Counted from the first letter of the stretch, positions 1-64,000 are shown. The stretch is 64,000 bases of DNA from Opitutales bacterium (GCA_965197745.1 CBDANS010000006.1:1453834-1517833), one strand, 5' to 3'. Made by a program: numbers and translations. Notes: a model not told the origin generated them from the sequence alone.

Positions 1-263
1 AATTCAATAGTAATCTCATTAGCGGTTTGAACCACATGAGAAGCAGTTACAACCTTCCCGTCACCGGAAATTATTACACCAGAGCCCATTCCCTTATAGG
101 TAGCCATGAGGCGTTCCCTGGTTGGTGTGGATTTTTTCTCGTTAGTTTTGATTACGACGACGTTGTGCTTAATTTCATGAAAAATTTCATGAATTTCTTT
201 TGCCGATAAAGTTAATGAGCTTAAGGTTATAAATAGTGCTAACCCTGAATATAATTTAAACAT
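1..263 (-). CDS. Trypsin-like (S1C/HtrA-type) serine protease, N-terminal part; runs off the window start
   Basis: Manual translation from ATG at 263: signal-like N-terminus, then GMGSGVIISGDGKVVTASHVV (catalytic-His motif of S1C proteases). Missing from the ORF track. Confidence 0.85.
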   Translation of the reverse strand, partial: MFKLYSGLALFITLSSLTLSAKEIHEIFHEIKHNVVVIKTNEKKSTPTRERLMATYKGMGSGVIISGDGKVVTASHVVQTANEITIE

Positions 264-591
264 AACTTTGAAATTTGCTGTGATTTTTTCTCATTGTAAC
301 TGTTCGAGTGACATAGTAAGCACAAAATACTTTATTTCAATAGACTTGATAATTATAAGCCCTGTTAATCGTATGCAAGAATGCTTTGGAATGATTTCAC
401 GTGACTATAATAAATGAAAATTCTTCAGGGTATAAAACTATTCATTAATATTATACCTTCTAGCATTGCTTTCTTTATAGATCAAGTAGTGATCAGTGGA
501 AGAGGATTCTGCGTTCAGGGTTCAGGGAAAATGCCGATAGTTAGATGTGATAGTAAACAGTAAATAAGGGATCGTGTGTCGAAGAAAAGAG

Positions 592-939
592 ATGAATGCA
601 TATAAGCGCTTTGAAGATTTGAGCGTTTACCAGAAACTTTGCCAACTGCATATAAGGGTCTGTGATCTAACTCACATGTGGCCCGCTGAGGAGAAGTATG
701 AACTTGGATCCCAAGCGAGACTCTCTTCAAACAGTGTAGCTGCTCAAATGGCTGAGAAATATGACGATCGGCATATTAGAAATAAGATCGAGGGAGTAAA
801 TAGAAGTCGAGGCGAAGCGGCCGAAACTGTGCACTACTTATATATGGCCCACCTGAAAGAATATGAAAGTAGAGTTACATATGAAGATTATAGCCAACGC
901 TATCATGAATGCATCCGGATGTTGAATGGATTGGAATGA
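592..939 (+). CDS. Four-helix-bundle protein (23S rRNA intervening-sequence protein family)
   Basis: FEDLSVYQK...P.EEKYELGSQ.R.SSNSV.AQMAE...SRGEAAET...IRMLNGL matches the family; ATG 592 chosen as start. The TGA may be premature. Confidence 0.85.
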   Translation: MNAYKRFEDLSVYQKLCQLHIRVCDLTHMWPAEEKYELGSQARLSSNSVAAQMAEKYDDRHIRNKIEGVNRSRGEAAETVHYLYMAHLKEYESRVTYEDYSQRYHECIRMLNGLE

Positions 940-1051
940 ACTTTGGAGAAGCAATTACCCGAACAAGATCATCGCTGGCCGGAAGTCGCGCGAGGAGACG
1001 AAGAACGGTACGACGGCTTCCCTGAACCCCGAACCCTCTTCTCCCGAACCC

Positions 1052-1125
1052 CGCCTATCCTGAGCGTAGGCGAAGGGAACCCCACCTGCCCTGAGCTTGA
1101 TGAAATCCCTGAGCCAAGTTGAAGG
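1052..1125. repeat. Three copies of a CCTGAGC...GAAGG palindromic repeat (a fourth at 2441-2463)
   Basis: cctatcctgagcgtaggcgaaggg, cctgccctgagcttgatgaa, ccctgagccaagttgaagg; cctgccctgggctaagtcgaagg at 2443. Confidence 0.6.
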
Positions 1126-1236
1126 TTAAACAGGTTGTCTGTAGAAGCTTGGAAGAACAGAATACTGGAAAAATGGATGGTTGGGATTTCCTTTCGGCAT
1201 TTATTATTGACCCATATTTTATGATAATCTACCTAA

Positions 1237-1779
1237 ATGGGAAAAACTGAAATAAAATTAATGATGAAAAACAGAATTGTCTTTATTGGTCTAATTACAG
1301 CCATTTTTACCCTTAATTGTGAAGCGCAGGTTAGTAAATTTAATTATAAACTCGGTACGGATTTTTCCGCTTACAAGACATACGCATGGCACCCTAAAAT
1401 GGATGGTGTTTTCGATGGAACCGTGGACACGGATTTTCGTGATCCGGAAAATATTCAGCGTGTTAAAAAGGCGGTAGAAAAAGAATTGGTGAAAAAAAAT
1501 TGCCAGCAAGTCGATCGTAATGAAGCTGATCTCCACATTGCCTATAGCGGAAATCTGGAAAAAATAGTTACCTGGGGTCGTAAAGATGATAGAATCTATC
1601 TTTTCGAGGATACCCAAAACGCTAAAGGCACACTTTTTGTCGATATTATTGACGCAAATCATGACGAACTATTATGGCGTGGCTGGATAACCGATACCGT
1701 TGGTCTAGAGGTTAAAAAAAAGAAAATTATAAAGACGGTATCTAAAATTCTGAAGAATTACCCCCCGAAGGTGAAGTGA
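1237..1779 (+). CDS. DUF4136 domain exported protein
   Basis: Signal peptide; DFSAYKTYAW, EADLHIAY, GTLFVDIIDA...LLWRG, ILKNYPP. Confidence 0.8.
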   Translation: MGKTEIKLMMKNRIVFIGLITAIFTLNCEAQVSKFNYKLGTDFSAYKTYAWHPKMDGVFDGTVDTDFRDPENIQRVKKAVEKELVKKNCQQVDRNEADLHIAYSGNLEKIVTWGRKDDRIYLFEDTQNAKGTLFVDIIDANHDELLWRGWITDTVGLEVKKKKIIKTVSKILKNYPPKVK

Positions 1780-1943
1780 ACCCTTCGTCTCCTCCCAGGG
1801 GAGGCAGTGAGAGTGGTTTCAGGGTTAAGGGTTCAGGTATCAGTGAACGGTGAACAGTGGATTGTGAAAAAAATCGGGGTTCACTGTTAAGTGTCGGTAG
1901 GAGTTGACGATATCTAAAAGTGAACAGTTAGAGGAGAAAACAG

Positions 1944-2375
1944 ATTGTAGAGAGAAATCCACACGCTGCTAATTTCAGAGAACTGATAGTTTATCAGAAG
2001 GCAAAAGTTGTATCTGAGGAGATCTTCATCATCTCAAAACAATTTCCTAAGGAAGAAACCTATTCTCTTACGAACCAGGTGCGACGGTCATCCAGATCGA
2101 TTGGTGCCCAGATTGCGGAGGCATGGGGAAAACGACGCTACGAAAAACACTTTGTAAGCAAAATTACAGATGCAGATGCCGAACAATATGAAACGCAGCA
2201 CTGGATCGAGATGGCAGTAAATTGTGGGTATTTACGCGAAGATAATGCGAACGAGTTATGTGACAAGCTATCCAAAATAGGACGCATGCTAAATAGCATG
2301 ATAGTTAAATCCGCATCCTTCTGTGATAAGATCCCAATTGTTATCAGAGAAGATGCCACTGAATTTTTCACATAA
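1944..2375 (+). CDS. Four-helix-bundle protein (23S rRNA intervening-sequence protein family); start codon uncertain
   Basis: The frame continues upstream of the tracked GTG 2079 as NFRELIVYQKA...FPKEETYSLTNQVRRSSRSIGAQIAEAW. No ATG/GTG/TTG before an in-frame TAG; ATT 1944 lies 7 nt after GAGGAG. Confidence 0.85.
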   Translation: MVERNPHAANFRELIVYQKAKVVSEEIFIISKQFPKEETYSLTNQVRRSSRSIGAQIAEAWGKRRYEKHFVSKITDADAEQYETQHWIEMAVNCGYLREDNANELCDKLSKIGRMLNSMIVKSASFCDKIPIVIREDATEFFT

Positions 2376-2481
2376 TAAAGAGATATCTATTTATCTACTG
2401 TTCACCGTTTACTGTTCACCGTTCACTTTCCACCGCCCCGCCTGCCCTGGGCTAAGTCGAAGGAGCTCCCGACAACCTTCC

Positions 2482-3225
2482 TCACTTATTAATCCGGGCT
2501 TTACCAATAAACTTTTTAATACCTTTAACCGAACCTTTAGCAGCATTGCCAACTTTATCAGTTACATCAAAACCTACTCCCACCGCCAACCCTGGCACAT
2601 CTCGCACCTTGAGTTCGACATTAATAGTTACCTTACTTAGTATTTCTTTTACCAGCTCATCAGAAGTAATTCCTCCCGATTCCTTCCCCATATCGTGGAA
2701 TTCAATTCTCGGGACGGGAATGGTCATGTTTCTTGTTGGCATAATAATTTCGACACTGCCTCCCTCCAAAATGAATTCTGTGATTTCAAATCTTACCAAC
2801 TCCTCCTTATTATTTTCGCGCCGCTTTACCACTTCATTTACATTATTACGCAATTGGGTGAGGTTATTTCCCTTGGATGAATTTTCCAAAACGATTTGGG
2901 GTTCGCTGATGTATATTCTTTCGATGAGAAAGCGTTCAGAGAACAGAGAAAGCAGTTCTATATCGACTTCAACTTCTCCCAGGTAGAAAGCTTTATCGGA
3001 TTTAAAACCTTTGGGGTTGCCAATAAAAAAGCCTTTCAATGCCCCGTGCCCATCAAGAGGGGAAATATTGACTTCATCTAATCGAATTTCTGTCCGGGTT
3101 AGTGTTGACCCGATCGTTTCGACCCCGGCATGAATAACCTTGTCCATCGTAAACGCCAGGACAAATAAAAGCGTCACAATGAGGGCGAGGATGGTAACCA
3201 ATCCAATTTTAATTAGCCGTACCAT
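2482..3225 (-). CDS. AsmA-like membrane-anchored protein
   Basis: N-terminal TM helix; IGNPKGF, beta-rich VEVDIELLSLF...IERIYISEPQI...NNL. Confidence 0.6.
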   Translation of the reverse strand: MVRLIKIGLVTILALIVTLLFVLAFTMDKVIHAGVETIGSTLTRTEIRLDEVNISPLDGHGALKGFFIGNPKGFKSDKAFYLGEVEVDIELLSLFSERFLIERIYISEPQIVLENSSKGNNLTQLRNNVNEVVKRRENNKEELVRFEITEFILEGGSVEIIMPTRNMTIPVPRIEFHDMGKESGGITSDELVKEILSKVTINVELKVRDVPGLAVGVGFDVTDKVGNAAKGSVKGIKKFIGKARINK

Positions 3226-3317
3226 TGTTTATCAGTAATCTGTAGATGCCGAGAGTTAAATGATTCTCATTTATTTAGCGTACTCTTTCAATCTTCTAAT
3301 TATCCACTTTTCGCAAA

Positions 3318-4019
3318 TCACAGCTTTTCCCCGCTCCCGTATAGAAAATGCGTATCCGTTCTTTTTACTGATATCTGCCAACCGATTTCTTTGAGACGAG
3401 CGGTAAGTTCTTCGGGTTGGAAGAAGATCTTGATAATCTGGAATTCACGACCGTTATTGAGGTAACGAACAGATATATTATCGTCCTTCTGATTCAGGCT
3501 GTGGTTTTTTGCCCCTGCTGTCGGTGCCCCTAAAGTGTCAGCAAAAAAAACGCGTCCACCCGGTTTGAGTGATGATCGCACCACGTCCCAGAATTCAGAG
3601 AAACGTCCCGGGGGGACATGTGATAACCAAAAACTGAAAAATATTGCATCGTAAAGTTTGTCTGGTCGCCACTGGAATATATCTGAAATAACGTAATTAA
3701 CTTTTTTACTTTGTACTTTATTGCGATTTAATGTTACTACTTCTTCAGACGAATCGACGGCAGTGATATTATCAGCAAAAATAACAAGAAGTTCCGTCCC
3801 CCAGCCGGTGCCGCAAGCAAATTCCAGGACATTTCCGATAGGATTAAAAAGTCTGATTTGCTCACGCACTTCATCTAATTCTGAGAAAAATTTTTGATTT
3901 GAATCCGGTCCGCGATCGTACCGTCCTTTTCGAAGAAGCCAATCGTCGTACTCCCCGGCACGTGCCTGGTAGTAGGTGATCTGTTCTTCAAATATCTCCT
4001 TGTCGTCTGCAGTTGGCAT
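3318..4019 (-). CDS. Class I SAM-dependent methyltransferase
   Basis: VLEFACGTG, ITAVDSS, YDAIFFSFWLSHVP, LKPGGRVFF. Confidence 0.9.
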   Translation of the reverse strand: MPTADDKEIFEEQITYYQARAGEYDDWLLRKGRYDRGPDSNQKFFSELDEVREQIRLFNPIGNVLEFACGTGWGTELLVIFADNITAVDSSEEVVTLNRNKVQSKKVNYVISDIFQWRPDKLYDAIFFSFWLSHVPPGRFSEFWDVVRSSLKPGGRVFFADTLGAPTAGAKNHSLNQKDDNISVRYLNNGREFQIIKIFFQPEELTARLKEIGWQISVKRTDTHFLYGSGEKL

Positions 4020-4051
4020 CTGAACAGGTCTCGTTTCCCTTCCCAGGAAGA

Positions 4052-4651
4052 TTACAGGTTTTCCAGTTCAATTTCCCCCGATATGATTTTCCCTACGGTT
4101 TCAACAAGAAAACGATGCTCTCTATCGAGAACGCGCTTTGACAATGAATCAACGGTGTCGTCATCTGTTACGGGGATAGTGGTCTGGGCGATGATCGGTC
4201 CGGTGTCATATTCTTCGTCAATAATATGAATAGTAACGCCGGTCTCCTTTTCCCCGGCTTTCAAGACCGCTTCGTGAACGCGGGAACCGTACATCCCCTT
4301 GCCGCCATACTTGGGGAGCAAGGCCGGGTGAATATTTATTATTCTCCCTTTGTAATCTTTAAGGATTTTCTCTCCTATTTTTTTCATATACCCGGCGAGT
4401 ATAATGAGCTGGACTTCATGCTGTCGCAGAGCGTTGAGCATTGCGTTATCGAGAGTTTCAGGTGAGGCATGGGTCCTGGCATTGAGGACGGAGTAGGGGA
4501 TTTGCTCTTTCTTTGCCCGCGCGACTGCACCGGAATCGCCGTTGTTACTGATAACAAGAGCGGGATTTGCTTTAATCTCACCTGACCTGCAGGCATCAAT
4601 TATCGCCTGCATGTTACTGCCATTGTGTGATGCAAAAAAACCGAGATTCAT
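4052..4651 (-). CDS. purN: Phosphoribosylglycinamide formyltransferase
   Basis: FASHNGSNMQAI, ILAGYMK, INIHPALLPKYGGKG, ETGVTIH..DEEYDTGPII. Start reassigned to ATG 4651; the longer tracked ORF runs through repeats. Confidence 0.95.
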   Translation of the reverse strand: MNLGFFASHNGSNMQAIIDACRSGEIKANPALVISNNGDSGAVARAKKEQIPYSVLNARTHASPETLDNAMLNALRQHEVQLIILAGYMKKIGEKILKDYKGRIINIHPALLPKYGGKGMYGSRVHEAVLKAGEKETGVTIHIIDEEYDTGPIIAQTTIPVTDDDTVDSLSKRVLDREHRFLVETVGKIISGEIELENL

Positions 4652-4914
4652 GAGGTTTATTATCCCTGTATTAGTTGTATTACCGCTCAAGGTCCAGCAT
4701 TGATCAACCTGATGGATGGTGGAATACAGTTTTCCCTGCGTGTTTGAATGAACCTTTATTGGAGAAGCGTGCTGGGGATCAAGCAATAATTTAAGTCTGC
4801 GTTTGCCACGTCGTCTTCGTCCTACCCAAAAATTCGTTGCGGCCATGATCAACCGTCGTCCCGTCCCGCAATGGCGGGAGGACTATGTCGGACAAACAGC
4901 CCACTCCATTTGCT

Positions 4915-5943
4915 TTACTGCATCTGCTTTGGCAGCCACTCGAACCACCTGGCATGCCCGTGTACATTAGCGATGGGTTCATCAAATTTTTCTCCCTGAT
5001 GATAATAAGTTAAATGTAAATGGGGCATTATATTATTATGGAGATGATAAATGTCTCTCTGAGTACTGTGTTCTGTAATTAAATCAAATAGCTTTTCCTT
5101 TGTCTCCCGTGAAAATTGATTCGCTACATGGGTATGATAAATACAGAGAGCCGTATTTTCCGGGACTTCGTTTATTATTTCTGAAAGCCGTTCAACAGCG
5201 TCACCGGTGAATAATCGGGGTGGGTGTTCAGTGACAATTGCTTTCGCGGCCGCCAACAGCCTTACGCGCTCTTTTTCCTCCGGCCAGATTAACGCTCTTA
5301 ACCACAAGTACTGATCATCATCGTTTAAGTTGATAACATTCAGATCAACACCAAAACGCGAAACCACAGGAGGGGTCTGTTGGAGGAAATCCGGTTTATT
5401 TTCTCCACGAACGGTTGAAGTGATTTTAACCGTGGATACCTTGTTTCCATATATTTTACCGTCACCATAGGAGTAAGCATAATAGTCCCATAACAAATTT
5501 AATCCCGCGCTGGGGCCGATTTCAATAAGGGAGAGCGGGGTTTCCTGCGCGTGTTTATAGATGCGGCAAAATGAAGGGAATAAGTAAGCGCATCTTTTAA
5601 TCACGTTGGTTTGAACAAGCCGGGTTTTGAGAAGCTCTGTCATCTCATCGAGATGCTCCCGGCAGAAGGCAAGAAAGTGGGGATAACAGTCTTCCCGAGG
5701 TTCTGTTGCTTCCGTCATACTGGGATAATAGGCGGCTAACGCAGAGGAGGGTGATTGCAAAAGCAAGTAGTGAACTGCGGCAAACAATATATTGGGGACA
5801 GGTTGCCCCTTTTGCGCATTCGATGCCAATGCTAGCATTTCGGGGTCCTCCGCAATTGCCAGTGACAATTGTTCATATAACGGTGAAGCGTCCCGTGTTT
5901 CACTTTCAGCAAAGGCTCGAAATCTATCTGCGATATTTTTCAA
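4915..5943 (-). CDS. DUF2332 family protein
   Basis: SPLYEQL, PNILFAAVHYL, VQTN, LIEIGPSAGLNL.WD, WLRALIWPE, HGHARWFEW. Confidence 0.85.
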   Translation of the reverse strand: MKNIADRFRAFAESETRDASPLYEQLSLAIAEDPEMLALASNAQKGQPVPNILFAAVHYLLLQSPSSALAAYYPSMTEATEPREDCYPHFLAFCREHLDEMTELLKTRLVQTNVIKRCAYLFPSFCRIYKHAQETPLSLIEIGPSAGLNLLWDYYAYSYGDGKIYGNKVSTVKITSTVRGENKPDFLQQTPPVVSRFGVDLNVINLNDDDQYLWLRALIWPEEKERVRLLAAAKAIVTEHPPRLFTGDAVERLSEIINEVPENTALCIYHTHVANQFSRETKEKLFDLITEHSTQRDIYHLHNNIMPHLHLTYYHQGEKFDEPIANVHGHARWFEWLPKQMQ

Positions 5944-6020
5944 AACGGAATTGAATTAAGGTGAGTGGGTTTTATTTATAGTAGTGGCCGCGAATTGTAT
6001 GTTTGTTAATCAGGGATAAA

Positions 6021-6100
6021 GAAGCGTGCTGGGGACAGCCCTCTCCACCATTTATTATTTTTTGCAATGTATAGGTGGAACTCGGTGTCCCTACCGCGTT
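6021..6100. repeat. Inverted pair of GGTGG-type REP-like palindromes
   Basis: gaagcgtgctggggacagccctctccacc and ggtggaactcggtgtccctaccgcgtt; related copies at about 4764, 15261-15339 and 47092-47119. Confidence 0.65.
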
Positions 6101-6215
6101 ATCGGGTAATTTATATCTAAAAAATCATTGCGCGATTATACCAGCCGTCATCCGAATTAATTCGTTACGGCATGACAGTCATCGCGTGGTCCTCCAATTA
6201 CCAGTCTTGCCAGGC

Positions 6216-6989
6216 TTAAACCCGTGTCGAGTCGTCAATAGGCTCGTAGCCAATCAACTCTCGGGCGTGTTCAATATCCCAGCGCATGCCGGTGTTGTTT
6301 GACATGCCGTTGATGACCGCAAACTTGATCGCCGGATCAGCATTGATGCAACGTTCCATAAGCTGACAAAGGTCGGGATTTGAAAGCCACATAAGGTGAA
6401 ACCACGATTCGCGATCCGGGGGTAAGTCGTTTAATCGATTTTCACCTCTCTGGACCCAGCCAATACGAACGGCGATGAACGAGAACCCATGGGCATCGGA
6501 AAAACATTTACCCATACGTTCGCCCATTAACTTGGCCGAACCGTAGGGTGTGCTGTCGTAAGACTGTTCGTTGTTGACGTAATGTGTTCCCGGTAGCGGT
6601 GGAATGTCAGTGGTAATTTTATTTGGTGTGGGAACGTCTTTATAGCCGCCCATGGCGTGATTGGAACTGGCGTAGATGACACGCTTAACACCACCCTTTG
6701 CCGCTGCCGATAAAAGATTGACTACCGCATCGATATTCGAACCTACGACACTCGCCCAACTTTGATGGGCCGTGGGGTTGGCAGCCATATGCACGACGGT
6801 ATCGACATCCTGGAAGTGTTTAGACCAGGATTCGTTCCATTCGCTCATATCTGCCTGTTTGATCTCATTATCCCCACGAGGGTCAATATCGAGGAGGCGC
6901 AAATTATAGCGACCCTGCAAATGCTGCCTCAGCTTGTTCCCGATATTGCCCGCTGCACCGGTGATGAGTACTGTCTTCGTGGTGCTCAT
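6216..6989 (-). CDS. NAD-dependent epimerase/dehydratase family oxidoreductase (uronate-dehydrogenase-like)
   Basis: VLITGAAGNIG, VVHMAA, YASSNHAMG, YGSAK (YxxxK), IAVRIG. Confidence 0.85.
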   Translation of the reverse strand: MSTTKTVLITGAAGNIGNKLRQHLQGRYNLRLLDIDPRGDNEIKQADMSEWNESWSKHFQDVDTVVHMAANPTAHQSWASVVGSNIDAVVNLLSAAAKGGVKRVIYASSNHAMGGYKDVPTPNKITTDIPPLPGTHYVNNEQSYDSTPYGSAKLMGERMGKCFSDAHGFSFIAVRIGWVQRGENRLNDLPPDRESWFHLMWLSNPDLCQLMERCINADPAIKFAVINGMSNNTGMRWDIEHARELIGYEPIDDSTRV

Positions 6990-7002
6990 TTATGTGATAG
7001 GT

Positions 7003-7120
7003 GGGTTCAGGGTTCAGGGTTCAGGTTCAGGGTTCAGGGTTCAGGGTTCAGGGTTCAGGGTTCAGGGTTCAGGGTTCAGGGTTCAGGGTTCAGGGTTCAG
7101 GGTTCAGGGTTCAGGGTTCA
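7003..7120. repeat. Tandem heptamer (GGGTTCA), 17 units
   Basis: Counted directly: 16 perfect 7-mers plus one 6-nt unit (GGTTCA, 7024-7029). Confidence 0.97.
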
Positions 7121-7280
7121 GGGATTTTTTTTCTAACACTTAAAACTTAACACCGCCACTGCATTTTCACCGTTCACTGTTTACTGTTCACATCTTTCCC
7201 GACACCAGACGCCTTCTCCCTACTCTTCACTTCTTTCCCGAACCCTAATTCTTCTCCCCACTGTTCACTGGACAACCGGC

Positions 7281-9605
7281 TTACACTTTAACACCACTGC
7301 CTACGGTTGCAGGGGCGGGGTCTTCAACAGGTTGCTGCAATGCCGCGATTATGCAATCCGGGCTCATGGGCAAAGCATACAATCGTTTGCCTATGGCATG
7401 GTAAATAGCATTTGCGATGGCTGCCAAGGGGGGGACAATGGGTACTTCACCGACACCACGAATTCCGTGCGGGCTATTCGGATTGGGGACTTCTACTAAA
7501 ATAGTTTCGATCATGGGAAGGTCCAGTGCGGTCGGCATGCGATAATCGAGAAAACTGGTGTTAGCAATGGAACACGCATCATTGTAGAAGAAACCCTCAT
7601 TGAGAGCCCAACCGATACCCTGAACGACACCACCTTGAATCTGTCCTTCCACATAGCTGGGATGAATGGCGGTGCCGGCATCCTGGACTGCAGTGTAGCG
7701 CAGGATTTCAACCTTTCCGGTTTCCGGATCGACTTCGACATCGACGATATGGGTTGCATAAGCGTTGCCCGGGCCGCTCGCATTAATGGTCCCACTCCCG
7801 GTAATCGGCCCTCCGGTACTACCCTGTTCAGCAGCAACTTCTTTAAAGGTAAGATGTTTGCTCGAGTCCGAATTGCAAATGAAGTTACCATCCTTAAATT
7901 CCACATCATCTTTCTCTACCTCAAGTTGATCAGCGGCGCGTCGACACATCTCCTTTATAACATCCTGGGCCGCGAGGTGACAGGCATGTCCGGTAGCATA
8001 GGTGACGCGGCTGCCACCGGTGCCATCAGTATAAGCTATGGAATCGGTATCGGCGACCATGGGGTTGACATCTTCAACTTTCAAACCCAGTTCTTCAGCG
8101 ACGATCATGGCCATGGAGGCACGCGTTCCCCCAATATCGACTGAACCTTCGAGAAGATTTACGGTCCCGTTGGTGCTTACATTAATCACGGCAGCAGACT
8201 GACCGCCGCCATTAATCCAAAAACCTGAAGCCACACCGCGTCCACGATACGGACCTTCCAGTTTACTTTTATAGTGGTCCGATTGGAAGGCTGCATCAAC
8301 CGTTTCTTCACACCCAATTTTCCCAAAGACCACCCCATCTACCCGGCGGTCCCCCTCTTTTGCTGCGTTCATGCGACGGAATTCCAGGGGATCAAGATTT
8401 AGTTTTTCCGCGATTTCATCGAGAACCGTTTCCGAGGCAAAAGCGGCATTGGGTGCACCCGGTGCTCGGTATGCTTGTGATTTCGGTTTATTATTCACTA
8501 CGTCGTAGGCGTCGATATGGGTATTTTCGATATTGTAGGGAGAGAAAATACACATGACTCCAGCGCCCACCGCCGATCCGGGGTAGGCACCCGCTTCAAA
8601 AGCCAGGTAAGCCTCTGCTGCAGTAATCTTACCCTCCTTGGTGGCCCCCATTTTCACGCGGATATAAGATCCGGGTGCCGGTCCTGAACCTTCGAAAACT
8701 TCAGTGCGCGACATCACCATTTTAACGGGATGGCCTGTCTTGTGGGACATAACTGCAGCAGCAGGTTCCATATAAATGGGGAATTTACCGCCAAAGCCGC
8801 CACCGATCTCACAGGGAATAACCTTTATTTTAGAGATCGGGACCTGCAATACATCAGCCAGCTGGGCACGAATTTGAAATGGCCCCTGGGTGCTCACCCA
8901 GACAGTTACACTCCCATCCTTTTTCCAATGGACGGTCGTATTATGAGGCTCAATATAACCTTGATGAACGGTTGCGGTATTATACTCGCGCTCAATGACG
9001 ATGTCGGCTTCAGAATACCCCTTCTCTATATCTCCCAGTTTAAACTGGTTATGCGTGGCGATATTGCTGTGAATGCCTGTGTCTTCACCCAGAGCTTGCA
9101 TCGTTCTCTTTTCGTCCAGCAGGGGGGCGCCCTCTTTCATCGCTTCGCGCACATCTATCACTGCGGGTAGCGGTTCGTATTCGACTTCAATCAGGTCCAG
9201 GGCTTCTTCCGCAATATGCGGACTGGTGGCGGCTACGGCCGCAACAGCATGTCCCGTGTAAAGAACTTTATCTGAAGCCAGGGAATTGCTGGCGATTTCT
9301 CGGATGTCCACGACTGTTTCGCCGATACTGGAGACTTTGCTCACGGTCTCTACGAGGTCATCGGCAGTAGCCACGGCACGCACTCCCGGCAGTTTCATGG
9401 CTTTACTCGTATCAATTGATAATATACGCGCGTGAGCGTGAGGGCTTCGTTTTACCTTTCCATAAAGCAGGTCCGGGATACGCACATCCGCTCCGTAGAT
9501 GGCCCGGCCCGTCACTTTATCCCAACCATCGTGTCGGATTGGACGAGAACCAATTACATTGTATTTTCCATTACTTTTTCCGTTACCCGAAAAATCCTGT
9601 GTCAT
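7281..9605 (-). CDS. Xanthine dehydrogenase family molybdopterin-binding (large) subunit
   Basis: KVTGRAIY, RSPHAHARI, HQGYIEPH, GGGFGGK, AYRAPG, GGSR, VEGQIQGG, GVGE. Confidence 0.92.
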   Translation of the reverse strand: MTQDFSGNGKSNGKYNVIGSRPIRHDGWDKVTGRAIYGADVRIPDLLYGKVKRSPHAHARILSIDTSKAMKLPGVRAVATADDLVETVSKVSSIGETVVDIREIASNSLASDKVLYTGHAVAAVAATSPHIAEEALDLIEVEYEPLPAVIDVREAMKEGAPLLDEKRTMQALGEDTGIHSNIATHNQFKLGDIEKGYSEADIVIEREYNTATVHQGYIEPHNTTVHWKKDGSVTVWVSTQGPFQIRAQLADVLQVPISKIKVIPCEIGGGFGGKFPIYMEPAAAVMSHKTGHPVKMVMSRTEVFEGSGPAPGSYIRVKMGATKEGKITAAEAYLAFEAGAYPGSAVGAGVMCIFSPYNIENTHIDAYDVVNNKPKSQAYRAPGAPNAAFASETVLDEIAEKLNLDPLEFRRMNAAKEGDRRVDGVVFGKIGCEETVDAAFQSDHYKSKLEGPYRGRGVASGFWINGGGQSAAVINVSTNGTVNLLEGSVDIGGTRASMAMIVAEELGLKVEDVNPMVADTDSIAYTDGTGGSRVTYATGHACHLAAQDVIKEMCRRAADQLEVEKDDVEFKDGNFICNSDSSKHLTFKEVAAEQGSTGGPITGSGTINASGPGNAYATHIVDVEVDPETGKVEILRYTAVQDAGTAIHPSYVEGQIQGGVVQGIGWALNEGFFYNDACSIANTSFLDYRMPTALDLPMIETILVEVPNPNSPHGIRGVGEVPIVPPLAAIANAIYHAIGKRLYALPMSPDCIIAALQQPVEDPAPATVGSGVKV

Positions 9606-9779
9606 TTCTATTTTCTCCTTTATACGGCGTTATATCTAAAATGAGTGCTATATATCTATATTTTCATTCTTATATATAAGGAAGAGTGTAATTACCATCT
9701 TATTTCCCCGTTGCTGGCAAGTCTGGGATACTCCAAATTTAATCAGGGTTTTTTTCATCCGAGAAGTGATTCAAGAGTA

Positions 9780-10325
9780 TTAATGGGTCATTCCTTCCAC
9801 ATGGATGGTAACTGTTAATTCAGGATCAACTTTCAGGACTAAAACTTTAACGATCGGCAAGTCCCAATCAAGGTGGTCAATTATCGTGCTCCCATCAATT
9901 GTCCATTGGGGCCCCTCAGTATGAACATTAATGGGAAAAGATATATCTTTTTCTATGCCATGAAGCGTTAACTTGCCTTCCGCAATGATTTTTTCTCCCA
10001 GTTCGTGGATTTTTGCTAAAACGAAAGTAGCGGTTGGAAATTTATGGTGCTCCTCCCATTTGAGCATAGCCTTGTCCCGGGCTTTCTTGCCTGTTTTAAG
10101 ATCCTCAAAGTCGAAACTGAATTCCGTGTTTAGAATTTTTGCACTTTCAGTGTCGACCATGATTTTTAAATCATAATTTTCTAAACTGGCTACAAATGAA
10201 TGAGCGGTAACATTAACTGCGACTTCCACCTTAGAATTCGCTTTTTCAATTTGCAACAGTTGCTCTTCGCCATAAAGCGAGAACACGGTGGTAAAAAGAG
10301 TAATGATACCTATTAACTTTTTCAT
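9780..10325 (-). CDS. YceI family periplasmic protein
   Basis: Signal peptide; LKTG.KARDKAM, FPTATF, GKLTLHGIEK. Confidence 0.85.
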   Translation of the reverse strand: MKKLIGIITLFTTVFSLYGEEQLLQIEKANSKVEVAVNVTAHSFVASLENYDLKIMVDTESAKILNTEFSFDFEDLKTGKKARDKAMLKWEEHHKFPTATFVLAKIHELGEKIIAEGKLTLHGIEKDISFPINVHTEGPQWTIDGSTIIDHLDWDLPIVKVLVLKVDPELTVTIHVEGMTH

Positions 10326-10503
10326 AAGTATTATCGTAAATCAGTTCAACTAATTGCTAATAATACAGCACTTGCTGGCTAATTGACGAAATTGGCGTAA
10401 AATTCATTATTATCTTAATAGCTTTAAATAGAAATTCATTGACCCAATCTAATCGATTCCTGTCTAATCGCTAGCTCAATTTCGCATTTCAAAAACATGA
10501 TAC

Positions 10504-12177
10504 ATGTCTAATAATCTGAGTGCATTATCTTTTCGGAAGGGACTGGAAAAGAATCTTTTCGAGAAAATGGTTGAGTCCTCCGAAAAAACCGGAACGGCGG
10601 TCTCCGACAATCTCAAAGATCTTGCTGATGAGTATTTGATGGGTGATGCGATAATGCTGGGCTCGGTCTCCTTTTACGATTTCCTGAAAAAGGAAAACGC
10701 GGGAAAAAAAGCATTCGTTTGTAATGGAACCGCCTGTATGACCGCGGGGACCCAGGATCAATTGACGGAGGATTTGAAGAAACATTTTAAGGAGGACGAA
10801 GTCGGTGAAATCTGTTGCTTGGGCCGTTGTCATGAAAATCGATCTTTTCAATACAAAGGAGTAAATTATTCCGGTAAAAGTGATGCGGATATAGACCGTA
10901 TCATTGATGGAAACAAGGTGCCGTCACCGGACGAGTATCATGTGGGGTCCCGATTCGATACCCCCCTATTGCTGGCCGCATTTCCGGGGGTGGATGAATA
11001 TTACAACCTGTTTAAAAAATTATTGGAGCGCGACCCCGTGTCACTTCTCGATGAGTTGAAAACTTCCAAGTTGCGGGGACGAGGGGGCGCAGGTTTCCCC
11101 GCGGGGATTAAATGGGATTCCTGTCGCCAGGCGAAAGGAGAACCGAAGTATATTGTTTGCAACGCTGACGAAGGTGATCCCGGTGCTTACATCGATCGGT
11201 ATCTCATGGAAAAACAACCGCATTCAGTTTTATTTGGGATGATAGTGGCAGGTTATCTCGCAGGATCCAATGTCGGCATTCTTTACATAAGAGCGGAATA
11301 CCCGGATTCAATTTCAATTATTGAGCAGTCTATAAAAGAACTGCAGGATAAAGCTTTGGTCGGAGAGAAAATATTAGGCAGTGATTTCTCGTTCCGCTTT
11401 AAGATAATAAAAGGCGCGGGCGCTTATATCTGTGGCGAAGAAACCGCGCTCCTTGCTTCCATTGAAGGGCGACGACCGGAAGTGGGAGTTCGCCCTCCAT
11501 TTCCCACGGAACAAGGTCTTTTTGGAAAACCAACGATCGTCAATAATGTAGAAACCTTTTCCTGCATCCACTCTGTGTTTGCTCTCGGCGGTGAAGCTTT
11601 TTCGAAAATTGGAACGGAAGCATCGACCGGCCCCAAGCTCGTGTCGCTCGATGGTAAATTTAAAAAGCCCGGCCTCTACGAAGTGGAAATGGGAACACCA
11701 TTTACGGTTGTTATTGATGAGATGGGCGGCGGTTTTCGTGTTCCGGTCAAAGCGGTTCAGGTAGGTGGCCCATTAGGGGGTATCGTTCCGGTTGAAAATT
11801 TTCAAGACCTCACCCTTGATTTTGAATCCTTTAAAGACAACGGATTTTTATTAGGTCATGGCAGTATCGTTTGCATTCCCGAGTCATTTCCCATGCTTCA
11901 ATTTATCGAACACCTCTTTGAATTTACCGCGGCCGAATCTTGCGGAAAATGTTTTCCTTGTCGTTTAGGCTCAGTTAGAGGGCAGGAAATGGCGGAAAAG
12001 GCGCGTAAAGAGGATTATAAAATTGACCCGGAACTGATAATGGATTTATTGGATACGATGGAGCTAACTTCACTGTGTGCTCTGGGTGGAGGTGTTCCCC
12101 TGCCGATAAAAAACGCGCTTCACTATTTTGAAAAAGAGTTAAGGCCCCATTTAAAAACCCAAACAGTGGTGTCATGA
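10504..12177 (+). CDS. NADH-binding flavoprotein subunit (NuoF/FdsB-like) with fused NuoE-like 2Fe-2S domain; partner of the formate dehydrogenase
   Basis: CNGTAC...CLGRC; LRGRGGAGFP, CNADEGDPG, GAGAYICGEETAL, ESCGKCFPCRLG, SLCALG. Confidence 0.9.
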   Translation: MSNNLSALSFRKGLEKNLFEKMVESSEKTGTAVSDNLKDLADEYLMGDAIMLGSVSFYDFLKKENAGKKAFVCNGTACMTAGTQDQLTEDLKKHFKEDEVGEICCLGRCHENRSFQYKGVNYSGKSDADIDRIIDGNKVPSPDEYHVGSRFDTPLLLAAFPGVDEYYNLFKKLLERDPVSLLDELKTSKLRGRGGAGFPAGIKWDSCRQAKGEPKYIVCNADEGDPGAYIDRYLMEKQPHSVLFGMIVAGYLAGSNVGILYIRAEYPDSISIIEQSIKELQDKALVGEKILGSDFSFRFKIIKGAGAYICGEETALLASIEGRRPEVGVRPPFPTEQGLFGKPTIVNNVETFSCIHSVFALGGEAFSKIGTEASTGPKLVSLDGKFKKPGLYEVEMGTPFTVVIDEMGGGFRVPVKAVQVGGPLGGIVPVENFQDLTLDFESFKDNGFLLGHGSIVCIPESFPMLQFIEHLFEFTAAESCGKCFPCRLGSVRGQEMAEKARKEDYKIDPELIMDLLDTMELTSLCALGGGVPLPIKNALHYFEKELRPHLKTQTVVS

Positions 12178-14984
12178 TCAAATCGGTCGAAAAATCTCAA
12201 ATGGTATATATCGATGACCAGCCTCATGAAATTGAGGAAGGTGATACAATTTTATCACTCATCGATCGCCATAACGGGCGGGGGTTTGTCCCAACCCTTT
12301 GTGATGCTCCTCAATTAGAACCCTATGGCGCCTGCCGCGTATGTTCTGTAGAAATCGCACAATCGGCCGATGGGCCAAGGCGTGTCGTTGCAGCCTGTCA
12401 TACCCCGTTAACGGCAGGTCTTCATATTTTCCCGGAAACAAAAAATATTCAAAGATTACGAAGGAACATCATTGAACTGGTTCTCACCGATCACCCCCTG
12501 GATTGCCTGACATGTGAGGTAAACGGCAATTGTGAACTACAGACAGTTGCCGCTAAAGTGGGCGTTCGCGATGTGCGCTATCCGGAGGGTAAAAACCATC
12601 TGGACCGGAAGAAAGATTTAAGTCATCCCTACATGACTTCGGACCTCTCCAAATGTATTAATTGCAATCGCTGTGTTCGAGCGTGTGATGAAGTTCAAGG
12701 CCAGTTCGTGCTCAGTATGCATGGCCGCGGTTTTGATAGCAGAATCATCAAAGGATTGGATTCTACATTTGAAGACTCGGACTGCGTATCGTGTGGGGCC
12801 TGCGCCCAAGCCTGTCCCACTTCGGCCATCTCCGATGTTTTTCAGTCCAAATCGATTGAAGCATCAGCGAAAACGCGAACAGTCTGCACCTATTGCGGGG
12901 TGGGGTGCAACCTGGATGTAGCAGTCAAAAATAACGAAGTTCATTCCATCCAGGCTCCGATTGACGCGGAAGTTAATCATGCGCACACATGCTTGAAAGG
13001 AAGATATGCGTTTAAATTTTATAATCATCCGGACCGTTTGAGAAATCCCCTCATAAAGCGCGATGGTAAATTTGAAGAAGCGTCGTGGGATGAAGCTTAT
13101 GATACAATTGTTAATCGTTTCAAAGAAATTCGAGCCCGTTCGGGACCGGATGCGATAGCCGGCATTTCATCGGCGCGTTGCACAAATGAAGAAAACTACC
13201 TGATGCAGAAATTTATTCGTGCGGTGATTGGCACGAATAATATCGATTGCTGCGCCCGTGTCTGCCACGCCCCGACAGCCTGGGGGATGCAACAGAGTTT
13301 TGGTACCGGGGCGGCGACAAACTCGACTAATGATTTAGAGAAAACAGATTTAATTCTCCTCATTGGAGCCAACCCCACGCAGGGCCACCCCGTCACGGGC
13401 GCGAGAATTAAACAAAGGGTGATGAAGGGAGTTCCGATGATTGTCATCGATCCGCGTAAGATCGAACTGGTTCCCTATGCTAAGTACCACCTGCAACTGC
13501 GCCCGGGTACAAACATTGCCATGCTCAATATGTTTGCTTACTTCATTATCGAAACGGGCAACGTTGATGAAGAATTTGTCAAAGAGCGCTGTGAGGACTT
13601 TGAAACATTTCGCGAGAATATAAAAAAGCTCGATATCGACGAAATGGAACGTGTGACCGGAGTCGATCGCGAGCTCGTAAAGAAAGCGGCCATCGCCTAT
13701 GCTTCAACCCCACGTGCCATGAGTTTTCACGGGCTGGGTGTCACCGAGCATTCCCAGGGAAGTAAAACTGTAATGCTCATTTCAAACATCGCGATGATGA
13801 CCGGCAATATCGGACGTGAAGGAGTAGGGGTCAATCCCCTGCGGGGTCAGAATAATGTCCAGGGTGCCGCTGATATGGGAGTGCAGCCTCACCAGGGAGC
13901 TGGCTACCTCAATGTAACGCTACCGGAAATCCACGAGCAATATGAGAAGGCCTATGGAGCCAATCTTTCGAACAAGATAGGTTACAAGATTCCCCAGATG
14001 TTTGAAGCGGCAGTGGATAAAGATCTAAAAGCGCTCTGGATAATTGGCGAAGATGTCGTTCAGACTGATCCCAATTCCGCGGAAGTGCGTAAAGCCATGG
14101 AGAGCCTGGAATTTCTCGTCGTCCAGGAAATTTTCATGACAGAAACCGCCCATTATGCGGATGTCATATTACCGGCTACCTCATTTCTTGAAAAAAGCGG
14201 AACCTTTACTAATGCCGAGCGCCGTGTTCAGCGCGTCAACCGGGTAGTAGAACCTCTCGAGGGGACCAGGCCTGACGGTCAGATTGTCGTCGATATTATG
14301 AATAGGATGGGCTATGAACAAAAGGGTTACAGTCCTGACATTATTCTCGAAGAAATCGCACAAGTCGTTCCTTTTTTCAAAGGAATCCGATGGGATGAAC
14401 TCGGTAAAAACGGCAAGCAGTGGCCGGTTGCTGAAGATGGCACTGACACAAAAATCATGCACCGGGACACATTTAAAAGAGGCAAAGGCAAGTTTCACTA
14501 TTTCGATTGGACTGAGACAAAAGAAATGCAAGACAATCGCAATGAATACCCCTTTATTTTAACTACGGGTCGGGTTTTGGAACATTACAATTGCGGCACT
14601 ATGACGAGACGCACGGGCAATAAGGAAATTGTGAGTGAAGATATGCTCGCGATTAATCCGAAAGACGCGGCAAACAAAGGGATTGAATCTGGAGATAAGG
14701 TGCGAATCTTTTCCGCGCGCGGTGAAGTGCAGCTTGACGCCATAGTTTCCGATGAAGTTAAACCGGGTATCCTTTATACCACATTTCATTTTCCGGAGCA
14801 CATGGTTAATCAGGTAACGAGTGAGGAAAAAGATGAGGAGAGTCTGTGTCCCGAGTATAAAGTTTCCGCAGTTGATTTCGAAAAAGTATCACCTTCTGAG
14901 AACAAGGTTAAGGAAACTAAAGAATCAGTCAGTTCAGGCAGGAAAAGAAAACCTGTTCCGGTTGCCGGTGGGGGTTCAAGCTAG
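12174..14984 (+). CDS. fdhF: Formate dehydrogenase alpha subunit (FdhF/FdsA type, Cys ligand)
   Basis: N-terminal Fe-S motifs (HPLDCLTC, CINCNRC, CVSCGACAQAC), CTYCGVGC, NNIDCCARVCH, PLRGQNNVQG; ATGA overlap with the upstream gene. Confidence 0.93.
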   Translation: MIKSVEKSQMVYIDDQPHEIEEGDTILSLIDRHNGRGFVPTLCDAPQLEPYGACRVCSVEIAQSADGPRRVVAACHTPLTAGLHIFPETKNIQRLRRNIIELVLTDHPLDCLTCEVNGNCELQTVAAKVGVRDVRYPEGKNHLDRKKDLSHPYMTSDLSKCINCNRCVRACDEVQGQFVLSMHGRGFDSRIIKGLDSTFEDSDCVSCGACAQACPTSAISDVFQSKSIEASAKTRTVCTYCGVGCNLDVAVKNNEVHSIQAPIDAEVNHAHTCLKGRYAFKFYNHPDRLRNPLIKRDGKFEEASWDEAYDTIVNRFKEIRARSGPDAIAGISSARCTNEENYLMQKFIRAVIGTNNIDCCARVCHAPTAWGMQQSFGTGAATNSTNDLEKTDLILLIGANPTQGHPVTGARIKQRVMKGVPMIVIDPRKIELVPYAKYHLQLRPGTNIAMLNMFAYFIIETGNVDEEFVKERCEDFETFRENIKKLDIDEMERVTGVDRELVKKAAIAYASTPRAMSFHGLGVTEHSQGSKTVMLISNIAMMTGNIGREGVGVNPLRGQNNVQGAADMGVQPHQGAGYLNVTLPEIHEQYEKAYGANLSNKIGYKIPQMFEAAVDKDLKALWIIGEDVVQTDPNSAEVRKAMESLEFLVVQEIFMTETAHYADVILPATSFLEKSGTFTNAERRVQRVNRVVEPLEGTRPDGQIVVDIMNRMGYEQKGYSPDIILEEIAQVVPFFKGIRWDELGKNGKQWPVAEDGTDTKIMHRDTFKRGKGKFHYFDWTETKEMQDNRNEYPFILTTGRVLEHYNCGTMTRRTGNKEIVSEDMLAINPKDAANKGIESGDKVRIFSARGEVQLDAIVSDEVKPGILYTTFHFPEHMVNQVTSEEKDEESLCPEYKVSAVDFEKVSPSENKVKETKESVSSGRKRKPVPVAGGGSS

Positions 14985-15037
14985 ACCGCGGATTACGCTG
15001 ATGAGTTAAACCGCGGATTACGCGGATTAAGCGGATT
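14985..15037. repeat. Degenerate 9-bp-period repeat (CGCGGATTA)
   Basis: accgcggattacgctgat...accgcggattacgcggattaagcggatt immediately after the FDH stop codon. Confidence 0.7.
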
Positions 15038-15260
15038 GTTGCCTTGGTGATATTCATATGTTGATGCGTTGATGGATGTCGGGCTTCGCTGTCGGTACAG
15101 ACTTCACCCCAATTATTTCATTACGGCCACGATCTGCCTTCGTCCAGTCCCGCAGTCGCGGGAGGGCTACGGCATGACAGGCATCGCGTGGCCTCCGGAA
15201 ATGTGCAATTATCTTCGTCTGCGTCTGCTTCTTCGTCTTGAATTGAATTAAGATAAAGCA

Positions 15261-15339
15261 GCGTGCTGGGACAGCCCGCTCCACCTCATAAATATTAACT
15301 GAGATAAAAATGTGGAACGCGGACAAGCAGCCCGCTCTA
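15261..15339. repeat. Inverted pair of GTGG-type REP-like palindromes
   Basis: gcgtgctgggacagcccgctccacc and tgtggaacgcggacaagcagcccgctcta; same family as 6021-6100. Confidence 0.6.
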
Positions 15340-15342
15340 ACT

Positions 15343-17760
15343 TTAACTCAGATTCTTATCGCCCGTTTTCCTGATAATAGAAGGGGAAAACTTATCCGCC
15401 GCATATTTATCTTCGTAATAACCGACTTTGGCATTTTCATTCAGCTTGACTTGCCAATTCCGCTCCAGTTTTTCGTCAAATTTCACGGTTACACGCAAAA
15501 CATGTATCTCCATCATTTCACAGCTGCAATTTTCAAAAGATAACGGCGCGATATCATCTTCGAGGTAAAAATAGAGAGCGTGTTCAGTGTGTGGCGGGCC
15601 TGCCGTTCTACCTGTAATTACCCGATCTTGTAAATCATATCGCCACTCCTCGACGGCAAATGCACCGGTTATGTGGCGGTCCGATCCGATGAGTGTAACT
15701 TCCTTTTGCTTCTCGGTTGCGAATACCACCTGACAGGTAAAAGGGGGAAGCGAGACGGCATATTCATCATTGAGTGTTCCGAGGAACCTTTTGTCCCAGA
15801 AGTCGAATAAGAAAAAGGCCCCCTTACTTTCAACCACCTCGTTCTGTTTGAACGATACTCTGATTTGTTCATCCTTATTCCAGTTAAACAAGCCAACGAC
15901 AGTGTGGCCACCATCTCCAGATTGAGAGACCGGGAGCACCCATATACTGAGAGGATTTTTTTCGGCCATCAAGTCGAGCGGGTAAGCACGACCCGGATAG
16001 ACAGGCAGAGCGCGGGTATAAAGATAAAACCGTTCGTCGGATGTTCTCTCCAACGCACCTCCCACGAAAAAACACCAACAGTTGATGCTGTAGAGCGAGA
16101 TCAACGCTTTCGCTTTCTCAAAGGGGGTAATTATCTTTTGCGAGAGAGGAATCTTTGAATCCCAGAAAAAAGGTCTTTCCGCGATGTCGATAAATTCAGG
16201 GTCTAAATGAAACCATTTTCCATGATAGAAGTAACGCTGGGCCATTTGATGGAGCAGAATCGTTTCCATACTGCCACGAAAGTCCTGAGCGGCGCGCGAA
16301 CTATCGACGATCCCAATCGTTTGCGTGGGATGGGTGCTTGAGATAAAAATATCGGGCCCTACTAGCTCTCTTATGCGCTGAATTCTGTTCCGGTAAGCTT
16401 CGATTAAAGTAATATCAGTTTGATAATTTTGCGATCCACCTCCGATAAAGAGATAGTCGAAACCCCAGTCATCAGTATACTTTTTTTTAATCCATTTGGC
16501 CGCCGCTTCGTCCCATTCACGCTTACCCCCCTTTATATGCTGGAACTCTACAAAGTGAAAGCCAGCTTGGAAACCACGCTTGTGAATCTCTTCATTAAAA
16601 CTTTTGATGCCTTCTGGAAAATAATCATCCAGTTTGAATCCCTCGGCCAGGCCTTGATAGTCAGAACGAGAAGCATCAATCTTTTTTAGAACTTCATCGG
16701 GAATAGTTGATCGCCAGTCGAAATCGTCGGGGGCGACTTCATTAGCCTCGCCTACCGCAAGCGTATACATAATGGTGGTCAGGCCGTATTTCTGTAGATG
16801 TTTCTGAAGTATATCCATATTGGCGGTTAATCGCTTACTGGTCACATATTCAGGATTAATATTGCGGAATGACGGATCGCAGGCGTAGTCGCCCCATAGG
16901 CCGGCAGGGGGATCGTAGCGTAACTTTATTTCAAGATAATCGCGGACATAATCCGCGTGTTTATCCAGCGCGTTATGGATAGAGATTGAGTTAGCAAATG
17001 AAAACCTGCAATCGATGGATCGACCTGCTCCCAGGAAGAGTGGATGGATAGGGATAATTTCCGCATTCGGGTTGGCCGCTACTACGCCACCGGGCCCAAT
17101 CCACGGATAATTATTTTTAGTCTCCTGCAGAGCCGACGCATAGAGTTTAACCCGGGAATTATCGCGGGAAAAAACATAGCGATAAAAAGCTTTGGGAGCG
17201 GCTCCCATGCCAATAACAAAATTTATGTTTCTGGCGGGATTATTTATTGCCGTAGACCAGTAAGCTTCAATTTGCGAACCGCTGTTAAGCCCCGTTGTTA
17301 CCTCTTCGAGGAATCTCGAATACCAGAGAAATCCTCCCATGTTCGGGCTGCAGTTTAAGACACGACACTTTTCTTTTTCGTCCCAGTCCTCGAATAGTGT
17401 TCCATCAATAGCGAATATGTCTTCGACCTTGAGGGTGTCGGAACCATTGTTTGTCACTGATAATGCAACGGCCCTGGTGGGGGCGTTTTCATAACAGTAA
17501 AGTTGCCAGATAAACGACAGTTTATGCGCATCGTTGACAAACTCAGCAATGACGCATTCACCGGACCCGGCTGTATCGGAAAAAGGCTTCTTTTCTGATT
17601 GAATTAATTTCCCAAAAATCTTTTCCCCGCCCACGAGATGGGCGCCTACTCGACTTTCTTTGATCGTAATCCCGTCCGCCGTATCCAGGGTCCACGTATC
17701 AGTTGTCGTATCAAAGTTAATTTCTTCCTTATTAACTAAAGTGAATTTATTCTCTTTCAT
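15343..17760 (-). CDS. Alpha-galactosidase-like (GH27/GH36 clan D) protein with atypical active site
   Basis: YFPEGIK....IHKRGFQAG, WGFDYL, R.AQD, YFYHGKWFHLDPE, C-terminal beta domain VVGLFNW...FDFW...LPP. Confidence 0.6.
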   Translation of the reverse strand: MKENKFTLVNKEEINFDTTTDTWTLDTADGITIKESRVGAHLVGGEKIFGKLIQSEKKPFSDTAGSGECVIAEFVNDAHKLSFIWQLYCYENAPTRAVALSVTNNGSDTLKVEDIFAIDGTLFEDWDEKEKCRVLNCSPNMGGFLWYSRFLEEVTTGLNSGSQIEAYWSTAINNPARNINFVIGMGAAPKAFYRYVFSRDNSRVKLYASALQETKNNYPWIGPGGVVAANPNAEIIPIHPLFLGAGRSIDCRFSFANSISIHNALDKHADYVRDYLEIKLRYDPPAGLWGDYACDPSFRNINPEYVTSKRLTANMDILQKHLQKYGLTTIMYTLAVGEANEVAPDDFDWRSTIPDEVLKKIDASRSDYQGLAEGFKLDDYFPEGIKSFNEEIHKRGFQAGFHFVEFQHIKGGKREWDEAAAKWIKKKYTDDWGFDYLFIGGGSQNYQTDITLIEAYRNRIQRIRELVGPDIFISSTHPTQTIGIVDSSRAAQDFRGSMETILLHQMAQRYFYHGKWFHLDPEFIDIAERPFFWDSKIPLSQKIITPFEKAKALISLYSINCWCFFVGGALERTSDERFYLYTRALPVYPGRAYPLDLMAEKNPLSIWVLPVSQSGDGGHTVVGLFNWNKDEQIRVSFKQNEVVESKGAFFLFDFWDKRFLGTLNDEYAVSLPPFTCQVVFATEKQKEVTLIGSDRHITGAFAVEEWRYDLQDRVITGRTAGPPHTEHALYFYLEDDIAPLSFENCSCEMMEIHVLRVTVKFDEKLERNWQVKLNENAKVGYYEDKYAADKFSPSIIRKTGDKNLS

Positions 17761-18032
17761 GATTCCCTATATGCTAAATTATGTCATTTGTGGATGCCAT
17801 TCCTAGTATTACGCTGCGTGGTTATAATAGAGTATGCTACGAAAAGTTATCACCGCAATCTCTTAAATGCTGGGAAAGTGTGAGACTGGAAAGATGCTGG
17901 TTGTTTAAATTGTAGATTTTTCGATCCGCCGCCACCTCGTAGCGGCAGGACTGTAGCGTGAGAGTTTTACGATATGGTGAATAATAATATAGTAATCACA
18001 CGCGCTAAGAGAGCCCAAATATCGATTTTCCT

Positions 18033-18141
18033 TTTGTCATCGCGAAGGAGGTGATGCCGACTGTGGCGATCCAGGGGAATGTCTGTAGCGTAACGCCGGC
18101 CCCCTGGATTGCTTCGTCGCGCTACTCCTCGCAATGACAAA
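18033..18141. repeat. Palindromic element TGTCATYGCGA...TCGCAATGACA
   Basis: Terminal inverted repeats with internal GGCGATCCAG/CTGGATTGCT arms; shorter copy at 47029-47086. Confidence 0.75.
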
Positions 18142-18148
18142 TTGGAAT

Positions 18149-19096
18149 TCAATCTAAGCGGGATAGCTGCTCCAATTTTGCCAATACGGTCTGAATATTA
18201 TTTCGCAGCTCGTCGGCTGAACCTGGGGTGTAATCATAAAATCCTTTACCCGTTTTCACACCCAACTCCCCGCGAGCGACTTTATCCTTAAGCAATGAAG
18301 ACAGCTCCGTAGAGGAATCAATTTCCGGTAAGAGGTTGGATGTCACCGCCGAGAGGACGTCCCATCCTCCGAAGTCCAAAATCGTAAAAATACCGGCCGC
18401 AGCCCAGCGACGGCCAAGGCTGTTTTTTATGACGGTGTCAACATCCTCCGGGCTTGCTATACCACGCTCAACAATGGAAAGACTTTCGCGTAATAGCGCT
18501 ACCTGCAGACGATTCACAATAAAGCCGGGTGTTTCCTTCTGCAGTATCACGGGCCGCTTTCCCAGCTTAAACAATAAATCATAAATGGTGTTTACGGTAT
18601 CATCCGATGTTTCACTATGGCGGACAATTTCGACGAGAGGGATGAGATAAGGAGGATTGAGATAATGAACAACCAGAACTTTGTCCGGTCGATGTGTCGC
18701 GGATGCGAGCTTACTTGGTAGCAGGGTAGATGTGTTGCTTCCTAATAGCGTGTGGGCCGGGCATAATTTATCAAGTTCTCCAAAAATCTTCTGTTTTAAC
18801 TCCAGGTTTTCGGTAACCGCTTCGATTACAAAATCGGCTTCAGAGACACAATCTTCTAACGCGGTGCTAACCTGAATATTGTTCAAGACGGGAGATGCCT
18901 GTTCTTCCGTTACCATTTCAAGTTGGGTAAGTCTTATTAAGTTTGCCCTAATATTTTCAATTGCCTGATGAAGCGCTTCGTCATTCAGATCATGCAAGCT
19001 GACCTGGTAACCTCCTAACGCGAATTCCTGAGCAAGCCCATGCCCCATTAATCCCGCACCGATTACGGCGATTTTTGTGATTCCATCTTCACTCAT
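18149..19096 (-). CDS. 3-hydroxyacyl-CoA dehydrogenase family protein
   Basis: IAVIGAGLMGHG, VIEAVTENLELKQ, SNTS, HYLNPP, PGFIVNRLQ, LGVKTGKGFY. Confidence 0.92.
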   Translation of the reverse strand: MSEDGITKIAVIGAGLMGHGLAQEFALGGYQVSLHDLNDEALHQAIENIRANLIRLTQLEMVTEEQASPVLNNIQVSTALEDCVSEADFVIEAVTENLELKQKIFGELDKLCPAHTLLGSNTSTLLPSKLASATHRPDKVLVVHYLNPPYLIPLVEIVRHSETSDDTVNTIYDLLFKLGKRPVILQKETPGFIVNRLQVALLRESLSIVERGIASPEDVDTVIKNSLGRRWAAAGIFTILDFGGWDVLSAVTSNLLPEIDSSTELSSLLKDKVARGELGVKTGKGFYDYTPGSADELRNNIQTVLAKLEQLSRLD

Positions 19097-19263
19097 ATTT
19101 TTGTGATATAATTGTTTATTTCTATCTTACTCAAAAAAACATATTTGCGCAATTGATCGTTCATCATATTTCACATTATTATCCCCTGATAGTTGCCATG
19201 TCGATCCATTAACGGTTGACTCAAAAATAATAATGGCTTCTTTATCCGTTAGCCCAGAGAGCT

Positions 19264-20322
19264 ATGAGCACCACCCCGCATGAAGAGCGTATTCGGACGG
19301 TTTGTCTTCTTTTCCTCAGCGCTATCGGTATCGGTGTTGCCCTCTTCTTTTTAAAACCGGTCCTTATTCCTTTTGTCCTGGCGGTTTTCTTTACTTATTG
19401 TCTCTTACCGGTGATCGATATATTACGACACCGTCTTCGGGCGCCGCGTTCAGTGGCCATAATTGCAACATTTCTTTTTGGGTGCATTCTTCTCGCCTTG
19501 ATTGGCGTGTTAATTGCGGCGTCCGTAGGACAGATGTCCACCCATGCCGACATCTATCAAACACAATTCAAGCAACTCCTGGACAGGTTCATGGCGGCTC
19601 TTCCTCTGGATCAGTTTGGTGTTCAACCTGCAGACATCACGAGTACCCTTTTAGACAACCTTGAGAATGTTGTAGGGAGTGTTGTTGCCGGGACGATCAG
19701 CTCAATTATGAGCGTCCTTTCCAATGGTCTCCTGGTTTTGATCTTTCTACTCTTTCTCCTTTTAAGCAGAACAGCGAGTGATGAATCAGCACGGGGATTG
19801 CTCGGTGAGATCGAGGAGCGTATAAAACGTTTCATCATTACTAAAGTTCTTATCTCGGTGCTGACGGGCATACTAGTGGGGGTAATTCTCGCGATTCTTG
19901 GCGTTCCCTTCGCTTTTGTATTTGGGGTCCTCGCTTTTCTTTTCAATTTTATTCCCAGTATCGGATCAATAATCGCGACCCTTATGCCTCTCCCTGTTAT
20001 TCTGCTTAACCCCGAGCTCGCCATGCCCGCCAAAGTTCTGGCCATTGTCATACCAGGGGTGATTCAATTTTCGGTTGGTAATATTATTGAACCGAAATTT
20101 ATGGGCAGATCACTGGATCTGCACCCCATCGTCATACTCATGGCATTAATTTTCTTTGGAATGATCTGGGGAATTATCGGGATGTTCCTGGCGACGCCCA
20201 TTACCGCAGTAGTAAAAATTGTATTTGAAAAGATTGAGATCACTCGACCCGTGGCAGAATTACTTGCCGGGCGGATGAGCGCATTAATGGCTGAAACGGA
20301 TGATGCTGCTGCTACCACTTAA
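19264..20322 (+). CDS. AI-2E family transporter
   Basis: Multi-TM; LIPFVLA, FLFNFIPSIG, GNIIEPK.MG..LDLHP, WGIIGMFLATP. Confidence 0.9.
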   Translation: MSTTPHEERIRTVCLLFLSAIGIGVALFFLKPVLIPFVLAVFFTYCLLPVIDILRHRLRAPRSVAIIATFLFGCILLALIGVLIAASVGQMSTHADIYQTQFKQLLDRFMAALPLDQFGVQPADITSTLLDNLENVVGSVVAGTISSIMSVLSNGLLVLIFLLFLLLSRTASDESARGLLGEIEERIKRFIITKVLISVLTGILVGVILAILGVPFAFVFGVLAFLFNFIPSIGSIIATLMPLPVILLNPELAMPAKVLAIVIPGVIQFSVGNIIEPKFMGRSLDLHPIVILMALIFFGMIWGIIGMFLATPITAVVKIVFEKIEITRPVAELLAGRMSALMAETDDAAATT

Positions 20323-20362
20323 CGCTTGAAATGGAGTAAGCTTAATTTATGATTTATGTGAG

Positions 20363-21256
20363 ATGAAAAATATTATGATTACCAGAATTCTGATTTTTGC
20401 CAACATGCTATTTTTACTTAGTTCATGCGCCAAGGCACCGGAGAACCTGGAAGAAGCCATTCACGAAGCCTCAGCGAATGGAGACGCGATCAAAATTAAA
20501 GAAATTCTCGAAAAAGCACCCGAGCTGGCAAACCATCTTAAAAAGGATGCGGCAAGGAGAGATCGAACGCCACTCCACGGGGCAGCGACAAGAGAAGTTG
20601 CGGAGATACTCGTGTCTTATGGAGCGGACTTTAACGCGGAGGATCGTTTTAACTGGACTCCTTTACATACCGCGAATAACAGGGAAGTGGCAGAGTATCT
20701 CATCAGCAAGGGAGCTGATGTTCACACTGAGGCCGCGCGTCAATTTACCCCGTTGCACACCGTGGATAATGCGGGAGCGGCGGAGGCGTTGATCAAGCAT
20801 CGCGCTGACGTCAATCGCCAGGCTAATCAGAAGATAACTCCTTTGTACTGGCAGATACAGAACGGCCATGCCGAGGTGGTGCGAGTTCTCCTGGAGAAAC
20901 GAGCTAACTGGCGTGAACGATTGAATGATGGAAAGACCCTTCTCCATTTTGCAGCCGATAGAAACAACCCAGAAATCGTTGAACTGTTCGTTAAAAAAGG
21001 ACTGAGTGTGAATTCCGTCGATAAAATAAGAGCGACACCCTTACATTATGCGGTGTATAAGGACCGGCCCAAAGTCGCTGAGGTATTGCTCAAAAACGGT
21101 GCCAACCCCAACTTAAAATTATCAAGTGAAGCAGCGGTCATTACTTATGGTGCGTCTAATCTGCCCTCAGAAAAAGCAGTGGGAGGATTTACTCCACTGG
21201 CACTCGCGGAGTCGGAAGAAATGAAAGCACTATTGCGTCAACACGACGCGCGTTAA
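20363..21256 (+). CDS. Ankyrin-repeat lipoprotein
   Basis: Lipobox LLSSC; repeated TPLH...GAD/GAN motifs. Confidence 0.9.
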   Translation: MKNIMITRILIFANMLFLLSSCAKAPENLEEAIHEASANGDAIKIKEILEKAPELANHLKKDAARRDRTPLHGAATREVAEILVSYGADFNAEDRFNWTPLHTANNREVAEYLISKGADVHTEAARQFTPLHTVDNAGAAEALIKHRADVNRQANQKITPLYWQIQNGHAEVVRVLLEKRANWRERLNDGKTLLHFAADRNNPEIVELFVKKGLSVNSVDKIRATPLHYAVYKDRPKVAEVLLKNGANPNLKLSSEAAVITYGASNLPSEKAVGGFTPLALAESEEMKALLRQHDAR

Positions 21257-21270
21257 GCAAAAGAATTCTA

Positions 21271-22197
21271 TTATTTCTTTATCTGCAATCCTTCCAGGAC
21301 TTGCTTAGACATTTTACAGATCATCGTATAAGCCGGATCGTAAACATTACCCATGTCATATTCTACCGTTTGCCCCATTAACAGGTGCGCGGCTCGTGTG
21401 CTGAGACCATAATCTTCCTCTAACCAACGCACCATCTCTGTCGTCGCGTGTTCGACACATTGAACAAGGGGGCGGGCATTTCCTACGGTCATAATATGCG
21501 TATCATTTTCGGCCCGGGGCCAATTGATGGTTTTACCCTTTTGGAGACGAACGGTAAATGTTACGTCGAAAGAGATTTCCATACCGGTGCCAACGATTTC
21601 ACCATCGCCCTGCGCGGCATGACCGTCACCCAGGTGAAAGAGGGCCCCTTGTGCTTCTACAGGAAAATAAACAGTAACCCCCTGAACAAAACCGTTGTAA
21701 TCCATGTTGCCGCCGTGGGTGGATGAAGTAGCGGTGGAAATGGCCTGTCCACCGGGTGGTGCTACGCCAAAACAGCCGGGCATGGGGCGCAGTGGGATGC
21801 TTAAATTATCCAGTGGAGGGTCAACATCCAGGGGTCTTGCCGTATTTTTTTCGAGATCGATTTCCCACTCTATCTTTACCTTATCATCATCAAATTGAGG
21901 GTGGTAAAGGGGGTCGAGGACATTGGGGGCGATGGCACAACGGGTCCAGGCTGTCTTTCGATTGGGAGTGATTTTATCAAAAGTTACGGCCAATGAATCT
22001 CCGAGTTCGGCACCTTCGATGTAAAATGGGCCTGTCATCGGATTGCCGCGCTTACCGACTTGTTTATTTTCAGCATCAATTCCCCAGGCATCGATCGTAG
22101 TGGTAGAGACCGTGTCTCCATCAGCGATATGCAGGACCGGCTCGTGAGAACCTATCGTATTATAGTAAATTTCGGGCGTGAATTGATGATGAGGCAA
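21271..22197 (-). CDS. Acetamidase/formamidase family protein
   Basis: NPMTGPFYIEGA, GGNMD, LFHLGDGHAAQGDGE..GTGME; TTG start. Confidence 0.9.
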   Translation of the reverse strand: MPHHQFTPEIYYNTIGSHEPVLHIADGDTVSTTTIDAWGIDAENKQVGKRGNPMTGPFYIEGAELGDSLAVTFDKITPNRKTAWTRCAIAPNVLDPLYHPQFDDDKVKIEWEIDLEKNTARPLDVDPPLDNLSIPLRPMPGCFGVAPPGGQAISTATSSTHGGNMDYNGFVQGVTVYFPVEAQGALFHLGDGHAAQGDGEIVGTGMEISFDVTFTVRLQKGKTINWPRAENDTHIMTVGNARPLVQCVEHATTEMVRWLEEDYGLSTRAAHLLMGQTVEYDMGNVYDPAYTMICKMSKQVLEGLQIKK

Positions 22198-22370
22198 TTG
22201 GCGATTTCCGATTTTTGATTTCCGATTGAACCTGGTGGTTATTAAAAACTTATTCTTATATCAAGTATCTTAAATCTATATTTATCTTGTGCTTTTTGTG
22301 GCTTTCTTGCTTTTTTATCAATCGAAAATCGGCAATCGTACCGAGGGCAAAGCCCGACATCCTCCAAATT

Positions 22371-23507
22371 CTACACTTTATTTTTCTCAATGTAGTCAAA
22401 ATTGATCTTCAATCCCAGTCCTGGATCCTGAGACACGTGGACAAAACCTTCGCTATCTAGGGAATCGGAGATTTCATGAAGCCAGGGTGGGGGTTTATCG
22501 TAGTCGATAAAAGGGTGTAACAAACCGCGTTCATAATACTGACCAGCAATGCCCATGGCGCAGAGGACGTGAAGGTTGCCGGGACCGCCACCGTGAACTT
22601 CCATTCTCATCCCAAAAGATTCGCAGAGATGGGCTGTTTTAATCAAAGGGGTGATACCTCCAAGATCGCCTACTCCTCCCCGAATAATGTCGCTCGCTCC
22701 ACGTTTAATCCACTCAGCCCGGGTGAAATGTTTACCTTCGGCGGTTTCCGGACCGACCACGGGAATGTCGAGATGCTCGGTAAGCCACACATAGGATGAG
22801 ACACTTTGCTCATCCATCGGTTCTTCAATCCAATGATAATTTAATTTCTCCAGTTCGCGTCCTATGTATAGCGCCTCATGCCGGTCATAAAAATGATAGG
22901 AATCTAACATGAGATCGATATCGTCACCGACGCGTTCTCTCACCGCGCGACAGGCGGCCACATCCATTTTTGGATCCGGAGCCCATTCGATGGGCGGCAT
23001 CCAGGTGTGCAGTTTAATTGCTTTATAACCGCGTTCGATACTCATTTGAGCAAAATCGCCGTAGGCCTCGGGAGTATTCAAGCCGCCTTCCAATTCGTCG
23101 CCGCACATGCTACTCGCATAGGCTGGAACCTTGTCGCGAAAAGCGCCTAACAATTTATGTACCGGTTGGTTCGCACTACGCCCCGCTAAATCCCACAGGG
23201 CCATGTCCACTACCGCAATCTCGCGATCCGAAAGCCCGCTTTTATGGATCCGCTGCCATTGATTAAGACGCTGCCAGATTTTTTCACGATAAAGGGGGTC
23301 TTCTCCGACAATAGCTGATTTTACGATATGCTCCATCACCCGGGGATCACCGCCAAAACAATAGCCCTCGATACTCTCATCGGTAATGATACGAGTCAGG
23401 GTCTGGGTTGCTTCATGCTCCTCTCCAGGATGACCATGGCCCTCGGAATCTCTGACCTGATTTGAGAGGTAAGTAAACTGATCAACGCGGACATCGACGA
23501 TCTTCAT
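22371..23507 (-). CDS. Mandelate racemase/muconate lactonizing enzyme family (enolase superfamily)
   Basis: VDMALWDLAG, KAIKLH, LMLD, WIEEP, GPE, GGIT, EVHG, PGLG. Confidence 0.9.
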   Translation of the reverse strand: MKIVDVRVDQFTYLSNQVRDSEGHGHPGEEHEATQTLTRIITDESIEGYCFGGDPRVMEHIVKSAIVGEDPLYREKIWQRLNQWQRIHKSGLSDREIAVVDMALWDLAGRSANQPVHKLLGAFRDKVPAYASSMCGDELEGGLNTPEAYGDFAQMSIERGYKAIKLHTWMPPIEWAPDPKMDVAACRAVRERVGDDIDLMLDSYHFYDRHEALYIGRELEKLNYHWIEEPMDEQSVSSYVWLTEHLDIPVVGPETAEGKHFTRAEWIKRGASDIIRGGVGDLGGITPLIKTAHLCESFGMRMEVHGGGPGNLHVLCAMGIAGQYYERGLLHPFIDYDKPPPWLHEISDSLDSEGFVHVSQDPGLGLKINFDYIEKNKV

Positions 23508-23527
23508 AAATATAATATTAAAAACAA

Positions 23528-24778
23528 TTAATCTATTACTGGGGGGTCAGCTATAACCCGCGTTTTACGGCCCTTTTGAATCGATTTAATTTGTTTATTA
23601 GCATTCGCCACTTCCTTGTCATTGATAAGCGCGGTATATTCAATTGTAAAGTCTCTGCTCTCTCCTCCTTTAAGTTTGGGGATCCTGCCAAACTTCCGCT
23701 CGATACGTCGATTATATGGAAAACTGGTACCCGGTTCCAGTCCTGTGACATACCCTTCTTCCAAGGCGGATGTATTCTTCCATAAATTTACAATCGGAAG
23801 CTGGTCCACAGAAAAGGCCATCGATAATCCGCGATCGGCTGCGTTGTTTTGGATCATGATTTGAGTCATCTTATTCTCATCGGCATAGAGGTGCATGCAG
23901 TAAACTTGCTCAATGAATCCAAGGACCGGTTTCTCGTAAACTTTGTATCGGTTTATAGACTTTGCAGCGTGATCATTAAAGGGAAAGACCTCTTTGACCG
24001 CGCCAACAAACTGTGCGCCTTTTTCCAAAAGAGGGGGGCCAAAATTAACATGATAAAGTATTTCAAACTCCTGATCAAACCCGCCATGATTGGTAATCCT
24101 GTCGTCCATGCGGAGAGAATGGGATCCGGGGATTGTGGAGAATTCAGTCCACAGCTCAAACTTTGGACCGTAAAACATTCTTTCATAAACAATACCACGA
24201 ATGCGAAGGCGGTGTGGAGGTTTTCGGTCAATCAACACTTCAACTTCAGAAGCAGGAATATTTGCGATTTTGCCATGTAGCGTTAATTCCATCTCCGCTT
24301 CGTTGCCCGCATTATCGATAAATTTATCACTGCCTGGATGTCCCATAAATTCAATGCCGCAGCGGACCATCCATTCATTAAAACCATCCAGCCATCCGAG
24401 TCCTCCTCGCTCCTGCAGATTGATGTATTGGGGATGGACGACTTCTTTAACCGGCGAGTCCCATCCCAGAAACACATCTCCCAATTTCGCTTTCAGTATC
24501 CCCATACCCCGCGTCGGAATCACTGTGAAACTCAGTTTCCCGTTGTCCACTTCGATAATATCTACACCCTCCTGCTTTCCGCCGTGCAGGGTATATTTTC
24601 GAATGGACCATGGGGTGGCGCTTTTAAAATCAACGTCATTGTGGGATATCTGCCAATTATCTAAATGAATGCCGCGCCTGGCGCTGGTTAAAACTTGAAA
24701 GATTTGCTCACGCCCAAATAACGGAATGAAAAGCCAGGTGAGGAGAAGAAAAGTTAAATATATTTTCATAATTTTCAT
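23528..24778 (-). CDS. Aldose 1-epimerase-like protein (DUF4432), exported
   Basis: Signal peptide; [41 protein letters not shown]. Confidence 0.85.
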
Positions 24779-24802
24779 GATAGATATAATTATTTTTAAG
24801 GG

Positions 24803-25600
24803 TTATAATCCTAGATCTTTCATCAGTTGGATTTTTTTCATGCGCAACGGACCAGCGGTTTCAAATATCCGATCGGTGAAGAGGCGGCCGGTATCCGGTG
24901 ACCATTCCGCGCCATAAGACTTGTTTAAGCTGACGATGCGTTCGATTTCCCAATCCATGCGGGGATGCGTTCGCATCATCCATGCCATTTGCCGGCGTTT
25001 ATCGCCACCGCCCCAGGAGGCATGCTGGATCCTCGTATTGAAGACAATCAAATCCCCTTTCTCAATCGTCAGTTCATACCTTCCGGGAAACTGGTTCGTG
25101 GGGTAACCTACTACCAGTTCGTCAATCTGTATTTTTTCGAAAGTATCGCTTAAGTGCAGCGGCCAATGATGGCTTCCTGGAATGAAGCTTAAACATCCTT
25201 TACCGGGTTCGATTTCATCGAGGTAAAAAGTCTGTTTCATGTCAATCGCCGGCTCAGGCATATTGCCATCGCGATGCCAGTTGGTATTTCCGAAGTGAAT
25301 CTGCCCGTCAGAACTGCCATAGAAAATGCAATCCTCACCGAGGATATCTTCAGCGACGGCAGACAGCCTGGGATGGTCGAGTAGGTTATAAAAATAGGGG
25401 TCCGCTTCAATTAAGGGGATGATCACGCGATGCCCGTCGGGAAATATCCGGTGGCCGGGAGCTGAATCATCGTCCTGCGCTTTATCCATGACCGTGTCAA
25501 ATCGTTTGGAATACTCATCTATCTCTTCGTGGGTGAGCACCCCGGGAATCCTAAGGAAACCCAGCAGATGAAAATGGGTTTTCTGGTCGTCTGTTAACAT
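24803..25600 (-). CDS. PhyH-family Fe(II)/2OG dioxygenase #1 (divergent)
   Basis: MLTDDQK.HF...GF, WHRD, CLSFIPGSH, GDLIVFN..IQHASWGG...RR. Confidence 0.9.
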   Translation of the reverse strand: MLTDDQKTHFHLLGFLRIPGVLTHEEIDEYSKRFDTVMDKAQDDDSAPGHRIFPDGHRVIIPLIEADPYFYNLLDHPRLSAVAEDILGEDCIFYGSSDGQIHFGNTNWHRDGNMPEPAIDMKQTFYLDEIEPGKGCLSFIPGSHHWPLHLSDTFEKIQIDELVVGYPTNQFPGRYELTIEKGDLIVFNTRIQHASWGGGDKRRQMAWMMRTHPRMDWEIERIVSLNKSYGAEWSPDTGRLFTDRIFETAGPLRMKKIQLMKDLGL

Positions 25601-25790
25601 GGTTTCAAATCCAGTAGATTAAATGGGATTAATGGTATTGATGCTCTATCCCATTCGGTTTTAAAAGGAAAATCGACTCGAATCAGCTATGTATTTTTTA
25701 TTCTCACTACTAAGCTCTTGAATTCGACATGAGAAAGTGCTGCTTTCGTTAGATAGAATTTAAATCTGAACCATTAAACCTGTAGCTATT

Positions 25791-26696
25791 ATGGAATATC
25801 GTTCTATACCCGATACCGAGATTGAAGTCTCGACCCTCTGCCTCGGAACCATGACTTTCGGAGACCCGGTGAAAGAAAAGGAAGCTATCCACATCGTGGA
25901 CTGGGCCCTGGATCACGGGGTAAACTTTATCGATACCGCGGACATGTATGAGGGCTACACGCGCACCATGGGTTCTCCGGGCGGGGTCACCGAAGAAATA
26001 CTCGGAAAAGCCTTAAAAGGTAAACGCGACCAAGCCATCGTGACAACAAAAGTAGGTAACCCGATTGGAGATGACTCTTACCAGGGAACAGGTCTCAGCC
26101 GCAGTCACATTATGCATCAGATCGACGCGAGTCTGACGCGTATGCAGACCGATTATACGGACTTCTACCACTTGCACCGACCGGATCCGGATACTCCGCT
26201 GGAAGAATCAATCGCCACGATGGTGGATCTTATAAAAGCGGGTAAAGTACGCTATTGGGGGTTCTCAAATTTTGAAGTTGGGCAGATCCGTGAAATGCTT
26301 CAACTCTGCGAGACTAATAGCTGGCCGCGCCCCGTGATCAGTCAACCGAACTACAGTTGGTTGAATCGGAAGGTGGAAGAAGAGCATTTACCACTCTGTA
26401 AGCAAGAAGCCATAGCTGTGACCCCTTTTAAAGTCCTGGAAGGCGGATTGCTCACCGGTAAGTACCGTAAGGGGCAAGAAGCGCCCGAAGACAGTCGTAA
26501 TAGTGAAAATCCGGGGTGGATAGCATTTGAAATGGACGATGATTTATTTACAGATCTGGATAATTTTGAAAGTGAAGCGAAGGGGAAATCCCGCAGTCCG
26601 GCACAGCACGCTGTCAACTGGGTATTGGAGCAGGATGGAATCGCTTCAGTAGTGCTCGGATTAAAGCGCACTGATCAGCTTGCTGATTTGCTTTAA
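25791..26696 (+). CDS. Aldo/keto reductase
   Basis: LCLGTMTFG, FIDTADMY, TKVG, DFYHLHRPD, GKVRYWGFSN, GGLLTGKY; C-terminus looks slightly short. Confidence 0.92.
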   Translation: MEYRSIPDTEIEVSTLCLGTMTFGDPVKEKEAIHIVDWALDHGVNFIDTADMYEGYTRTMGSPGGVTEEILGKALKGKRDQAIVTTKVGNPIGDDSYQGTGLSRSHIMHQIDASLTRMQTDYTDFYHLHRPDPDTPLEESIATMVDLIKAGKVRYWGFSNFEVGQIREMLQLCETNSWPRPVISQPNYSWLNRKVEEEHLPLCKQEAIAVTPFKVLEGGLLTGKYRKGQEAPEDSRNSENPGWIAFEMDDDLFTDLDNFESEAKGKSRSPAQHAVNWVLEQDGIASVVLGLKRTDQLADLL

Positions 26697-26748
26697 AAAA
26701 CGCATCTCATTGCCATTGACTGCAATCGTGTTTTCTGCACAATATAAA

Positions 26749-27573
26749 ATGATGCTGACAAAGGGACAGATAGCTCATTTCGAATCATTCGGGTTTCTCG
26801 TCATGCGGCAGGTATTTTCGCCTGAGGAGATGAAATCGTACATTGAGGCAGCCGAGGAAATCTGGGCTGTTGATGAAGGAATGTCAGTCGGTAGCGGCGA
26901 GAACAATGGGGCTAATTCGGTTAGAGCGATTGTCGAAAAGCATCCCATACTGACATCGCTGGCGGGAGATGACCGTATCTATTTAACTCTTGAAAAAATA
27001 CTGGGACCGGGATTCATTTGGGCATTTTCAGAAGGCCAGCGAGGGCGCATCAGCACCTCCTGGCATAATGACCGTCCGGGTAAAAATCAGAATAAATATA
27101 CCCGCATCAAAGTTCACCTTTACCTCGAACCAACGACGAAAGAGACCGGCGCCTTGCGCGTCATCCCCGGTTCTCATCGTTCCCCCTATCATGAATCTCT
27201 CGAGCCGCTCATGAATCGCCATATGCGAAAAAATGATGCAATGAATGGCGAAAAAGATGGGGCAGGAAATCTTCAAAACTTGCCCTTCGGTGTAGAGGGT
27301 CCAGACATACCCTGCTATGCTTTCGAATCCAATCCCGGTGATGTCATTTTTTTTCATCAGAATATATTCCATGCCGTTTATGGCGGACTGGGAGAGGGGC
27401 GCAGGTATATTGCCATGAAATTCGCAGCGAAGCCGACGACCGATGAACACATCCGTTTAATTAAGGAACATACAGAATATGTATTCCATCCCCATGAGGC
27501 TTTTCTGAACAGTGACCGTCCGCGTATCCGGGGGATGGTCGAAAACCTGGAAGCATTAGGGGCTAGTGTTTAA
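26749..27573 (+). CDS. PhyH-family dioxygenase #2 (clade C)
   Basis: WHNDRPG, ALRVIPGSH, FHAVYGG, RRYIAMKFAA; start reassigned to ATG 26749. Confidence 0.92.
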   Translation: MMLTKGQIAHFESFGFLVMRQVFSPEEMKSYIEAAEEIWAVDEGMSVGSGENNGANSVRAIVEKHPILTSLAGDDRIYLTLEKILGPGFIWAFSEGQRGRISTSWHNDRPGKNQNKYTRIKVHLYLEPTTKETGALRVIPGSHRSPYHESLEPLMNRHMRKNDAMNGEKDGAGNLQNLPFGVEGPDIPCYAFESNPGDVIFFHQNIFHAVYGGLGEGRRYIAMKFAAKPTTDEHIRLIKEHTEYVFHPHEAFLNSDRPRIRGMVENLEALGASV

Positions 27574-27637
27574 GACTAAATATTAATTATTCAGTTGCCA
27601 AATCACGCAAATAATCGAGACAAGATATGCATGGATT

Positions 27638-27665
27638 TTGTGAAGGTATGCGTAATAATTATACT
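27638..27665 (+). promoter_or_regulatory. Candidate sigma70 promoter for the dioxygenase array
   Basis: TTGTGA-16 nt-TATACT in the only long gap (143 bp) before the 19-gene run. Confidence 0.35.
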
Positions 27666-27716
27666 TCGAAAAACAACAGGATTCCATTTTAATAGATAAA
27701 ATAAAAAAGGTCATAT

Positions 27717-28538
27717 ATGTTAACGGAGCAACAGGTCTATCAATTTCACACCTTCGGTTTTCTTATTCTACGGAATATAATAACGGAAGAAGAACATAAG
27801 ATTGTCAGTGAGGAAGTAGAAAAAGGTTACGCGAGGAAAGATAAAAGTGAATTCATAGGAAAAGAACGTCTACAGTTGAACTGGACCAACCTTGTCCCTC
27901 ACTGCCCATTCTTAACCTCATTGCTTGAAAACCAGCGGTTTTACGGAGTTGCGCAACAGCTCCTGGGAGAAGATGCCGTTGGATTTGACACTACATCCAA
28001 CATTATGAAAGGAGACCGGACGACCTGGCATCCGGATGCCCCTGCCAATTTACAGGGATTAAAATTTACCTTTTACCTCGACCCGCTCGACGGAGAGTCG
28101 GGCGCGCTTCGTATCATACCCGGATCCCATCAGGCCGGATTCAGTGATGCCATAAAGGAAGTTCGCTTAAAGGACAACAATCCCGGTCCCCCTGAAGATC
28201 CCGGACTCGCCATTACCGAGGTGCCCTGCCACATATGTGAGACCGGTCCCCGTGATGCCGTTATTATGAACTATCTTAACTGGCATGCCAGTTGGCACGG
28301 TTCACCACGTCGCAGAATGGTTACCCTGAAATATTATAAAAACCCCAAAAGTCATGATGAAACCGAAGCACTACGCAAATTTTTAATCGGGGCAGTAGAG
28401 GACAGGAAAAAAAATAAAATGTCCATTCACCGTACCTATTCGGAATTCTGGCTTTCTAATCCTGAGAACAGTCCGGTTCGCGCGCGCTGGATAGAGTGGT
28501 TGCAGAAATGGGGATTAATTGATACAATTGCAGCTTAG
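27717..28538 (+). CDS. PhyH-family dioxygenase #3 (clade A)
   Basis: WHPD, GALRIIPGSH, WHASW, RRM; Trp-rich C-terminus. Confidence 0.92.
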   Translation: MLTEQQVYQFHTFGFLILRNIITEEEHKIVSEEVEKGYARKDKSEFIGKERLQLNWTNLVPHCPFLTSLLENQRFYGVAQQLLGEDAVGFDTTSNIMKGDRTTWHPDAPANLQGLKFTFYLDPLDGESGALRIIPGSHQAGFSDAIKEVRLKDNNPGPPEDPGLAITEVPCHICETGPRDAVIMNYLNWHASWHGSPRRRMVTLKYYKNPKSHDETEALRKFLIGAVEDRKKNKMSIHRTYSEFWLSNPENSPVRARWIEWLQKWGLIDTIAA

Positions 28539-28572
28539 AGCCAAAATTTTTATTAGTATAGGACGAATACCC

Positions 28573-29442
28573 ATGATAACACAGAAACAGATCGATCAAT
28601 ATCATACCTTCGGTTGCCTCATTCTAAGGAATGTTCTCAGTGCAAAAGATATTGATAATCTGAATGCTGAATTTGAAGCCAAATTAGAGACAACCTTTCG
28701 TGGGAAAGCAAACGGGGGAAAGCCAATTCACTGCAGTTGGCCTAATTTAGGTCCGAGTACCCCTTTTACCGCTTCCCTCTTGGAAGATCCACGGATTTAC
28801 GGGGTCCCGGAAGCATTATTTGACGATCAAGTTTACGGAGTATCCTGTAATGCCACCAGTTTTATAGAAGATACCCCCTGGCATCCCGACTCGGATCATT
28901 TTCATCTGCACGGAATTAAAGTTGTCATTTATTTAGAGCCACTCAATGGTGATAACGGCGCCTTGCGTGTCATTCCCGGATCCCATCTGAATCCCTATCA
29001 TGACGAATTACATGAGATCGGTATGTTAGCCGATTTTGGTAATCTCCCCCTGCCGAGCAGTCCCTATCTAATTGAGTGTGGCCTCGGAATTAAAGATGTC
29101 CCCGCACTCATCTGCAGTGTAACCCCGGGTGATGTCATTGTCTTTAATTTTCGCATATGGCATGCCAGTACCGGGGGTAAATTTGACCGGCGCTTTATCT
29201 CGAATATGTTTATCAAGGATCCCGTTTCTCCCGATGAAAAAAAAGCGGTATCTGAGCTTGTCGAAATTACAAAAAAAAACCGGGATAGACGTGCCAGGGA
29301 TACATTTCCCAACCGGGGACCCGAGTACCATCCTGAATGGTTGTCCAATCCGGATAAAAATCATAAGCGTCAAAGAAACATCGATTGGATGCTGAAGAGG
29401 GGATACTTTGAAGTCGATGAAACGACATTGGCTAAATCCTGA
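28573..29442 (+). CDS. PhyH-family dioxygenase #4 (clade A)
   Basis: WHPD, GALRVIPGSH, WHAST; start ATG 28573 by paralog alignment. Confidence 0.92.
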   Translation: MITQKQIDQYHTFGCLILRNVLSAKDIDNLNAEFEAKLETTFRGKANGGKPIHCSWPNLGPSTPFTASLLEDPRIYGVPEALFDDQVYGVSCNATSFIEDTPWHPDSDHFHLHGIKVVIYLEPLNGDNGALRVIPGSHLNPYHDELHEIGMLADFGNLPLPSSPYLIECGLGIKDVPALICSVTPGDVIVFNFRIWHASTGGKFDRRFISNMFIKDPVSPDEKKAVSELVEITKKNRDRRARDTFPNRGPEYHPEWLSNPDKNHKRQRNIDWMLKRGYFEVDETTLAKS

Positions 29443-29455
29443 AGATCAATAATTC

Positions 29456-30334
29456 ATGCTTAGCGAACAACAGATACACCAATTCCATACCTTCGGATAT
29501 CTTCTATTAAGGGATGTTTTCAGTGTGGATGAAGTCCAGAAATTAAACACAGAATTTGACGCTAAATTAACAACCACTTCCGGGGGGAAATCGAAGGGTA
29601 AGAAATCGGAGCGTATGAGCTGGTCCAGCCTGGGCCCGGATACACCATTTACCTCATCCCTGATAGAGGATTCACGGATAACCAGTATTGTGGATTCATT
29701 ATTCGCTCATGAATATTTCGGGATTTCCTGCAATGCCTCAAGTCTTGTCGGTGAAACAAACTGGCACCCCGATGCTGACAATCAAAATATGCACGGGTTA
29801 AAGGTGGTTTCCTATTTGCAGTCACTTAATGGCGAAAGTGGCGCTTTGCGCGTTATTCCCGGATCACACCTTAACTCTTTTCACGACGATATTAAGAAGA
29901 TCGAAATGCATGAACCTGAACATGACGGTCTCACGCAAACCGCCACCGTGACTGACTCCGGCCTCGGTCTGGAAATAGATGAAGTTCCAGCCTGCGCCTG
30001 TACCGTTAATCCGGGTGACCTCGTAGTCTTTGACTTTCGGATATGGCATGCCAGTTCCGGAGGGTCGGATGATCGCCGCATGATATCGATGATTTTTATT
30101 AAGGATGCCGATACCCCTGAAGAAAACGAAGCGATTGACGAAATTGTTCTTAAATCGCGCAGGAACCGGGCTCATCGCGCAAAAGCCGCCTTTGGAAAAA
30201 AGGGTTCGGAATACCACCCGGATTGGGTCGCTAATCCCGATAATAACCCGAGACGTCAGCGCTGGATTGATTGGCTGCGGGAGAAAGGTTATTTCGAAGC
30301 ATATGATGCGTCATTAATAGCATTTAATAATTAA
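29456..30334 (+). CDS. PhyH-family dioxygenase #5 (clade A)
   Basis: WHPD, GALRVIPGSH, WHASS. Confidence 0.92.
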   Translation: MLSEQQIHQFHTFGYLLLRDVFSVDEVQKLNTEFDAKLTTTSGGKSKGKKSERMSWSSLGPDTPFTSSLIEDSRITSIVDSLFAHEYFGISCNASSLVGETNWHPDADNQNMHGLKVVSYLQSLNGESGALRVIPGSHLNSFHDDIKKIEMHEPEHDGLTQTATVTDSGLGLEIDEVPACACTVNPGDLVVFDFRIWHASSGGSDDRRMISMIFIKDADTPEENEAIDEIVLKSRRNRAHRAKAAFGKKGSEYHPDWVANPDNNPRRQRWIDWLREKGYFEAYDASLIAFNN

Positions 30335-30345
30335 AAATATTAATT

Positions 30346-31164
30346 ATGCTGACCGAACAACAGATACACCAATTCCATACCTTCGGGTTCATCGTCTTAA
30401 AGAATATGTTAAGTGAGGACGAGCTTAAAATCGTCAATGAGGAATTCGAAAAGGGCTACGCCAAAAAAAATAAAAGTGAATTAATCGCCGGCGCGCGTGT
30501 TCAGCTGAACTGGTCGAACCTCGAACCTCACAGCCCCTTCACTGCTTCGCTGTTAGAGAATAAACGGTTTTACGGAATCGCGCAACAGCTCTTTGGAGAA
30601 GATGCAGTTGGCACTAATTCCCAATCCAATCATTACGCCGGTAATCGGAGCCCCTGGCACCCGGATGTGGGCCCTAATACTCACGGGTTCAAATTTACCT
30701 TTTATCTCTCACCGGTGGACGCCGATTCGGGAGCGCTGAGGGTCATTCCCGGTTCACACCGTCCGGAATTCAGCGACATGATCAAAAAAGTACGATTAAA
30801 GGACAATGATCCTGGGCCACCTGAAGATCCGGGACTCGCGGTAAATGAAGTGCCCTTTTGTTCCTGCGACTCTCAACCGGGGGACGCGGTATTATTCAAC
30901 TATTTAATCTGGCACAGCAGCTGGCATGGCTCCGATAACCGGCGCATGGTATCTCTGCAGTATTACAAGAACCCAAAGACGCCGGAAGAAATTGAGGCAG
31001 CGCGAAATACGGCAAAACATATTCGAGAACACCGGAAAGATAAATTGACGATTGACCGGGAGTACCCGGATTTTTGGGTTTCCAATCCGGAGAACAATCC
31101 CCTGCGCGCGCGCTGGATAGAGTGGCTGCGTGAATGGGGCTATATTGAATCCATTCCCGCTTAA
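30346..31164 (+). CDS. PhyH-family dioxygenase #6 (clade A)
   Basis: WHPD, GALRVIPGSH, WHSSW. Confidence 0.92.
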   Translation: MLTEQQIHQFHTFGFIVLKNMLSEDELKIVNEEFEKGYAKKNKSELIAGARVQLNWSNLEPHSPFTASLLENKRFYGIAQQLFGEDAVGTNSQSNHYAGNRSPWHPDVGPNTHGFKFTFYLSPVDADSGALRVIPGSHRPEFSDMIKKVRLKDNDPGPPEDPGLAVNEVPFCSCDSQPGDAVLFNYLIWHSSWHGSDNRRMVSLQYYKNPKTPEEIEAARNTAKHIREHRKDKLTIDREYPDFWVSNPENNPLRARWIEWLREWGYIESIPA

Positions 31165-31184
31165 TAAAATAAATTTAATATACG

Positions 31185-32003
31185 ATGCTAACCGAACAAC
31201 AGATACACCAATTCCATACCTTCGGGTTCCTCGTCTTAAAGAACATTTTAAACGAGGACGAACTAAAGATCATCAATGAGGAATTCGAAAAGGGCTTGGC
31301 AAAAAAAGACAAAAGTGAATTAATCGCCGGCGCGCGCGTGCAGTTGAACTGGTCTAACCTGGAGTCTCAAAGTCCCTATACGGCCTCACTGTTGGAAGAT
31401 AAGCGAATTCATAGGGTCGCGCAGCAGCTCTGGGGAGAAGATGTAATAGGAAAAAACTCACAGGCCAACCATTACGCCGGTAACCGCAGTCCCTGGCACC
31501 CGGATGTTGGCCCTGATATACACGGGTGTAAATTCGTTTTTTATCTCTCACCTGTAGACGCCGATTCGGGAGCACTAAGGGTCATCCCCGGTTCACATCG
31601 TCCGGAGTTCAGCGATAGGATCAAAAAAGTACGATTAAAGGACAATGATCCCGGACCGCCTGAAGACCCGGGCCTTGCGGTTAACGAAATTCCCTTTTGT
31701 TCCTGCGATTCTCAACCGGGTGACGCGGTACTGTTCAACTATTTGCTCTGGCATGCCAGCTGGCATGGTTCCGATAACCGGCGCATGGTATCCTTACAGT
31801 ATTGGAAAAATCCCAAGACTCCTGAAGAAAAAGAAGCGATGGCAGCAATGGCGAGCGGTTTTGTGAAGAGAAGTCATGATAAATTATCCGTTGTTCAACC
31901 TTATCCGGATTTCTGGCTTTCCAATCCGGATAATAGTCCCCTGCGCGCGCGCTGGATAGAGTGGCTTAATGAATGGGGATTTATTGAATCCATGCCCGTC
32001 TAA
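31185..32003 (+). CDS. PhyH-family dioxygenase #7 (clade A; near-duplicate of #6)
   Basis: Same length as #6 with long identical stretches; WHPD, WHASW. Confidence 0.92.
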   Translation: MLTEQQIHQFHTFGFLVLKNILNEDELKIINEEFEKGLAKKDKSELIAGARVQLNWSNLESQSPYTASLLEDKRIHRVAQQLWGEDVIGKNSQANHYAGNRSPWHPDVGPDIHGCKFVFYLSPVDADSGALRVIPGSHRPEFSDRIKKVRLKDNDPGPPEDPGLAVNEIPFCSCDSQPGDAVLFNYLLWHASWHGSDNRRMVSLQYWKNPKTPEEKEAMAAMASGFVKRSHDKLSVVQPYPDFWLSNPDNSPLRARWIEWLNEWGFIESMPV

Positions 32004-32034
32004 ATTTACACGAATAATAGAGTGAAGATCGCCG

Positions 32035-32820
32035 ATGCTTACCGAGCAGCAAGTCACGTTTTTTAATACCTTCGGGTTCATTGTCCTGAGGAAAGTGTTT
32101 TCTGAAGGGGAGCTCACGATAATGAATGATGAGTTTGACTCCTTATTAAAAATTATCCAGCGCGAGAGACCTGACGGCGAACTGCCTAAACATTTTAACT
32201 GGTCTAACCTTGGCCCGGAGACGCCATACCTCAGCGCGCTGCCGGAAGATCCGCGCATTTGTGAAACAGCAGAACAGCTATTTGGAGAAGACACGGTTGC
32301 CGTGTCATCGAACAGCAACCGCAGGGTGGGAGACACACGCTGGCATACGGATCAATCGCACCCCCATTCTCATGGAATGAAATTTGCCGCTTATTTGCAA
32401 CCCCTCGAAGCCAGTAATGGCGCCTTTCGTGTCATTCCGGGATCCCATAAACAACCTTTTAATGATAATCTTAAGCATATAAAAATGGATAGTCCGGAGA
32501 TCTCAGTACCCTCTTATTCCTGTGATTCAGCTCAAGGTGATATCGTCCTTTTCAACTTTGCCCTGTGGCATTCCAGTTGGGGCGGGTCCTCCGATCGCCG
32601 CGCGTGCACCGTGGATTTCTATAAGAATCCTCATACCACGGAAGAAGTAGAGGGCACCTATGACCAGGTAAAAGTCGACGAACAGGTTTACGCGAAAGTC
32701 CGCACCTACGGTCCAGGTTTCCATCCGCACTGGTTAGCCAATCCTCAAAACAGTCCCCGGCGACAGCGCTGGATTGACTGGCTGCGGAAATACGGATTTG
32801 TCAAATCAGAAGCGGCCTGA
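32035..32820 (+). CDS. PhyH-family dioxygenase #8 (clade A)
   Basis: WHTD, GAFRVIPGSH, WHSSW. Confidence 0.92.
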   Translation: MLTEQQVTFFNTFGFIVLRKVFSEGELTIMNDEFDSLLKIIQRERPDGELPKHFNWSNLGPETPYLSALPEDPRICETAEQLFGEDTVAVSSNSNRRVGDTRWHTDQSHPHSHGMKFAAYLQPLEASNGAFRVIPGSHKQPFNDNLKHIKMDSPEISVPSYSCDSAQGDIVLFNFALWHSSWGGSSDRRACTVDFYKNPHTTEEVEGTYDQVKVDEQVYAKVRTYGPGFHPHWLANPQNSPRRQRWIDWLRKYGFVKSEAA

Positions 32821-32854
32821 ATATATCTAATCAATAATAGAAGGGGTAAAAGTT

Positions 32855-33685
32855 ATGATCACTGAACAGCAGGTATATTTTTTTAAAACTTTCGGATTTC
32901 TCGTCCTGAAAAATGTATTAACAGCGGATGAATTGAAAATAATAAATGAAGAGTTTGCGGTGGGGTTGGCTAAAATGGATGAAAGCAAAATGGGCGCTTC
33001 CGTGAGGAAGCAGTACAATTGGACTAATCTCGGACCTGATTCACCTTTCACCGCCTCTTTGCTTGAGGATGAACGGTTCTATGGGGTAGCGCAGAAGATT
33101 TTGGGGGATGACTGTGTGGGTGTTGATTCTCATGCCAATCAATATAACGGAAATCGCAGTCCCTGGCATCCCGATATAAGGGAACCAGGGCCGGACCAAT
33201 TCAGTGGTTTTAAATTTACATTTTACCTGGCCCCCGTTGATGGCAACTCGGGTGCCCTCAGGGTTATACCCGGTTCACATCGACCCGGGTTCAGTGCGGA
33301 AGTCAACAAGGTCTACATGAAAGATAATAATCCCGGACCGGACGATGATCCTGGCCTGGCTGTAAACGAAACCCCCGCCCACGTCTGCGTGTCCGAACCC
33401 GGGGACGCGGTAATTTTTGATTATTATGTCTGGCACTCCAGCTGGGGTGGCTCGACAGATCGCCGGATGGTATCTTTACAGTATTACAAGAATCCAAAGA
33501 CTCCGAAGGAAGAGGAAGGTATGCGCCAGATGGTCGACTTTCGGAAAAATTTTAATAAAGGCTTTAAGCGTGAAACAAAACTATACCCCGATTTCTGGCT
33601 TTCAAATCCTCAAAATAATGCTATGCGTTGTCAATGGATAGAATGGCTTCATAAGTGGGGTTTTATCGATCCTGTTAATGCCTGA
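32855..33685 (+). CDS. PhyH-family dioxygenase #9 (clade A)
   Basis: WHPD, GALRVIPGSH, WHSSW. Confidence 0.92.
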   Translation: MITEQQVYFFKTFGFLVLKNVLTADELKIINEEFAVGLAKMDESKMGASVRKQYNWTNLGPDSPFTASLLEDERFYGVAQKILGDDCVGVDSHANQYNGNRSPWHPDIREPGPDQFSGFKFTFYLAPVDGNSGALRVIPGSHRPGFSAEVNKVYMKDNNPGPDDDPGLAVNETPAHVCVSEPGDAVIFDYYVWHSSWGGSTDRRMVSLQYYKNPKTPKEEEGMRQMVDFRKNFNKGFKRETKLYPDFWLSNPQNNAMRCQWIEWLHKWGFIDPVNA

Positions 33686-33708
33686 TAATGAAAATTAATC
33701 TGTAAAAT

Positions 33709-34572
33709 ATGATCGCTGAAAACTACAGCCTCACCGAAAAGCAAATCCTGCATTTTGAAACCTTCGGATTCCTGGTTCGCAGAAAAGTTTTTAGTGCCGA
33801 GGAAATGGCGAAAGTGAACGATGAATTCGATCGCCGCCGGGCTTCCATTCTGGCCGAAATCGACCCTGAAGAAAAACGGACTTTCACTCAATGGCCTACC
33901 CGAAATCCGGAAAATCCTTTTACAGCCAGCTTGCTCGATGACCCGCGTATTTATGTGCCCTCTGAACAACTGGTAGGTGAAGACTCCATTCCCGTCCAAT
34001 CTCACTGCAATAGTTATGGGTTAAGTAGTGGATGGCATGTGGATACTTATGATCGTCGTTTATGTGTTATCAAAAACATCATGTATCTTCAACCGACATC
34101 TGCCGATCGTGGGGCCTTGCGGGTTATCCCCGGTTCGCATAGAAGTCCGTTATCGGAAGACCTGCGCAGTATGGGTTTGTATGGTTTCCATGAAGACTCG
34201 TCGCCGTTTTTAAAAGCATCCGGTATGCGCGGAGAAGATATACCCGGTTACATTTTTGAGTCGGAGCCTGGCGATATCATTATATTTAACGAGTTAACCT
34301 GGCATGCGGCTTTTGGCGGTTATAAAGACCGCCGTACCTGCTCCTTTAACTTTTTCACCAACCCAAAGACAGACAGTGAAATTGAGACGATGAAAAAAAT
34401 AGTGGAACACACCCCTGCAAACACAAAGGGTTTGGGTACCGTAGGATTGGAATACGATCCCACCTGGTTGGAAAATGCCGACAACAATCCGCGCCGCGAG
34501 CGCTGGATTAATTGGTTGGAAGAATGGGGCTTTGTGGATGCTTTTAATAATTTAAATCTAAAAAAAATCTAG
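33709..34572 (+). CDS. PhyH-family dioxygenase #10 (clade B)
   Basis: WHVD, GALRVIPGSH, WHAAFGG. Confidence 0.92.
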   Translation: MIAENYSLTEKQILHFETFGFLVRRKVFSAEEMAKVNDEFDRRRASILAEIDPEEKRTFTQWPTRNPENPFTASLLDDPRIYVPSEQLVGEDSIPVQSHCNSYGLSSGWHVDTYDRRLCVIKNIMYLQPTSADRGALRVIPGSHRSPLSEDLRSMGLYGFHEDSSPFLKASGMRGEDIPGYIFESEPGDIIIFNELTWHAAFGGYKDRRTCSFNFFTNPKTDSEIETMKKIVEHTPANTKGLGTVGLEYDPTWLENADNNPRRERWINWLEEWGFVDAFNNLNLKKI

Positions 34573-34583
34573 ACTAGAATATC

Positions 34584-35477
34584 ATGATACAGAATAACTA
34601 TAGAATTAGTGATCAGGAGATCGCGCTCTTTAAATCATTCGGATTTTTAGTCAGGAGAAATGTGTTTACGCCCGAAGAAATGGCAAAAGTAAACGAGGAG
34701 TTCGACCGTCGCCGTGCGTCGGTGGTCGCGGAAATTGATCCGAAAGAAGAACGGATTTTTACCCAGTGGCCGACCCGAAACCCGGAGTCGCCCTTTACGG
34801 CCAACCTGCTGGAAGACCCGCGTATTTACGTGCCCATGGAACAACTGACAGGTGAAGATTCAGTTCTCTTTCAATCCAACTGTAATAGTTATTCCTGGGA
34901 CGAACAAAACTGGCATTGTGATACCGGAGTCACGGAAATAGATATGATCAAGAATGTCATGTACCTTCAGCCAACAACCGCTGACAACGGTGCTTTACGT
35001 TTTTTACCCGGGTCACACAGAAATCCATTGCGTGAAGAACTTTTTAACATGCAGTTGGCAAAACCACGCGGTGAAATAGGTATATTTTATGAAGCATCCG
35101 GTCTGCGCGGTGAAGATATACCCTGCTTTATTTTTGAATCACAACCGGGTGATATCGTTGCTTTTAACGAGTTAACCTGGCATGCCGCTTTTGGTGGCTT
35201 TAAAGATCGTCGCTCCTGCACCTTTAATTTTATTCAGCACCCGAAAACACCTGAGCAGAGAACAGGCGTGCAGAATATGGTAGTGGGAGCTGCTCACAGC
35301 GTAGAGGCCCAGGGAACGGTGGGCTTGCAGTATCATCCCACGTGGTTGGAAAATCCTGATAACAGTCCGCGGCGAGCACGCTGGATTAAAAATTTAAATG
35401 AATGGGGTTTTATCGAGGCTTATAATAATGGAACTTACACAGAAAAAAATGATACAGGAAAATTACAGCCTAACTGA
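34584..35477 (+). CDS. PhyH-family dioxygenase #11 (clade B)
   Basis: WHCD, GALRFLPGSH, WHAAFGG; reads 29 nt into the next gene. Confidence 0.92.
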   Translation: MIQNNYRISDQEIALFKSFGFLVRRNVFTPEEMAKVNEEFDRRRASVVAEIDPKEERIFTQWPTRNPESPFTANLLEDPRIYVPMEQLTGEDSVLFQSNCNSYSWDEQNWHCDTGVTEIDMIKNVMYLQPTTADNGALRFLPGSHRNPLREELFNMQLAKPRGEIGIFYEASGLRGEDIPCFIFESQPGDIVAFNELTWHAAFGGFKDRRSCTFNFIQHPKTPEQRTGVQNMVVGAAHSVEAQGTVGLQYHPTWLENPDNSPRRARWIKNLNEWGFIEAYNNGTYTEKNDTGKLQPN

Positions 35478-36294
35478 AGCGCAGATTCAGCATTATGAAG
35501 TATTTGGTTTTTTGGTAAGGCGAAACGTCTTCAGTGCTGAAGAGGTGACGAGAATGAATGAAGAATTCGATCGTCGCCTTGCAATCATCCTTGAGGAAAC
35601 CGATCCAGAAGGGAAACGGATTTTCAACAACTGGCCTAACCGGACTCCGGATACCCCTTTTATTGCAAGTTTGCTTGATGATCCGCGTATTTATCAACAC
35701 TCCGAACAACTAATCGGTGAAGACTCTGTTCCCGTCCATTCTAACGCCAACAGCTATGGTAAAGATAGTGGATGGCATCCGGACAGGACCGATCATAGTA
35801 TTTGCACCATTAAAAATGTCATGTATCTGCAAAAGACAACCGCGGAACGCGGTGCCTTACGCGTTATTCCCGGGTCGCACCAAAATCCATTGCATGAAGA
35901 TCTTCTCCACATTGGATTGAAGGGGTTCAATGAAGACGAAGCTCAGTTTTTGAAAGGATCCAGTCTGCGCGGTGAAGATATTCCCTGCTATATATTTGAA
36001 TCAAATCCGGGTGATGTCATTACTTTTAACGAGTGGACCTGGCACGCGGCTTTTGGCGGTTATAAAGATCGCCGTACCTGCACCTTTAATTTTTATCGTA
36101 ACCCGAAAGCACCCGATGAAATTGCATCGATGCAATTGGAAGTAAAAAACTATGCTGAAGAGACTAAAAACTTAGGGACGGTGGGCTTACAATTTCACCC
36201 TTGGTGGTTGGAAAATCCAGACCACAATCCGCGCCGTGAGCGCTGGATCAATTGGTTAAAAGAATGGGGTTTCGTCGAAGCTCAATATAAATAA
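35449..36294 (+). CDS. PhyH-family dioxygenase #12 (clade B)
   Basis: Start ATG 35449 (MIQENYSL); WHPD, WHAAFGG. Confidence 0.92.
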   Translation: MIQENYSLTEAQIQHYEVFGFLVRRNVFSAEEVTRMNEEFDRRLAIILEETDPEGKRIFNNWPNRTPDTPFIASLLDDPRIYQHSEQLIGEDSVPVHSNANSYGKDSGWHPDRTDHSICTIKNVMYLQKTTAERGALRVIPGSHQNPLHEDLLHIGLKGFNEDEAQFLKGSSLRGEDIPCYIFESNPGDVITFNEWTWHAAFGGYKDRRTCTFNFYRNPKAPDEIASMQLEVKNYAEETKNLGTVGLQFHPWWLENPDHNPRRERWINWLKEWGFVEAQYK

Positions 36295-36311
36295 CTTCGA
36301 TTTTGAATTAA

Positions 36312-37136
36312 ATGATACAGGAAAATTACAGCCTCAGTGAAGAACAGATTCAGCATTATGAAGTATTTGGTTTTTTGGTAAGGCGAAATGTCTTCACTGC
36401 TGAGGAGGTGGCGAGAATGAACGAGGAGTTTGATCGTCGTTTTGCCACCGTCCTCAAGGAAACAGACCCTGAAGGGAAGCGGTTCTTCAACTGGACAAAT
36501 CTGACCGAGGAGACGCCATTTATTGCAAGTTTGCTCAATGACCCGCGAATTTATCTCCACTCCGAACAACTGATTGGTGAAGATTCCGTTTTTATCAATT
36601 CGCACTCCAACAGTTTCCCGAAAGGTACTGGATGGCATCCAGATAGGATCGATCATAATATGTGCGCCATAAGAAATGTCATGTATCTGCAGCCGACAAC
36701 TGCGGACCGTGGAGCCTTGCGTGTTATTCCCGGGTCGCACAAAAATCCACTGCATGAAGAGCTTCTCCGCATCGGATTGTGGGTCTCCAAAGGTAAAGGA
36801 TCACCGTATTTAGAGAAATCCGGTCTGAGCGGTGAAGATATACCCTGCTACATATTTGAGTCACATCCGGGCGATATCATTACCTTTAACGAGTTAACCT
36901 GGCATGCTGCCTTTGGTGGGTATAATGATCGTCGCACCTGCAACTTTGATTTTTATCGCAATCCGAAGACACCTGATGAAATAGCCTCGATGCGATTGGA
37001 AGCAAAAAAAGGTAAGCAATATCATCCCTGGTGGTTGGAAAATCCTGACAACATTCCGCGACGTGAACGCTGGATTAACTGGTTAAAAGAATGGGGTTTC
37101 TTCGAAGCTAAAAATAAAAATTCAATTCTTAATTAA
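36312..37136 (+). CDS. PhyH-family dioxygenase #13 (clade B)
   Basis: WHPD, WHAAFGG; about 11-aa in-frame deletion before YHPWW relative to #12. Confidence 0.92.
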   Translation: MIQENYSLSEEQIQHYEVFGFLVRRNVFTAEEVARMNEEFDRRFATVLKETDPEGKRFFNWTNLTEETPFIASLLNDPRIYLHSEQLIGEDSVFINSHSNSFPKGTGWHPDRIDHNMCAIRNVMYLQPTTADRGALRVIPGSHKNPLHEELLRIGLWVSKGKGSPYLEKSGLSGEDIPCYIFESHPGDIITFNELTWHAAFGGYNDRRTCNFDFYRNPKTPDEIASMRLEAKKGKQYHPWWLENPDNIPRRERWINWLKEWGFFEAKNKNSILN

Positions 37137-37137
37137 A

Positions 37138-37983
37138 ATGATACAGGAAAATTACAGCCTTAGCGAAGCGCAGATTCAGCATTTTGAAGTATTTGGTTTT
37201 TTGGTAAGGAGAAATGTTTTCACTGCTGAGGAGGTAGCGAGAATGAACGAGGAGTTTGATCGTCGCCTCGCAGCTATTATCGAGGAATCCGTTCCTGATG
37301 AGAATCGGACATTAAACAACTGGACTAATCGGACCCCGGATACCCCTTTTATAGCGAGTTTGCTTGATGACCCGCGTATATATATGCACTCCGAACAACT
37401 GATTGGTGAAGACTCCGTTCCCGTCCATTCTAACGCCAACAGTTATGGGACAAGTACCCATTGGCATCCGGATAGGACAGATCAAAATATGTGCGCTATT
37501 AAAAATGTCATGTATCTGCAGCCGACAACCGCAGAACGCGGCGCCTTGCGTGTTATTCCCGGGTCGCACAAAAATCTTCTACACGAAGATCTTCTCCGCA
37601 TCGGATTGAGAGGGGACAAAGATGCCGAACATAATTTTTTAGAAGAATCCGGACTGCGGGGTGAAGATATACCTTGTTACGTATTTGAATCGGAACCGGG
37701 TGATGTCATTACCTTTAATGAGTTGACATGGCACGCAGCATTTGGCGGTTATGTAGACCGCCGCACCTGTACCTTTAACTTTTATCACAACCCGAAGTCA
37801 CCCGAAGAGATCGAGTCGATGCGAAAAGAAGTGGAACTTATTTCTAATAGCAATAATAGATTGGGGACCGTGGGGTTGCAATACCATCCCTGGTGGTTGG
37901 AAAATCCTGATAATAATCCACGTCGGACGCGCTGGATCAATTGGCTGAAAGATTGGGGATTTGTCGATGCTTATGATAATTGA
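37138..37983 (+). CDS. PhyH-family dioxygenase #14 (clade B)
   Basis: WHPD, WHAAFGG. Confidence 0.92.
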   Translation: MIQENYSLSEAQIQHFEVFGFLVRRNVFTAEEVARMNEEFDRRLAAIIEESVPDENRTLNNWTNRTPDTPFIASLLDDPRIYMHSEQLIGEDSVPVHSNANSYGTSTHWHPDRTDQNMCAIKNVMYLQPTTAERGALRVIPGSHKNLLHEDLLRIGLRGDKDAEHNFLEESGLRGEDIPCYVFESEPGDVITFNELTWHAAFGGYVDRRTCTFNFYHNPKSPEEIESMRKEVELISNSNNRLGTVGLQYHPWWLENPDNNPRRTRWINWLKDWGFVDAYDN

Positions 37984-38003
37984 AAAAATTTTACTAAAAT
38001 AAA

Positions 38004-38849
38004 ATGATACAGGAAAATTATAGTCTCAGCGAAGCGCAGATTCAGCATTTCGAAGTTTTTGGATTCCTCGTCCGGAGGCAGGTGTTCAGTTCCGAGGAAG
38101 TGGCTAGAATGAACGAAGAATTCGATCGTCGCCTGGCATGCATCGTCAGAGAAACAGATCCTGAAGGGAAACGGATTTTCAATAACTGGCCTAACCGGAG
38201 TCCTGAAACCCCTTTTATTGCCAGTGTGCTTGAGGACCCGCGTATTTATCTTCCTGCAGAACAGCTGACAGGTGAAGACTCTGTTCCTGTCAATTCTAAT
38301 GCCAACAGCTATGGGATAAATAGCACTTGGCATGCGGATACGAATGATCATCATTTGTGCATAATCAAAAATGTCATGTATCTGCAACCGACAACCGCGG
38401 ACCACGGTGCATTGCGAGTTATTCCTGGGTCGCATAAAAATCCGTTACATGAAGATCTTCTCCACATCGGATTGGAGGAGGGGGAAATTAACGAACCTCG
38501 ATTTTTAGAAAAATCCGGCATGCGCGGTGAAGAGATACCCTGCTACATATTTGAGTCGAATCCGGGCGATATCATTACCTTTAATGAATTAACCTGGCAT
38601 GCTGCCTTTGGTGGCTATAGAGATCGTCGCACATGCACTTTTAATTTTTCTCGCAATCCGAAGACTCCCGAGGAGATCGAGTCGATGCAAAAAGAGTTGG
38701 AACGCTTTCCTGAAGGCAATAAGATTTTGGGAACAGTGGGAATGCAATACCATCCCTGGTGGTTGGAAAATCCTGATCATAACCCGCGGCGTATGCGCTG
38801 GATTAATTGGTTGACAGAGTGGGGCTTCATTGAAGCAGGTAATAATTAA
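38004..38849 (+). CDS. PhyH-family dioxygenase #15 (clade B)
   Basis: WHAD, WHAAFGG. Confidence 0.92.
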   Translation: MIQENYSLSEAQIQHFEVFGFLVRRQVFSSEEVARMNEEFDRRLACIVRETDPEGKRIFNNWPNRSPETPFIASVLEDPRIYLPAEQLTGEDSVPVNSNANSYGINSTWHADTNDHHLCIIKNVMYLQPTTADHGALRVIPGSHKNPLHEDLLHIGLEEGEINEPRFLEKSGMRGEEIPCYIFESNPGDIITFNELTWHAAFGGYRDRRTCTFNFSRNPKTPEEIESMQKELERFPEGNKILGTVGMQYHPWWLENPDHNPRRMRWINWLTEWGFIEAGNN

Positions 38850-38850
38850 A

Positions 38851-39696
38851 ATGATCCAGGAAAATTATAGCCTCAGTGAGGCGCAGATTCAGCATTTTGA
38901 AGTTTTTGGCTTCCTCGTCCGAAGAGCGGTATTCAGTACCGAGGAAATTAATAAAATGAACGCGGAGTTCGATAAGCGTCTCGCCTCCCTTAAAGCAAAA
39001 GCAGACCCAAGCGAAGAAAGGCTTTTCAATAACTGGCCCAATCGAAATCCGGAAACACCTTATATTGCCAGCTTGCTCGAAGATCCGCGTATTTATGTCC
39101 CCGCGGAGCAGTTAGTAGGCGAAGACTGCGTCCCCGTTCACTCCAATGCCAACAGTTACGCGAAAAGTTCCGCCTGGCATCCGGATACCACAGATCCCCA
39201 CCTCTTAATGATAAAAAATGTCATGTATTTGCAGCCAACCACGGGGGACCATGGAGCCCTGAGAGTCATCCCCGGATCTCACATGAATCCCTTACATGAA
39301 GAGCTTCTTCGCATAGGATTAGATTGTTCATTTGGTAAAGAATCCAGATATTTAAAAGAGTCCGGTCTGCGGGGTGAAGATATTCCGAGCTTTATTTTCA
39401 GTTCACAGCCGGGTGATTTGATTATGTTCAACCAAAGGACATGGCACGCCGCTTTTGGCGGCTATGAGGACCGCCGTACTTGTACCTATAATTTCTACAA
39501 AAGTCCCAAGTCATCTGAAGAAAAAGAGTCATTGCACAAACAGTTAGAAGTCGCCCGGAAAAATATTAAATATTTGGGAACTGTAGGGCAGCAATACCAC
39601 CCCTGGTGGTTGGAAAATCCCGAAAGCAATCCGAGGCGAGAACGTTGGATCCAATCGTTAAAGGAATGGGGCTTTGTAGAAGCTAAAAATAATTAA
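38851..39696 (+). CDS. PhyH-family dioxygenase #16 (clade B)
   Basis: Start ATG 38851; WHPD, WHAAFGG. Confidence 0.92.
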   Translation: MIQENYSLSEAQIQHFEVFGFLVRRAVFSTEEINKMNAEFDKRLASLKAKADPSEERLFNNWPNRNPETPYIASLLEDPRIYVPAEQLVGEDCVPVHSNANSYAKSSAWHPDTTDPHLLMIKNVMYLQPTTGDHGALRVIPGSHMNPLHEELLRIGLDCSFGKESRYLKESGLRGEDIPSFIFSSQPGDLIMFNQRTWHAAFGGYEDRRTCTYNFYKSPKSSEEKESLHKQLEVARKNIKYLGTVGQQYHPWWLENPESNPRRERWIQSLKEWGFVEAKNN

Positions 39697-39717
39697 ATAT
39701 CCTAAACAATAAATACT

Positions 39718-40575
39718 ATGATCCAAAAAAACCACAGTCTAACAAAAGAGCAGGTCCAGCATTTTGAGACTTTCGGTTTTCTTGTCCGTCGCCAGGTGTT
39801 CAGCCCGGATGAAGTTAACCGGATTAACGAGGAGTTCGATAAGCATCTCGCCGCGATTAAAGATGATTTTGATAATATTAAAGACAGCCGTTCCCGTAAA
39901 TGGCCTAATTGGTCGAATCTCATTCCGGAGACCCCTATGATCGCAACTTTGTTGGAAGATCCACGCATTTGTGTGCCCACGGAGCAATTACAAGGAGAAG
40001 ACACCGTTCCCGTGTATTCCAATGCTAACAGCTTTAGACAAAACACCAACTGGCACCCGGATATGAGGCAACGACATATTCGCGCGCTCAAAAATCTCAC
40101 TTATCTGCAACCCACGACTGCTGAACACGGATCTTTACGTCTCATTCCTGGTTCGCATATAAGTCCTTTATTTGATGAGCTGATTCGCATCGGGTTGAGA
40201 CCTGCTGATGATAGTGAAGCTGATTTTCTAACAGAATCCGGTATGCGTGGCGAAGATATTCCCGCTTATGTATTTTCTTCAAAGCCGGGTGATGTCGTTA
40301 CTTTTAACATGAATGTATGGCACGCGGCTTTTGGGGGCTATGAAGACCGAAGGAACTGTTCTCTTGCCTATTACAGCAATCCTAAGACAGCTCAAGAAGA
40401 AGAGGACCTGCGTGCGCAGGTAGAAAATGCCAAATCCATCAGTTCGAGAATGGATTTGCAGGATGCACCATACTACCATCCCTGGTGGTTGGAAAATCCC
40501 GAGGGCAGTGCGAAGCGGGCACGCTGGATAAAATGGTTGGATAAATGGGGCTTTATAGAAGCAATGAATAATTAA
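39718..40575 (+). CDS. PhyH-family dioxygenase #17 (clade B)
   Basis: WHPD, GSLRLIPGSH, WHAAFGG. Confidence 0.92.
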   Translation: MIQKNHSLTKEQVQHFETFGFLVRRQVFSPDEVNRINEEFDKHLAAIKDDFDNIKDSRSRKWPNWSNLIPETPMIATLLEDPRICVPTEQLQGEDTVPVYSNANSFRQNTNWHPDMRQRHIRALKNLTYLQPTTAEHGSLRLIPGSHISPLFDELIRIGLRPADDSEADFLTESGMRGEDIPAYVFSSKPGDVVTFNMNVWHAAFGGYEDRRNCSLAYYSNPKTAQEEEDLRAQVENAKSISSRMDLQDAPYYHPWWLENPEGSAKRARWIKWLDKWGFIEAMNN

Positions 40576-40595
40576 GTAACCCCGAAAATAATATT

Positions 40596-41456
40596 ATGAA
40601 CCAGGAAAATCACAGTCTGACAGATGAGCAGATCCAGCATTTTGAAACCTTCGGTTTTATTGTCCGTCGCCAGGTCTTCAGTCCGAAGGAAATTGATCGG
40701 ATCAATGAGGAGTTCGAGCAGTATCTGACGACGATTAAAGACGAATTTGAGAAGAAAGTCGGGCAGGGCCGAGGCTGGCCCAATTGGTCCAACTTGAATC
40801 CGGATACGCCCTATATGGCAAGTTTGTTGGAAGATCCTCGCATTTGCGTGCCCTCAGAACAGTTACTGGGAGAAGACACCTTCCCCGTTTATTCCAATGC
40901 CAACAGCTTTAGATATAACAGCGGCTGGCATCCAGATGCTAAATTGCAACATTTGCGGATGCTCAAAAATCTTGTCTATCTGCAACCCACGACCGGTGAC
41001 AACGGTTCTTTGCGTGTAATCCCAGGGTCGCATAAAAGTCCACTCTTTGATGATCTCCAACACCTGAAGATGGTTAATTCTGATGATAAGCAATCAAACT
41101 CTTTAAAAGAATCGGGCATACGCAGCGAAGATATTCCCGCTTATATTTTCTGTTCGCAGCCGGGTGATGTCATTACCTTTAACCATAGATTATGGCACGC
41201 GGCTTTTAATGGTTACGAAGACCGAAGGAACTGCTCTTTTGCTTTTTTCAGCAATCCCAAAACGGCTCAAGAGGAAGAGGATTTGCGTGCACAAGCAGTA
41301 GCTGCTAAAAACACCGCAAATGGACTGAAAATGGTTTTGAAAGATTCGAAATACTATCACCCCTGGTGGTTGGAGAACGCAGAGGGTAGTGCGAAGCGCG
41401 AGCGCTGGATAAAAAGGCTCGATAAATGGGGCTTTATCGAAGCAGTGAATAATTAA
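40596..41456 (+). CDS. PhyH-family dioxygenase #18 (clade B)
   Basis: WHPD, GSLRVIPGSH, WHAAFNG. Confidence 0.92.
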   Translation: MNQENHSLTDEQIQHFETFGFIVRRQVFSPKEIDRINEEFEQYLTTIKDEFEKKVGQGRGWPNWSNLNPDTPYMASLLEDPRICVPSEQLLGEDTFPVYSNANSFRYNSGWHPDAKLQHLRMLKNLVYLQPTTGDNGSLRVIPGSHKSPLFDDLQHLKMVNSDDKQSNSLKESGIRSEDIPAYIFCSQPGDVITFNHRLWHAAFNGYEDRRNCSFAFFSNPKTAQEEEDLRAQAVAAKNTANGLKMVLKDSKYYHPWWLENAEGSAKRERWIKRLDKWGFIEAVNN

Positions 41457-41471
41457 TCACAGGGTTATATT

Positions 41472-42338
41472 ATGATCCAGGAAACTCACAGTCTTACCGA
41501 AGCGCAGGTCCAGCACTTTGAAACCTTCGGTTTTATAGTCCGTCGCCAGGTCTTCAGCCCGGATGAAATTGACCGGATCAACAAGGAGTTTGATAAATAT
41601 CTCGCGGCGATTAAAGAGGAATTTGAAAAGAAATCAGATCCCAGTACGCATCGCTGGCCTAATTGGTCAAACATGAATCCGGATACCCCTTATATGGCAA
41701 GTTTGTTGGAAGATCCGCGCATTTATGTTCCCACCGAACAATTACAGGGAGAAGACACGGTTCCCTTGTATTCCAATGCCAACAGCTTTAGATTTAACAG
41801 CAACTGGCATGCAGATACGCGGCAATGTCATTTGCCTATGCTTAAAAATCTCGTCTATCTGCAACCCACGACCGGTGACCACGGATCTTTGCGTGTGATT
41901 CCAGGTTCGCATAAGAGTCCCCTCTACGATAATCTCCAACGCCTGAAGATGAGTCCCTCTGATGATAAGCAGTCGAAATCTTTAAAGGAATCCGGCATGC
42001 GTGGCGAAGATATTCCCGCTTATATATTCTGTTCGCAGCCAGGTGATGTCATTACCTTTAACATGAGATTATGGCACGCGGCTTTTGGCGGATATGAAGA
42101 CCGCAGGAACTGTTCCCTTGCCTTTTGCAGCAATCCCAAGACGGCAGAAGAAGAAGAAGATCTAAAATCACAGTTAGAAAATGCCAAAACTTTGACAGAC
42201 GGGCTGAAAATGGAATTGAAAGATTCGAAATACTACCACCCCTGGTGGTTGGATAATCCCGAGGGCAGTCCGAGACGCGCACGCTGGATACAATGGCTGG
42301 ATGATAAGGGCTTTATTGAAGCGGTTAATAAGAATTAA
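41472..42338 (+). CDS. PhyH-family dioxygenase #19 (clade B)
   Basis: WHAD, GSLRVIPGSH, WHAAFGG. Confidence 0.92.
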   Translation: MIQETHSLTEAQVQHFETFGFIVRRQVFSPDEIDRINKEFDKYLAAIKEEFEKKSDPSTHRWPNWSNMNPDTPYMASLLEDPRIYVPTEQLQGEDTVPLYSNANSFRFNSNWHADTRQCHLPMLKNLVYLQPTTGDHGSLRVIPGSHKSPLYDNLQRLKMSPSDDKQSKSLKESGMRGEDIPAYIFCSQPGDVITFNMRLWHAAFGGYEDRRNCSLAFCSNPKTAEEEEDLKSQLENAKTLTDGLKMELKDSKYYHPWWLDNPEGSPRRARWIQWLDDKGFIEAVNKN

Positions 42339-43203
42339 CTTAAAGGATCCCATCATCATAAAGGAAAAATACACGCTCACCGAAGAGCAGATCCAGCACT
42401 ATGAAATCTTCGGTTTTCTTATCCGTCGTCAAGTATTCAGCTCTGAGGAAATTGAGAGAATCAACGGGGAGTTCGATAAACGTCTCGCTACCCTGAAACG
42501 TGAAAATGATCTGAAAGAAGATGACCAAATTCATAACTGGTGCAATCGCAATCCAGAAACACCTTATGTGGCCAGCTTACTGGAGGATCCCCGCATTTAC
42601 ATACCTTCAGAGCAATTATTAGGAGAAGACGCCGTTCCCGTGTATTCCAATTCCAACAGCTATCGGGAAAACACTTCCTGGCACCCGGATTCGAAGGAGC
42701 GCCATTTACGATTGCTCAAAAATGTAACCTATCTGCAACCAACCTCCGCTGATCGCGGTTCTTTGCGTCTCATTCCCGGTTCACACAAGAGTCCCTTATT
42801 TGATGAGCTGCATCGGATCGGATTGAATATCTATGACGATGAGAACAAATCCAATTTTATGGAAGAATCAGGTCTCCGAGGTGAAGATATTCCCTGCTAT
42901 ATATTCTCTTCTCAACCAGGCGATATCATTACCTTTAACCAGAACACATGGCATGCGGCTTATGGTGGTTACGAAGACCGAAGGACGTGCACCTTTAATT
43001 TCATCTGCAACCCCAAAACTGCTGAAGAAACAGCAGAACTGCGCGCCAAGGTGAAACATGCCGGGAGTATTAAAAAAAGACTGCGAACCCTGGGGCCACA
43101 ATACCATCCGTGGTGGTTGGCCAATCCTGAAGGCAATATCAGGCGTGCGCGCTGGATAAAATGGTTGGAAGAGTGGGGTTTTGTCGAATCGATGAAGAAT
43201 TAA
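42301..43203 (+). CDS. PhyH-family dioxygenase #20 (clade B); start uncertain (ATG 42301 or ATC 42355)
   Basis: WHPD, WHAAYGG; the codon aligned with the paralogs' Met1 is ATC. Confidence 0.88.
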   Translation: MIRALLKRLIRINLKDPIIIKEKYTLTEEQIQHYEIFGFLIRRQVFSSEEIERINGEFDKRLATLKRENDLKEDDQIHNWCNRNPETPYVASLLEDPRIYIPSEQLLGEDAVPVYSNSNSYRENTSWHPDSKERHLRLLKNVTYLQPTSADRGSLRLIPGSHKSPLFDELHRIGLNIYDDENKSNFMEESGLRGEDIPCYIFSSQPGDIITFNQNTWHAAYGGYEDRRTCTFNFICNPKTAEETAELRAKVKHAGSIKKRLRTLGPQYHPWWLANPEGNIRRARWIKWLEEWGFVESMKN

Positions 43204-43223
43204 TTAACCCCCAGAGTGATTTT

Positions 43224-44075
43224 ATGATCCAGGAAAATCACAATCTCATTGAAGAGCAGATCCAACATTTTAAGACATTTGGTTTTCTTGTCCGCCGCCA
43301 GGTGTTCAGCGCGGAAGAAGTTGAGAGGACCAACGAGGAGTTCAGCCGCCGCCGCGCATTCATCCTCGCGGGGCTCAATGCTGATGAAAAAAAAGGTTTC
43401 AGAACATGGCCAATCCGAAATCCGAAAAGCCCGTATATCGCGAGTTTATCTGAAGACCCCCGAATTTATGTGCCCTCAGAGCAACTCTTAGGTGAAGACT
43501 CCGTATTACTCCAGTCCAACTGCAACAGCTATAGGGTAGACACTGCCTGGCACTCGGATACGAAGGATCGCCATTTGCGATTAATTAAAAATGTAATATA
43601 TCTGCAACCCACCACTGCCGAACGTGGTGCCTTGCGTCTCATTCCCGGTTCACACATGAGCCCCTTATACGATGATCTGGTAGGGATCGGCTTGGATCTT
43701 TATGTCAAAGATCAACAGTCCTATTTTCTGAAGGATTCCGAGTTTTGCGGTGAAGATATCCCCAGCTATATATTTTCTTCACAGCCGGGCGACATTATCA
43801 CTTTTGCCCAGTGTACCTGGCACGCGGCTTTTGGTAGTTTCGAAGACCGAAGGACGTGCACCTTTAATTTCATCGGCAACCCAAAAACAGCTGAAGAAAA
43901 AGCGGAACTGCGTGCCATGGCGGAGCAAGCCGGGAGTCGGAGTTTTAAAGAATTACCGGTCCAGGGGCCCCAATGTCATCCGTGGTGGATGGCCAATTCT
44001 GAAGCCAATGCCAGGCGCGCGCGGTGGATTGAAAAGTTAGAAGAGTGGGGTTTTGTCGAAGCGGTGAAAATTTAA
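43224..44075 (+). CDS. PhyH-family dioxygenase #21 (clade B)
   Basis: Start ATG 43224; WHSD, WHAAFGS. Confidence 0.92.
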   Translation: MIQENHNLIEEQIQHFKTFGFLVRRQVFSAEEVERTNEEFSRRRAFILAGLNADEKKGFRTWPIRNPKSPYIASLSEDPRIYVPSEQLLGEDSVLLQSNCNSYRVDTAWHSDTKDRHLRLIKNVIYLQPTTAERGALRLIPGSHMSPLYDDLVGIGLDLYVKDQQSYFLKDSEFCGEDIPSYIFSSQPGDIITFAQCTWHAAFGSFEDRRTCTFNFIGNPKTAEEKAELRAMAEQAGSRSFKELPVQGPQCHPWWMANSEANARRARWIEKLEEWGFVEAVKI

Positions 44076-44148
44076 GGAGGGAATTTATCCCTTTATAGAT
44101 AGGGGTATTACCTCTTCCAGCTCATAAAAGCAGCCTGACCTCTTTTGT

Positions 44149-44952
44149 CTAGTCGTCTCGGAAAGGAATGAAGTCGGGAACTTCTTTTGCGCCCAGTCGC
44201 GGCAAGTCCTCAACCATCTGTCGTATACGTGGGCGATCGCTAGTTAAGAGGGTTTCTGCAGGTTCAAATATATTCTTTTTATAATAACGCAGCGAGGCGA
44301 GATGCATGTCGGTCGTCGGTCGAGCCGCAAATTTTAGCGCAATATAACGCCGGCCTTTTTTTCCATTAAACATGGAATGCCAGAGACTCTGGCTGAAAAA
44401 TAAGACATCACCCGGGCGACATTCAAAAGGAAAGCCGGGTATATCCGGTCCGGGGACATCGAATGGTTTAACATAATCTCCGTGCTGATGACGATTTTCC
44501 GGTTCTATTTGCCCATGAAGGGGCAGCCGATGGGAACCGGGTATCACGCGCAGGCAGCCATTATCTTTATCCAAGGGGTCGAGATAGAGCATGACTTTAA
44601 TTCTGAGGTAGGAAACTTCCTCCTCATCACCGGGACGGTCAGGATGCCAGCCATGCTCACGATGATAGGTTACTTGTCCCTCAGATCCAGCCCAGACAAA
44701 TCCAGGCCCGAGCAATCCCTCGATCGTGTCCTGGATGCGATCGTCATCGAGTAGTTCCAGCAGCGGGGAATGCCGTTCAACAAACTCATCTAATGATAAC
44801 TCCTCGTCTTTCGAAGACTCTTTTTTTCTGTCATCCACCCATAATTTTTCGGCTTCGCTTGTTATCTTATCAATCTCTTCGGGGGTGAAAGCCTGGCGCA
44901 GGATAAGAAAGCCAAAGGCGTCAAAATGTGCTTTCTGTTCGGGAGCTATCAT
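44149..44952 (-). CDS. PhyH-family dioxygenase #22 (clade C)
   Basis: WHPDRPG, CLRVIPGSH, WHSMF, RRYIALKFAA. Confidence 0.92.
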   Translation of the reverse strand: MIAPEQKAHFDAFGFLILRQAFTPEEIDKITSEAEKLWVDDRKKESSKDEELSLDEFVERHSPLLELLDDDRIQDTIEGLLGPGFVWAGSEGQVTYHREHGWHPDRPGDEEEVSYLRIKVMLYLDPLDKDNGCLRVIPGSHRLPLHGQIEPENRHQHGDYVKPFDVPGPDIPGFPFECRPGDVLFFSQSLWHSMFNGKKGRRYIALKFAARPTTDMHLASLRYYKKNIFEPAETLLTSDRPRIRQMVEDLPRLGAKEVPDFIPFRDD

Positions 44953-45004
44953 ATTCGGGCTCAGCTAATTAATTATATTTAGATTATCAGGTAAAATCTA
45001 TTGC

Positions 45005-45853
45005 TCAATTAATACTATTCTCTTCTCGTTGATGATAGAGTGAAGCTTTTAAATCATCACAATAGGGTATGAAGGCAGGTACTTTTTTTGCGCCCAGGCG
45101 TGGTAAATCCTCAACCATTCGGCGAATTTTGGGATTATCGCTTTTTAACAAGATATCTGCCGGTTCAAACATGTGCTTAGTATAATAGCGCAGGGAGGCG
45201 AGTTGCTTATCCATTAACGGACGCGCCGCAAATTTCAGCGCGATATAGCGCCGCCCTTTTGTCCCATTGAACATGCCATGCCAGAGACTATGATTGAAAA
45301 ATATAACATCACCCGGACGACATTCTAATGGAAAACCGGGCATATCCGGCCCAGTGATGTCGAAAGGCTTAACATGATCCTCGTGCTGGTGGTGTTCCTG
45401 CGGTTCTATTTGCCCATGAAGGGGTAGCTGATGGGAGCCCGGTATCACGCGCAGACATCCACTGTCTTTATCCAGGGGATCGAGGTAGATCATAACTTTA
45501 ATTCTCTGATAGGAGAGTTCCTCTTCATCACCGGGTCTGTCCGTATGCCAACCATGGTAACGATGACTGGTAACTTGTCCTTCAGATCCAGCAAAGATAA
45601 AATTAGGTCCGAGCAATCCCTCGATCGTCCCATGAATCCGATCGTCAACGAGAAGATTAATCAGTGTGGGACGCAGCTCAACGAACTCATCTGAACTTAA
45701 CTCTTCGTCCTGCGAAGGACATTTCTTCCTGTGTTCACTCCAAATTGTTCCAGCTTCGCTTGTTATCTTTTCAATCTCTTCAGGTGAGAAAGCCTGACGG
45801 AGGATAAGAAATCCAAAGACGTCAAAATGTGCTTTCTGTTCAGAAGTTAACAT
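45005..45853 (-). CDS. PhyH-family dioxygenase #23 (clade C)
   Basis: WHTDRPG, CLRVIPGSH, WHGMF, RRYIALKFAA; close paralog of #22. Confidence 0.92.
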   Translation of the reverse strand: MLTSEQKAHFDVFGFLILRQAFSPEEIEKITSEAGTIWSEHRKKCPSQDEELSSDEFVELRPTLINLLVDDRIHGTIEGLLGPNFIFAGSEGQVTSHRYHGWHTDRPGDEEELSYQRIKVMIYLDPLDKDSGCLRVIPGSHQLPLHGQIEPQEHHQHEDHVKPFDITGPDMPGFPLECRPGDVIFFNHSLWHGMFNGTKGRRYIALKFAARPLMDKQLASLRYYTKHMFEPADILLKSDNPKIRRMVEDLPRLGAKKVPAFIPYCDDLKASLYHQREENSIN

Positions 45854-45952
45854 AGTGATAATTTATTTTTTATAAATAGTTTATCAGGTTAACTTTAATT
45901 CTCAATTAAATAGATTGTCATGTTGTAAGTGATGTAATGGTATTCGACAACG

Positions 45953-46942
45953 ATGAAAAAGGTAATGGGAATAGATGGAGGAGGGACACAAACGCGTGCA
46001 ATAATCCTTGATGAAAAGGGCCATTTTCTTGGTCTCGGGCAAGCCGGTCCTTCCAATCCCAATGCCGTAGAGCTCGAACAATCCCTGACCGCGATCAATG
46101 GAGCTATGGCCTGCGCCTGTGAAAGTGCAGAGGTAAAGTTAAATGAAATCGATGCTGTGTTCCTCGGAATTTCCGGGCTGCCGCGCGTTAATCGTGAAGC
46201 TTTCAAAAAAACATTGACGGAGAAACTATCGTTCACCCCATCGCAATCTTTTGCTATCGATCATGATTTGCACATCGCCTTGACGGGTGGATTAGCCGCT
46301 GAGCCGGGAATGGTTCTCGTTGTCGGCACGGGATCGGCCTGTTATGGACTGAAGGAAGATGGCAGTCGCAGTCAGGCAGGCGGGTGGGGATACCTTGTTG
46401 ATGATTTTGGCAGCGCCTATTGGATAGGATTGCAAGCGCTTGCCGCGGTCGCGCAATCCGCGGATAGCCGCTCCGGGCCCACGGCGCTTACCTTGGCGAT
46501 CAAAGGGGCCTTAGAGATAAATGAGATGAACGAGTTAATAAGCCTTATCTATGACCCTGATTTTAGCCAGCAGGAGATAGCAGCACTGGCACCGCACGTT
46601 TTCTATGCGGTGAGTTCGGGTGACACTGCCGCTCTGGCCATCATTAATCGAGGGTGCAGGGAACTGGCGCGTATGGCGACAACCGTGGCCCGTAAACTCA
46701 ATTGGAAAAATGAGCCTTTAAAAATTGTGATCACCGGCGGCGTGGCCCGCGCCAAAAAACAATTTATGAACCCGCTGAAAGCAGCATTAAAAGCCAGACT
46801 GCCCCAGGCCAGGCTTATCAAGCCAATCCTTCCTCCCGTTTTCGGTGCTGCATTACTTGCTTATAAGATGATAAATGTATCACCGGATAATTCACTTTTA
46901 GGGAAACTTAAGGAAGCAGCAAAAGCGAAAAAGCTGAGTTAG
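45953..46942 (+). CDS. BadF/BadG/BcrA/BcrD-type sugar (GlcNAc-like) kinase
   Basis: GIDGGGTQT, GPSNP, DHD..IAL, VVGTGS, AGGWGYLVDDFGSAYWIG, ITGGV. Confidence 0.9.
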   Translation: MKKVMGIDGGGTQTRAIILDEKGHFLGLGQAGPSNPNAVELEQSLTAINGAMACACESAEVKLNEIDAVFLGISGLPRVNREAFKKTLTEKLSFTPSQSFAIDHDLHIALTGGLAAEPGMVLVVGTGSACYGLKEDGSRSQAGGWGYLVDDFGSAYWIGLQALAAVAQSADSRSGPTALTLAIKGALEINEMNELISLIYDPDFSQQEIAALAPHVFYAVSSGDTAALAIINRGCRELARMATTVARKLNWKNEPLKIVITGGVARAKKQFMNPLKAALKARLPQARLIKPILPPVFGAALLAYKMINVSPDNSLLGKLKEAAKAKKLS

Positions 46943-47028
46943 GATCACCGGGTGGATGATGGGATTGCGGAATTGCGAATGCGGATTTCGGATTGTTCCT
47001 GACGGTTATTAATTTCGTAATATTCGAT

Positions 47029-47119
47029 TTGTCATTGCGAGAAGCAGTGCGCCACGGTCGGCTGATAGCCTCCCTCGCAATGACAAGAGGAGGTGGAACG
47101 CGCTGTCCCTAACGCGTTG
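47029..47119. repeat. TGTCATTGCGA...TCGCAATGACA palindrome followed by a GGTGG REP-like unit
   Basis: Matches the 18033-18141 and 6074-6100 families. Confidence 0.7.
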
Positions 47120-47271
47120 AGGATGAAACAATTAAAGAAACGCGACGAAGCGACAATGCTATCGAAGCTCCTGCCTTGGGTTAATATCCGTATAACAAGG
47201 ATTGGTATTTAAGTATTGAAAGCAGAATTAAACAGGATAAATTAGAAACAGAAATTAAAGAAAGAGGACAG

Positions 47272-48036
47272 ATGGTTACGCAGGAACAGTTGAATCACTA
47301 CTGGGATAAGGGATGGGTCGTCGTCGAAGGGGTATTCGATCCTGCCGAGGTTGATCGCATCGCAGAAAGAGCCACGACCATTATTGAAGAGGAGATTAAG
47401 GATCCCAATATTCCCGCCGTGGCAGGTGAACGATTGGAAAATGGAGAGATCATTCCCCGTAAATTAATGAACGCATTTTTCAAACATCATTCATTTCAGG
47501 AATTCGTTCTTAATGACCGGCTCAAAAAGGTAATCGAGATGTTTATAAAGGGCACCCCACTATTGTTTGCGGAACAGATACTCATGAAGCCGCCTCATCA
47601 CGGGGGTCCCAAACCCTACCACCAGGATAATTTTCATTTTCAGTGTTTTCCCGCCGATCATGTAATTACGGCCTGGATCGCGCTCGATGATGTAGGTGAA
47701 GAAAATGGGTGCCTGCGCTATATCAGTGGATCACACAAGGAGGGAATGATCCCCCACTTCCCGATGGAAAATGAACCTTACAATAAAATACCTGTTGAAG
47801 ACCGCATAGATTTATCAAAAGAGGAGCTGGCACCAGTAGACAAGGGGGGTGTGGTCTTTCATCACGGATATACATTACACAGTTCGCACCGCAATCATTC
47901 CGACCGCTGGCGAAGGGGGTACGCCACCCACTGGATAACGCCTGCTGTCAGCCGCAAGAATGGAGATCTCGATGGCGCTGTTTTTAACGACGAACGTTAT
48001 CGATCATTTCTCTCGAATTTAAGTCATAAAGAATAA
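47272..48036 (+). CDS. PhyH-family dioxygenase #24 (canonical PhyH/EctD-like type)
   Basis: MKPP, YHQD, ITAWIALDD...ENGCL, GSHK, LHSS..N.SDRWRR. Confidence 0.93.
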   Translation: MVTQEQLNHYWDKGWVVVEGVFDPAEVDRIAERATTIIEEEIKDPNIPAVAGERLENGEIIPRKLMNAFFKHHSFQEFVLNDRLKKVIEMFIKGTPLLFAEQILMKPPHHGGPKPYHQDNFHFQCFPADHVITAWIALDDVGEENGCLRYISGSHKEGMIPHFPMENEPYNKIPVEDRIDLSKEELAPVDKGGVVFHHGYTLHSSHRNHSDRWRRGYATHWITPAVSRKNGDLDGAVFNDERYRSFLSNLSHKE

Positions 48037-48259
48037 GCAGTAGGGTTGTTAAGTCAGGATCTCTTTCGGCTGATGAGATGGGGTAACGCCGTTCAATCAA
48101 TACCTCAAAGCCCCAAGCCAAGGTCGTGTCTTTGCTCGTTTAAAGGTCTCACTTGGCCAGCATTTTGGCATCCCATCCTTCCCATTTAATTACCTTCACG
48201 TTCTACTTTCAAAACGATCCAGTTAGTTATGCCCGGTCAGATTAACTTTATTTCGTGAT

Positions 48260-49198
48260 ATGCCCTTTATTGAAAAGCCGCTTAATATCAAGCCGGTGGG
48301 TAACGATTTTTCGCCATTGGGCCAATTTGTCATTCCCAATGACAAGGATAACAGAGAGCACCTTTTATTAGGGGGCAGTCCATGCTGCTTTTATCTTACC
48401 CTCCTGGGTTGCGATGAGAACCGAATGATCGGTCGTATCTGTTATAATGCGGACGGACAGATTGTAGCTGCTTTTCATTTGTCTCTTCCTGATGGTAAGC
48501 TTAATATAAAGAGAGCACCTGACCTCACTTCAACTGATCATTTGCGTCAAATAATAGAAGAGTCTGAACGGATATTAATGGAGCAAAGTGACGTTGGTTT
48601 ATTAGAGATATCTTCGTGGATTAAGCTGCAAGATTTTTCAAGTTTTCTCAGAAAGAGCGGTTTCAGTGATGTTTCAGAGGAAGAGATTATCTTTGAATAT
48701 GACCTTGGAGGTGAGTTGGAACCGCCACGGAAAATAGACGGCGGCTCTATCAGAGAGTTGAACGAAGATGATGAATTAGAAGTGGAAAGCCGAGCTAAAG
48801 TCCGGGGCAGTGCATTCAGTGGAGAGGATCTCGATTCTGTAGGAGCTTGGGGAATCCGAAACATTCAGAGAATGGTGGATTTTCGCAGGCGTACAGGAGG
48901 AAGCGATTTAGTGGTTTTAAATCAAAGCAGTGCCGTAATCTCTTTTGCTGCTTTCGACCTGTATAAAAAGATTTTGATCGGAGAGTTTGATCCTATTGGA
49001 ACGCTGCCTGGTTATCAAAGAAAAGGACTGGCGAAAGCGGTTATACTCGATGGGTTGCGACGCATGAAAAAGAGTGGCATGAAAAAAGCCTTGGTTAGAA
49101 CTCATGTCGATGTCATCCCTGCCATAAAGACCTATGAATCGATTGGCTTCAAACAGGTGGATCGAGCGATCTCATACGAGAAAAGATTGGGGAAATGA
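48260..49198 (+). CDS. GNAT-family N-acetyltransferase
   Basis: C-terminal IGTLPGYQRKGLAKA and PAIKTYESIGF. Confidence 0.8.
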   Translation: MPFIEKPLNIKPVGNDFSPLGQFVIPNDKDNREHLLLGGSPCCFYLTLLGCDENRMIGRICYNADGQIVAAFHLSLPDGKLNIKRAPDLTSTDHLRQIIEESERILMEQSDVGLLEISSWIKLQDFSSFLRKSGFSDVSEEEIIFEYDLGGELEPPRKIDGGSIRELNEDDELEVESRAKVRGSAFSGEDLDSVGAWGIRNIQRMVDFRRRTGGSDLVVLNQSSAVISFAAFDLYKKILIGEFDPIGTLPGYQRKGLAKAVILDGLRRMKKSGMKKALVRTHVDVIPAIKTYESIGFKQVDRAISYEKRLGK

Positions 49199-49245
49199 AA
49201 AACTCATATATAAAGTATATCATTCCATTTTAAACCATATAAAAA

Positions 49246-49270
49246 TGGTCGGGGTGACTGGACTTGAACC
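49246..49270 (-). other. tRNA-Pro 3'-end fragment; probable att site
   Basis: Reverse complement GGTTCAAGTCCAGTCACCCCGACCA is a T-loop, acceptor 3' strand and CCA. Upstream bases do not complete the T-stem, so this is not an intact tRNA. Confidence 0.85.
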
Positions 49271-49564
49271 CGTTTTAACCGTGCATCTACATTCATTCAA
49301 TTTCAACTTGTTTCTCTAATTGTTATTCCTGAGCACTTTAAGAAATTTTAAAAATGCACTAAAATGCAGTCAAATACAGCAAAGTGAATGATAATTAGCA
49401 AATCTTTAGCAAACTTTAACTTTATATTTAAGAATTATATATTTAAGTTAACAGACTGTTATCCATCAATGTGCAATTCGGACATATCTGGAATTTGAAG
49501 GTCAGTATCTTTTTTGTCCGGCATCGATTTAACCAATTATATCAGGATAATTCCTGATAATCAT

Positions 49565-49915
49565 TAAGAGAGCTTTTCCTGTCGTCTGTCGTTAAGGATT
49601 TTCTTCATTCTATCCTCTGTTTCTTCCTGCTTGTTTTTTGAAAGAAAAGGGATCCTCATATCCCTGAGGCGATCAATCGTAGTTGAGGATAGCGAGGACT
49701 GAATCAATACTCAATCAAGGACAATGACACGTATTACTCGCAAAGCCCAATATAGGGAACAGCGGTTCAGTTCCTTATAATCGAATGATCTTATAGGATA
49801 AGATAGGATAAAAATGTCCTTGTGAAACCATCTTTACGTCATCGGCCAGTAGCATGACTGATTCCCCTATCCTATAAGAGTTCCTTCCTTGATCATCAGA
49901 ATATCGAGGGGTCGA
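49565..49915 (-). pseudogene. Decayed fragment resembling an R-M target-recognition domain (HsdS/type IIG)
   Basis: Frame-broken pieces DILMIKEG / YRIGESVMLLADDVKMVSQGHFY / VLIQSSLSSTTIDRLRDMRIPFLSKNKQ; recognised by eye only. Confidence 0.4.
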
Positions 49916-50020
49916 TCGTGGCTCAGGTTAATATGTATTTGAAATTTCCGACACATTTGATAGAACATGTAAATTTGACCTTCCGAAATTCTAAAAGCGA
50001 ACAATTCCGAACATTTACAA

Positions 50021-51005
50021 ATGATGAAACACCACCTCTATTCATTCTTGATTCCCTTAATCTCAATGTGCGCCGTGCTGCCGATGTTCGGTGCTCATGA
50101 ACCTCCGTCTTGCGCGGAACACTCCATCGTAGCCAGCGCGGTGCGCACCCCTGAGGACGTGCAAGCATTCGTTCAATGCAGCCTACGAGTATGTCCAGGA
50201 AGAGGGTTTCAGTGAGGCACGCAGGGCCTTTAACGAGGACGAGCGTTGGAAAAGCGGACAGTTTTATATCTTCGTCGACGAAGTAACATCAATGACCGAT
50301 ATGGCGCGAGCGTTCGTCTACCCGCCCGATCCTTCAAGGGAAGGGGAACCGTGGGGACTGTTTGTCGACTTCTACGGCAACGACTACTTCAGGGAACTAT
50401 ATCGCATCATGGGCATCGCCGAGGAGGGCTGGATCTACTACTCCGTTACAAATCCAGCGACGGACAGGGAGGAGCCGAAAGCTTCCTACGTTAAGAGCAT
50501 CGACTGGGACGGGACTCCGGCTGCCATAGGTGCGGGAATCTACCAGCGTGACATCCCCGGCACGTGCAACAGCGAAGAAGTCAATGCCCTGTTGCTCGAT
50601 GACGATCCTTCCAACGAGAGGTTGAAGGAGTTTGTCCGTTGCGCTGCGATGGAACTTGAAATGAAAGGCTACTTTGCGATCAACACTTTGACCACGGATC
50701 CGCGATGGAGACACGGATCAATCTACTTGTTTGCCATCGATACTTATGGCTATACGCTGTTCAGTGGCGATTCATACAGCCAGCCGGATGATATAATGTC
50801 CGAGTTGGTAGGACCGGTCGAAGACCATGACCTTGTGAGCGTGGCGGACGCCTTCGGAGAGAGCTTCCTGTATTACACGAAGCGCAATCCGGCGAGTGGG
50901 ATGGAGGAGCGCAAGGTGTCATTCGTCAAGCGGGTAGTCTCCTTTGGACTGCCGATTCTGATTGGCGCCGGCTATTATTTGGAGGATATGGAGGAGAGTC
51001 CGTAA
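50021..51005 (+). pseudogene. Secreted double-Cache-domain protein copy A, frameshifted
   Basis: ORFs 50021-50215 and 50292-51005 join if the extra A at 50180 is removed (caatgcAgcctac versus caatgcgcctac in the paralogs). Confidence 0.85.
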
Positions 51006-51190
51006 GCCGGGCAAAGCTCGCGCGATAACACATGGGTAGGGGCAACTGCCCTGTGGAGGATGATACGAAGGGGATTCATAAACTCGACATGGGAACAATT
51101 GAGAGCCCTGTCATGGCATTGGATGATATGCTCTTTGGGGTTTAAAGTATAAAATTCCGGATGATAAAATAACCGGGATTTTTCACTTTT

Positions 51191-51330
51191 GGACTAATAA
51201 ACTTGTGCTCCTGAAGGGTGTAAAGTTGTTTATGATGAATACAATTAAACTATTAGAGTCCTTCCGAACCAAAGAACAAGCTATTGAACACCTGGGGCGC
51301 ACAAGGGAGGAGAGGCTCCCAACTCAAACG
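51191..51330 (+). mobile_element. Possible IS1595-family left-end remnant
   Basis: MMNTIKLLESFRTKEQAIEHL from ATG 51232 resembles IS1595 transposase N-termini, then breaks off. Confidence 0.3.
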
Positions 51331-51375
51331 TGACTTCCCGAAATTCTAAAAGCGAAGAATCGTGAATATTAATAA

Positions 51376-52359
51376 ATGATGAAACACCACCTCTGCGCAT
51401 TCTTGATTCCCTTAATCTCAATGTGCGCCGTGCTGCCGATGTTCGGTGCTGATGAACCTCCGACTTGCGCGGAGCACTCCATCGTAGCCAGCGCGGTGCG
51501 CACCCCGGAGGACGTGCTTTCGTTCGTTCAATGCGCCTACGAGTATGTCCAGGAAGAGGGCTTTAAGGAAGCACGCAGGGCCTTCCACGAAGACGAGCGT
51601 TGGAGACACGGCCCGATCTATATCTTCGTCTCCGAAGATACACCGGTAAGCGATCAAACTCGAAGCTTTGTTTTCCCCCTCGACCCGTCAAGGGAAGGGT
51701 TAACATTCAGGCGACTGCTGAACGACGCCTTCGGCAACAACTACTACAAGGAACGACATCGTATCTTGAACATCGTCGAGGAGGGCTGGATCTACTACTC
51801 CTTCACGAACCCCCAGACGGGTAGGGATGAGCCGAAGGCTTCCTACGTCAAGAGCATCGACTGGGACGGGACCCCGGCTGCGATCGGCGCGGGGATCTAC
51901 CGTCGTGACATCCCCGGCGCGTGCTGGAGTGAAGAGGTCAATGCCATGTTGTTCGATAGTGATCCTTCCAACGAGAGATTAAAGGAGTTTGTCCGTTGCG
52001 CTGCGATGGAGCTTGAAATGAAAGGCTACTTTGCCATCAACACTTTGACCACGGAACCGCGATGGAGACACGGATCAATCTACTTGTTTGCCATCGATAC
52101 TTATGGCTACACCCTGTTCAGCGGCGATCCATACAACCAGTGGTCGGGTGTTTCCGAGTTGAAGGAAACGGTCGAAAACCATGATCTTGTGAGCGTGGCG
52201 GAGGCCTTCGGGGAGAGCTTTCTGTATTACACGAAGCGCAATCCGTCGAGTGGGATGGAGGAGCGCAAGGTGGCATTCATCAAGCGGATAGTGTCCTTTG
52301 GACTGCCGATTCTGATTGGCTCCGGCTATTATCTGGAGGATATGGAGGAGAGTCCGTAG
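51376..52359 (+). CDS. Secreted double-Cache (sCache_2-like) protein copy B
   Basis: Signal peptide; two repeats of FV.CA....G...A..F/L...RW..G.IY.F...G.(W/F).YY...NP..G..E.K..(Y/F)(V/I)K...IG(A/S)G.Y. Confidence 0.8.
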   Translation: MMKHHLCAFLIPLISMCAVLPMFGADEPPTCAEHSIVASAVRTPEDVLSFVQCAYEYVQEEGFKEARRAFHEDERWRHGPIYIFVSEDTPVSDQTRSFVFPLDPSREGLTFRRLLNDAFGNNYYKERHRILNIVEEGWIYYSFTNPQTGRDEPKASYVKSIDWDGTPAAIGAGIYRRDIPGACWSEEVNAMLFDSDPSNERLKEFVRCAAMELEMKGYFAINTLTTEPRWRHGSIYLFAIDTYGYTLFSGDPYNQWSGVSELKETVENHDLVSVAEAFGESFLYYTKRNPSSGMEERKVAFIKRIVSFGLPILIGSGYYLEDMEESP

Positions 52360-52656
52360 GCTGGGAGTAAAGCTCGCGCAGAACACATGGCAGGAACGGG
52401 CTGCCCTGTGTGAATATATTAGGCCAATTAAATATCCGGATAGTGCCAAGTACCCTGATAATGGCCATAAATATAATGTAATGGTACAATCCACTTGGAT
52501 TGCTGAGCGTGAATATTTACACCATCGCAAGTTTCATAATACTCACGGTTTAAATCTCCAAATATTCCTTTTGATTATCCCTTCGGGTAATAGGCTTTTA
52601 CTATAAAAGTGGGTAGTGTATTATCTTGTATCTAAATTAGAAAATTCTGCATAACG

Positions 52657-53595
52657 ATGCCTAAAAGTAGTAAGTCAAAAGCAAAGTGTCAACCGGCGGT
52701 CCTCAGGGGATTTTCTAAGCGGGAAATAAAAACTGAGAAGTTATTAAGTAAAGTAGACCGATCAAAACTCCCCTGGGAACAGAATGGATTAAGTGATGAA
52801 GATCTAGAATTCCTTGTTCAAACACTGACTCCTATACGGCCATACAATAAGAAAGAGGTTTGGGCGGGCGCATGTGCTTTGCGAAAGCAAAAACCGGAGA
52901 GTTGGAGAATTTTTGTTTATGCTATTCTCGATAGCATAAAACATAAAAGATTGTTGCAAGAGCTTGATTCTGTCTGGCCTGAATGGGAGGATGAATATAT
53001 TAAGAAATTTAATCATAAAGTATTAGAGGAGATGAGGGCTGGAAGATTAGTTTTTAAATATAATAGAAGTCTACGAGATCGTAAAGTAACCTTTGTGGAT
53101 CCATATTTTAATTGGTTGGAACCCCACACTATTTGTGAATATGCGGAGGCAATTGCTGTTAATATTCAAACGATTAAAAGGTTTTTAAAATCAATAAAGG
53201 CAAAACCTTCCACACCAGCACGAGGTCCATATGGTCAGCAATATTCACCTACTGTAGGGCTAAAGATTTTTAAAGCATGGCTTACTAAACCGCGTTGGCT
53301 TACAGTTAATACACTGAAAAAAAATTTTCCAGTTACTAAAAAAAGTAAAATAAAACAACCGGGTGAAGCAGGGCTGCGCTGTCAATTAGGTGTGAAATTA
53401 TTCAAAGGATTATACTATGATGATGGCGACGCAAAACTGAAGGAAAAATTCAGAAGCATAATCCATGCGAATTTACCTGGCAGTAAAGACGCGTGGCTTA
53501 AAGAGTTAAAACCTAAAATAGAGAGTAGCAAAAGTCCCTGGGATCGTATCCAAAATAAGATTAATGAAATTATAGCTATTCCACCTATTAACTGA
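52657..53595 (+). CDS. Hypothetical basic protein
   Basis: 312-aa AT-rich ORF, Lys-rich; no family recognised. Confidence 0.65.
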   Translation: MPKSSKSKAKCQPAVLRGFSKREIKTEKLLSKVDRSKLPWEQNGLSDEDLEFLVQTLTPIRPYNKKEVWAGACALRKQKPESWRIFVYAILDSIKHKRLLQELDSVWPEWEDEYIKKFNHKVLEEMRAGRLVFKYNRSLRDRKVTFVDPYFNWLEPHTICEYAEAIAVNIQTIKRFLKSIKAKPSTPARGPYGQQYSPTVGLKIFKAWLTKPRWLTVNTLKKNFPVTKKSKIKQPGEAGLRCQLGVKLFKGLYYDDGDAKLKEKFRSIIHANLPGSKDAWLKELKPKIESSKSPWDRIQNKINEIIAIPPIN

Positions 53596-53708
53596 TGGAG
53601 CTCTAATAATATTTCTTCAGTGATTCCTTAGTGGGGACTTTAGATACATTAGAAGAATACTTTGGATGTTTTAAATAAAAAGCGGGGACTTTACTTTAAG
53701 ATGTCGTT

Positions 53709-53966
53709 TTGATGATCAAGATACGCTCCTATCGTTTGATAACAAAAACGATTGTGTATACTCATCATCATAATGATCAGTTGGTAGATGCTGCAAGGCT
53801 CCTGGAAATCCTCTTCGATGAAAGGTCCCGTCCGAGCTTACGCTGGCTTCGAGAACAGCAAAGAAGGAGAACCATACCCTATATCAAGATAGGGCATCTG
53901 GTAAGATTTAATCCAGCTCTAGTACGGGAGGCCCTAGAGGAGAGAAATACAGTAGTGCCCCGTTAA
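53709..53966 (+). CDS. Small excisionase/AlpA-like HTH DNA-binding protein
   Basis: LVDA..LL....RPSLRWLRE.....IPYIKIGHLVRFNP..VREAL; the true start may be GTG 53754. Confidence 0.7.
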   Translation: MMIKIRSYRLITKTIVYTHHHNDQLVDAARLLEILFDERSRPSLRWLREQQRRRTIPYIKIGHLVRFNPALVREALEERNTVVPR

Positions 53967-53980
53967 AGTGATAATTTAAA

Positions 53981-54760
53981 ATGTCAGAAGATCAAACAAA
54001 TGTAAATAGAGAGAAATATATCCAGGCCCCTTTATGCCTTTTGGCTTATCCTGGCAATGGTGTGAACGATATCATAGATGGGATGTTAACAATTGGTATG
54101 CAAAGGATTCGTTCCCATTTATCTGATCGACCTGAAGATGAACTCTTACTGCCTGAGGAAAATGATTTACCAAATGACTTTGATCTCAACAAACGCTCGC
54201 ATCGATTACTGTGCGCTGCGGCAGAGATGTCAGGGATAAAATTATATTCAGTGGGAAATAATGAAAAAGACATAAGGAAATATCAAGCATTTATAGATGA
54301 TTTTGAGTCAGAATTTGGAACTGACGCCTTAGTCCGACATAAGACAGATGTGTGTTTTGATGTAAGAGACAACGGTGCGCTCGATCCCCGTGAATTTTCA
54401 ATTCTTTCAGCCATTTATTCCTGCCTGGGTCAAAGTAGTTACCGGCGAATCACCAGTGCTGAAATCCAGTACCGTGCAACCGGTTACCGTTCAAAAGAGA
54501 TTTTTGACACTTTTGAAGAGAGACCTAAATCTTATTCAATAAAGCAAGTACGAAAGACTGTCGAAGATCTTTTTTTAAATGGTTTTTTTGGAAGATTTAC
54601 TTATCGATATCGTGAGACCTATTATTCTCACAAACTTAGTGAAGATGAGTTAAGAGAAAAAGTAATCGAAAAGAGAACAAATCGTATGAGGAAGAAAAAA
54701 TCTATCAAGGCTAAGGATGCGGCAATAAATAAAAGACTAATGAAATTAAAAATGGGATAG
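53981..54760 (+). CDS. Hypothetical protein, possibly a replication initiator
   Basis: Follows the Xis-like gene; wHTH-like segment (ILSAIYSCLG...IQYR...VRKTVEDL...GFF); repeats lie downstream. Function is inference. Confidence 0.55.
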   Translation: MSEDQTNVNREKYIQAPLCLLAYPGNGVNDIIDGMLTIGMQRIRSHLSDRPEDELLLPEENDLPNDFDLNKRSHRLLCAAAEMSGIKLYSVGNNEKDIRKYQAFIDDFESEFGTDALVRHKTDVCFDVRDNGALDPREFSILSAIYSCLGQSSYRRITSAEIQYRATGYRSKEIFDTFEERPKSYSIKQVRKTVEDLFLNGFFGRFTYRYRETYYSHKLSEDELREKVIEKRTNRMRKKKSIKAKDAAINKRLMKLKMG

Positions 54761-54922
54761 AATCTTAACCCCTTTTTAATGAACCAAACGAGACAACTTA
54801 TAAATAACAGAAACAATAATTTCGTGAAATTCCTTATCCATTTTAAGCGGTTAACATAAGGGCAACTTGAGGGCAACTTTAATAGAGATATTCTTAATAG
54901 AGATTGTACGCATAAAGATACT

Positions 54923-55201
54923 ATGAATAAAGATAGATTTAATAATAAGGGTTGTCGGGTCCGACAACTGCGAAAAAAATATATTGATGTGCTAGCAATT
55001 AATGAAATCAAAGAGGTCTGGATTGAGTATTGTGCAAACTTTGAACCGACAGATAAAGAAAAGAGAATACGGCTATCACTGATCGCAGACTATTTAAGAG
55101 AAGGCGGTGAAAAGGACGACATTGTCGAGGCCTTGGAGGCCGATTGTGAAGTCGATATTATAGAGCTTTGTCGGGATATAGATCTTAAGGGATTTTTATG
55201 A
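54923..55201 (+). CDS. Hypothetical protein
   Basis: 92-aa ORF co-oriented with the upstream pair. Confidence 0.4.
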   Translation: MNKDRFNNKGCRVRQLRKKYIDVLAINEIKEVWIEYCANFEPTDKEKRIRLSLIADYLREGGEKDDIVEALEADCEVDIIELCRDIDLKGFL

Positions 55202-55310
55202 CGGCTAAATTATTCTTTTTTATCTGGGAGGTAAATATTTGAAATCAAATAGATGCAATGGATGTTGCATAAAAAGATAAGGGATCATGAATTCATCAAG
55301 CAAAGTCTTT

Positions 55311-55476
55311 TAAGGGGTCTGAGAGCCTCGAGAAAGGCCGTTTGCATCTTAAGGCAGGGAATGGGTTTCATAACGAAGAGTAATCGTTCCTTTAGAGCCC
55401 ATTTAAAAGTGTTCGTTTTAAATTGTTTTGCTGTTAAGCGTTGCTCGATTGTAAATATATTTTCTGGTGAGTAAAT
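55311..55476. repeat. Dispersed island repeat, copy 1
   Basis: aaggggtctgagagcctcgagaaagg...tttaaaagtgttcgttttaaattgttttgctg...tgtaaatatatttt.ggtgagtaaat. Confidence 0.85.
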
Positions 55477-55739
55477 TAATAGTGAGACCACCGGTCGATC
55501 TGGTGATTAAAAACATAATAATAAAAACCTCAAAGGTAATCAGCATGCTTTTGATCTATGATCATTTTAATATTTGAAATGAGCTGTCCCAAGCAGACAC
55601 AGACAATATCTTTAAGCAACAGATTTTACCGCGGCAAAATATTCTAAAAAATAATGCTTACATTTCTACGCTCGATTGCATGTTTTCAAGGCTGGGGGGA
55701 ACTTTTTGAAAATTCGAAGCTTGATTTGACTTGCCTGTG

Positions 55740-55864
55740 AAGGGGTCTGAGAGCCTCGAGAAAGGGCAGTTACATCTTAAGGCAGGGAATGGTTTCATAA
55801 CGGAGGGTGATCGTACCTTTCAGAGCCAATTTAGCGGGGTTCTTTTTAAATATTGTTGCTGCCA
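55740..55864. repeat. Dispersed island repeat, copy 2 (3'-truncated)
   Basis: aaggggtctgagagcctcgagaaaggg...catcttaaggcagggaatgg. Confidence 0.85.
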
Positions 55865-56049
55865 TTTCTTACGATCCCCAAGCCCATGTATTTGTCATGA
55901 GCATTCATGCTCATTCCCTATCTCTTCTTATCTCTTGGGTTGTTGATTGCTTTACCCCAGCTTCCGGGTAGCGTCTAAGGGTGAAAATTTTTTGGAGGCC
56001 ATTGACAAATTTTATTAATCATGCGGTTTTACTTCACCCATATTTACCA

Positions 56050-57021
56050 ATGATGAAACACCACCTCTGTCCATTGTTGATACCATTAATCTCAATGTGC
56101 ACCGTGTCGCCGGTGTTCGGTGCAGCTGAAGCTCCGTCTTGCGCGGATCACTCCATCGTGGCCAGCGCGGTGCTCACCCCGGAGGACGTAGAGTCGTTCG
56201 TTCAATGCGCCTACGAGTACGTCCAGGAAGAGGGCTTCAGTGAGGCCCGCAGGGCCTTCAACGAGGACGAACGCTGGAAAAGTGGCGAGATCTACGTCTT
56301 TGTGGACGAATTGCCCGCCATGTCCGATATGTCGCGAGCGATCGTCTACCCACCCGACCCTTCGCGGGAAGGAGTGTCTTGGGGACTACTGATCGACGTC
56401 TACGGAAACGATATCGTCAAGGAATTTACCCGCGTCGTGGGTAGCTTCGGGGAGGGTTGGGTTTACTACTCCTTCAAAAACCCGGCGACGGACAGAAACG
56501 AGCCGAAGGCTTCCTACGTCAAGGGCATTGACTGGGACGGGACTCATGCCGGGATCGGCGCGGGCATCTACCGACGTGACATCCCCGGCACGTGCAACAG
56601 TGAAGAAGTCAATGCCATGTTGCTCGATAGCGATCCTTCCAACGAGAGGCTCAAGGAGTTTGTCCGCTGCGCCGCGATGGAGCTTGAAATGAAAGGCTAT
56701 TTTGCGATCAACACTTTGACCACGGATCCGCGATGGAAACACGAATCAATCTACTTATTTGCCATTGATACTTATGGCTACACGCTGTTTAGCGGAGATC
56801 CATACAGCCAGTGGTCGGGTGTATCTGAATTGAAAGGAACGGTCGAAGAGCATGATTTAGTGAGCGTTGCAGAGGCTTTCGGAGAAAGCTTCCTGTATTA
56901 CACGAAGCGCAATCCGGCGAGTGCAATGGAGGAGCGCAAGGTGACTTTCGTTAAAAGGATCGTATCCTTTGGACTGCCGATTCTGATCGGGGCGGGCTAT
57001 TACCTGGATGAGGGTCCGTAA
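56050..57021 (+). CDS. Secreted double-Cache protein copy C
   Basis: Paralog of copies A and B; start ATG 56050 (MMKHHL). Confidence 0.8.
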   Translation: MMKHHLCPLLIPLISMCTVSPVFGAAEAPSCADHSIVASAVLTPEDVESFVQCAYEYVQEEGFSEARRAFNEDERWKSGEIYVFVDELPAMSDMSRAIVYPPDPSREGVSWGLLIDVYGNDIVKEFTRVVGSFGEGWVYYSFKNPATDRNEPKASYVKGIDWDGTHAGIGAGIYRRDIPGTCNSEEVNAMLLDSDPSNERLKEFVRCAAMELEMKGYFAINTLTTDPRWKHESIYLFAIDTYGYTLFSGDPYSQWSGVSELKGTVEEHDLVSVAEAFGESFLYYTKRNPASAMEERKVTFVKRIVSFGLPILIGAGYYLDEGP

Positions 57022-57163
57022 GAGGCCGGGCAAGCTTGCGCGATAACACCGGGAACTCATAAACTCTCCCTGAGAACAATTGAGAGCCCTGTCATAGTGC
57101 TGGCTGGTTTACTCTTTGCGGGGTGAATTTTTTGAAGCATCACCAATGATTTGATTTGCCCGT

Positions 57164-57325
57164 TAAGGGGGCCTGAGCGCCTCGAGAAAGAGCGTTTGCA
57201 TATAAAGGCAAATGTTTCATAGCTAAGGGTGATCGTACATTTAAAAGCCAATTTAAAAGTGTTCGTTTTAAATTGTTTTGCTGCCAAACTTTGCCCTTTG
57301 TAAATATATTTTCCGGTGAGTAAAT
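57164..57325. repeat. Dispersed island repeat, copy 3
   Basis: aagggggcctgagcgcctcgagaaag...tttaaaagtgttcgttttaaattgttttgctg...ggtgagtaaat. Confidence 0.85.
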
Positions 57326-58331
57326 CGATATATGGACTAGGGGGTCGGTCTTCTGATCGCACCCCCCCCGCCCCCTGTAAGCTGATTTGCTCCCAGATTG
57401 GTTTATTCCCAAATTAGCGGACACCGGCGATGTCAGACGGTGAATGTTTTCTTGATAGGGATACTCTGAATTATAGGGCGCAGTGCGTATAGCAATAGTA
57501 TGTTTGGTTCGCCTTAATAGAGTTTTAAACTGGGGCTTACCCCTTAATTAGCGTTTGTTTAAGACCGTTAGGAATTTTATGTGTCAAATTATTATACTGA
57601 TAACCAGATACTTACAAAACTACTAGACATAATAGCGATTGTGCGGGTCACCTTCTAAGACCTCCTTTTAAGGTATCCCTTTTGGTCCGCGCACACTGGC
57701 ACCAATAACGGTCTGTAGCAACCTGGGAACTACCAATTACCTTTTTTAGTGTGTCCACAGGTTGGCCTTAATTGCGGACAACCGACAACCTCCCTGGATT
57801 GATTAGCAGATAGTTAATACCTGAATCGTGTCGGTCATCCCGCTCTTTTTTAAGTGTGTCTACCGGGAGGTTTAAGTAGCGGACATTCTGAAACCCGTAT
57901 GAAGACTCACATTCAAAAGCCGATCAATGCATTTGCACAGCTGTTTTCAATGAGTATACCGACAATTGATTGGTAAATTCGTCTTTGATGTTTCCTGATT
58001 TTATCGCCCGTAAAAGAATGTGTTGATTGAGGTTTTTGCAATTAAGAGCACTTTAACTTGCCACCCGGTAAAGTTCCACATCGTCGAATATTTCAAGCTG
58101 CGATTCATCTCGGAAGGTAAAGGTATCTTCTTGATAATATTGAGCCTCATTCATATCTCAGGTGGTTTAGTTAACTTACCATGGTGCACAGGAAACGGCA
58201 AGCCGAAGAAAAATGTATAATCTTGACAGCTTCAATCTGACCGCAGAAAAAACGATCCCCCGCTGGCCATTCAAGGTCCTGCAAAGTAAAATATGAAGCT
58301 TAGGTAATTGCCCGCAGAGAGCTTTACCCAG

Positions 58332-58760
58332 TCAACTGCGCTCATTTTTCCCGAGCAATTGCAAGGCCCTTTTGAGCGTTACCCCGCTCAACCTCGCCGC
58401 CATTTCGGTCACCAACAACCTTCGGTCTGCCATATTCGGATTGCGCATCTTTTCCCGCTTCGCAATGAAATCCGCTGCGGCCTCTTCAGATTCTGCCACG
58501 TTGAATACGTATGGGTCGGATTTAGGAAATACACTTCCTTTCAACTCCGTAGCCTTTTTGAATGCTATAATGGAATCCGTCACGGTCTCTTCAGATTTTA
58601 TCTCGCCGTATGCCTGCAGGAGAGGGACTGATGTGGCGATCTCTACCCCGCCACTCAACTTCGCGGCTTTTCGCAGCAACAATAACTTTGGGATTATCTG
58701 CTCCGGGTTCCGTACATTTTCCAACCTCGAAATCTTGCGCTGTTTTCCCTTCTCTGACAT
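58332..58760 (-). CDS. Hypothetical protein
   Basis: 142-aa ATG ORF with protein-like composition. Confidence 0.5.
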   Translation of the reverse strand: MSEKGKQRKISRLENVRNPEQIIPKLLLLRKAAKLSGGVEIATSVPLLQAYGEIKSEETVTDSIIAFKKATELKGSVFPKSDPYVFNVAESEEAAADFIAKREKMRNPNMADRRLLVTEMAARLSGVTLKRALQLLGKNERS

Positions 58761-58833
58761 ATTCTAATGATCGTCTAATGTACTCCCCGTGTGGAGCGTT
58801 CGCGCTTCCCCGAACTGATCCTGCCCAACCCTT

Positions 58834-59562
58834 TCACTCACCCACCTTAAACGCAAGCCGGTGCTTCTCACTACCTGTATAGACATTAAAATAAACCATT
58901 CCTGATCGTTCATACGGAATTTCTATCCATAAAGAGCCACTCACCTTTTCACCTGGGTTAAGCTCCCTGGCTTTCAATATCTTAGAGGCATATTGATGGC
59001 GGGCCTCATCAGCTTGATTCCTGATGTTACTTGATCGTTGCCGGCCTTCAACCTTGGCTATCCTCTGTTGTATTGCAGCTGTTGTAGGATCATACGTAAC
59101 CCCTGTATAAGTTTCACTCCCATAAATAGTATTAACGTTACCATAATGAACCGTTGTTCCCTGGGCACCTGCCACGGCGATGACAGTAGCTATACTATTC
59201 CAAAATTCACGGAATCGTTCCCGACCAGCGACCTCCTTGTTTAAATCGTCCAACGTATTAATATACAAATTCAACTCGTCCGCGGTAACTGCGGTTACAT
59301 GGTTAACCCCAAACTCAATGGGGGCTGCAGACCCGTTCTCGACTTCTATCGTAAATTCCACTCTTGAACCTGCCGCTTTTTGTAAACTGACCATCGTTAC
59401 CTTGTGCTCGCCCTGGGATACGACACGGTGGTGATTTGTTCCTTGCTTATAACTTTTTTGGTAGTCCCTGTCAGCAATCGGAGTAATCTGACGGGTGGTC
59501 TCATAACAGCCGGTTAATAGAAATCCTGCTATTATAATCCAACCCCAGATACCTTTAACCAT
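58834..59562 (-). CDS. Hypothetical lipoprotein
   Basis: Start ATG 59562; lipobox LLTGC after a hydrophobic stretch; C-terminal ELNPGEKVSG beta domain. Confidence 0.7.
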   Translation of the reverse strand: MVKGIWGWIIIAGFLLTGCYETTRQITPIADRDYQKSYKQGTNHHRVVSQGEHKVTMVSLQKAAGSRVEFTIEVENGSAAPIEFGVNHVTAVTADELNLYINTLDDLNKEVAGRERFREFWNSIATVIAVAGAQGTTVHYGNVNTIYGSETYTGVTYDPTTAAIQQRIAKVEGRQRSSNIRNQADEARHQYASKILKARELNPGEKVSGSLWIEIPYERSGMVYFNVYTGSEKHRLAFKVGE

Positions 59563-60042
59563 GGGATAATTAATTACTTTCCCTCTTATGAGAATAGCAA
59601 CGCAATTTTTCTTTACCATCCCCAAACGGGAAGCGGACAAAAAAACACCGGCGGCTACGCACTACCGCTCTCGAGTTGGTGTGCTTCTCGGACCCCCCAC
59701 CGCCGGATTAAACCGCAAATAACGAGGAAAATTTTCTTTACCCATGAGGGTTCGCCCTTAACCCTGCCAGGGGACGCAAACTTATGCACCGGCTCAACCT
59801 TATGACACAAGATCGCTGTGGTGAAAACTCAATATTTTCAAAACTTAACCATTGCCTAAAAAATGATACCTTGACCTATTGGCCGCACCATCAAAACGAA
59901 TCCTTCAGCCATTCTGCGCACGTTCTATACGTGAATACAATCGCTGTTTTAAAAACAAGCGATATACAGCAGTTGCGCAGTGCCTGAGGTTTAATATTGC
60001 ATTAATCCCGAAGAACTGCAGCTGCGTTAATTAGTGTTGATC

Positions 60043-60447
60043 TTATTCTATTGTTAAATGTTCCACAGTTACAGGGATCGCAACTCCATCCTCGTTTAAA
60101 AAGGTAGCATCGATACTTTGAGTGGGCTGAGGGGTTCCATCAGACTTAAAGTTGTTCCGCGTAATCAAGGTCTCAAACCCGGGAGTCGTCGATCCACCCT
60201 CCGCGACCACGATTGAAGCACTGTTTGTTTGCTTCAAGTCTCCTCCGGTGATGCGCAATCCGGGATTACCCGCAGGTACCCTAAATGAATCTTCTCCGAA
60301 CAAGAGATGCGGCACTGCATCGCCATCAGCATCGATATCACCGACCGTTAAGCGTACTGCAACCGGCACTCCTCTCGCAATCACCCCGAAGTTGCCCGTG
60401 CTTCCACTGAAGACCGTGTTCGCCAACTGCATCCCTCCGATCCCCAC
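60043..60447 (-). pseudogene. Orphan C-terminal fragment homologous to the C-terminus of 60679-62952
   Basis: IGGMQLANTVFS...RLTVGDIDA....PHLLFG...GGDLKQTN aligns with IGGIFCANAHFS...RLIIGDLDA....PILLIG...GGDLKQTN; no signal peptide or N-terminal domains. Confidence 0.7.
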
Positions 60448-60678
60448 AGTCGTTTAGGCTTGAAAAGCCCACAAGAGTTTGTCAGACTTCTATCAGGTTC
60501 TGCCCGCATTCGGGCAACGCCCCCCTCACTTCGTCAGGATCTCTCCTATACATCAATCCTAATACCATTAACACACGGTAACTCTCTCACTTAATAATTG
60601 GTACGAAAAACGGGGTCCGATCAAAGATAATATTGTGAAGAAGCTATACCCAAATATCTCCTGATTGAATTATATATA

Positions 60679-62952
60679 ATGATTATTACCAAAAAGAAAA
60701 TAGTTTCATTTATATCTTATACAATCACTGCTTATTTCTTAATGTGTAATATTGTGTATGGATTTGGTGATATAGAAGGTCAGCTACTTGATGCAGACCC
60801 AGATAAATTATTGAAATGGACCCGTCGTGATACTAGTTCAATCGGTGATATACGTACAGTTGGTTATTTAAATGATCGGTTTGTTGCTGCCAGTGCGACC
60901 TACATTATGACGAGTTTAGATGGTAATGAATGGAATGAAATTGAATCTCCGGGGACAAGTCATGAATCTACCGTTTTTGGCAATGGGTTATATTTAATAG
61001 GGGGTGCGCATGGTGCAATGAATGTCAGTGAAGATGGCGTGTCGTGGAGTAGAATTACATACCCATTGAGCTTCATAAAAGAATTACTTTATGTCGAAAA
61101 TCGGTTTATTGGTGTTGGTAATGTAAGTGTTTATAAAAGCGATGGCGGATTAATTTGGGAAATGATTAATCCCGGGTTCTCAATTAATTTAGAGAGAAAC
61201 CTAGAAGGTATTTTACACAATAATGGACTTTACATTATTGTGGGTGAAAATGGTACAATACGCACGAGCGAGGACACAGATAACTGGATTGCAAGGGATG
61301 ATTTAAGAGGAATTGGTAGACTTTTCAGTGTCGCGTATGGAAACGGTAAATATATTGCCGTAGGGGAATCTATATTGATCAGTGAAAATGCTGAAAAATG
61401 GGAGTGGCTTGTTTTGGGGTTAGACAATAGGGAGCAATTAAGGAAGATTATTTTTGTCGATGGCGTTTTTTATGCAGTTGGCGGAATCAGGGATGAAAAG
61501 GGGACAATTATAAAGAGTGAGGATGGGCTTACCTGGACTTCAATCGACATTAATGCAAAAGGGATGCTATTTGATATTGCTCATCATGGGCAAAGATTCG
61601 TAACAGTCGGTCAATCTGGTAGGTTATTTACTGCAGGACTGTTCGAAGTTATTATTAATGTACCTGAAGGTGGAAAGGTCTCTGTACCCCTAGAACAAAC
61701 TATTTCAGCTGGCACTACTATATCAGTTTCAGCAACTCCACCTGACGATAAATTTTTTTTAGGATGGACGGGCAGCATTAATACCGATTCAAACCCGCTT
61801 ACAATCACGATTGAGTCTGACATAAACTTAACCGCACAATTCGGTCAGATTTTACCACCAAGTATCAGCTCGCAACCGCAAAGCCAGTTAATAGATATTG
61901 GTCAAGATATTCAGATATTCCCACAAATCTTGAATTTAAATTTTTATCCTCATGAATTTCAATGGTTCTTGGGTAAAAGTGGCGATGTTTCAAATCCTAT
62001 CGAAGGCGAGACAGGGCTCAGTCTAAGTCTGAGCTCCATAGAGGAAAATAGTTACTATTGGGTAAGGGTAACTAATGAAAAAGGTGTCCTCGATTCCGAA
62101 ACGGCAGTAATTACACTAAGACAAACCTATTTCACCACCCCAAATACCGTTTTAGTCCACGGTCTGGGAGATATAGCTGGAGAAAATATTCAGCATCCTA
62201 CTGGAAATATTTACGATCAGGTATTGTTGACTGGGTCAAGTGTCACTATCGTTGCCAAGCAAGGGCAAATCACACGCACCTCATATATAGACGAAAATGA
62301 TGACATAGTGCAAGTTGAGTTCTCAGGTGCTGGAACTCTTACCTTGGCTATTGGTTCTGAAAGCTACCGGCCTCCAGCACTTCCTGCTAAATATAATCAG
62401 TCAGTTTCATATGTTAAAGGGAAAGCGACTATCGCAATTGTTGGAGCAGATGAATCGACCAATGTTAGTGTATTTAGCGTTGGCGTAATAAATGCATCAA
62501 ACCCTGGACTATTTCCGGAAAACGAAAATTATGACGGCAGAGCGGATATTTCTTTCATCAAAATTTCTGGTAGTGCAATTGGAGGTATATTTTGTGCAAA
62601 TGCTCACTTCAGCAATGATGTTGGTTATGTTGGAATAAATGCATTGAAAGTTCCAGTAAAAAATCGATTGATCATAGGGGACCTCGATGCATTCGATGAT
62701 GCCTATCCTATATTACTTATAGGATCAGATTCTGAATTAATTTCAGATAACGGCAAACTTCTTCTTGCTGGAGGCGATTTAAAGCAGACTAATGGAAAAG
62801 CAATCCATGTTGCAGCCTTTGATCCAGTGGCTCCTTTTTCAATTAAAACCCAAGACAATGTTAGATCAAATGGTGCTCTAGAGACTAAACGTCAGGTTGA
62901 AGCACAGTTTCGTAATAACTCTGGCTTTATATTCGAAGTCCCTGTTCAATAA
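60679..62952 (+). CDS. Secreted multidomain protein: BNR/Asp-box-like beta-propeller, InlB-B-like repeat, Ig-like domain, conserved C-terminal domain
   Basis: Signal peptide; S.DG..W repeats; ATPPDDKFFLGWTG; ISSQPQS...YYWVRVTN; HPTGNIYDQVLLTG. Confidence 0.85.
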   Translation: MIITKKKIVSFISYTITAYFLMCNIVYGFGDIEGQLLDADPDKLLKWTRRDTSSIGDIRTVGYLNDRFVAASATYIMTSLDGNEWNEIESPGTSHESTVFGNGLYLIGGAHGAMNVSEDGVSWSRITYPLSFIKELLYVENRFIGVGNVSVYKSDGGLIWEMINPGFSINLERNLEGILHNNGLYIIVGENGTIRTSEDTDNWIARDDLRGIGRLFSVAYGNGKYIAVGESILISENAEKWEWLVLGLDNREQLRKIIFVDGVFYAVGGIRDEKGTIIKSEDGLTWTSIDINAKGMLFDIAHHGQRFVTVGQSGRLFTAGLFEVIINVPEGGKVSVPLEQTISAGTTISVSATPPDDKFFLGWTGSINTDSNPLTITIESDINLTAQFGQILPPSISSQPQSQLIDIGQDIQIFPQILNLNFYPHEFQWFLGKSGDVSNPIEGETGLSLSLSSIEENSYYWVRVTNEKGVLDSETAVITLRQTYFTTPNTVLVHGLGDIAGENIQHPTGNIYDQVLLTGSSVTIVAKQGQITRTSYIDENDDIVQVEFSGAGTLTLAIGSESYRPPALPAKYNQSVSYVKGKATIAIVGADESTNVSVFSVGVINASNPGLFPENENYDGRADISFIKISGSAIGGIFCANAHFSNDVGYVGINALKVPVKNRLIIGDLDAFDDAYPILLIGSDSELISDNGKLLLAGGDLKQTNGKAIHVAAFDPVAPFSIKTQDNVRSNGALETKRQVEAQFRNNSGFIFEVPVQ

Positions 62953-62977
62953 TGTTTTTTCAAATCATCAATTAAGA

Positions 62978-64000
62978 ATGCTTCAATTTAAAAACCTAAC
63001 TAAATTATTAATATTTATATACGTTCTTAGGATAAATGGCATTACCGTCATCTTAAATGCTACGCCAGGAAATCTATTATCACCGGATATATTACATTGG
63101 GAAAAACAGGAATTTCCTGATGATCTAAATCAGATCAGCAATATATTTTATTTTGAAGATCGCTATATTGCGATAGGTGGGATCGGCGCTTCTAGCGCTG
63201 ATGGTATTAATTGGACCTCACTGGAAAAATATCCGCCCTTTTATGCCGAAGACGTCGCTTATGGTAATGGTCGTATTATAAGTGTCGGTTGGGGAGACGT
63301 TATGGGTGAGGGTATAATAGGAAGAGCGGCTATCAGTTTAGACGGTAAGGACTGGTCATTTTCAGAACAATTATTCAGAAAAACGTTATTAAAGGGGATT
63401 GTATATGCCAATGATAAATTTGTCGCCGTAGGTGCAGGCGAAAATACCATGTACACGAGCGTTGATGGAGTTGAATGGACCATTAATAATATCGATACAA
63501 GAGGCTCTAGCCTTGAAGACATAATATACCAAGGTAATATATTTTATGCTGTCGGTGGTAATAGCGATGTATTTACCAGTAAAGATACCATTAAGTGGGA
63601 TCATCACGAAACTGTTAAAAATAGTTCTATAGATGAAATCTTCTATGCAGGAGGACGTTTTGTCGCAGTTGGATATTCTGGGAATATCATAACGAGCACC
63701 AATGGAACAGATTGGGAAAAACGCTCTTCTGGTACTACTGCACATTTAAATGATGTACACTATGCATACGGTAAATATTTTGTCGTGGGAAGTCACGGTA
63801 CGATATTAGTAAGCGACGACTGCGAAACATGGAATACTATGCAGTCAGGTACGAATGAGGAGCTATATGATATGCTTTGGAAAGATGATAAATTTATAAT
63901 CGTTGGTAAGAGAGGCACTGTTTTACTATTTGAAGTCGATACTCCTGAATTCATAAACCACCCACAGAGCGCGAGAATAGATATTAACACATCTAACGAA
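62978..64000 (+). CDS. Second secreted beta-propeller/Ig protein; runs off the window end
   Basis: Manual translation from ATG 62978: SADGINWT, SLDGKDWS, SVDGVEWT, STNGTDWE repeats, then PEFINHPQS. Missing from the ORF track. Confidence 0.85.
   Translation, partial: MLQFKNLTKLLIFIYVLRINGITVILNATPGNLLSPDILHWEKQEFPDDLNQISNIFYFEDRYIAIGGIGASSADGINWTSLEKYPPFYAEDVAYGNGRIISVGWGDVMGEGIIGRAAISLDGKDWSFSEQLFRKTLLKGIVYANDKFVAVGAGENTMYTSVDGVEWTINNIDTRGSSLEDIIYQGNIFYAVGGNSDVFTSKDTIKWDHHETVKNSSIDEIFYAGGRFVAVGYSGNIITSTNGTDWEKRSSGTTAHLNDVHYAYGKYFVVGSHGTILVSDDCETWNTMQSGTNEELYDMLWKDDKFIIVGKRGTVLLFEVDTPEFINHPQSARIDINTSNE

Follow-up and report, generated by a model that had tools for sequence, protein, structure and literature searches.

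Our analysis of a marine member of the Opitutales (Verrucomicrobiota) revealed twelve intact PhyH-family genes arranged head-to-tail on the plus strand, at positions 33709-44075 of the 64,000-nucleotide stretch of DNA analysed (hereafter the window), based on an ORF listing with motif-anchored starts. The encoded proteins, which we call clade B, combine a near-invariant scaffold with a few sharply variable segments. We favor, as the probable explanation, that these are old tandem duplicates with a shared catalytic scaffold, in which pocket segments diverged toward different specificities and were then frozen.

Array layout and family assignment

The twelve clade B proteins are 274-297 aa in length and lack internal stops, and the intergenic spacers range from -29 to +23 nt, with the C-terminal tail of copy 2 running 29 nt into copy 3 (Table 1). 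The genes are presumably co-transcribed. Start positions are the most likely ones, set by anchoring on conserved N-terminal motifs; in copy 11 the conserved start position is an ATC, and an alternative upstream ATG at 42301 would overlap copy 10. Pairwise identity among the twelve copies is 45-77% for protein and 56-81% for DNA, and the closest paralog pairs in the window have a dS of at least 0.65, which makes this an array without young copies.

Profile, metal-binding triad, arginine and fold together identify clade B as predicted PhyH-family Fe(II)/2-oxoglutarate (2OG) dioxygenases. The three copies scanned against PF05721 scored 43.3, 55.7 and 56.2 bits (cut-off 22), and the remaining nine matched the clade B HMM with 481-533 bits. 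All twelve copies contain the motifs WH.D, WHAA and DRR, and with them the iron-binding HxD...H triad and the arginine of DRR (His110/Asp112/His199 and Arg209 in copy 5, our reference for the structure model and residue numbering). In 40 aligned relatives W109, H110, D112 and H199 are invariant, and R208 and R209 are present in at least 90%. Arg209 sits 10 residues past His199, at the start of βVIII, and by analogy with Arg-259 of the ectoine hydroxylase EctD it would bind the C5-carboxylate of 2OG. An extended βIV-βV connection within a DSBH (double-stranded beta-helix) is a feature of the PhyH family (PMC2871039), and the AlphaFold2 model of copy 5 (pLDDT 91.2) matches it, with DSBH topology and an extended βIV-βV connection. 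A halogenase of the SyrB2/CytC3 type (TIGR01762) was rejected, as all twelve copies have the Asp rather than H-x-A/G, and the score, 20.9 bits, fell short of the 226.3-bit cut-off.

The window holds 24 PhyH genes, including the twelve of clade B, and the 4.45-Mb genome contains 153 PhyH matches, or very roughly 4% of its genes at an assumed density of about 0.9 genes per kb. The neighboring genes give only a hint, toward sugar-derived acids as a substrate type, and a scan of the flanking ORFs found no ect genes near the array.

Table 1. Positions of the clade B genes, of the variable segments in copy 5, and of the surrounding PhyH cluster in the window
Feature	Position	Strand	Basis or remarks
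Clade B copy 1, 287 aa	33709..34572	+	ORF; PF05721 43 bits (43.3); orthologs G1b1, G2b1, G3b1
Clade B copy 2, 297 aa	34584..35477	+	ORF, alignment; orthogroup support 100/100
Clade B copy 3, 281 aa	35449..36294	+	ORF opening 35398; conserved MIQENYSL start 35449
Clade B copy 4, 274 aa	36312..37136	+	Alignment; ~12-residue helix deletion before YHPWW
Clade B copy 5, 281 aa	37138..37983	+	PF05721 55.7 bits; AlphaFold2 pLDDT 91.2; Z ~20 to PhyH-family enzymes (VIA-align)
Segment i, copy 5 aa 43-61	37264..37320	+	Variability run; α2 end, low-confidence loop, short strand before W62
Segments ii and ii2, copy 5 aa 94-108	37417..37461	+	DSBH strand βI with paralog-specific His97; βI-βII turn
H110-x-D112 and segment iii (aa 113-121), copy 5	37465..37500	+	βII-βIII loop; variability run
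Segment iv, copy 5 aa 150-172	37585..37653	+	βIV-βV insert ("lid"); variable core ~156-166
Segment v, copy 5 aa 216-248	37783..37881	+	βVIII end; long helix (222-242) preceding YHPWW
Clade B copy 6, 281 aa	38004..38849	+	ORF, alignment, tree
Clade B copy 7, 281 aa	38851..39696	+	ORF opening 38830; motif-anchored start, tree
Clade B copy 8, 285 aa	39718..40575	+	ORF, alignment, tree
Clade B copy 9, 286 aa	40596..41456	+	PF05721 56.2 bits; alignment, tree
Clade B copy 10, 288 aa	41472..42338	+	ORF, alignment, tree
Clade B copy 11, 282 aa (aligned start)	42355..43203	+	Motif-anchored start
Clade B copy 12, 283 aa	43224..44075	+	ORF opening 43161; motif-anchored start, tree
Upstream part of PhyH cluster	24803..33685	.	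ORF and profile scans
PhyH copy	24803-25600	-	Upstream part; then aldo/keto reductase gene
Divergent PhyH copy	26749-27573		Upstream part
Seven "clade A" PhyH copies	27717-33685		Upstream part
Downstream part of PhyH cluster	44149..48036	.	ORF and profile scans
Two PhyH copies	44149-44952, 45005-45853	-	Downstream part
NagK-like kinase gene	45953-46942		Downstream part
Canonical PhyH gene	47272-48036		Downstream part

Variable segments and the predicted pocket

A sequence-only reading of this DNA had described twelve copies that share near-invariant blocks and differ sharply in five places. The alignment bears out the blocks, the only exceptions being FGFIVRR/FGFLIRR (3 copies), VLEDPRI and LSEDPRI, YLQKT (copy 3), GEEIP and SEDIP, WHAAFNG, WHAAYGG and WHAAFGS, and DPTW together with HPTW in copies 1-2, and it contains every variable string that had been quoted. 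Invariant columns number 74 of 290. Column mismatch is autocorrelated at lags 1, 2 and 3 (0.38, 0.30 and 0.26 versus 0 +/- 0.06; 0 of 5000 shuffles as high), and smoothing over 7 columns leaves exactly five runs of high variability, at columns 48-61, 108-110, 118-123, 160-172 and 230-255, which match the five places and whose borders are derived from the variability itself. One detail needed adjustment: the strand before HxD, thought to differ sharply, is only moderately variable overall, with sharp variation at the position of His97 (copy 5) and in the turn before W-H-x-D. The copy called "#13" corresponds to copy 4, in which about 12 residues of the helix before YHPWW are deleted, as they also are in its orthologs in two other genomes. 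Of 298 columns, 21 are strictly paralog-specific, among them those of His97 and His149 and the x position in HxD.

The suggestion that these segments line the substrate pocket gains support from the EctD alignment and the AlphaFold2 topology, that is, from homology rather than from measured distances; the mapping combines a profile alignment to EctD at about 20% identity with general statements on the family. The segment after GSH corresponds to the extended βIV-βV connection, and the segment after HxD (iii) is the counterpart of the EctD signature helix, which, in the available text of the published accounts, carries product-binding residues (PMC5924519; PMC6890836). In addition, His97 aligns to Gln-127 of S. 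alaskensis EctD, a product-binding residue (PMC6890836). Homology therefore supports the variable segments as pocket-forming elements of this fold, and they may well touch the substrate.

A single gene for a PhyH-family Fe(II)/2OG dioxygenase would, on our favored account, have been duplicated in tandem to give the twelve copies. The invariant scaffold would perform the 2OG/O2 chemistry, and specificity would be set by the five or six variable stretches, namely the post-α2 loop, the inward βI position with the βI-βII turn, the βII-βIII loop, the βIV-βV lid and the post-βVIII helix. Most likely, each paralog would hydroxylate or oxidise a different member, or a different position, of a set of related imported small molecules; we infer that specificities differ among the paralogs. 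Divergence of the segments between paralogs would have come first, and purifying selection within each lineage afterwards.

Perhaps, instead, the variable stretches tune a trait unrelated to substrate, such as the pairing of paralogs (mixed dimers avoided or formed), a partner protein, stability or regulation. EctD forms dimers through an interface built by loops, according to the available text (PMC5924519), and copy 5 is predicted to pair with itself, with a score of 0.62 versus 0.01 for the best control (among solved proteins, 20 of 30 pairs and 1 of 23 single chains reached this mark). Three runs share at least 97% of contacts, with a partner pLDDT of at least 88, and the lid flanks (residues 145-155 and 167-173) fall within the predicted interface. 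The known dimer of EctD may itself account for this score. The clade B enzymes are probably cytosolic and dimeric. However, the predicted interface (residues 9-21, 139-155, 167-173 and 179-181) comprises the N-terminal helix and the lid flanks, both conserved, together with VIPG; the variable cores are outside it, and residues 43-61, 97, 104-108, 113-121, 156-166 and 222-248 lie outside confident contacts. A residue without a named contact is uncertain rather than shown to be absent, so this contact argument is a weak one. Overall, we judge the tuning of a non-substrate trait very unlikely.

Age, constraint and exchange of the segments

The same array was found in three sister-genus genomes, with 13, 11 and 7 clade B copies, and the tree resolves collinear orthogroups, with arrays conserved copy for copy (32 of 49 inner branches starred). 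The duplications are older than the split of the two genera. Copy 11 has no ortholog in the three sister arrays in this tree, but P0034, a public homolog, matches it at 90%. Between orthogroups, mismatch is 0.68 in the segments and 0.31 in the scaffold; within orthogroups, the values are 0.22 and 0.12. Paralog-specific lid strings were found again in many of 100 further public homologs, and several lids recur, identical or nearly so, in both genera as well as in public homologs that are more distant.

These patterns bear on the proposal that the segments are diversifying, which, as an ongoing process of positive selection like that of a hypervariable repertoire, was not supported. A few signals point that way: in close paralog pairs in the window dN/dS reaches 1.34 in the 6-codon turn before WHxD and 0.72 in the lid, column 114 (Thr105 in copy 5; 13 different residues in 48 sequences) has dN>dS with p=0.011, and the lid occurs in two segregating variants among copy 10 relatives. 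However, sister-genus orthologs keep each paralog's segments, with a dN/dS of 0.23 (range 0.03-0.40) in the segments and 0.10 in the scaffold. Maximum-likelihood (ML) omega is 0.281 and 0.112, respectively, and 0.07-0.75 per segment; no partition reaches 1, and the highest value comes from 6 codons. Column 114 was the only one of 277 codon columns with dN>dS at p<0.05 uncorrected, against 200 under purifying selection, and no site survived correction. Among the 29 flanking ORFs scanned, neither a reverse transcriptase nor any other diversity-generating element was detected. In each lineage the segments have stayed under purifying selection since they diverged between paralogs, and ongoing diversification, which the age of even the closest paralog pairs also contradicts, is largely refuted and extremely improbable. 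We rejected a hypervariable or diversity-generating repertoire as a model on the same values of omega, site count and dS.

What the data do support is that, in an older episode, paralogs accumulated an excess of amino-acid differences from one another, confined to the segments. In a McDonald-Kreitman (MK)-like contrast, which takes species divergence as "polymorphism" and uses five chosen sister pairs, with paralog synonymous sites near saturation, N/S in the segments was 1.92 between orthogroups versus 1.01 within (1.9-fold, p=4e-7), and in the scaffold 0.64 versus 0.55 (1.16-fold, p=0.2). By segment, the excess was 9.1-fold for strand βI (p=1.4e-4) and 2.1-fold for helix v (p=1.3e-3).

Could the segments simply be the least-constrained surface loops of a redundant, dosage-type array, drifting neutrally with the substrate unchanged? 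Weaker constraint does contribute to their variability, as dN/dS among orthologs is higher in the segments than in the scaffold by a factor of 2-4. The loops that the copy 5 model predicts with least confidence belong to the segments (pLDDT 62 for residues 51-60 in segment i and 71 for residues 161-170 in segment iv), and the lack of sites passing the corrected positive-selection test also suits drift. Moreover, clade A varies at the same places as clade B (Spearman 0.54), and the pattern is therefore partly generic to where the fold tolerates change. Drifting loops, however, should wander among orthologs too, and instead several lids are conserved as described above; segment omega, at 0.17-0.40, is far below 1, and strand βI has an omega of 0.03 among orthologs, yet differs between paralogs with a 9.1-fold MK-like excess. 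Redundancy is also difficult to reconcile with twelve copies that are all intact at synonymous saturation. We therefore consider neutral drift unlikely.

The gene-conversion test that the sequence-only reading had proposed did uncover tracts in a sister genome, one covering the lid at columns 161-205 (supported by 24 of 29 informative sites, with p=4.9e-10 prior to correcting for 13,861 windows) and another at columns 7-48 (18 of 23 sites, p=1.4e-10). Rare gene conversion between neighboring copies has moved whole segments, including the lid. It is tempting to speculate that the array is a modular specificity repertoire, in which pocket modules, the lid and the N-terminal loop foremost, are exchanged on an invariant scaffold for catalysis and dimerisation, occasionally shuffled by gene conversion between neighboring copies. 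On this reading, mixed dimers might also arise between co-expressed copies, given that the paralogs share a conserved predicted dimer interface. We regard this as distinctly unlikely; if true, the lineage would assemble new specificities for the diverse small molecules released by marine eukaryotes.

Comparison with known systems

EctD (PDB 4MHR/4Q5O, 3EMR) is the best match among solved structures (profile E=5.9e-17; Z ~19), and has in common with clade B the HxD...H triad and arginine and the extended βIV-βV lid; it is also dimeric, as clade B is by prediction only. Unlike EctD, clade B lacks the signature F-x-W-H-S-D-F-E-T-W-H-x-E-D-G-M/L-P given in the available text of PMC5924519, copy 5 reading WHPDRTDQNMCAI, with the corresponding loop 7 residues shorter in the alignment, and it has its own conserved C-terminal module, YHPWW...RW..WL..WGF. 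Identity as an ectoine hydroxylase (TIGR02408) was rejected on the absence of this 17-residue signature and a score of 36 bits against a cut-off of 336.5.

The copy 5 model is equally close to other PhyH-fold oxygenases, including proline hydroxylase H11, GriE, HygX/EvdO1/AviO1, FtmOx1 and SnoK (Z 19-20, rmsd 2.8-4.2 Å over 193-226 residues), which act on free small molecules such as amino acids, oligosaccharide antibiotics and alkaloids. Because the scores of H11, EvdO1, HygX, GriE, FtmOx1 and EctD tie in VIA-align, none of these neighbors indicates a particular substrate. They differ from clade B in sharing 17-22% identity and in occurring singly in biosynthetic clusters rather than in 12- to 24-copy arrays.

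A very large and diverse PhyH family within one genome has a precedent in the sponge symbionts 'Candidatus Poribacteria', in which, according to the available text of Kamke et al. (2014, PMC3909097), PhyH is the most abundant Pfam family, at >1.9% of genes, compared with <0.049% in all other genomes of 2013. That text describes neither arrays nor variable-segment patterns. If the array were indeed a modular repertoire, then, together with the 153 PhyH matches, it would represent a so far undescribed oxidative scavenging strategy in planktonic or host-associated Opitutales. In contrast to the Poribacteria, which belong to a different phylum, the genome studied here carries PhyH copies in long, conserved, co-oriented tandem arrays.

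The array and its genomic setting

The twelve clade B paralogs (copies 1-12) are encoded by ORFs arranged head-to-tail on the + strand at 33709-44075, separated by spacers of -29 to +23 nt. The proteins are 274-297 aa in length, and direct reading of the 12 sequences revealed no hydrophobic N-terminal stretch. Gene starts were set using the conserved FGF[LI][VI]RR block as an anchor, which exposed spurious N-terminal extensions in four ORFs and gave a common start of MIQENYSL. At the aligned start position (window 42301-42357), copy 11 carries ATC, whereas the other eleven copies carry ATG; the sole in-frame ATG of copy 11, at 42301, overlaps copy 10 by 38 nt. Copy 11 could have a non-standard start, an extended N-terminus or a start that is decaying. 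In a Pfam scan of three of the twelve copies, PhyH (PF05721) scored 43-56 bits (cut-off 22), and the nine remaining copies scored 481-533 bits against the clade HMM. Scans of 25400-45300 gave no signal either way relative to shuffled sequence for promoters (38 sites versus 32 +/- 6) or terminators (23 versus 21 +/- 5). A putative operon structure rests on the 1-23 nt spacers.

The array is nearly unchanged in contigs from four public runs, and the window sequence likewise recurs almost without change in runs that are catalogued under coded organisms, not under 'metagenome'. The runs listed for the region include no RNA run. In coded run X6, a single contig of low depth (4.7) connects 37876 with 38743 across 35 shared letters, skipping 866 nt, exactly one repeat unit, and would fuse copies 5 and 6. 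Either unequal crossing-over has produced a copy-number variant here, or the joint arose in assembly at a shared k-mer. Comparable joints in public-run contigs (41920 to 42875 and 41952 to 41127) may be assembly artefacts at shared 31-mers.

Clade B occupies the middle of a cluster of 24 PhyH genes at 24803-48036, in a genome (G000) with 153 PhyH (PF05721) matches in 4.45 Mb and with further PhyH arrays at, for example, C7:1567696-1583860 and C6:1101953-1143168. A first look across 61 genomes of the order found 173, 228 and 230 PhyH candidates in the window's family, the two larger counts coming from two sister-genus genomes, as well as 94 and 147 in two other Opitutales lineages and fewer than 15 in most others. 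When copy 5, our numbering reference, was compared with 1.84 billion representative proteins, 56 clusters were matched at E<=1e-30 and 497 at <=1e-10; the subfamily is narrow. A search of the ESM Atlas returned 'PhyH' clusters only, with Chloroflexota as the commonest taxon.

The neighbours of the cluster include a DUF4432 protein, an enolase-superfamily protein, an aldo/keto reductase and a NagK-like kinase. In an NCBIfam scan every match to these neighbours fell below cut-off, including those of the enolase-superfamily protein, which is nearest to sugar-acid dehydratases (144 bits versus 500), and the kinase (148 bits versus 370), and no pathway was defined. The neighbours offer a weak hint of sugar-derived (acid) substrates. 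Elsewhere in the window, three clustered ORFs with Cache sensor domains (dCache_2/sCache_2) lie in a low-GC stretch at 50292-57021, with unassigned ORFs between them, and may be fragments or paralogs of one sensor protein. An 805-aa ORF at 15343-17760 (- strand) has no match in Pfam or NCBIfam, and 20363-21256 encodes an ankyrin-repeat protein (Ank, 135 bits). Ankyrin is a eukaryote-like repeat that is often tied to host association.

A constant scaffold with five variable places

The sequence-only reading had described a constant scaffold interrupted by five hypervariable segments, and this observation is confirmed. Protein identity among the 12 copies is 45-77%, the blocks named in that reading are near-invariant with few exceptions, and all 12 copies retain the iron triad (WH.D, WHAA) and the DRR arginines. 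Variability is clustered along the alignment, with a lag-1 autocorrelation between columns of 0.38 (0 +/- 0.06 when shuffled; reached in 0/5000 shuffles), and 7-column smoothing leaves exactly five runs of variable columns, matching the five places proposed. The shortened helix reported for one gene (there #13, here copy 4) is real, and is common to the copy 4 orthologs. The same places vary in clade A, the seven related copies upstream (Spearman 0.54 over 275 columns), so this arrangement of fixed and changeable stretches belongs to the subfamily and not to clade B alone.

An AlphaFold2 model of copy 5 (pLDDT 91.2, pTM 0.90) provides the structural frame for these segments, with the DSBH strands numbered according to the standard topology. 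Many PhyH-family small-molecule oxygenases tie as structural neighbours of this model (Z 19-20; Foldseek, VIA-align), so that no substrate can be read from them.

Structural elements in the AlphaFold2 model of copy 5
Element	Residues	Remarks
betaI	94-103	
betaII	107-110	ends in His110
betaII-betaIII loop	111-119	
betaIII	120-126	
betaIV	137-139	
insert	142-180	two short helices, low-confidence core
betaV	181-183	
betaVI	190-194	
betaVII	199-201	His199
betaVIII	208-216	Arg209
long helix	222-242	
C-terminal helices	after 242	

Age of the copies, selection and recombination

The same array is found in three sister-genus genomes of the same family (G001, G002 and G003, which include one Opitutales MAG and the single-cell genome Opi.OSU.00C), with 13, 11 and 7 clade B copies. 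Of the 52 sequences placed in a maximum-likelihood tree, 43 were array copies, 5 were dispersed copies and 4 served as clade A outgroups. The tree resolved collinear orthogroups, with support starred for most, and the duplications are thus older than the split of the two genera. Even the closest paralog pairs differ by a synonymous divergence of at least 0.65, most pairs are saturated, and whole-gene dN/dS between paralogs is at most 0.29 wherever estimable. Copy number is still changing slowly: copy 3 has one extra duplicate in G001, copy 6 is missing from G002 and G003, copy 11 has no ortholog in the sister-genus arrays, and two orthogroups of the sister-genus arrays are absent from that of the window. 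Relative to the window, locus L001 (G001:C1) has the orthologs of copies 5 and 6 in swapped order. Five further clade B members are dispersed on another contig of G000. A clade-B-like copy at G000:C4:99099-99954 (- strand), with 52-54% identity to copy 5, is split by a TAA stop into residues 7-170 and 164-278 and is probably a pseudogene.

The segments are conserved among orthologs. Mean mismatch between orthogroups is 0.68 in the segments and 0.31 in the scaffold, and within orthogroups it is 0.22 and 0.12, respectively. Several lids (segment iv), such as those of copies 4 and 7, are identical or nearly so across genera, and such lids recur in more distant public homologs (100 extra proteins examined). 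Both dN/dS between orthologs and maximum-likelihood omega are below 1 in every partition.

Substitution rate ratios by partition (ortholog dN/dS, 11 pooled pairs of window genes and sister-genus orthologs; ML omega, GY94, all 48 sequences)
Partition	Ortholog dN/dS	ML omega
segment i	0.31	0.26
strand ii	0.03	0.07
turn ii2	0.40	0.75
segment iii	0.21	0.28
lid iv	0.37	0.34
helix v	0.17	0.26
all segments		0.281
scaffold	0.10	0.112

A per-site likelihood test, with separate synonymous and non-synonymous rates for each column on a fixed tree, covered 277 testable columns, a further 21 being invariant or too gappy. At p<0.05, dN<dS held in 200/277 columns and dN>dS in one, column 114, which corresponds to Thr105 of copy 5 within the turn preceding WHxD (p=0.011) and lost significance after correction. 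Taken together, ortholog conservation, ortholog dN/dS, omega and the per-site test show that the segments are not diversifying now, and the 'diversifying' of the sequence-only reading is better put as diversification that happened long ago and has been conserved since. A diversity-generating retroelement was also considered and rejected, as the 29 flanking ORFs scanned contain no reverse transcriptase and the copies are old.

Traces of the earlier change are found between paralogs. Among ten close paralog pairs of the window, dN/dS is 1.34 in the turn, 0.72 in the lid and 0.11 in the scaffold. We also compared N/S ratios between and within five sister orthogroup pairs in a McDonald-Kreitman-like table (Fisher test), in which species divergence within orthogroups stands in for polymorphism and paralog synonymous sites are near saturation. 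In the segments the ratio is 1.92 between and 1.01 within orthogroups (1.9-fold, p=4e-7), and in the scaffold 0.64 and 0.55 (1.16-fold, p=0.2). The contrast is strongest in strand betaI (9.1-fold, p=1.4e-4) and helix v (2.1-fold, p=1.3e-3); taken singly, segments i, ii2, iii and iv are not significant (p=0.09-0.28). Such a pattern would be expected if specificity-determining positions had changed after duplication and were then fixed.

Gene conversion, also raised by the sequence-only reading, is well supported at two tracts in the sister-genus genome G001 and established in none of the window's own copies. A sliding-window screen for stretches in which a gene is nearer to a paralog than to its own orthologs found that the lid region of G001 copy 12 derives from neighbouring copy 11 (24/29 informative sites; Fisher 4.9e-10, or 6.8e-6 corrected for 13,861 windows) and the first 48 codons of G001 copy 6 from neighbouring copy 7 (18/23 sites; 1.4e-10, or 2.3e-6 with window correction). 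Both tracts survive an extra, rough factor of ~2000 for the number of sequence pairs screened, a factor that leaves the hints at the window's own copies 8, 9 and 12 marginal. In the window genome, the best of 136 pairs in an exact-run, GENECONV-like permutation test (p=0.003, 1000 shuffles) fails Bonferroni correction and the longest exact runs sit on conserved motifs, so we claim no conversion among its twelve copies. The array is thus not homogenised. Conversion is rare but can move a whole pocket segment, and two lid types indeed segregate among the relatives of copy 10.

Predicted pairing, the substrate pocket and known systems

A homodimer of copy 5 passes our complex test, with a score of 0.62 against 0.01 for the best control, a mark reached by 20/30 proteins solved as pairs and 1/23 solved as single chains. 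The three runs share at least 97% of their contacts, with a partner pLDDT of at least 88. EctD, the best sequence match among solved structures (E=5.9e-17), is a known dimer, and the pass may therefore reflect likeness to EctD. It is tempting to ask whether the segments encode pairing specificity; however, the confidently predicted interface (residues 9-21, 139-155, 167-173 and 179-181; window 37162-37680) uses conserved parts and skips the variable cores, which counts weakly against this idea. Since all 12 paralogs conserve the predicted interface residues, co-expressed paralogs could conceivably form mixed dimers.

The proposal that the segments line the substrate pocket is supported by homology. 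In EctD-type enzymes, according to the EctD structure paper, the cavity is expanded by a helix directly after the HxD aspartate, a C-terminal loop and two N-terminal strands, and the greatest differences lie at the termini (PMC2871039). Segments iv, iii, v and i correspond to parts described there. Homology and model topology thus make a pocket location plausible. In a profile alignment, position 97 of copy 5 is matched to EctD Gln-127; this strand position is H, Q, N or Y depending on the paralog and constant within each of the ten larger orthogroups. EctD Thr-149 and Trp-150 fall within the counterpart of segment iii, a loop that is 7 residues longer in EctD. In all, 21 columns are strictly paralog-specific and ortholog-conserved, including His97, the x of HxD and His149.

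On this homology-based reading, the locus appears to be a well-behaved enzyme-family expansion with specificity-determining loops. It offers a clean natural experiment, in which twelve adjoining enzymes share a single scaffold and a short list of paralog-specific positions, and the 21 strict columns, together with the lid, can be targeted directly when specificity is mapped or the enzymes are engineered. It also illustrates that a 'hypervariable' look inside one genome can be old, frozen divergence, visible only by ortholog comparison. Its interest lies mainly in the size and conservation of the array and in the question of its substrates. Our full-text searches turned up no account of a PhyH expansion in Opitutales, and 'dioxygenase' occurs 0 times in the paper on the sister-genus single-cell genome Opi.OSU.00C (PMC6003095). 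Large, uncharacterised PhyH expansions have been described for the sponge-symbiont Poribacteria (PMC3909097).
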